Shown: positions 1 to 32,000 of the stretch, in pieces
Layout: every line of letters begins with the position of its first letter
Position numbering within the stretch: the first letter of the stretch is position 1
Origin: Candidatus Arthromitus sp. SFB-rat-Yit
Lineage (GTDB): Bacteria > Bacillota > Clostridia > Clostridiales > Clostridiaceae
NCBI RefSeq assembly: GCF_000283555.1
Contig: NC_016012.1
Location: forward strand, 120,001-152,000
Direction: 5' to 3'
Length of the DNA: 32,000 bases
Position numbers and translations under genes: made by a program
Notes under the pieces: generated by a model
The model's database searches: none
Told to the model about the DNA's origin: nothing
Seen by the model: only the letters and a program-made list of their open reading frames with translations

Positions 1-149
1 TAGAGATATATTTTTAATGTGATTATTTTTTGATTTTAAGTAAATTTTATTTTCATAATTGTCGCTTAAATTATTCAAGAATGATCTGTTTACATAGAAT
101 GTCAAGATATGATACCTCTTATAAAATTAATTACAATATTATAATAGTA

Positions 150-180
150 AATAAAAAAAATAAGGTGTTTTAAACACCTT
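150..180 (-). terminator. Rho-independent terminator of the CDF transporter gene
   Basis: Palindrome AAGGTGTTT/AAACACCTT (162-180) overlaps the stop codon. On the minus strand it is followed by a T-run (complement of the A-run at 153-160). Confidence 0.55.
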
Positions 181-1351
181 AATTAAATGTATTATTTTTA
201 AATATTTTGCAATCAAAGTCCTTATATTCATTTAGTACAAGCCGTTTACATTTATCTATGATATCAAAGTCAATTTTATTGTAAAATTCTTTTTTTAATT
301 TAATTTCAAATAAAATAGTATCTCTTCCATTTTCATTTATTATCCTAAAATCTATAATTCTGCTTATCTCAATTACATTTTCCTTAATAATAGATTTAAC
401 TTTATCATATATCTCAAGCGTTTTTTTGTTATATATATCTATTGGGTCTATATGTATAACGAGATGTATCATCATACTTTGTTCAATATCTTTCTCTATA
501 GTATCTATTAGTGAGTGTACATCTACTAGAGTTAAATTAGAGGGTACTTCTGCATGTATGGATGCGATAGTTTTGTTCGGACCATAATTATGGACGATTA
601 GGTCGTGTAATCCTAAAATATTTTCATAGTTTAATATCTTTTTTTTCAGTTCTTTAACAATCTCATCGCTAGGAGCTTCTCCAAGAAGAGAACTCACGGT
701 TTCTTTTATGAGTAAAATTCCAGAATAAATTATAAATATCGATATAATAATTCCGGCATATCCGTCTAAGGATATTTTTGTAAAGTTTGACAATATAAGA
801 GATATGCTTAAAATTGTTGTTGTTAAAGCATCGTAAAATGCATCAACAGATGTTGCCTTAAGTGATTTTGAATTTATTTTTTTAGATATCTTAAGATTTA
901 TAAAAGCGATCCATATTTTTATAAAAATTGAGATTATTAAAATTATAAATAGAATTATGTTAAAATGTGTATTTTCTTTGCTTACTATCTTTTCGATAGA
1001 TGATTTTATAAAAGTAATTCCAATGAATATTACGAGGAATGAAACTATGAGAGATGATATATATTCATACCTACCATGACCTTGAGGATGCTCTTTATCA
1101 GCAGGTTTCATAGAAAATTTGAATGCTATAAGATTTATTATAGATGATGCAGAATCAGAAAGATTGTTAAATGCATCAGCTGTTATTGAAATACTTTTTA
1201 ATATTAATCCTATGAATAATTTTATTAAAAATAAAATTAAGTTTAAAACTATGCTTATTAAGCTACATAAAAGACCATAAGAAGAACGAACTTTTGGATC
1301 TTTAACATTTTGATAATCTTTTATAAATGTTTTAAATAAGAAGTTTAACAT
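179..1351 (-). CDS. Cation diffusion facilitator (CDF) family divalent-metal efflux transporter
   Basis: Same frame as ORF-track 179..1393. It has multiple N-terminal TM helices, the CDF-type motifs ITADAFNNLSDSASS and HPQGHGRYEY, and a C-terminal cytoplasmic domain. I trimmed the start to Met15 (ATG ending at 1351) because AGGAAGG lies 6 nt upstream of it on the minus strand. Confidence 0.85.
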   Translation of the reverse strand: MLNFLFKTFIKDYQNVKDPKVRSSYGLLCSLISIVLNLILFLIKLFIGLILKSISITADAFNNLSDSASSIINLIAFKFSMKPADKEHPQGHGRYEYISSLIVSFLVIFIGITFIKSSIEKIVSKENTHFNIILFIILIISIFIKIWIAFINLKISKKINSKSLKATSVDAFYDALTTTILSISLILSNFTKISLDGYAGIIISIFIIYSGILLIKETVSSLLGEAPSDEIVKELKKKILNYENILGLHDLIVHNYGPNKTIASIHAEVPSNLTLVDVHSLIDTIEKDIEQSMMIHLVIHIDPIDIYNKKTLEIYDKVKSIIKENVIEISRIIDFRIINENGRDTILFEIKLKKEFYNKIDFDIIDKCKRLVLNEYKDFDCKIFKNNTFN

Positions 1352-1422
1352 GTTAGACCTTCCTAAAATTTTATTTATATTAAAGTATAACACTATATAG
1401 ATTTTCCTTAAATAAAAAATTA

Positions 1423-1450
1423 TTGACTAATATTGTTAAGAGAATATAAC
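1423..1450 (+). promoter_or_regulatory. Sigma-A type promoter candidate for lysC-lysA
   Basis: TTGACT (1423-1428), a 16-nt spacer, then TATAAC (1445-1450), about 50 nt upstream of the lysC start. Confidence 0.5.
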
Positions 1451-1498
1451 ATTAAATTAAAAATATTTCTGAAGATGTTATTTTAAGGAGTGTATTGT

Positions 1499-2692
1499 GT
1501 GTCTATAGTTGTACAAAAGTATGGGGGAAGTTCCGTAAGTACGATTGAGAAAATTAAAAATATAGCGAAAAGTATAATAAAACGTGTAGAAAGTGGAAAT
1601 AAAGTTGTTGTTGTTGTTTCTGCTATGGGAGATACTACAGATGATTTGTTTTCTATGGCTAAAGAGATTTGTGAAAATCCAAATAAAAGAGAGTTGGATT
1701 CGCTTTTGTCAACTGGGGAGATAGTTTCTAGTTCTCTTTTAAGTATGGCCATAAATTCATTTGGATATGATGCTATAAGCTTAAATTCATTCCAGATACA
1801 GTTGAAAACTTCTGGGTCACATGGTAAATCATTGATTGAAGATATTAATCATGAAAAGATAGTTGAGCATTTAAATCAAGACAAGATAGTTATTATAGCT
1901 GGGTTTCAAGGTGTAAATGATAAAGGGGATGTAACGACTCTTGGACGTGGGGGGTCAGATACGACTGCAGTAGCACTTGCAGCAAAATTGAAATGTGATT
2001 GTGAAATTTACACGGATGTTGATGGAATATATAGCGTTGATCCTAGAGATTATAAAGATGCAAAAAAAATTCCAGTGATAGATTATGAAGAAATTTTGGA
2101 ATTATCTAGTCTTGGGGCTAAGGTTATGCATTCGAGAAGCGTTGAGCTTGCACAGAAGTATAAAATTAAGGTTTATGTTGGAAGAAGTTTGGGTGATATG
2201 AATGGAACTTATATAATGGAGGTTAAAAATATGGATATGGAGATTAAACCCGTAACAGGAATTGCAACAAGTGATGAAGACATAGCATTGAGTATAAAGA
2301 ATATGAACAATGATATTAATTTGATTTCATCTATTTTTAATGAAGTTGGACTCAAAAATATAAATGTGGATATGATAAGTCAAACAACCCCTATTAATTC
2401 CAAGGTGAATTTATCTTTTACAATTCCAAGTGAAGATTTATTTGAGTGCAGAGAGGTTTTGAGTAAATATGTGAATGATATAACAATAGATGAAGGAATT
2501 TGTAAATTTTCTGTTGTAGGTATTGGAATGAGATCAACATCTGGAGTTGCAGCTAGATTATTTAAGATATTTAGTGAAAATGATATAGAAATAAAAATGA
2601 TAACTACATCTGAGATTAGAATAACATGTGCAATAAATAAGAAAGATAAACTTAGGGCTATTAGTTTTGTAGCAAAAGAATTTAATTTATAA
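1499..2692 (+). CDS. lysC: Aspartate kinase (monofunctional, with C-terminal ACT repeats)
   Basis: Carries the aspartokinase motifs IVVQKYGGSSV, VVVVSAMGDTTD and GRGGSDTTA, plus a C-terminal regulatory (ACT-like) half. I place the start at GTG 1499, 8 nt after AAGGAG (1485-1490). The track start at 1490 overlaps that SD. Confidence 0.9.
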   Translation: MSIVVQKYGGSSVSTIEKIKNIAKSIIKRVESGNKVVVVVSAMGDTTDDLFSMAKEICENPNKRELDSLLSTGEIVSSSLLSMAINSFGYDAISLNSFQIQLKTSGSHGKSLIEDINHEKIVEHLNQDKIVIIAGFQGVNDKGDVTTLGRGGSDTTAVALAAKLKCDCEIYTDVDGIYSVDPRDYKDAKKIPVIDYEEILELSSLGAKVMHSRSVELAQKYKIKVYVGRSLGDMNGTYIMEVKNMDMEIKPVTGIATSDEDIALSIKNMNNDINLISSIFNEVGLKNINVDMISQTTPINSKVNLSFTIPSEDLFECREVLSKYVNDITIDEGICKFSVVGIGMRSTSGVAARLFKIFSENDIEIKMITTSEIRITCAINKKDKLRAISFVAKEFNL

Positions 2693-2706
2693 GGTTGGGA
2701 TAATAA

Positions 2707-3987
2707 GTGAAGTTGCATGGTTCTCTAAATATAATAGGGAATGATCTTTATATAGGGGATATAAAGATTTCTGATATATCAAATAAGTTTGGTACTCCTT
2801 GCTACATAATGGATGAGAACTTAATAAGAGATAATATAAATAGGTTTAAAAAATCTATTGGAGAAGGCAATAGGGTTGTTTATGCTGGAAAAACTTTTTT
2901 AAATACTCATATGGTAAATATATTAAAAGATGAGAACGTAGGGCTTGATGTTGTTTCTGATGGTGAACTCTATATAGCATTTAATTGTGGATTTGATATG
3001 AAAAACATTATTTTTCATGGGAATAATAAAAGTTATGATGAAATTAAAATGGGAGTTGAATTTGGAGTTGGAAGATTTGTTTGTGATTCAGAAGATGAAA
3101 TTTTAGAAATTTACAAAGTTTCAAAAAAGTTAAATAAGAAAAGCAAAGTATTTTTAAGGATAAATCCAGGGATAGATGCACATACGCATGATTATATAAA
3201 GACAGCTTGCATAGATTCAAAATTCGGTATATACAAAGATGTAGATAAAATATTAGAAATACTAAACAAGTATAACGGGTGTGAAAATTTAGAAATAGTT
3301 GGATTTCACTGTCATATAGGATCACAGATATTTTCAAAAGATGCATATATAGATGAAGTAGATGAAATATTTGGTTTGATGAATGAAATGAAAGTATATG
3401 GATTTGAATTTAGAGAGGTAAATTTAGGTGGAGGATTTGGAATTTATTATACAAAAGAAGATTCTCCAATTGGAATTGAGGATATTGTGAAAATTATTTT
3501 AAATAGGGTTTATTATAATTCTAATAAATTTAATTTAATTATTCCGAGAGTTTACATAGAACCAGGTAGAAGTATAACAGGAAATGCAGGAACGACTATA
3601 TATAAGGTTGGAATTGTAAAGGAAATCGAAGGAGTTAGAAATTATGTATCTGTGGATGGTGGAATGACAGATAACATAAGAAATGCACTTTATAATGCAA
3701 ATTATGAATGTATAATTGCAAATAAAGCTTCCGGGAGTAGAGATTATAGAGCGAGAATAAGTGGGAAATGCTGTGAATCTGGAGATGTTTTAATAAATGA
3801 TACTCTTATACAAATTCCTGAGAAAGGAGATATTCTAGCTATTTTTTCAACAGGGGCTTATTGTCACTCTATGAGTAGTAATTATAATAAAATAACGAGA
3901 GCGCCAGTTGTATTTTTTTATAATAATGAAGTGACTCTCAGGAGTAGGAGAGAAAGTCTTTCTGATTTAATAAGATTAGATATTTAA
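2707..3987 (+). CDS. lysA: Diaminopimelate decarboxylase
   Basis: Has the PLP-dependent decarboxylase motifs VYAGKTF (PLP lysine), HCHIGSQ, LGGGFGI, EPGRS and CESGD. It starts at GTG and lies 15 nt downstream of lysC. Confidence 0.9.
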   Translation: MKLHGSLNIIGNDLYIGDIKISDISNKFGTPCYIMDENLIRDNINRFKKSIGEGNRVVYAGKTFLNTHMVNILKDENVGLDVVSDGELYIAFNCGFDMKNIIFHGNNKSYDEIKMGVEFGVGRFVCDSEDEILEIYKVSKKLNKKSKVFLRINPGIDAHTHDYIKTACIDSKFGIYKDVDKILEILNKYNGCENLEIVGFHCHIGSQIFSKDAYIDEVDEIFGLMNEMKVYGFEFREVNLGGGFGIYYTKEDSPIGIEDIVKIILNRVYYNSNKFNLIIPRVYIEPGRSITGNAGTTIYKVGIVKEIEGVRNYVSVDGGMTDNIRNALYNANYECIIANKASGSRDYRARISGKCCESGDVLINDTLIQIPEKGDILAIFSTGAYCHSMSSNYNKITRAPVVFFYNNEVTLRSRRESLSDLIRLDI

Positions 3988-4054
3988 ATGAATAATTTTA
4001 CTATATTTTCAAATAATAGAATAAGGTTTTAAAATTATTTTTTAAGGAGAAAAA

Positions 4055-5194
4055 ATGATTAAACTTATTATATTTGATGAGGCTAGCGAGATAGTAAATA
4101 TAGAGAAGTTTTTAAGAGATGATGTATGTGTTGTTGGTTATTTAAAGAGTGATACGAGTTATTTTGATGAGTGTATAAATGGTATTAAAATTTATAATTT
4201 AAATGATTTACCTAATATTTTATCAGAGCTTGAGTTTGATTATATTTTGGTAAATAGCAGGAGATATAGCGTAATTTATGATAAGATAAGGGAGATGAAT
4301 ATTAATCCAGGATGCATATTAGATGTATCATTCTTTTTTTATGATTTAATAAGTAGTGAGATTAAAGATAAGCTTTCATATTTTAAAAGAGTAGAGAGTT
4401 TAAATTTTGATATTGTATTTATGGGGAGAAATTATATAAAAGATAGGTTTATTTATGATCAATTTAATAATTGTATGAATATGTCTAATATTTTTTCAGA
4501 TGTGCATTATGATTATCATCTTTTATACTCTCTTATAAAAAGTAACAAAATACATAACTATACTAAGATAGGGATTTTTACGAATTATTCTATGATTTAT
4601 GAAAATATAGACTTAAAGGATGATAAATACGATTTTATTAAAATATTTGAGGATATATTTTCTGTACATAATAGTGTGAGTACGAGAAATACTTTTTCAG
4701 CTTTTTGTTATAAAAATTTTAAAAATAATATGATCAAGGTATTTAAAAAATTTAATTTAGATGATATTGTATTTGGTGATAATTTTGATATATCTTTTTT
4801 TGAAGATGAAAAGATTAAGTACGAAACTCAAATAGAAACTATAAATCATAAAGAAGCTAGTATTATAGCATTTAAGATGAATAAGAACATAATAACTCAA
4901 ACCATAAAGATACTTAAGGATCGTGGCATAGATGTATTTTTTATAGTACCTCCAGTACATAGATTGTATAGAACGTATATAAATAAAACTCTCCAAAAAG
5001 AATTTTATATGATTTTAAATAAAAGTTTAAATGATAAGTTATGTATATTAGATTATTTTGATAGAGAATTTGATGATAGTTATTTTTCTTCACCATGTAA
5101 TTTAAATTATAATGGATGTAGAGAATTTTTAAAAATTCTAAGAAAAGATATGAATAATAAATTTTTAGATATTACGGTTTGTAATAATTTATAG
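4055..5194 (+). CDS. Hypothetical protein (379 aa; N-terminal Rossmann-like segment, no family recognised)
   Basis: Long ORF preceded by AAGGAGA 6 nt upstream of the ATG. The N-terminus MIKLIIFDEA...VVGYL...DYILVNS looks like a small nucleotide-binding or CoA-binding-type fold. The remainder is unrecognised. Confidence 0.6.
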   Translation: MIKLIIFDEASEIVNIEKFLRDDVCVVGYLKSDTSYFDECINGIKIYNLNDLPNILSELEFDYILVNSRRYSVIYDKIREMNINPGCILDVSFFFYDLISSEIKDKLSYFKRVESLNFDIVFMGRNYIKDRFIYDQFNNCMNMSNIFSDVHYDYHLLYSLIKSNKIHNYTKIGIFTNYSMIYENIDLKDDKYDFIKIFEDIFSVHNSVSTRNTFSAFCYKNFKNNMIKVFKKFNLDDIVFGDNFDISFFEDEKIKYETQIETINHKEASIIAFKMNKNIITQTIKILKDRGIDVFFIVPPVHRLYRTYINKTLQKEFYMILNKSLNDKLCILDYFDREFDDSYFSSPCNLNYNGCREFLKILRKDMNNKFLDITVCNNL

Positions 5195-5217
5195 TCGTTT
5201 GAAGAGGAAGAGAAATT

Positions 5218-6501
5218 ATGAAAAATAAAATTATGGAGAGATCAATTGATTTATGTAACTTTCTAGATATAAGTGGTGTTAGCGTTTATCATGCTACTCA
5301 AAATATATGCAATAGGTTATTGGAAGCTGGTTTTGAGGAAGTTTTATATGGGGATAATTGGAAATGGAAAGAAAAAGGATTTATTAGGTTTAATAATTCG
5401 GCTGTATTTGCTTTTTTATTAAATAAAGAGAGAATAAAAGATGGAATTAAGTTTATATTATCTCATTTAGATTCCCCTTCTCTTAAGATAAAGACGGGAA
5501 GTGACATTTTAAATAGAGAGGGTATTTTATATTTAAATGTGGAAGTGTATGGTGGTGCTATATTAAATACTTGGCTTGATAGAGGATTATCTATTGCGGG
5601 TAGAGTTTTTATAAAGAGCGAAGATCATAAATTTAAGGAAGTTATGATCGATTTTAAGGATGATATAGCATTTATACCTAATTGTCCAATTCATTTAAAT
5701 AGAGATATAAACTCAGGGTTTTCATTAAATAAGCAAACTCATATGCTTCCTATAGTTCTTACTAATTATTCGTGTGATGGTGCATCTTTAAGAGGTATGA
5801 TATCTTCATATTTAGGAGTATGTAAAGATGATATTTTAGATTTTGATCTATATTTATACGATACTCAAAAAGCAAGCATAATTGGTTTTAATAAGGAATT
5901 TATACAGAGCAAGAAAATAGATGATTTAGCTATGAGTGAGGCTAGTTTATATGCATTTATAAATTCTGGGGATTCCACAAATAAGTTTATTTGTATGTTT
6001 GATGGAGAGGAAATAGGAAGTTCCATGATCGAAGGGGCGTACTCGAATACGTTATTAAATATATTAAACAGGTTATATGAATCTATGGATATATCGAATG
6101 AGGATAAACTCATATCACTTAACAATAGTTTTGTGATTTCTGCAGACATGGCTCATGCATATAATTCGAGTTATAATGAAAAGTTTGATGAAAATAATAA
6201 GTGTGTTATAAATAAAGGAATAGTTATAAAGAGTAACTCAAACAGGAGTTATGTTACAACGGGAGAGAGCTCATCTTATATAAAATCTCTATGCAATAAA
6301 ATTAAAATACCTTATCAGGTATATTATAATAGGTCGGATATACAAGGAGGATCAACGCTTGGTCCAATAGTTACAAAGTATTTATCTATAAAAGGTGTTG
6401 ATATAGGAAATCCCATGTTTGCTATGCATTCTTGTAGAGAAACTTCTGGGGTTAGTGATCATTATTATATCTGCGAATTGTTTATGGAATATTTTAAATA
6501 A
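5218..6501 (+). CDS. M18 family (aspartyl) aminopeptidase
   Basis: Shows SHLDSPSLKIK, DGEEIGS, ADMAHA, GGSTLGP and FAMHSCRE, which are typical M18 peptidase blocks. Confidence 0.85.
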   Translation: MKNKIMERSIDLCNFLDISGVSVYHATQNICNRLLEAGFEEVLYGDNWKWKEKGFIRFNNSAVFAFLLNKERIKDGIKFILSHLDSPSLKIKTGSDILNREGILYLNVEVYGGAILNTWLDRGLSIAGRVFIKSEDHKFKEVMIDFKDDIAFIPNCPIHLNRDINSGFSLNKQTHMLPIVLTNYSCDGASLRGMISSYLGVCKDDILDFDLYLYDTQKASIIGFNKEFIQSKKIDDLAMSEASLYAFINSGDSTNKFICMFDGEEIGSSMIEGAYSNTLLNILNRLYESMDISNEDKLISLNNSFVISADMAHAYNSSYNEKFDENNKCVINKGIVIKSNSNRSYVTTGESSSYIKSLCNKIKIPYQVYYNRSDIQGGSTLGPIVTKYLSIKGVDIGNPMFAMHSCRETSGVSDHYYICELFMEYFK

Positions 6502-6531
6502 AAGAGGGGCTTATTGCCCCTCTTTTATTTT
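6501..6531. terminator. Bidirectional Rho-independent terminator (M18 peptidase / ispF)
   Basis: Stem AAAGAGGGGC / GCCCCTCTTT with loop TTATT, flanked by an A-run upstream and a T-run downstream. The last ispF codons (KEGQ*) are encoded inside the stem. Confidence 0.75.
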
Positions 6532-6996
6532 ATTTAAAAGACATACAGCTTGACACGCAATACCTTTTTCTTTCCCCGTGAAACCTAATCTTTCTTCAGT
6601 TGTTGCTTTTATTGAGATTTTTGAAATTTCTATTTCAAGTACTTCAGATAAAGTTTTTCTCATTTTGTATATGTAAGGACTTATTTTTGGTCTTTGACAA
6701 ATTATTATGCTATCTATATTTGATATTTCATATTTTTCATTTTTCATAAGTTCTCGTGTTTTTCTAAGTAATTCAAGAGAGCTTATATTTTTAAATTCAT
6801 CATTTGTATCTGGAAAATATGTTCCTATATCGTAAAGTCCACATGCACCAAGTATTGAGTCTATTATAGCGTGAATTAAACAATCTCCATCGGAATGAGC
6901 TACAAGACCTTTTTCGTGAGGTATATTAACCCCCCCTAAAATAAGGTCACAATCATAATCTAATTTATGTACATCATATCCAATACCTATTCTCAA
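6511..6996 (-). CDS. ispF: 2-C-methyl-D-erythritol 2,4-cyclodiphosphate synthase
   Basis: MRIGIGYDVHKL, AHSDGD and the FTGKEKGIA-type C-terminus are canonical IspF features. The size (161 aa) is typical. Confidence 0.95.
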   Translation of the reverse strand: MRIGIGYDVHKLDYDCDLILGGVNIPHEKGLVAHSDGDCLIHAIIDSILGACGLYDIGTYFPDTNDEFKNISSLELLRKTRELMKNEKYEISNIDSIIICQRPKISPYIYKMRKTLSEVLEIEISKISIKATTEERLGFTGKEKGIACQAVCLLNKIKEGQ

Positions 6997-7008
6997 AGCT
7001 ATTCCCCC

Positions 7009-7740
7009 TTAAATTCCTATCAATTCAAATAGTTTATTTAGTTCATCATTTGTTAAATGTCTGTATTTTCCAATCTTTAAATCCCCTAGTTTAATATTTA
7101 AAATTCTAGTTCTCTTTAAATATGAAACTTTATAATCAAGTGATTCGCACATACGTCTGATTTGTCTATTAAGCCCTTGAGTTAATATTATCCTAAATGT
7201 AAATTCATTTAATTTCCATATTTTACAAGGTTTAGTTATTTGGTTTAATATTTTTATGCCGGATCTCATTTTTGATAGGAAATCTTCGGTAATTTCTTTA
7301 TTTACACGGACTAGATATTCTTTTTCATGATTGTTTTCTGATCTCAAAATTTTGTTTACAATATCCCCATTGTTTGTAAGAAGTATTAACCCATGAGAGT
7401 TTTTATCAAGCCTTCCTATTGGGAAAATTCTTTTTGGATAATTTATAAAGTCTATTATATTTGACTTATCTTTCCTATAAGTTGTTGAAGTTATACCAAG
7501 AGGCTTATTAAAAGCAATATATACAAAATCAACTTGGCTTTCAATTTCTTTTAGCTTCGAATTTTCTTTTATGTATATCTTATCATATGAGTTAACAATT
7601 GATCCAAGTGTTGCAGGGTGGTTATTTATAAAAACTTTATTTTGTTTAATGAGTTCATCAGCGACTCTTCTTGAACAATATCCATACTTAGATAAAAATT
7701 TATTAATTCTTAGTTTTTCTTGATTTAAAATTTTATCCAC
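7009..7740 (-). CDS. rluF: 23S rRNA pseudouridine synthase, RluF-like (S4 domain + RsuA/RluF catalytic domain)
   Basis: RINKFLSKYGYCSRRVADELI (S4 domain), the catalytic block FPIGRLDKNSHGLILLTN, NHEKEYLVRV, and GLNRQIRRMCE. By recollection it is collinear with E. coli RluF. Confidence 0.85.
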   Translation of the reverse strand: MDKILNQEKLRINKFLSKYGYCSRRVADELIKQNKVFINNHPATLGSIVNSYDKIYIKENSKLKEIESQVDFVYIAFNKPLGITSTTYRKDKSNIIDFINYPKRIFPIGRLDKNSHGLILLTNNGDIVNKILRSENNHEKEYLVRVNKEITEDFLSKMRSGIKILNQITKPCKIWKLNEFTFRIILTQGLNRQIRRMCESLDYKVSYLKRTRILNIKLGDLKIGKYRHLTNDELNKLFELIGI

Positions 7741-7788
7741 ATCTAAACTCCTTAAAAAACACTAAGCCTATTTTATCATAGAATATTA

Positions 7789-8748
7789 TTAAGTACTATT
7801 TATTTTTATTAAATTTCCAGAGTTATTTATAATAATGTTTAATGGTATATCTTTTAGTGATTCTTTTAACTTAATAAAGTATTTTGAGTGTAGAGGAGGA
7901 CCTATTATATATATTTTTACTTCTTCTCCTGGTTTTAATATTTTGTTCTCTATACCGTAATTTATAAATGATGGAATAGAGTGATTTATTTTTTTAATTA
8001 TTTGTTTATTTTGTTTGATCATTTTTTGTGCTGATTTTGTTTTGGGCATATAAGAGAGTATATAACCGTTATAATTCATTTTCATATGCATTGTTAAATT
8101 CATTTCCATGATGATATAGTTATTTGGGATATTAAATATCATGAAATATGTAATTATTAATGAAAATACGATTAAATAGATTTTATATTTAAAACTTAAT
8201 GAGAATCTATTTTTGTTTTTGTAAATAAATAGTTCTCCCTTTTTATGTTTAATTTTCCTTTTGACAAAAATATTTAAATGTTCATCTAAGATTACAGAAT
8301 GTTTTTGATTTTTTTCAATGATAATGCTTAAACATTCTCTGTTTTCATCTACCATTGAAAGCTTTGAATTATTGAATAAATAAAATGATAGGTGTGAGCA
8401 ACTTTTATCAGTAAAAAGAATTACATAGAGCTTTATAAGTTCTATATTTTTTTTGTATATATAAAGATTGTGTTTGTTTGATGTATTTTCTTTTATTATC
8501 TTAAATAATATGGAGTTATTTATTTTATATATTTTGTTATTCTTTAAATATATTGATATATTTTTAGATAGTATTAAGCATTTACATTTTTCTAAGGATG
8601 ATATATTATTTAAGTTATTAAAATCTATATTTTTTAGATATATACTTTGACTTAAGAATGCATAGAGATCTTTTAAAATGTTATATTTTGGGTTGTATTT
8701 ATTCAAATTAATAATATCATTCATAAAACTATCCTCTATGGTAAACAA
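7789..8748 (-). CDS. Single-pass membrane protein with an internal RsgI_N-like (anti-sigma-factor N-terminal) segment
   Basis: The segment ECLSIIIEKNQKHSVILDEHLNIFVKRKIKHKKGELF resembles the RsgI N-terminal domain. It is followed by a TM helix (IYLIVFSLIITYFMIF) and an extracytoplasmic tail. About 130 unassigned residues precede it. Confidence 0.35.
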   Translation of the reverse strand: MFTIEDSFMNDIINLNKYNPKYNILKDLYAFLSQSIYLKNIDFNNLNNISSLEKCKCLILSKNISIYLKNNKIYKINNSILFKIIKENTSNKHNLYIYKKNIELIKLYVILFTDKSCSHLSFYLFNNSKLSMVDENRECLSIIIEKNQKHSVILDEHLNIFVKRKIKHKKGELFIYKNKNRFSLSFKYKIYLIVFSLIITYFMIFNIPNNYIIMEMNLTMHMKMNYNGYILSYMPKTKSAQKMIKQNKQIIKKINHSIPSFINYGIENKILKPGEEVKIYIIGPPLHSKYFIKLKESLKDIPLNIIINNSGNLIKINST

Positions 8749-8978
8749 ATCTACCAGATGTTTAAAAATTTTAATATAATTCCATTATTAAGGATTATTT
8801 TTCTATATAAAATAGTTTTTTATACCATTTAATAATGATTAAAAAGATAAATAAATATTAAAGATTTTGTTTATTATAATTAATATTAGTCAAAAATAGA
8901 TATAAAGCATTTAATTTTTGGGGTTATTATAAATAGCTATTTAAGTTTTGGAAATTTTTCAAAAGGAGGAGAAATGGT

Positions 8979-9731
8979 TTGGAAAGTAAGAGTTTAAAAA
9001 GAAATGTGCTTTTAATCATAGGAAGTGTATTGTTATTTTTGATATTGAGTTTTTCACAGGATATTGTTCAAGCTATAAAATTTAATAGTGATAATATAAA
9101 CGTAAAAACTTTGGAGATCAAAGAGGATTTAAATGGGATTAATTTTGATTTAAAGTATCCAGAAATTGAGTATGCAGATAAGTCTGTGAAAGATAAGATA
9201 AATACATCCTTAAAGGATCAAATTTTGGAGTTTAAACAGTATATAGAAGATATATATAAAGAATTTATTTCATCTGTGCCTAAGGAATTAGTGGAGAATT
9301 CTTTATCTTCAAAATTTATTGGGATGTCTGATTTTGAATATGAAATTGTAGATTGTATTTTATCTGTAAGACTTAATTTAATACAATTTACTGGTGGAGC
9401 CCATCCTATGACTTATAGAAGAGATTTTAATTTTGATCTAAGGACTGGAAATGTTTTGAAATTTGGAGATCTTTTTAATGAAGAAGGTAAGAAGACATAT
9501 AAAGATAAGGTTGATTCGTTTATTAAAAATATTATAAATAATAATCCAGATGATTATTTTCCAAATGAATTTAAAGGTATTGGGGATAATGTTCAATATT
9601 ATTTAACCAAAGATAATATTGTGATATTTTATCAATTGTATGAATTAGCACCATATTCTTCAGGTATACCTGAATTTAAAATACCTTATAGTTTATTTGA
9701 GGGTGATATAAAAATAAATCCTTCGAATTAG
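8979..9731 (+). CDS. DUF4163/DUF3298 domain protein (RsiV / PdaC C-terminal-like), membrane-anchored or secreted
   Basis: TTG start 7 nt after GGAGGAG. The N-terminus has a signal/anchor sequence (LLIIGSVLLFLILSF). YPEIEY...KDKINTSLKDQI matches DUF4163 and FTGGAHPMTYRRDFNFDLRTGNVLKFGDLF matches DUF3298. Confidence 0.75.
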   Translation: MESKSLKRNVLLIIGSVLLFLILSFSQDIVQAIKFNSDNINVKTLEIKEDLNGINFDLKYPEIEYADKSVKDKINTSLKDQILEFKQYIEDIYKEFISSVPKELVENSLSSKFIGMSDFEYEIVDCILSVRLNLIQFTGGAHPMTYRRDFNFDLRTGNVLKFGDLFNEEGKKTYKDKVDSFIKNIINNNPDDYFPNEFKGIGDNVQYYLTKDNIVIFYQLYELAPYSSGIPEFKIPYSLFEGDIKINPSN

Positions 9732-9755
9732 TAAGTAAATATTAGAGGTGAACAA

Positions 9756-10118
9756 ATGAAAGCATTATTTTTAGATTATTCTAAGTGAACAAGTGTAAGA
9801 AAGGCCAAGGATTGGCTTGTTAAAAATAATATAGAAGTTGATTTTAGATCTCTTATTTCAAATACTCCAACTAAAGATGAAATTTTAGGTTGGGTATCGA
9901 AGTATAACGTTGATATAAATAAGTTTTTTAATGTCAATGGTAAGATATTTAAGGAAAACAAACTTAAAGATAAGATAAATGATTTGTCACTGGAAGAGCG
10001 TGCAAATATGTTATCAGAAGAGGGAATGCTTATTAAAAGACCTATATATATTGGTGAAGACTTTATATTATTCGGTTTCAAAGAGCAGGAATGGGAGAGT
10101 AATATATTAAAAAAATAA
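9756..10118 (+). CDS. ArsC/Spx-family thiol-reductase-like protein with in-frame TGA (9786-9788) at the catalytic Cys position; candidate selenoprotein or pseudogene
   Basis: GAGGTG lies 6 nt upstream of ATG 9756. Translation is MKALFLDYSK-TGA-TSVRKAKDWLVKNNIEV...LIKRPIYIGEDFILFGF. It aligns with Spx SCTSCRKARAWL and ArsC ACGTSRN so that the TGA falls on the first (catalytic) Cys. There is no in-frame start codon near the TGA on its downstream side. Confidence 0.6.
9802..9818 (+). promoter_or_regulatory. Hairpin downstream of the in-frame TGA (candidate bacterial SECIS element)
   Basis: AGGCCAA-GGA-TTGGCTT forms a 7-bp stem including one G-U pair. The G-rich apical loop starts about 20 nt after the TGA. 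Confidence 0.3.
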
Positions 10119-10152
10119 AGCTATGATTTCATAGCTTTATTTTTGTTTTTTG
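10118..10152. terminator. Bidirectional terminator between the ArsC-like gene and the convergent 10137..10766 gene
   Basis: Perfect inverted repeat AAAGCTATGA / TCATAGCTTT (10118-10139) followed by ATTTTTGTTTTTT. An A-run upstream serves the minus strand. Confidence 0.7.
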
Positions 10153-10766
10153 GGAGTAATATCTGAGAATTCAGATATTTTGAAACATTCTCCTGTATTT
10201 TCTATTGATAAGGTTTGCTTTAGGAGTTGAGTATATCCATCCGTATGTAATGATTTATATGTAATTTCATAGTTATAAAGAGTTTTAGATATTTTTTTTG
10301 GTTTAGATATTGTAAAAGATTGTATTATATTTTGATTTTGTTCAATGAACCATGATGGATTATCTTTGAATAAATTCTTAAGCTGATTTTTTAAATTATC
10401 ATTTGAAATTATAAATAATAAAGTTCCATTCTTCTCTTTTATTCCGTTTGCCCAGAGTGTTGCCACTTCATCTTTATTTAATATTTTTACAAAATTTGAA
10501 GATTGTTCCCAAAGGGTATTTCTAAAACTTAAATTCTCAATTATTTTTAGATATATTTTTTTAATGTTTTCAAGTGTTATAAGTGGATCATCAGAGGATT
10601 CAGATTCCTCAACATTTTGTGGTTGATCCATAACTTGAGGAGGTTCTTCAATTATTGAAACCTCACAAGAATTTTTAATTTTCTTTTTGTTAGTTAAAGA
10701 GTATACTGGATTTACATTACACAAAGTATACATAACGATCATAGCAGATAAAATGAGCTTCTTCAT
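10137..10766 (-). CDS. Hypothetical secreted protein (possible lipoprotein)
   Basis: N-terminal signal peptide MKKLILSAMIVMYTLCNVNPVYS, followed by an acidic linker and a globular domain with no recognised family. Confidence 0.6.
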   Translation of the reverse strand: MKKLILSAMIVMYTLCNVNPVYSLTNKKKIKNSCEVSIIEEPPQVMDQPQNVEESESSDDPLITLENIKKIYLKIIENLSFRNTLWEQSSNFVKILNKDEVATLWANGIKEKNGTLLFIISNDNLKNQLKNLFKDNPSWFIEQNQNIIQSFTISKPKKISKTLYNYEITYKSLHTDGYTQLLKQTLSIENTGECFKISEFSDITPKKQK

Positions 10767-10844
10767 TAATATGTACTCCTTTATAATTATGTTTTAATTT
10801 AGTTTTTCTATAAAATCAATAATTATTCTTTAAAAGATTTTTTT

Positions 10845-10881
10845 AAAAATAAAAACAACACACCATAAGTATGTTGTTTTT
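10845..10881 (-). terminator. Terminator of the DUF1540 gene
   Basis: Stem AAAAACAACA / TGTTGTTTTT (10851-10860 / 10872-10881) with a T-run on the minus strand downstream. Confidence 0.5.
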
Positions 10882-11239
10882 ATTTACAAAAAGTATTACA
10901 ATAAGTAAAGTTTGAGTTTGCGGCATCACTGCCTATAATATTTATACTTTGGGAGGAGCACATACCTGATTCGTTGAATTTGCAAGCTTTCGCATCGCAC
11001 TCAATTTCTGGATACATAACTATACCAGAGTTTGTAAAAAATTGTTTAATTTCTCCGTTTATATTTAAATTAGATAAGGAGTTTATAGTGTTTTCTAAAT
11101 TTTTTTCTTGAAATGTTGAGCAATGAGTATCTGGAGTTATGGATGCGTTTAATCCACTTATATGAATTTTATTTGCAGTACACATATTATTGGTATAATG
11201 GACGCAATTGTTTGCAGAGCAACTCAGGGAACCATTCAT
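10880..11239 (-). CDS. DUF1540 domain-containing Cys-rich protein (two repeats)
   Basis: Two copies of the pattern C-x3-C-x6-8-C-x-A/S-x2-I-x-I/V-x-G...C-x-T-F: LSCSANNCVHYTNNMCTANKIHISG...THCSTF and IECDAKACKFNESGMCSSQSINIIG...TYCNTF. Confidence 0.7.
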   Translation of the reverse strand: MNGSLSCSANNCVHYTNNMCTANKIHISGLNASITPDTHCSTFQEKNLENTINSLSNLNINGEIKQFFTNSGIVMYPEIECDAKACKFNESGMCSSQSINIIGSDAANSNFTYCNTFCK

Positions 11240-11387
11240 TATATATCACCTCTAATAAAAATATATTTTTTAGTATTATTAACTTATTTTCAAATAATAT
11301 TCTAATTATTATTAACAAAATTAATAATAATCAAACAATTCAATATGTTTAAATAAATAATTATGAATTATAAGGTAGGAGAATTTA

Positions 11388-12236
11388 ATGAGGATCAAGA
11401 CTATATTTTATGAATTATGTATAATATGTTTTGCTTGTTTTTTGATATCTGTAGGGTTAAATTTATTTTTAGCTGATGCTAAACTTGTAAGTGGAGGACT
11501 TACTGGTATAGCTATGCTTATAGAATATATGACAGGTTTAAATTCAGGTATATTATATTTAATTTTAAATCTTCCTTTATTTATTTTGAGTTATTTTAAA
11601 GTTTCATTAAAATTTACTATATATTCCGTGATTGGTACTACTTTATTGTCTACATTTTTATATTTGACAAGTCCGCTCAAATCTGTACTTAATATAAATG
11701 ATGTATTTTTAAGTGGGGTAATTGGAGGAGTTATAACAGCTATTGGGTATTCTCTTATGTTTAGGGTTAGAGCTACAACTGGTGGAATAGACATATTAGC
11801 TGTTATAATAAGGAAGAAAAACCCTGCCAAAAATATTGGAGATATTACATTTACAGTTAATTTAATTATAGTTATAGTTTCTATATTTTTATTGAAAAAT
11901 ATAGCAAATTCACTATACTCCCTAATATCTATGTTTGTTACTTCTACAGTTGTAAATAAGATGATATTTGGATTTAATAAGAAGTATTTAGTACTTATAA
12001 TAACTAAATCTCCTGATCAAATAACTGAGTATATTTTAAATTTTATAAAAAGGGGGGTAACTTCTATAGAAGCTGAGGGATGCTATACAAAAGATAAGCA
12101 GAATATACTTTATACTGTTCTAGATATTAACCAGTATGTAAGTTTGAGAAGAAGGATACACAATTTTGATCCTAATGCATTTTTGTCTGCCATTGAAACA
12201 AAGAGTGTTACGGGTAATGGATTTAATGAGATATAA
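11388..12236 (+). CDS. YitT family membrane protein (DUF161 repeats + C-terminal DUF2179)
   Basis: Five or six TM helices carrying GGLTGIAMLI and TTGGIDILAVII motifs, then a soluble C-terminal domain (ITEYILNFIKRGVTSIEAEGCYT...). Confidence 0.8.
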   Translation: MRIKTIFYELCIICFACFLISVGLNLFLADAKLVSGGLTGIAMLIEYMTGLNSGILYLILNLPLFILSYFKVSLKFTIYSVIGTTLLSTFLYLTSPLKSVLNINDVFLSGVIGGVITAIGYSLMFRVRATTGGIDILAVIIRKKNPAKNIGDITFTVNLIIVIVSIFLLKNIANSLYSLISMFVTSTVVNKMIFGFNKKYLVLIITKSPDQITEYILNFIKRGVTSIEAEGCYTKDKQNILYTVLDINQYVSLRRRIHNFDPNAFLSAIETKSVTGNGFNEI

Positions 12237-12374
12237 AACGAAGTTTGTAACGATTTAAAATTATTCTCATATATTAGAATTAAAAAATATTTTATAAGTT
12301 ATGAATATTTTTAAAAAGTATGAGGATGCAAATATAAAATAGTTAAAATATTAGGGCAATGATCAAATATATAG

Positions 12375-12410
12375 AAGATGCTTCCAAATACGGGAGCATC
12401 TTATTTTTTT
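12375..12410 (+). terminator. Rho-independent terminator about 140 nt downstream of the yitT-like stop
   Basis: AAGATGCTTCC-AAATAC-GGGAGCATCTT (11-bp stem, one G-U pair) followed by ATTTTTTT. Confidence 0.65.
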
Positions 12411-12461
12411 ATCATGGTTTAGATTTACACATAAATTATTAATTTAAAAGGAGATTTTAAA

Positions 12462-13262
12462 TTGGAAAATAGAGCTGCAACAAATACGAATTTTATATTG
12501 AATTTTATATTGTTTACACAATCTTATAATTTGCCAAATGAGCTTATACTTGATAATACAGGCTTTTATTATGCTTATGATCCATCTAAAACCTTAGTTG
12601 ATAATAGTCTTATCAATTTATCGATTGGTAACGAAGGGGTTTTTATGATACTCAAAGCTTTAAATACAAATAAAACACTTACTATTAATTTATCAAATAC
12701 TTCAACTCAGATAACTAATTATAATTTAAATTATAAATGTTTGGATACTCCATATGGATTTAAATTGTCAGATGTTATAAATAATTTAGGAATGGATTTT
12801 AATGATATTAGTATGAATTTCAAAGATGGGACTGGAGTAGGAGATGCAAATCTATCATTAACTCAAACAGGATTTTTTGTATTAAATGATGGTAATAGAA
12901 CAGTTACATTTAATTTTATTATAGAAAATAATGGAAGCGAGGTTGCAAGAAAAGTATTATTTAAAGACATTTTGCCTGATGGAGTTAGTCTGAAACTTTC
13001 AGGTGTTTATATAAATTCAGTTTATGCGAGTAGTAGTGATGTGAAGCTTAATTCTAAGAGTTTGTTTGTTAAACTTCCTGATATAGAGATTGGAGAAACG
13101 CTTACACTTACAATTGTTTGTGCACTAAATGGTGAACCGTGTAATGAGTTTAACGTTGGAGTTATAAGTTATGTTTCAAAAGTAATTCAAGATGCAACTA
13201 CTGCACAAACAGCTGATATAACAATTAAACAAATTACTAGTAATTCCAAGGAAATACAATAG
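12462..13262 (+). CDS. Paralogue 1 (266 aa) of an uncharacterised four-member family; DUF11-like Ig-type C-terminal domain
   Basis: TTG start 7 nt after AAGGAG. Shares with the next three genes the blocks ELILDNTGFYY, DTPYGFKLSDVINNLG, VTFNFIIENNG, KVLFKDILPDGV, LFVKLP...GETLTLTIVC and FNVGVISYVS. No signal peptide or TM helix. Confidence 0.85.
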   Translation: MENRAATNTNFILNFILFTQSYNLPNELILDNTGFYYAYDPSKTLVDNSLINLSIGNEGVFMILKALNTNKTLTINLSNTSTQITNYNLNYKCLDTPYGFKLSDVINNLGMDFNDISMNFKDGTGVGDANLSLTQTGFFVLNDGNRTVTFNFIIENNGSEVARKVLFKDILPDGVSLKLSGVYINSVYASSSDVKLNSKSLFVKLPDIEIGETLTLTIVCALNGEPCNEFNVGVISYVSKVIQDATTAQTADITIKQITSNSKEIQ

Positions 13263-13391
13263 TTAATAAAGTCATTTATAATTTAGTAACATTTAATAAT
13301 GGATAAACATATATTTAAAATAAAAACTTAATAATTTTATTTTAGTATGTGGGTACGAAAAATAATTAATTTAATTAAAATAATAAATCTT

Positions 13392-13420
13392 AAAGTGCCT
13401 TTGAATTAGGGCACTTTTTT
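13392..13420 (+). terminator. Rho-independent terminator or attenuator between paralogue 1 and the downstream copies
   Basis: AAAGTGCC(T)-loop-(G)GGCACTTT with core stem AGTGCC/GGCACT, followed by T6. Confidence 0.7.
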
Positions 13421-13444
13421 AAAAATTAAAATGGGAGCGATATT

Positions 13445-13609
13445 ATGGATAATAATGTTTTTAAAAGAGTTAATAGAGAGGTATTTGATAATGAGGTTCC
13501 ATTTTCAATATATGAAATTGAAAAAATTATTTTAGGAGATAATTTAAGTTCAAATTTTAGAGGAGGAAATGGAAGTTATTATAAAATAGAGGAAATTTTA
13601 GATAAGTAG
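13445..13609 (+). CDS. Small ORF (54 aa), hypothetical
   Basis: Not in the ORF track because it is below the size cut-off. GGGAG lies 7 nt upstream of ATG 13445. Translation is MDNNVFKRVNREVFDNEVPFSIYEIEKIILGDNLSSNFRGGNGSYYKIEEILDK, ending with stop TAG 13607-13609, 45 nt before paralogue 2. Confidence 0.4.
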   Translation: MDNNVFKRVNREVFDNEVPFSIYEIEKIILGDNLSSNFRGGNGSYYKIEEILDK

Positions 13610-13654
13610 AATGATTAAATTAAATTTATAAATTTATGTTATGAGGTTATTAAA

Positions 13655-14557
13655 ATGGAGCAAGATAAGTTAAAAGATATAGATATAAATGAATTTAAGA
13701 ATAATGGTGATTTTAGAGTAAATGCTAATATCACTGATGTAAAACTTGATATTAAGTTGGTTCATCCTTCAAATAATTTTTTTGGAATAAGTAACCAGCT
13801 TATTTTAGATAATTTAGGTAATGTGTATATATTAAAACCTCAAGGTACAAATACTTTGGATAACGGAGCATTTTCTCCTCCGCTTAATATAGAAGGACTT
13901 TTAGTAGATATTAACACGGTTAATGATGATAAAATGTTAGAACTTGATTTAGAAGCATCATCAAGTGATATTTCTGATTTAAATAAATGCATGGATACTC
14001 CATATGGATTTAAGTTATCTCAAGTTATGAATAATATAGGAGATATGAGTACACTTAATATTACAAATGGAACAAATGGAGATGCACAATTAACAGATAC
14101 TATAATTAAAACAGGTGCACGTTTAATTATTAATCAGAGAGCTTTTTCAATAATAAGAGGAAATACAAAATATTTTTTATTTAATTTTAATATTAAAAAT
14201 GTTGGGGAATTCATTGCTCAAAAGGTACTGTTTAAAGATATTATCCCAAATGGTTTAACTTTATGTAATAGAGGGATGTATATTAAAAACAATAATTCTC
14301 AGATGGTTAGAATATCTAGGGATAATTATACAATAAATGGAAGAGAATTATTGTTAACACTTCAAAATATCGATGAAAATGATGTTGTTTCTCTGGTTTT
14401 GGTCTGTTTTGAAAATTCATGTAATGACTCCAAGAATTTTAATGTCGGATGCATAAGTTATGTTTCTTATTATGGAGTTAATGATGAAACAAATACAACT
14501 AGTTCTAGAACTTTAGTTATAAATGATATTAGCAATACTAAAAAAATTTTCGGGTAA
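13655..14557 (+). CDS. Paralogue 2 (300 aa) of the uncharacterised family
   Basis: Conserved blocks QLILDNLGNVY, DTPYGFKLSQVMNNIG, FLFNFNIKNVG, KVLFKDIIPNGL, LLLTL...VVSLVLVC and FNVGCISYVS. No signal peptide. Confidence 0.85.
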   Translation: MEQDKLKDIDINEFKNNGDFRVNANITDVKLDIKLVHPSNNFFGISNQLILDNLGNVYILKPQGTNTLDNGAFSPPLNIEGLLVDINTVNDDKMLELDLEASSSDISDLNKCMDTPYGFKLSQVMNNIGDMSTLNITNGTNGDAQLTDTIIKTGARLIINQRAFSIIRGNTKYFLFNFNIKNVGEFIAQKVLFKDIIPNGLTLCNRGMYIKNNNSQMVRISRDNYTINGRELLLTLQNIDENDVVSLVLVCFENSCNDSKNFNVGCISYVSYYGVNDETNTTSSRTLVINDISNTKKIFG

Positions 14558-14572
14558 AGGAGTAATTCAAAT

Positions 14573-15487
14573 ATGAATGATTTCGTAGAAACTGAATCAG
14601 AGATTACTCCGCATTATTTACAAGGTAATGAAAATTTAAATAATAATACTAATCAAGATAATAAAAAATATGTAATTTATTTGGTTAACAAAGCTCCTGG
14701 TGAAAACTCAGAGATAATTAATGACCTTATTTTAGATAACTGGGGAGATTATTACTATGATTATAGATCTACAGAATTAAACTCAGTAGTTGAACCGCTT
14801 AGGTTTAATTCTAATGGATTTTCATTTATATTATCTTCTTTGAATGATGATAGATATGTAAAAATTAATTTATATAAAACTCATCAAGATAGAAATGAGA
14901 ATTTAATTCCTCCAAGAGATTTAAATAAAAGATATTTATATATTGATATTTCAAATGGATTTAAGCTATCTCAAATTATGAATAATCTCTTAGATATTGA
15001 CCAAATATCTTTAGATGGTAAATTAAATGGAGAAAATTTTGATAATATATCTGAACCAGAACTTACAATAACTCAAAAAATAAATTTAGAACGTTATGAT
15101 TCATTTAATCGTGTAACTTTCATATTTAATATATCAAGTTTGAGTGTTCCAGCTAAAATAGTTTTACCGGCAAGAAGGGTTTTATTTAAGGATATACTTC
15201 CACAGGGTGTTTTATTTAAAGGTGTTCTTTTAAATGGTAAGCATTATGATGATGAATGTATTAATTTAAATGGTCGGAGATTATTCATAAAATTACCCGT
15301 TATAAAAGATGGAGAAAGTATTGAAATTAGCATTGTGTGTTTAATAGATAAAGTAAGAGATACCGGTTTAAATGTAGGTGCATTAACCTACGTTTCTAAT
15401 AATTTATTAAATAAGCAAGATAATACATTAACAACAAATGTTTATACTCTTTTAAGTAATGCATTAAATTTAGAAGATATGATTTAA
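14573..15487 (+). CDS. Paralogue 3 (304 aa) of the uncharacterised family (most divergent core)
   Basis: AAGGAG upstream, with the start 15 nt after the paralogue 2 stop. Blocks are DLILDNWGDYYY, DISNGFKLSQIMNNL, VTFIFNIS, RVLFKDILPQGV, LFIKLP...GESIEISIVC and LNVGALTYVS. Confidence 0.85.
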   Translation: MNDFVETESEITPHYLQGNENLNNNTNQDNKKYVIYLVNKAPGENSEIINDLILDNWGDYYYDYRSTELNSVVEPLRFNSNGFSFILSSLNDDRYVKINLYKTHQDRNENLIPPRDLNKRYLYIDISNGFKLSQIMNNLLDIDQISLDGKLNGENFDNISEPELTITQKINLERYDSFNRVTFIFNISSLSVPAKIVLPARRVLFKDILPQGVLFKGVLLNGKHYDDECINLNGRRLFIKLPVIKDGESIEISIVCLIDKVRDTGLNVGALTYVSNNLLNKQDNTLTTNVYTLLSNALNLEDMI

Positions 15488-15561
15488 ATTAAGTAACTTT
15501 TTTATTTTATTCTCATATAGTCTAAGTAAGATGGTTTATTATTTTTCTAAGGACGGAGTTT

Positions 15562-16581
15562 ATGGATACGAATAAAATTAATGATATTAATAATGTTATG
15601 AAAATTTGTGATGAATCTTTTGAAATTGAAGGAGATTCGTTTACTTTTTTAAACATTCAAAACATTATGGAAGAAAGTCAAAATTTAAATCATGTTAATT
15701 CAGATGAATGTAGTATATGTTTTGATGTAAATTGTGATTTTAAAGAGGATAAAATTGATGTAAATTGCGATGATTCCAGTTTATTTGAAGATAAAAAATG
15801 TCTTGATATACAAAAATATTTTTTGGAAATAAACTTGAAAAAATCAGGAGAGAATCCTTACAGTATTGCAAACAACTTAATATTAGATAGTTGTGGGAAT
15901 TATAGTTGTGATATTAATCAATTTTTATTAGATGGTATGAAATTTTTTCCAAATATATATAAGAAGGGAATACTTGAAAATATATATTCGATAAATAGTG
16001 ATAGACATTTAGAATTTAGTTTGTGTGATATTTCAAATAATCATGTTGATTTTAAAGATGAGGAGAGGGCGGATACATCTTATGGATTTAAGTTATCTCA
16101 AATCATATCAAATTTAGGAGATTTATCACAAATCGATAAAAATTTAAATATTAACGAACTTGGAGAGATAAAATTCACTCAAAATGCTGTTATATTTAGT
16201 AAATGTAACCGAAAGCATATAATTTTTAGCTTTAAACTTAAAAACGTTGGGAATACTACTTCAAGTAAAATATTATTTAAAGATGTATTTCCAAGAAGTG
16301 TTAATATTTATGAAAATGCCATTTTCGTAAATGGGAAATATATAAATAAAGAAAGTATTAGTATATGCGGAAGAAGAGTTGTTATAAAATTTGATGATCT
16401 TTGTGCAGGTGAGGAAATTGACATTATAATGGTTGGTTCATTTAGAGAAGATTGTGATTCTATAAATTGTGGTGTAATTAGTTACGTTGATGGATTTAAG
16501 GAAAGTAATGGTATTAAGGTAATGAGTATTGTTCAAATTTTAAGTAACATTAAAACCTTGAAATTAAAAGGATGTAATTAA
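15562..16581 (+). CDS. Paralogue 4 (339 aa) of the uncharacterised family, with an acidic Cys-rich N-terminal extension of about 84 aa
   Basis: Blocks NLILDSCGNY, DTSYGFKLSQIISNLG, IIFSFKLKNVG, KILFKDVFPRSV, VVIKF...GEEIDIIMV and INCGVISYV. The extension contains six Cys and a duplicated DVNCD motif. Confidence 0.85.
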   Translation: MDTNKINDINNVMKICDESFEIEGDSFTFLNIQNIMEESQNLNHVNSDECSICFDVNCDFKEDKIDVNCDDSSLFEDKKCLDIQKYFLEINLKKSGENPYSIANNLILDSCGNYSCDINQFLLDGMKFFPNIYKKGILENIYSINSDRHLEFSLCDISNNHVDFKDEERADTSYGFKLSQIISNLGDLSQIDKNLNINELGEIKFTQNAVIFSKCNRKHIIFSFKLKNVGNTTSSKILFKDVFPRSVNIYENAIFVNGKYINKESISICGRRVVIKFDDLCAGEEIDIIMVGSFREDCDSINCGVISYVDGFKESNGIKVMSIVQILSNIKTLKLKGCN

Positions 16582-16596
16582 TTACATCCTTTTTTG
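16566..16596 (+). terminator. Rho-independent terminator ending the paralogue cluster
   Basis: Perfect palindrome AAAAGGATGTAATT/AATTACATCCTTTT (16566-16593) containing the paralogue 4 stop codon, followed by a T-run. Confidence 0.75.
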
Positions 16597-16766
16597 TATT
16601 TACATAAAAATATTTTAAACAGGGGAAAATAAATGTAACTAAGTAAATATAACTACTTATTAATATAGTGTGAATAAACTTATTATCAGAATAATTAACC
16701 AATTATTTGAAAATAATAAGTGAGTGTATAAATAGTATCAACTACATTTGTTAGGAGGATATATAC

Positions 16767-18086
16767 ATGATTTTAAAGAGAAATAGTTCTACCTTATTTG
16801 TAGTTTTTTTATTAATTTTTTCAGCTCTTATAGTTTTATTTTTATCGTCTAAAGTAGTTAAAGGTATAAAGTTTAAAAATGAAATAAATGTAAGGGTTTG
16901 TAAAGTTCAATCGGGGAATGTTCAAGAACAAATAGATGTTAAAGTATTTATAAAATCTAAAAATTATAAAGAATATTATGGCAATCAACTGAGGGTTAAA
17001 AAGTTGTATGTTAGGCATGGAGATTATGTTGAGAAGGGGCAAAAACTCCTATCTTTTGATAACAATGATATTATGACTCAGTATACTCAAGCAAAGATAC
17101 AACTTGAGAATGCTATGTTGCAAAAAAATCAGATGATTATAACAAGAGATAATTTTAAAAAACAAAGGATAGCTATACAGGAAGAAATAAATAGACTTAG
17201 GGAGAGTCAAGAAGATAATGAAAGTTTTATTGCAGAGCTTGAGGAATCTTTTGAAGATAAAAAAGCTATTTCTTCAAAAAATAGTTTAACATTATCTGAT
17301 TATAGCGATGAGATTGATAAGCTTGTAAAAGAGAGCGAAGGATTAAGAAAGATTTCATTAGAGCTAGAGAGACAAATGGATAATATACCTGAGATTACAG
17401 ATGATCAAATAAAACTTTTGGATAATGCCATAGTTTTGGCAGAGAGCAGTTTAAAAAATATTTCAGATAAGATTGAAATTTCTAAAGATATAACAGCCGA
17501 TTTTAGTGGAGTTATAACTAGTGTAAAAATAAATGAGGGAAGTTATACTCAACCGGGATCTGTTATATTGGTTCTTCAGGATCTTCAAAATGTAAAAGGA
17601 ATTTCTCTAATTCCACAACAAAATATTTCGAGCGTGAAGATTGGTCAGGAGATTGTGATAAATGACCCTATTGGAGTTTATAATGGGAAAATAATCTCTA
17701 TAAGTGATTTGGCGGTAAATTCTAATAGTTATTTAAATATTGTTAGTGAAGATATGAGGGATAATTATTTGGTTGCTGATATTGAGATATTAAATCCTAA
17801 TGATAAGTTGAAGGTTGATTTTGATTTAAATGGGAAAATAAATTTAGACAACACCACGGATATTTTGAGGATACCTATAGAATGTGTGTTGTACGATGAA
17901 TCTAATACTCCGTATGTTTTTATAGTTAAGAATGATATTGCATATAAAAATACAATATATCCTGGTAGGGTTTTTAATAATTACATAGAGATTGTTGGGG
18001 GATTAACTTTAAATGATAGTATAATTTTAAATCCTCCGAAAAATTTATCTAACAGCTCAAAGGTAAAGGTTGTATCAAATAAATGA
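16767..18086 (+). CDS. HlyD/MacA-type periplasmic adaptor (membrane-fusion) protein
   Basis: N-terminal TM anchor (LFVVFLLIFSALIVLFL), then a lipoyl/barrel-sandwich segment (YVRHGDYVEKGQKLLSF) and a long coiled-coil hairpin. A second half-lipoyl segment follows (GVITSVKINEGSYTQPGSVILVL), then a beta-barrel C-terminus. Resembles YknX/MacA. Confidence 0.8.
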   Translation: MILKRNSSTLFVVFLLIFSALIVLFLSSKVVKGIKFKNEINVRVCKVQSGNVQEQIDVKVFIKSKNYKEYYGNQLRVKKLYVRHGDYVEKGQKLLSFDNNDIMTQYTQAKIQLENAMLQKNQMIITRDNFKKQRIAIQEEINRLRESQEDNESFIAELEESFEDKKAISSKNSLTLSDYSDEIDKLVKESEGLRKISLELERQMDNIPEITDDQIKLLDNAIVLAESSLKNISDKIEISKDITADFSGVITSVKINEGSYTQPGSVILVLQDLQNVKGISLIPQQNISSVKIGQEIVINDPIGVYNGKIISISDLAVNSNSYLNIVSEDMRDNYLVADIEILNPNDKLKVDFDLNGKINLDNTTDILRIPIECVLYDESNTPYVFIVKNDIAYKNTIYPGRVFNNYIEIVGGLTLNDSIILNPPKNLSNSSKVKVVSNK

Positions 18087-18742
18087 TAAATTTTAGTAAC
18101 ATAACAAAGTTTTATAAAAAGAGAAATTTAGAATATAGGGCTTTATATGATGTATCTTTTGATATAAATCCTGGAGATTACATCTTTATATGTGGAGATA
18201 GAGGATCTGGTAAAACTACGTTATTAAATATTTTGGGATGTGTTAGTGATTTTGATTATGGGAAGTATACATTTTATGGAATAGATATAGGAAGCAAAAA
18301 TGATAGAGAATTATCTAAACTTAGAAATGAAAGATTTTGTTTTATACCTGAGGGAGATAGTTTAATACCTGAACTTAATTTATTTGAAAATGTTAGTATA
18401 CCACTTTTATATTCAAAAATTTCGAGGGAAGAAAAGAGAAGTAGAGTACTTAAATATTTATCTATGCTATCTATAGATAAATATAAATATTTACATATTG
18501 ATTCCCTTTGTATGAGAGATAGGAAAATGATATGCATAGCAAGAGCCCTTGTTGGAGGTGGAGATATCATTATAGCAGATGAACTTTTTGAGTATTTAGA
18601 TGAAAGTGATTGTGAAATTATATTTAATATTTTATTTGGCTTAAATAAAAAAGGGGCTACTTTAATAATAAGCGGTAACAAACTCAATAAATACTCTTAT
18701 GGAAGTAGGATTATAAACTTGAGGGATGGAATGAAGGTATAA
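18083..18742 (+). CDS. ABC transporter ATP-binding protein (MacB/LolD/YknY class) with degenerate Q-loop, signature and H-loop
   Basis: ATGA start/stop overlap with the adaptor gene. Walker A GDRGSGKTT and Walker B IIIADE are present. The Q-loop Q is replaced by E (FIPEGDSL), LSGGQ by LCMRD, and the H-loop TH by SG (LIISGN). Confidence 0.8.
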   Translation: MINFSNITKFYKKRNLEYRALYDVSFDINPGDYIFICGDRGSGKTTLLNILGCVSDFDYGKYTFYGIDIGSKNDRELSKLRNERFCFIPEGDSLIPELNLFENVSIPLLYSKISREEKRSRVLKYLSMLSIDKYKYLHIDSLCMRDRKMICIARALVGGGDIIIADELFEYLDESDCEIIFNILFGLNKKGATLIISGNKLNKYSYGSRIINLRDGMKV

Positions 18743-18759
18743 AAATAGGAGAGATATAT

Positions 18760-19938
18760 GTGATTATTGATCATATTAATTTATCTTTAAAGTTAATTTT
18801 TAAAAATAAATTTAGAATGCTTACATCAATAATTGGAATAATTACAGGGTTTATTTTACTTATAATTTCTTTTTCATTGTTAAAAATTGGGGAGATTAAG
18901 TTAACATCTAGCACAGATAAGATAGGAAAAAATATTATTAAAATAAATGTAATAAATTCTGAAAAATGTTTTAAAAATTACTTTAATTTTGATGATATAA
19001 AGTTTTTGAAGGATTCAAATTTGTCTATAAATTCAATTTCTCCAGAGCTTTATTTTAAAGGGATTGTAAATAATGAATTCTGTGATTTATCATCTTATAT
19101 TATAGGTGGAACTGAAGATTATAAAGATTTTATGATGATGGATATGGTAAACGGAAGATTCTTTTCAGAACATGAGTGTTTAAATAAGGAAAATGTAATA
19201 ATAATCGACAATGTTACAAGTAATAATCTATTTGGAACAGAAGATTCTATAGATAAAGAAGTTTATATAGGGCAATGCCCATCTAAATTGTATAAATATA
19301 GAGTAATTGGAGTTATTAAACATCCATCCAATATATGGAAAGATAATGAAAATACATTATCTTTTTCAGTAGTGCCTATTTCAACATACATAAAAAATTT
19401 TAACCAAGATCCATTTTTTGAGTATTTATATATTTCTCTGAAGAGTAAACAAGATATGAATTTAATTGGGGAATCAATAATTAATTTTTTGAAGGTTAAA
19501 AATAACATTAGAAAAGATATATATAAACTTGAAAACTTTTTAAGGTTAGAAGATAAAATATATGAAGTAAATAATTTAATAACAAAAATAGTAAAGATAA
19601 CCGGATATATATTTATTTTCATAAGCGGAATTATAATAACAAATGTAATGATTTTTAATATTTATAGTAGAAAAAATGAAATAAGCATTAGGAAAATATG
19701 CGGTGCGAATAAATATGATATATTTATTCAATTTATACGAGAATCTTTTATATTGTCCTTAATAGGGGGGATATTTGGGGTTTTATTAGGAAGTATGGTA
19801 ACTATTTTTTTATCAAGTGTGATAAATGAAAATTTAAGTACTAATTTTATAAATTTGTTTAAAATTCTGATAATTTCTTTAGTTACAGGAGTTATATTTG
19901 CTATATTTCCAGCTATTAAGAGTTGTAATCCAAATTAA
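18760..19938 (+). CDS. ABC transporter permease, FtsX/MacB family (extracytoplasmic MacB_PCD-like loop + FtsX domain)
   Basis: GTG start 6 nt after AGGAGAG. TM1 is NKFRMLTSIIGIITGFILLI, followed by a large loop and the C-terminal three-TM FtsX block (RKICGANKYDIFIQFIRESFILSLIGGIFGVLLG). Confidence 0.8.
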   Translation: MIIDHINLSLKLIFKNKFRMLTSIIGIITGFILLIISFSLLKIGEIKLTSSTDKIGKNIIKINVINSEKCFKNYFNFDDIKFLKDSNLSINSISPELYFKGIVNNEFCDLSSYIIGGTEDYKDFMMMDMVNGRFFSEHECLNKENVIIIDNVTSNNLFGTEDSIDKEVYIGQCPSKLYKYRVIGVIKHPSNIWKDNENTLSFSVVPISTYIKNFNQDPFFEYLYISLKSKQDMNLIGESIINFLKVKNNIRKDIYKLENFLRLEDKIYEVNNLITKIVKITGYIFIFISGIIITNVMIFNIYSRKNEISIRKICGANKYDIFIQFIRESFILSLIGGIFGVLLGSMVTIFLSSVINENLSTNFINLFKILIISLVTGVIFAIFPAIKSCNPN

Positions 19939-19953
19939 CAGATATTTTTAATA

Positions 19954-19983
19954 ATGAATAAAAAACTATTAAATAGGTATAAT
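19954..19983 (+). promoter_or_regulatory. Promoter candidate for 20015..21596
   Basis: Perfect -10 TATAAT (19978-19983) with a weak -35 (ATGAAT/TGAATA) 17-18 nt upstream. Confidence 0.35.
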
Positions 19984-20014
19984 AAGATATATTTATTTTA
20001 GGGGGAATGTTACT

Positions 20015-20446
20015 TTGTTATATAATGATGAATTTAATAATCATATTTCAACTGAAACAGGGAATTTAGATAATGCATATTTTGGGAATACTATAGGTGA
20101 TATCAATGCTTCTCAAGACAGCATCTCAAACATTGTGCAGTATTACAATAATCGTGAATCTTATCTAAAGAATTTAGCAAGTAATTTTTCAGGGAATAAT
20201 TCAGGTATAGAGAATCAAATAATTGATTTATTCAATAATGTTAGAAGTGTTTTAGAAAATAGAGATTTAAATCTTATGAAAAATTCTATAAATTCTATTT
20301 CTCAAGGAAGAGAGAATGCTATTAGATTTATAAATGATCAGAATAATTATTTAGATGAAAGCACAAAGCAAATTATGAATGTAATAATAGATGAGTATTC
20401 TAATCATTTAAATTATTTAAATAAGGCTATTGAATTTTTAGAATAA
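20015..20446 (+). CDS. Hypothetical soluble N/Q/S-rich helical protein (143 aa)
   Basis: TTG start after AGGGGGA. No TM helix or signal peptide and no recognised motif. Confidence 0.55.
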   Translation: MLYNDEFNNHISTETGNLDNAYFGNTIGDINASQDSISNIVQYYNNRESYLKNLASNFSGNNSGIENQIIDLFNNVRSVLENRDLNLMKNSINSISQGRENAIRFINDQNNYLDESTKQIMNVIIDEYSNHLNYLNKAIEFLE

Positions 20447-20498
20447 TTAACTTAATAAATATTTTTACTACTGTTTAAGTTTTAAGAGGGAGATTATA

Positions 20499-21596
20499 GT
20501 GAACCATATAGTTAGTAGACGTAACAATACTTCGACTGTTTATATATTATTCATATCATATTTTATATTTTTATTAACTACACTTTTGGGAATAACACAA
20601 CATAGTGTTAGGGAGAATTTGAATTTTTTGCAAGATAAGTACAATGAAATTAATGATAAGTATAATTATTTAATAAATAATATGTCTGTGGGAAATATAG
20701 AGGAGAATAATAGGGAAGTTATTTATTTAGATGAAATGAGGAATGAGATACTTGATAGCGTAGGTAAGGAAGGAGAATTTTGGAAGGCTGAGCTAAAAAA
20801 TATAATATTACAAAAAGAGAAATTATTATCAGAGAATTTTATGAATAAAAAAGATGAACTTCATAATAAAAGTTACTTACATTTAAAAAATGAAATTGAT
20901 GAGTATAATTTGTATTATAGCTTAGGTAAGAAACCTTTAGATTATCTAGATGGATTCTTTATAAGATATTTTCTCTTTCTTTTTAATAGCTTAGGTCATC
21001 AAATATTCTTAACTTGTATAGTTTTAGGAGTATGCTATTTATATATAAGTGATGTAAAATACATAGGATTTTCAAAAACGATGTTCGTTAGTTGTATACC
21101 TATATTGTGTATACAAATATTTAGTCTAATTTGTTGCATAGCATTAGATGACAAAACAGATATATACTACCCAGTTAGAATTGTGCAGGATTTTAATATT
21201 TATAATTTCAATAACAATGTATCAGCTGTAAATGACATTATTCCTCTACACATTGCTATTTTTAGAGTTTTGTTATTGGAAGTATTATATATAGCCTTTA
21301 TTGTTAGTTTTATAAAAATAATTGATTTAATATTTACAAAGTATTATATGAAAATTATTGGAGCATTTATTTTTTTATTCAGTATGTTTGGTATGTTATA
21401 TACTAGATATTCAAGTATATCATTTCTATCCTACGGTAAATTTTTAAATATAGTTAGAGGGTACGAAGCTATTTATAATGAAAACATGTATTTGAGTATA
21501 AATTTCTTATTCATATTTGTATTCTTTATCTTAATAGTTTTAAGTTTTATATATTTCTTAAAAAAATATTTTTTAAATGACGAATACATAGTATAG
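20499..21596 (+). CDS. Hypothetical multi-pass membrane protein (TM1, helical loop of about 110 aa, then about 5 TM; ABC-2-permease-like topology)
   Basis: GTG start 6 nt after GAGGGAG. Hydrophobic segments run VYILFISYFIFLLTTLLGI, then FFIRYFLFLFNSLGHQIFLTCIVLGVCYLY, through to INFLFIFVFFILIVLSFIYF. Confidence 0.6.
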   Translation: MNHIVSRRNNTSTVYILFISYFIFLLTTLLGITQHSVRENLNFLQDKYNEINDKYNYLINNMSVGNIEENNREVIYLDEMRNEILDSVGKEGEFWKAELKNIILQKEKLLSENFMNKKDELHNKSYLHLKNEIDEYNLYYSLGKKPLDYLDGFFIRYFLFLFNSLGHQIFLTCIVLGVCYLYISDVKYIGFSKTMFVSCIPILCIQIFSLICCIALDDKTDIYYPVRIVQDFNIYNFNNNVSAVNDIIPLHIAIFRVLLLEVLYIAFIVSFIKIIDLIFTKYYMKIIGAFIFLFSMFGMLYTRYSSISFLSYGKFLNIVRGYEAIYNENMYLSINFLFIFVFFILIVLSFIYFLKKYFLNDEYIV

Positions 21597-21605
21597 AAAA
21601 TCAAA

Positions 21606-22028
21606 TTAACTGGTGTATATGAAATTTATATTGCAGTCTTTTACCCATCCAGTTAGCTTATTTTTATCTTGATTGATTATTAAAATTTCATACCATAATA
21701 CATCCATTATGTATATTTTTGAAATTATATTTAATCTGGAATTTTTAGATAAGTCCAATATTTTTGGAGAAAAATCAAATGGTGCCAGTCTTATTGGTGT
21801 AATATTTTTAATATATACATTTTTTATATTTAATGGTATTGGTTTAAGTTCAAGGTTTTTAATATGATTCATATTGTCGTAAATATTTTTTGAATCATTG
21901 ATTTTTTTTAGTAATAAATGATTTTGTTTAGTTAAATATAAAATTTTTATTTTTTGTTTTTCGATTTTATTAAAAAGATATAAAATCATTACAGATATTG
22001 ATATAATTAAGATAATAAATATTTTCAT
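21606..22028 (-). CDS. Membrane-anchored protein with C-terminal bacterial SH3 (SH3b)-like domain
   Basis: I trimmed the start to Met29 (MKIFIILIISISVMILYLF) because GAGGT lies 7 nt upstream. The C-terminus IRLAPFDFSPKILDLSKNSRLNIISK...WYEILI...KLTGWVKD fits the SH3_3 pattern. Confidence 0.55.
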   Translation of the reverse strand: MKIFIILIISISVMILYLFNKIEKQKIKILYLTKQNHLLLKKINDSKNIYDNMNHIKNLELKPIPLNIKNVYIKNITPIRLAPFDFSPKILDLSKNSRLNIISKIYIMDVLWYEILIINQDKNKLTGWVKDCNINFIYTS

Positions 22029-22105
22029 ATTCTGAACCTCGAGATTAATTTTTATATAAATATATTGAATTAAAAATAGAAATATGAAAAAAAATAAAAA
22101 AAGTA

Positions 22106-22135
22106 TTGACATAGGGGAGGTAAGTTTGGTACTAT
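22106..22135 (+). promoter_or_regulatory. rRNA operon promoter (sigma-A, extended -10, A-rich UP-like element)
   Basis: TTGACA (22106-22111), an 18-nt spacer, then TGgTACTAT (22127-22135). It is preceded by AAAAAAAATAAAAAAAG and lies about 105 nt upstream of the 16S gene. Confidence 0.7.
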
Positions 22136-22171
22136 GAGTTAGTTGGCTGGTAGAAGCCGAGAGATATTAGA

Positions 22172-22212
22172 TAGATCATTGACAATTGAATAGGGAAGAG
22201 GAAACGAGAAAG
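22172..22212 (+). other. 5' half of the pre-16S processing stem
   Basis: ACAATTGAATAGG (22182-22194) is the exact reverse complement of CCTATTCAATTGT (23786-23798) in the spacer. The flanks pair imperfectly. Confidence 0.65.
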
Positions 22213-22239
22213 TCAACGTTAATTTTGAGAGAATGAGAG

Positions 22240-23765
<1,526 letters not shown>

Positions 23766-23775
23766 AATGAAAGAG

Positions 23776-23810
23776 AGAACTTTTTCCTATTCAATTGTGA
23801 GTGACCTAAT
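23776..23810 (+). other. 3' half of the pre-16S processing stem (in the 16S-23S spacer)
   Basis: Complementary to 22172-22212 (see that feature). No tRNA-like sequence occurs anywhere in the spacer 23760-23942. Confidence 0.65.
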
Positions 23811-23942
23811 AATATAGAGGTTACTTAATAAAAGAAATAAAGATCTTTGAAAATTGTATATAAATAGTAAATAATGCGAAAGGTAGCAAGTTAAATTATT
23901 AGCAATAGTAATTTAAGAGCTGGAAAAAATATATAACAAATA

Positions 23943-26835
<2,893 letters not shown>

Positions 26836-26893
26836 AATACTTAGCAAGTTATTATTTATATACAATTTTGAGAGATTAAAATATTTCTCAGTA

Positions 26894-27010
26894 TCTGGTG
26901 ATTATAACGTGTAGGTAACACCCCTATCCATACCGAACAGGAAGGTTAAGCTACACTGTGCTGATGGTACTTTAGGGTTACCCCTATGGAAGAGTAAGTC
27001 ATTGCCAGTT
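26894..27010 (+). rRNA. rrf: 5S ribosomal RNA
   Basis: TCTGGTGATTATAACG...CCATACCGAACAGGAAGGTTAAGC...GGTACTTTAGGG...GAGTAAGTCATTGCCAG, about 116 nt. Confidence 0.93.
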
Positions 27011-27016
27011 TGTTTC

Positions 27017-27048
27017 AGAAGTAAGAGCATCGCTCTTACTTCTTTTTG
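27017..27048 (+). terminator. rRNA operon terminator
   Basis: 12-bp stem AGAAGTAAGAGC-ATC-GCTCTTACTTCT followed by TTTTT. Confidence 0.85.
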
Positions 27049-27078
27049 TTTACTTACTATATATTATTTGGAGGAATT

Positions 27079-27984
27079 ATGTTAAATTATAATTTAAATC
27101 ATAATAATATGGATTTTAATTCAAATAATATTGGAACTGATGAGAGTAAATTTAAACCTAGGTTTTATGTTGTATTCATTATAGTACTGAGTATATATTA
27201 TTTTTTTTCTCCAATATTGTCACAGATTATTAGTAATTTTCTAAAAAGTAAGTTTAATTTTAATGAATTAAATTTATTATATGAATTATTTTATAAATTG
27301 TTTTTACCTAATTTTTCTATTTTATTAATATTAATTATTTATATATTGGTGATTGAAGAGAGAAAATTAAATTTTCTATTTGTAGGAATTAAGGAAAATT
27401 TTTTATTTTCTAATATAAAGGGTTTGATACTATCAATAATTTTTTTATTTTTGTTGGTATCTGTATTTATTATAAAAGATAAGGTTTTATTTTTAAAATT
27501 TAATACTGAAATTAGTTTTATAAATCTTTTACAGCTTTTAGTAGTATTTATATTTGTTTATATACAAACATTTTTTTTAGAGATTTTATATAAATCTTGG
27601 CTTATTAATATACTTAATTTTAGATATAATATTTATTTATCTTTATTTTTGGCTTCTTTACTTTATACTTTTATATATTTTATAAATTATCAAAGAGTAG
27701 GAATATATTTGATTTATATTTTTGTTTTTAATATATTTTTATCAATTATATTTTTGATGTACAAAAATATAATTATCACAGTTTCATTGCATGCAACCTA
27801 TAAATTTTTCAAGCAGTATGTACTATCAATAGAAGATAAACCAATAAAATTAAATTCTATTTTTTATACAGGGATGGATTCAAATAATTTCATTTATAAT
27901 ATTGAAAATAGCAAATATTCTTTAATTATAATTATTATTTTAACAATTATCGTATTTATATTGTATAATTCTAAGAAAAAATAA
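27079..27984 (+). CDS. Multi-pass membrane protein, possibly a degenerate CPBP (Abi)-family intramembrane protease homologue
   Basis: Start trimmed to ATG 27079 (GGAGG at 27070-27074), because the track start at 27046 lies inside the rRNA terminator. About 8 TM helices. Motif-like segments are FFLEILYKSWL (compare EExxFRG), LLYTFIY (compare FxxxH) and SLHATYKF (compare HxxxN). Confidence 0.35.
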   Translation: MLNYNLNHNNMDFNSNNIGTDESKFKPRFYVVFIIVLSIYYFFSPILSQIISNFLKSKFNFNELNLLYELFYKLFLPNFSILLILIIYILVIEERKLNFLFVGIKENFLFSNIKGLILSIIFLFLLVSVFIIKDKVLFLKFNTEISFINLLQLLVVFIFVYIQTFFLEILYKSWLINILNFRYNIYLSLFLASLLYTFIYFINYQRVGIYLIYIFVFNIFLSIIFLMYKNIIITVSLHATYKFFKQYVLSIEDKPIKLNSIFYTGMDSNNFIYNIENSKYSLIIIIILTIIVFILYNSKKK

Positions 27985-28037
27985 TTAATATTTGTAGAAA
28001 TTTTAAATTTTTTAGTTTTTAATTATATTTTGAATAG

Positions 28038-28066
28038 TTGAATTTTGTAGTAATATATGGTATAAA
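28038..28066 (+). promoter_or_regulatory. Sigma-A promoter with extended -10
   Basis: TTGAAT (28038-28043), a 17-nt spacer including TGg (28058-28060), then TATAAA (28061-28066). The predicted transcription start is near 28072-28074. Confidence 0.6.
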
Positions 28067-28071
28067 TAAAG

Positions 28072-28174
28072 TGTGCTCTATAAAAATTATAGAGCATAAG
28101 ATGTGTTGAATTCATAATCCCAAAGGATAGATACATCTGAAAATTCCCCTCTCTACCACATTTTTGTGGTAGAG
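28072..28174 (+). promoter_or_regulatory. Structured 5' leader or small RNA (three hairpins) upstream of the AlkP-like/PAP2 operon
   Basis: Hairpin 1 is TGCTCTATAA-AAA-TTATAGAGCA (28074-28096), right at the predicted 5' end. Hairpin 2 is AGATGT...ATCC-CAAA-GGAT...ACATCT (28099-28138). Hairpin 3 is CTCTACCACA-TTTT-TGTGGTAGAG (28151-28174), flanked by C-runs. No known riboswitch consensus was recognised. Confidence 0.35.
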
Positions 28175-28239
28175 CCCCCAATTTGTATTAATTTTATATA
28201 TGATTTTTGACTTTTATATTTTAAAAAAGGTGATTAGTT

Positions 28240-29532
28240 ATGAAGCAATATCTCTTAGTTGTTTTCGTTAATTCTTTAATAAGTAGAGATTATGATATGC
28301 TGAAAGAATTTGAAAATTTTAATTATATTATTTCCAAAGGTTCAGTTGTTAGAAAGGTTAAAAATCAGTATCCTAATTTTAAAAATCCAGTTAATACAAC
28401 AATTCTTACTGGAGAATTTCCCGAAAAACATGGAATTTATTTTAATAATTATAATGTTAAAGTTAGGAAATATAGGCATAAAGAGTATGAAGATATTCAA
28501 TCTCCAAATATATTAGATTTATTTAAGAGTGAAGGTAATAATGTTAGTTTGATTTCTTGGCCTAATATGGGTTATAGTAATTTTAAATATAATTTTTCTG
28601 ATATTAATAATAGTGTAAATATAAAGGATTTATTTAGGGGAATTGTAAAAGGTTCTTCTTTTTATATGCTTAAAAATATATTTAAATATTCGAGTGTATT
28701 GAGAGTTGGGATACAACCAGATTCTGATAATTTTTCTTCCATTTTAGCGATGGAGATTTTAGAAAGTAAAAAATCTAATGTTATATTTATGAATCTTGAT
28801 CATCTGGACTATGTAAGACAGAGATATGGAATGAATTGTGAAAAAAATTCACTAGATGCATTAAGGAATATTGATCGTAAGCTAGGGGATTTACTCGTAT
28901 GGTGTGATAATAAAAATATATTAAATAATTTAACGATATCATTAGTATCAGGAGGAGGTCCATGTGAATGTAAATATATAATAAATATTAATTATATATT
29001 TCTTAAGAATGGATTAATAAGTGTTAATAAAAGAGGAAGAATTAATAATTACATAGCTTATGCACATTGTGAAGGTGGAAGTGCATTTATATATTTAAAA
29101 CAACCAAATAATATAAATGATTACGGTAAAGTTAAAGTGTTTTTAGATGATATAATGAAAAAATATAGTAATTATATTAAAGCTGTTTATGAAGTATCTG
29201 AGTATGAAAGGTTTGATTTAGATGAATTTTCCTTCAGAATACAAGGAAATATTTTCTGTATTTTTAGTGAGGAACTAAATAAAAGTGAATTTATAGATGA
29301 TATGACACAATCTCTATATATTAGTGATAGGATTAATAAATCATTTTATGGATATTCTAATGACTATGAGAATTCTCAAGGGATATTTATTAACCATGGT
29401 TATAGAATTAAAAAAGGTGTTGAATTAAATGAATGTAGTTTAGTGGATATTGCACCTACTATAGCTTCATTCATGAAACTTGATTTTAGAAGTAGTGGTA
29501 GGATAATTAAAGATATTCTGGAGGAGCATTGA
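28240..29532 (+). CDS. Alkaline-phosphatase superfamily protein (nucleotide pyrophosphatase/phosphodiesterase-like), probably non-catalytic
   Basis: Collinear with the NPP/Phosphodiest family: LLVVFVNSLISRDY, YPNFKNPVNTTILTGEFPEKHGI, ISLVSGGGP, and the C-terminal LVDIAPTIASFM. Positions that normally hold the metal ligands and the Thr nucleophile are substituted (see findings). Confidence 0.6.
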   Translation: MKQYLLVVFVNSLISRDYDMLKEFENFNYIISKGSVVRKVKNQYPNFKNPVNTTILTGEFPEKHGIYFNNYNVKVRKYRHKEYEDIQSPNILDLFKSEGNNVSLISWPNMGYSNFKYNFSDINNSVNIKDLFRGIVKGSSFYMLKNIFKYSSVLRVGIQPDSDNFSSILAMEILESKKSNVIFMNLDHLDYVRQRYGMNCEKNSLDALRNIDRKLGDLLVWCDNKNILNNLTISLVSGGGPCECKYIININYIFLKNGLISVNKRGRINNYIAYAHCEGGSAFIYLKQPNNINDYGKVKVFLDDIMKKYSNYIKAVYEVSEYERFDLDEFSFRIQGNIFCIFSEELNKSEFIDDMTQSLYISDRINKSFYGYSNDYENSQGIFINHGYRIKKGVELNECSLVDIAPTIASFMKLDFRSSGRIIKDILEEH

Positions 29533-29533
29533 T

Positions 29534-30430
29534 TTGGAATTAATACATTTTTTACAGAGTTTTTCCTCTGATATATTAAATTTTATTATGCTGATTATAA
29601 CATCATTAGGAAGTTTTTATATCCCAGTATTTGTTATATGTATTATTTATTGGTGTTATAATAAGGATATAGGATTTAAGCTTGCTATTATTATGTCATG
29701 TTCAGGAGTTTTGAATAATATTGTTAAAAACTTAGTGCAGTCGCCTCGTCCTATTGGAGTTGATGGTATAGAGTCGGTTGGAGAGTTTTCAGCTACAGGT
29801 TATTCTTTTCCAAGTGGGCATACACAAAATATAACGGTTTTTGGTACAAGTTTATCTATATTTACAAGAAGCAAGATGGTATTTTTTATAAGTATTATTG
29901 TTATATTTTTAGTTGGATTATCGAGAATATATTTGGGTCTTCATTGGCCTATAGATGTTTTAGGTGGAATTATATTAGCTATTATAGTTTCTATAATTTT
30001 AAATGAAGTGTTAATAAAACTTGATATATTTAAGACTAATATATTTATAGGAAGTTTGGTTTTAATATTATTTTTAGGGATATTCCTTGTTGGTAATAAT
30101 GTTATAGGAGTTGATTATTATAAAACTATGGGAATATTTATAGGAGTTTTTTTGGGGCATTTATTTGAATATAGATATGTGAATTTTTCTCCTGAAGCAA
30201 GTAATGTAGATAATGTAATGAAGATTATAATAGGTGCATCTACAACAATACTATTATTTGTAGTTCTTAATTACATATTTAAAATGTTTTATTTACCATT
30301 ATTTTTTTATGTTATAAAGTATCTAATATTAGGATTTTGGATGTTTGGAGCTATTCCTCTTATTTTCAAATTAAGTAATCTTTATTATAAGGAAGCTTAT
30401 GAAATAACAAATACTAAATATAGAAAATAA
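29534..30430 (+). CDS. PAP2 family phosphatase (membrane-bound; undecaprenyl/lipid phosphate phosphatase type)
   Basis: TTG start 7 nt after GGAGGAG and 1 nt after the upstream stop. All three PAP2 motifs are intact: KNLVQSPRP, PSGH and SRIYLGLHWPIDV. There are extra C-terminal TM helices. Confidence 0.85.
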   Translation: MELIHFLQSFSSDILNFIMLIITSLGSFYIPVFVICIIYWCYNKDIGFKLAIIMSCSGVLNNIVKNLVQSPRPIGVDGIESVGEFSATGYSFPSGHTQNITVFGTSLSIFTRSKMVFFISIIVIFLVGLSRIYLGLHWPIDVLGGIILAIIVSIILNEVLIKLDIFKTNIFIGSLVLILFLGIFLVGNNVIGVDYYKTMGIFIGVFLGHLFEYRYVNFSPEASNVDNVMKIIIGASTTILLFVVLNYIFKMFYLPLFFYVIKYLILGFWMFGAIPLIFKLSNLYYKEAYEITNTKYRK

Positions 30431-30466
30431 AAACAGCTTAGAAATTTGTTCTAAGCTGTTTTTTAT
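30430..30466. terminator. Bidirectional terminator (PAP2 gene / amino-acid ABC operon)
   Basis: 14-bp stem AAAACAGCTTAGAA-ATTTG-TTCTAAGCTGTTTT with A and T runs on either side. Confidence 0.8.
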
Positions 30467-31179
30467 AATACCTTACTTAAAAATTCTTTAGCACGATCGC
30501 TTTTTGTATTATTGAAAAATTCGTTTGGTGAATTTTCTTCGATTATTTTTCCATCATCCATGAAAACTATTTTATTTGATACCTCTTTTGCAAAGTTTAT
30601 TTCATGGGTAACTATAACCATAGTCATACCTTCATTAGCAAGTTCACGCATGACGTAAAGAACTTCTTTAACCATTTCTGGATCTAATGCAGAAGTAGGT
30701 TCATCAAATAATAATACATTTGGTTTATTTGCAAGAGATCTTGCTATTGCAATTCTTTGTTTTTGCCCACCAGATAATTTTGATGGATAAATATCTTTTT
30801 TGTCGACTAATCCTACTTTTTCAAGTAAATTTATTGCTAGTTTATTGGCTTCTTCTCTAGGTATATTTTTAACCTTAATAGGTCCTAAGGTTATATTTTC
30901 AAGCACAGTCATATGTGGAAATAAGTTAAAGTGTTGAAAAACCATTCCCATATTTTCTCTAATTTTATTTATATTAGTTTTTTGTATATTAGTATTTTGA
31001 AAAATAATTTCTCCACTAGTGGGTATTTCTAGTAAATTCATACATCTTAGTAAAGTGCTCTTTCCAGAACCGCTTGGACCAATAATAGATATGACATCAC
31101 CTTTTTTTATGTTGTATGAAATATCTTTAAGTACATGATGTTTGCCAAAATATTTATTTAAATTTTTAATTTGAATCAT
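30463..31179 (-). CDS. Amino acid ABC transporter ATP-binding protein (GlnQ/HisP class)
   Basis: All canonical motifs are intact: [46 protein letters not shown] and VIVTHE. Confidence 0.92.
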
Positions 31180-31816
31180 TATCTCTATTTAATTTCCTTT
31201 CAAAATAATGTATAAATTTTGATAAAGTAAATGTTATTACTAAATATATTAGTGCAGCAACTAATAGAGGTTCTAAAGTTAAATAAGTTAAACTCCTTAT
31301 TTGGTTTGCTTTGTACATTAAATCTGCAAGACCTATATAAGAAACAATTGCTGACTCCTTTATAAGTACTACAAATTCATTTGCAAGTGCTGGTAGTATA
31401 TTTTTAATAGCTTGGGGAATTATAATAAGTTTCATTGCAGTAAATTGATTCATTCCGAGGCTTTTAGCAGCTTCCATTTGCCCTTTATTTATAGATACTA
31501 TACCAGCTCTCATTATTTCAGCTATATAGGCAGCACTATTTAATGAAAGTGCAATAGAGGCTGATGTAAGTTCTGTCATATTAATTTTTAAACCATAATG
31601 TATAATAATTAATTGAACAATTAGTGGGGTTCCACGAATAATTTCAATATATATAGATCCTATTGTTCGTAATATTTTATATTTTGAAATTTTTAGTATA
31701 CATAGTATAAGACCAATTATACTTCCGAATATTATTGTAATTAAAGCTAAAAGTAAAGTTATTTTAACTCCGTCTAAAAAGAATGGATAATATTTTATTA
31801 AAAAATTGAAATTCAA
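31166..31816 (-). CDS. Amino acid ABC transporter permease (HisM/GlnP family)
   Basis: TTG start after GGAGG. The EAA-type loop [23 protein letters not shown]-like segment ([31 protein letters not shown]) is typical of polar amino-acid permeases. It overlaps the ATPase gene by 14 nt. Confidence 0.88.
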
Positions 31817-31840
31817 AAATTGTTACCTCCATTTTATATT

Positions 31841-32000
31841 TTACTTATTGAGTTTTTCAGCAAGTTCAATTGAATTGTTGAATAATTCGTTGATTTTATT
31901 ATCTTTAATTAATCTTGTGATCGTTTTATTTATTTCATTTACTAAATCTTTATTACCTTTTTTTATACCAACAGCAGATCCTTGAATTTTATTGTTTAAA
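31841..32000 (-). CDS. Amino acid ABC transporter substrate-binding protein, C-terminal fragment (continues beyond the window)
   Basis: Minus-strand translation ...KIQGSAVGIKKGNKDLVNEINKTITRLIKDNKINELFNNSIELAEKLNK* with the stop at 31841-31843. The GIKKGNKDL...IN..I pattern is typical of family-3 binding proteins. It sits upstream of the permease and ATPase genes. Confidence 0.55.
   Translation of the reverse strand, partial: LNNKIQGSAVGIKKGNKDLVNEINKTITRLIKDNKINELFNNSIELAEKLNK

What the first reader, a model, noticed from the sequence alone, without database searches (positions are those of the whole stretch)
12462..16581. Four tandem paralogues of an unrecognised protein family: variable N-terminus, conserved core and DUF11-like Ig domain, no signal peptide
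Four co-directional genes of 266, 300, 304 and 339 aa are clearly homologous along most of their length. The shared blocks, in order, are:
- an alternating-hydrophobic strand (FILNFILF / LDIKLVH / YVIYLVN / YFLEINLK);
- (E/Q/D/N)LILD(N/S)xGxYY;
- D(T/I)(P/S)(Y/N)GFKLS(D/Q)(V/I)(I/M)(N/S)N(L/I)G;
- a strand hhFxFxhxNxG;
- (K/R)(V/I)LFKD(I/V)(L/I/F)PxG(V/L);
- Lh(V/I/L)KLPxhxxGExhxhxhVC;
- (F/L/I)N(V/C)GxhSYV.
The C-terminal half, from VTFNFIIENNG through VLFKDILPDGV and GETLTLTIVC to NVGVISYVS, matches my recollection of the DUF11 / 'conserved repeat domain' Ig-like consensus (tvtYtitvtNtG...vvvtDtLPaGltfv...lgtLapGesvtvtvtv...NtA). The N-terminal two thirds match nothing I recognise. None of the four has a signal peptide, lipobox, TM helix or sortase motif, although Ig-like DUF11 domains and conserved Cys pairs usually mark surface, coat or fibre proteins. 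The N-terminal extension lengthens along the array (about 9, 28, 31 and 84 aa). In a reduced genome a four-copy family suggests a structural or host-interaction role, for example spore coat/exosporium, holdfast or filament-surface components.
Basis: partly seen in the sequence, partly recalled or inferred. Interest (0 to 1): 0.82.

Follow-up and report, generated by a model that had tools for sequence, protein, structure and literature searches.

The report
SFB-specific Ig-domain proteins, probably spore-surface
Four neighbouring genes in a segmented filamentous bacterium encode a lineage-restricted family of two-domain beta-sandwich proteins with no export signal, and their conserved sporulation-type promoters suggest, without proving, that the mother cell makes them as building blocks of the spore surface or the offspring-cell surface.

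Summary
Four co-directional paralogues of 266, 300, 304 and 339 aa (26-35% identical over the core) lie at the stated coordinates. None has a signal peptide or transmembrane helix.

The C-terminal half is a genuine DUF11 domain, now renamed CLIPPER. Pfam scores ORF1 above its threshold, and a profile-profile comparison with canonical repeats gives 99.3% probability. The lysine that forms the isopeptide bond is replaced by glutamine in 41 of 42 family members, while the Asp and Asn partners are kept. The N-terminal ~125 residues match nothing in Pfam, PDB or Foldseek.

All 42 full-length members recovered, and every locus examined, trace to SFB or SFB-like gut assemblies. They always sit between yitT and a yknXYZ-like ABC transporter. 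Copy number is 1, 4 or at least 10.

Three new points emerged:
- A sigma-K-type motif, GTAAC-N16/17-CATATA, occurs exactly three times in the 32 kb window (0.08 expected). Each copy lies just upstream of a transcription unit of the array, and the positions are conserved in four other lineages.
- A conserved 54-aa small ORF lies inside the array.
- A conserved leader with a terminator-like hairpin precedes two of the units.

Best reading, at about 0.5 confidence: these are mother-cell-made structural proteins of the spore coat or exosporium, or of the intracellular offspring surface. There are no expression or localisation data. I class it as a new variant of a known kind, of moderate interest.

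The parts
12247..12276 (+). Sigma-K-type promoter P1 (GTAAC-N16-CATATATTA) upstream of ORF1
   Evidence: One of only 3 matches to GTAAC-N16/17-CATATA in the 32 kb window (0.08 expected). The same element sits at the orthologous position in L002, L005 and L009. It fits the consensus [a/c]AC[a/c]-N16-CATA-N3-TA quoted in PMC5749712.
12318..12329 (+). Leader mini-hairpin GUAU-GAGG-AUGC, with a Shine-Dalgarno-like loop
   Evidence: The box AGTATGAGGATGCA is conserved in the window, L002, L003 and L005 and is predicted as a 4-bp stem. Its function is unknown.
12375..12402 (+). Terminator-like hairpin (11 bp) plus a T-run inside the ORF1 leader
   Evidence: Found by the terminator scan and by folding. 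The structure is kept in other lineages with changed arm sequences.
12462..13262 (+). Paralogue 1 (266 aa, 29.3 kDa): N-terminal beta domain, CLIPPER/DUF11 domain (about residues 128-245), C-terminal strand
   Evidence: AF2 pLDDT 83.8, pTM 0.85. The mouse orthologue is 75% identical.
13286..13316 (+). Sigma-K-type promoter P2 (GTAAC-N17-CATATATTT) upstream of the small ORF and ORF2-ORF3
13345..13356 (+). Second copy of the leader mini-hairpin (GUAU-GUGG-GUAC)
13392..13417 (+). Second terminator-like hairpin plus T-run, 28 nt upstream of the small-ORF start codon
   Evidence: an nhmmer model of the leader matches only these two places in the window.
13445..13609 (+). Conserved small ORF (54 aa; MDN..F...PFSxYEIExII.G...FRG....EEILD)
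   Evidence: Present at the same position in L002, L003 and L005. It is 72% identical between rat and mouse, with dN/dS 0.20. It shares the motif xFSxxEIExII with the N-terminal extension of ORF4-type proteins (P=0.011).
13655..14557 (+). Paralogue 2 (300 aa)
   Evidence: Identical to P0002, named Ca. Arthromitus sp. SFB-rat-Yit.
14573..15487 (+). Paralogue 3 (304 aa), 15 nt after ORF2 and so probably co-transcribed
15493..15522 (+). Sigma-K-type promoter P3 (GTAAC-N16-CATATAGTC) directly upstream of ORF4, with no leader hairpin
   Evidence: Also present upstream of the ORF4-type genes in L003, L005 and L009.
15562..16581 (+). Paralogue 4 (339 aa, 15 Cys): acidic, Cys-rich 84-aa N-terminal extension and a C-terminal KGCN
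   Evidence: The ORF4 type is the member kept in every locus that reaches this end of the array, and it lies next to yknX.
16566..16593 (+). Intrinsic terminator (12-bp stem plus T-run) that closes the array
10880..11239 (-). Context: gene with two DUF1540 domains (the domain of the C. difficile exosporium protein CdeA)
   Evidence: Pfam E 8e-19. CdeA carries DUF1540 (PMC7677010). Syntenic in all loci.
16767..19938 (+). Context: YknX/HlyD-like adaptor, ABC ATPase and MacB/FtsX permease, a separate operon that always flanks the array

Best explanation
The four genes, together with a conserved 54-aa ORF, encode an SFB-restricted family of acidic proteins of about 30-39 kDa. Each protein has three parts: an N-terminal beta domain with no recognisable relatives; a single CLIPPER/DUF11 Ig-like domain; and a short conserved C-terminal strand joined by a variable linker. 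I propose that the sporulating mother cell transcribes them from sigma-K-type promoters. The proteins would then assemble, without crossing a membrane, onto the developing spore as outer-coat, exosporium or appendage components. They might instead coat the SFB intracellular offspring, which are made with the same machinery. Assembly would rest on beta-sandwich self-association and, for the Cys-rich ORF4 type, on disulfide cross-links. It would not rest on the Lys-Asn isopeptide bond of canonical CLIPPER domains, because that lysine is glutamine here. Shown: homology, domain content, absence of export signals, the Lys-to-Gln replacement, the motif statistics and their conservation, synteny, copy-number variation and purifying selection. 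Inferred: sigma-K dependence, mother-cell expression, spore-surface location and the mode of assembly.
For: (1) GTAAC-N16/17-CATATA occurs 3 times in 32 kb against 0.08 expected. All three are on the + strand and lie 40-215 nt upstream of ORF1, the small ORF and ORF4. The same elements sit at the orthologous positions in L002, L003, L005 and L009. They fit the sigma-K consensus used for Clostridium spore-appendage genes.
(2) There is no signal peptide or TM helix. That is what one expects for proteins laid down from the mother-cell cytoplasm.
(3) The C-terminal domain is DUF11/CLIPPER, and the AF2 model is an all-beta fold (pLDDT 83.8). This domain class is found in cell-surface and spore-appendage proteins.
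(4) Ca. [quoted passage not shown]
(5) A gene with the CdeA-type DUF1540 domain is a conserved neighbour.
(6) ORF4-type members carry Cys-rich termini (15 Cys).
(7) The genes are real and under constraint, yet evolve faster than their neighbours: dN/dS 0.20-0.35 against 0.02-0.18, and rat-mouse identity 67-75% against 78-95%. Copy number is 1, 4 or at least 10. This pattern is typical of exposed structural proteins.
(8) Precedent: the C. taeniosporum appendage cluster has tandem co-directional paralogues of 269 aa, relatives that contain DUF11, and sigma-K promoters.
Against: No transcript, protein or localisation data for these genes were found in the searchable literature. The promoter assignment rests only on a consensus taken from other genera. 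No known sigma-K regulon gene lies in the window to calibrate it. The -10 element also fits sigma-E. Two of the three units carry a strong terminator-like hairpin between the promoter and the ribosome-binding site, and I cannot explain it. The DUF1540 gene is transcribed divergently, is separated from the array by yitT, and shows no such promoter. Fast evolution is shared by the adjacent ABC and FtsX genes. Structure searches returned only generic beta-sandwich hits.
Confidence: 0.5

Rival explanations
1. Offspring or holdfast coat. The proteins are made in the mother cell but deposited on the non-dormant intracellular offspring. There they would form the surface or tip that contacts host epithelium, and so contribute to host-specific attachment.
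For: SFB offspring are formed inside a mother cell before spores differentiate (PMC3371716), so the same promoter logic applies. CLIPPER domains are typical of adhesin stalks. Divergence is rapid and copy number varies from 1 to at least 10 between host-specific lineages.
Against: No adhesive domain was recognised and the N-domain has no structural match. Nothing separates this reading from the spore-coat reading except localisation data, which do not exist.
Confidence: 0.2
2. Vegetative surface or secreted proteins exported without a signal peptide, for example by the adjacent YknXYZ/MacB-type ABC system or by the flagellar export apparatus.
For: Synteny with the HlyD/ABC/FtsX operon is invariant in every locus. 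The ABC and FtsX genes evolve as fast as the paralogues. The N-termini are variable.
Against: A 12-bp terminator separates the array from the transporter operon. The promoters are of the sporulation type and not sigma-A-like. From general knowledge, MacB-type systems are not known to translocate folded 30-kDa proteins across the membrane. No secretion motif was found.
Confidence: 0.08
3. Cytoplasmic proteins with a non-structural role, such as regulatory or scaffold functions in SFB differentiation.
For: There is no export signal. The N-domain is of unknown function. A small-ORF partner and a complex leader hint at regulation.
Against: Ig-like CLIPPER domains are overwhelmingly extracytoplasmic or structural. 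Multi-copy tandem expansion and fast divergence are unusual for regulators. No catalytic or nucleic-acid-binding signature was found.
Confidence: 0.1
4. Remnant of a prophage or mobile element that encodes virion structural proteins.
For: There are weak sub-threshold PHROG hits (E 0.02-0.04). A resolvase fragment lies nearby in one lineage (L009).
Against: The chromosomal position is fixed between yitT and yknX in all lineages. No significant PHROG, PADLOC or BFVD match was found. Base composition matches the flanks.
Confidence: 0.02

Closest known systems
DUF11 / CLIPPER domain (Pfam PF01345; crystal structure 9IFR, PMC12617251)
   Same: The C-terminal domain (about residues 128-245 of ORF1) is homologous. 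Pfam scores ORF1 above its threshold, and hhalign against canonical repeats gives 99.3%. The model predicts a nine-strand beta-sandwich. The Asp and Asn of the isopeptide triad are conserved.
   Different: The isopeptide lysine is Gln in 41 of 42 members, against Lys in 44 of 48 canonical repeats. There is a single domain, not tandem repeats. The proteins are 266-523 aa, not thousands. They have no signal peptide, adhesin head or sorting signal. They add a family-specific N-domain, an invariant Lys in LFKD, and a C-terminal 'Q..SN.K' strand.
Clostridium taeniosporum spore-appendage cluster (P29a, P29b, CRD1, CRD2; PMC5749712)
   Same: Both are tandem, co-directional paralogues of similar size (269 aa against 266-339 aa). 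Relatives in the cluster contain DUF11. Putative sigma-K promoters of the same consensus are present. Both organisms are clostridial spore formers.
   Different: SFB has no collagen-like GP85/CL2 partner in the locus. No spore appendages have been described for SFB in the papers read.
Cys-rich exosporium and coat morphogenetic proteins (C. difficile CdeA, CdeC, CdeM; PMC7677010)
   Same: They lack signal peptides, are made in the mother cell and have Cys-rich segments. A CdeA-type DUF1540 gene neighbours the array.
   Different: There is no sequence similarity to the paralogues themselves. Only the ORF4 type is Cys-rich.
Endospore appendage subunits (Ena1/3, F-ENA; PMC12357932)
   Same: They are small beta-sandwich subunits with terminal connector peptides and Cys residues that link subunits. 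In some Clostridia, F-Anchor proteins contain DUF11 domains.
   Different: No DUF3992 or DUF4183 match was found. Ena3A is only a non-significant Foldseek hit to the N-domain (E 1.3, TM 0.21).

Membership tests
DUF11 / CLIPPER (PF01345) | Sequence match to the family profile | tested here: met
   ORF1 scores 28.1 bits against a cutoff of 24.6. ORF2-4 do not pass individually. The family C-domain profile against 48 canonical repeats gives hhalign 99.3%, E 1.2e-20. The family profile hits 1628 proteins, mostly giant DUF11 repeat proteins.
DUF11 / CLIPPER (PF01345) | Ig-like (CnaA-like) beta-sandwich of 7-9 strands | tested here: met
   The AF2 model has nine strands between residues 131 and 259, with pLDDT mostly 88-97. 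Foldseek hits include Cna and BslA Ig-like domains (TMt 0.47-0.58). This is a prediction, not an experiment.
DUF11 / CLIPPER (PF01345) | Intramolecular Lys-Asn isopeptide bond catalysed by Asp (K715, D748, N806 in 9IFR) | tested here: not met
   At the aligned positions the family has Q (41/42), D (40/42) and N (41/42). Canonical repeats have K (44/48), D (47/48) and N (46/48). PMC12617251 notes that some DUF11 domains lack the bond, so this does not exclude membership of the domain family.
Fibrillar adhesin (usual context of CLIPPER) | Signal peptide, tandem stalk repeats, adhesive head, sorting signal | tested here: not met
   No hydrophobic N-terminus or TM helix. One DUF11 domain only. No other Pfam domain.
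Sigma-K (late mother-cell) regulon | Promoter matching [a/c]AC[a/c]-N16(17)-CATA-N3-TA at a suitable distance from the start codon | tested here: met
   Three sites (12247, 13286, 15493), with 0.08 expected for the strict form. Conserved in four other lineages. The -10 TA is perfect in P1 and has one mismatch in P2 and P3.
Sigma-K (late mother-cell) regulon | Transcription dependent on sigma-K, late in sporulation | not testable with these tools
   No expression data were found. No known sigma-K-dependent SFB gene was available to calibrate the motif.
C. taeniosporum P29/CRD appendage proteins | Sequence homology to P29a, P29b, CRD1 or CRD2 | not testable with these tools
   The sequences were not retrievable. 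Only the description in PMC5749712 was available.
C. taeniosporum P29/CRD appendage proteins | Tandem co-directional paralogue cluster with DUF11 and sigma-K promoters | tested here: met
   compared.
Ena / F-ENA endospore appendages | DUF3992 or DUF4183 subunit fold or sequence | tested here: not met
   No Pfam hit. Foldseek to Ena3A (8pdz) is non-significant.
Second (N-terminal) DUF11-like domain | Profile or structural similarity of residues 6-127 to DUF11 | tested here: inconclusive
   Full-length profile alignments to two giant proteins run in register across a preceding DUF11 repeat. The N-domain alone gives hhalign P=0.048 against canonical DUF11 and P=0.13 against its own C-domain. Its HMMER scores barely exceed reversed decoys. 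Constructs permuted with the C-terminal strand give no Pfam hit. Foldseek finds nothing.

The most novel reading that the evidence does not exclude
The family may form a previously undescribed, SFB-specific surface lattice or fibre on spores or on intracellular offspring. Subunits would be linked by exchange of the conserved C-terminal strand, which is tethered by a linker of 10 to about 60 residues, and by terminal disulfides. The strictly conserved Gln-Asp-Asn triad that replaces the Lys-Asp-Asn isopeptide triad could mark a different cross-linking chemistry, for example as a glutamine donor for intermolecular bonds. Lineage-specific expansion from 1 to at least 10 copies would then tune host specificity or antigenicity of this immunologically important symbiont. 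The conserved leader with its terminator-like hairpin would be a dedicated antitermination switch that times this programme.
Probability: 0.12. Interest if true: 0.8.

Novelty: new variant of a known kind. Interest (0 to 1): 0.5.

Why it matters
SFB are the model Th17-inducing gut symbionts. They are host-specific and spread as spores and as intracellular offspring. [quoted passage not shown]

A conserved, fast-evolving, sporulation-promoter-driven gene array whose copy number differs between host lineages gives concrete candidates for those surfaces. The candidates can be tested directly with antibodies, spore proteomics and promoter fusions.

The family is also a natural CLIPPER/DUF11 domain in which the isopeptide lysine is systematically glutamine. 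That makes it a useful comparator for understanding what the bond contributes to the domain.

Tried and rejected
- **PDB searches.** A sequence search of the PDB with the family profile found nothing meaningful, and 9IFR was not detected. Foldseek of the full model against PDB and BFVD gave only generic two-sandwich or Ig hits with TM of about 0.3 to 0.58. The N-domain alone gave no hit better than E 0.22.
- **N-domain as a cryptic DUF11 domain.** I tested whether the C-terminal strand completes it. Results: hhalign P 0.05-0.13, HMMER no better than reversed decoys, and permuted constructs gave no Pfam hit. Left as inconclusive.
- **Genome-contig scan.** The 17-sequence alignment returned only one locus, a chicken SFB-like MAG.
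- **Metagenome scan for the leader.** The 14-mer AGTATGAGGATGCA returned 120 unrelated contigs, and none matched the leader HMM. That scan was wasted.
- **Rfam.** It has no family for the leader.
- **ORF3 length polymorphism.** The apparent variation among mouse SFB contigs is an artefact of N-runs in the assemblies.
- **DUF1540 gene.** No sigma-K motif was found upstream of it.
- **Phage and defence origins.** PHROGs and PADLOC rule them out.
- **Literature.** Searches found no paper that discusses these genes.

Full report
**Observation.** The four ORFs exist exactly where reported: 12462-13262, 13655-14557, 14573-15487 and 15562-16581, all on the + strand. ORF1 starts at a TTG preceded by AAGGAG, and the mouse orthologue uses the same start. 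None has a hydrophobic N-terminus or a TM segment; the highest 19-residue hydropathy mean is 1.44. All are acidic (pI 4.6-4.85). ORF4 has 15 cysteines.

**Source and distribution.** ORF2 is identical to a protein that NCBI names as from Candidatus Arthromitus sp. SFB-rat-Yit, on a 1,515,556-bp contig.
- A word-indexed search found only 21 relatives.
- An exhaustive HMMER profile search of 1.84 billion representatives found 1628 hits. Apart from about 30 proteins of 280-520 aa that align end to end, all listed hits are giant multi-repeat proteins that match only profile positions of about 145-215.
- The full-length members sit on a handful of SFB-like contigs.
- The only hit among GTDB species representatives is a chicken-gut MAG, Ca. 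Dwaynia gallinarum, with the same gene order.
- No Pfam, NCBIfam, PHROG or PADLOC model covers the family as a whole.

**Locus.** In every lineage the array lies between a divergently transcribed DUF1540 gene plus yitT on one side and a yknX-like adaptor, ABC ATPase and MacB/FtsX permease operon on the other.
- Copy number is 1 in L009, 4 in rat SFB, mouse SFB and L003, and at least 10 in L002, where the contig ends inside the array.
- The four window genes represent four orthologous types. The ORF4 type is the copy found beside yknX in every locus that reaches that end of the array. The L002 expansion is made of ORF1- and ORF2-type copies.
- A conserved ORF of 47-54 aa always precedes an ORF2-type gene (window 13445-13609).

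**Architecture.** An AlphaFold2 model of ORF1, built on a 17-sequence family alignment, is confident (pLDDT 83.8, pTM 0.85) and all-beta. It has six strands and a short helix in residues 10-109, nine strands in 131-259, and a low-confidence linker (241-250) before a high-confidence terminal strand.
- *C-terminal domain.* It is DUF11: Pfam scores 28.1 bits on ORF1 against a cutoff of 24.6, and hhalign against 48 canonical repeats gives 99.3%, E 1e-20.
- *The lysine replacement.* DUF11 was recently renamed CLIPPER and shown to carry a Lys-Asn isopeptide bond catalysed by Asp (PMC12617251). I aligned the family and canonical repeats to one HMM. The canonical repeats have K 44/48, D 47/48 and N 46/48 at the triad positions. 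The family has Q 41/42, D 40/42 and N 41/42. The canonical bond therefore cannot form, yet all three positions stay under strong constraint.
- *N-terminal domain.* It has no detectable relative: nothing in Pfam, nothing by sequence in the PDB, and no Foldseek hit better than E 0.22 for a separate N-domain model (pLDDT 78.6). Hints that it is a degenerate DUF11 domain are not significant. These hints are in-register alignments to two giant proteins and hhalign P=0.048.
- *Whole-model searches.* Searches of PDB and BFVD return only generic double-sandwich or Ig hits.

**Regulation.** The strict motif GTAAC-N16/17-CATATA occurs three times in the 32-kb window against 0.08 expected; none of 100 shuffles reached three. 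The sites are at 12247, 13286 and 15493, all on the + strand, in the gaps just upstream of ORF1, of the small ORF with ORF2-ORF3, and of ORF4. A looser version of the motif is not enriched. The same element is found at the orthologous positions in L002, L003, L005 (mouse) and L009. It fits the sigma-K consensus [a/c]AC[a/c]-N16-CATA-N3-TA used for Clostridium spore-appendage genes. The -10 element alone would also fit sigma-E, so the safe statement is 'mother-cell sporulation sigma factor, probably sigma-K'. Ca. Arthromitus encodes all four sporulation sigma factors. A 12-bp terminator closes the array at 16566-16593.

**Unexplained leader.** Between P1 and ORF1, and between P2 and the small ORF, lies a conserved leader. 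It has a 4-bp mini-hairpin with an SD-like GAGG loop and a strong hairpin of 10-13 bp followed by a T-run. Only 28 nt separate the second hairpin from the small-ORF start, so transcripts must read through it. The element occurs only at this locus among the sequences held and matches no Rfam family. ORF4-type genes, and the single gene of L009, have the promoter without the leader. It may be an attenuator or antitermination target, or an mRNA stabiliser.

**Evolution.** Rat and mouse orthologues are 67-75% identical, against 78-95% for most flanking genes. Against L003 the figures are 36-44% and 60-79%. dN/dS is 0.20-0.35 for the paralogues and 0.20 for the small ORF, against 0.02-0.18 for most neighbours; the ABC and FtsX genes are also fast, at 0.33 and 0.20. 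These are functional genes under relaxed or diversifying pressure.

**Interpretation.** The evidence points to proteins made in the mother-cell cytoplasm and laid onto the forespore. It consists of sporulation-type promoters, the absence of any export signal, an Ig-like domain class typical of surface and appendage proteins, Cys-rich termini in one type, a neighbouring CdeA-type gene, the known shortage of recognisable coat proteins in SFB, and the close organisational parallel with the C. taeniosporum appendage cluster. SFB also form non-dormant intracellular offspring inside mother cells, so an offspring or holdfast coat cannot be separated from a spore coat without localisation data. Export by the adjacent ABC system, a cytoplasmic role and a phage origin are each less likely, for the reasons given under rival explanations.

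**Novelty.** The domain is known, and the concept of DUF11-containing spore-surface paralogue clusters has a precedent. Several things are new:
- the family itself, which the papers I could search do not describe;
- its restriction to SFB;
- the single CLIPPER domain with a Gln-Asp-Asn triad fused to an unmatched N-domain;
- the small-ORF partner, whose motif xFSxxEIExII recurs in the N-terminal extension of ORF4-type proteins (P=0.011);
- the variable copy number;
- the promoter and leader arrangement.

I rate it a new variant of a known kind, of moderate interest.

Noticed in passing
It is present at the same position in mouse SFB (L005), L002 and L003, with dN/dS 0.20. Its central motif PFSxYEIExII resembles a motif in the N-terminal extension of ORF4-type proteins (hhalign P=0.011).
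   Followed up: partly
window 12290-12420 and 13326-13444 (+): A conserved 5' leader sits between the sigma-K-type promoters and the coding starts. It has a mini-hairpin with a GAGG loop and a strong terminator-like hairpin plus T-run, only 8-60 nt from the ribosome-binding site. It is found only at this locus and has no Rfam match. It may be an attenuator or antitermination element.
   Followed up: partly
window 10880-11239 (-): A 119-aa protein with two DUF1540 domains, the Cys-rich domain of the C. difficile exosporium protein CdeA. It is the most conserved gene of the neighbourhood (95% rat-mouse identity, dN/dS 0.02).
   Followed up: partly
window 16767-19938 (+): A YknX-like adaptor, ABC ATPase and MacB/FtsX permease operon always flanks the array. 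The ATPase and permease evolve as fast as the paralogues (69-73% rat-mouse identity, dN/dS 0.33 and 0.20), while the adaptor is conserved (87%, 0.06).
   Followed up: no
window 12462 compared with L005 8001: Rat ORF1 (266 aa) lacks about 25 N-terminal residues that the mouse orthologue (291 aa) has, although both use the same TTG start context. In other lineages ORF1-type proteins carry acidic low-complexity N-terminal extensions of about 200 aa (P0016 523 aa, P0021 470 aa).
   Followed up: no
L009 5531-6384: In the single-copy lineage, a 99-aa resolvase fragment and two small ORFs are inserted between the DUF1540 gene and yitT. This may be a mobile-element scar next to the locus.
   Followed up: no
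window 22240-27010 (+): A complete rRNA operon (16S, 23S, 5S) with no tRNA gene in the 16S-23S spacer or anywhere else in the window. Its GC content is 43-48% against about 25% in the flanks.
   Followed up: no
window 4055-5194, 7789-8748, 10137-10766, 20015-22112, 27046-27984: Several conserved ORFs have no Pfam or NCBIfam match. They include a 209-aa protein with a signal-peptide-like N-terminus next to the DUF1540 gene, and a 365-aa protein downstream of the ABC operon whose counterpart in L001 reads as multi-pass membrane protein.
   Followed up: no
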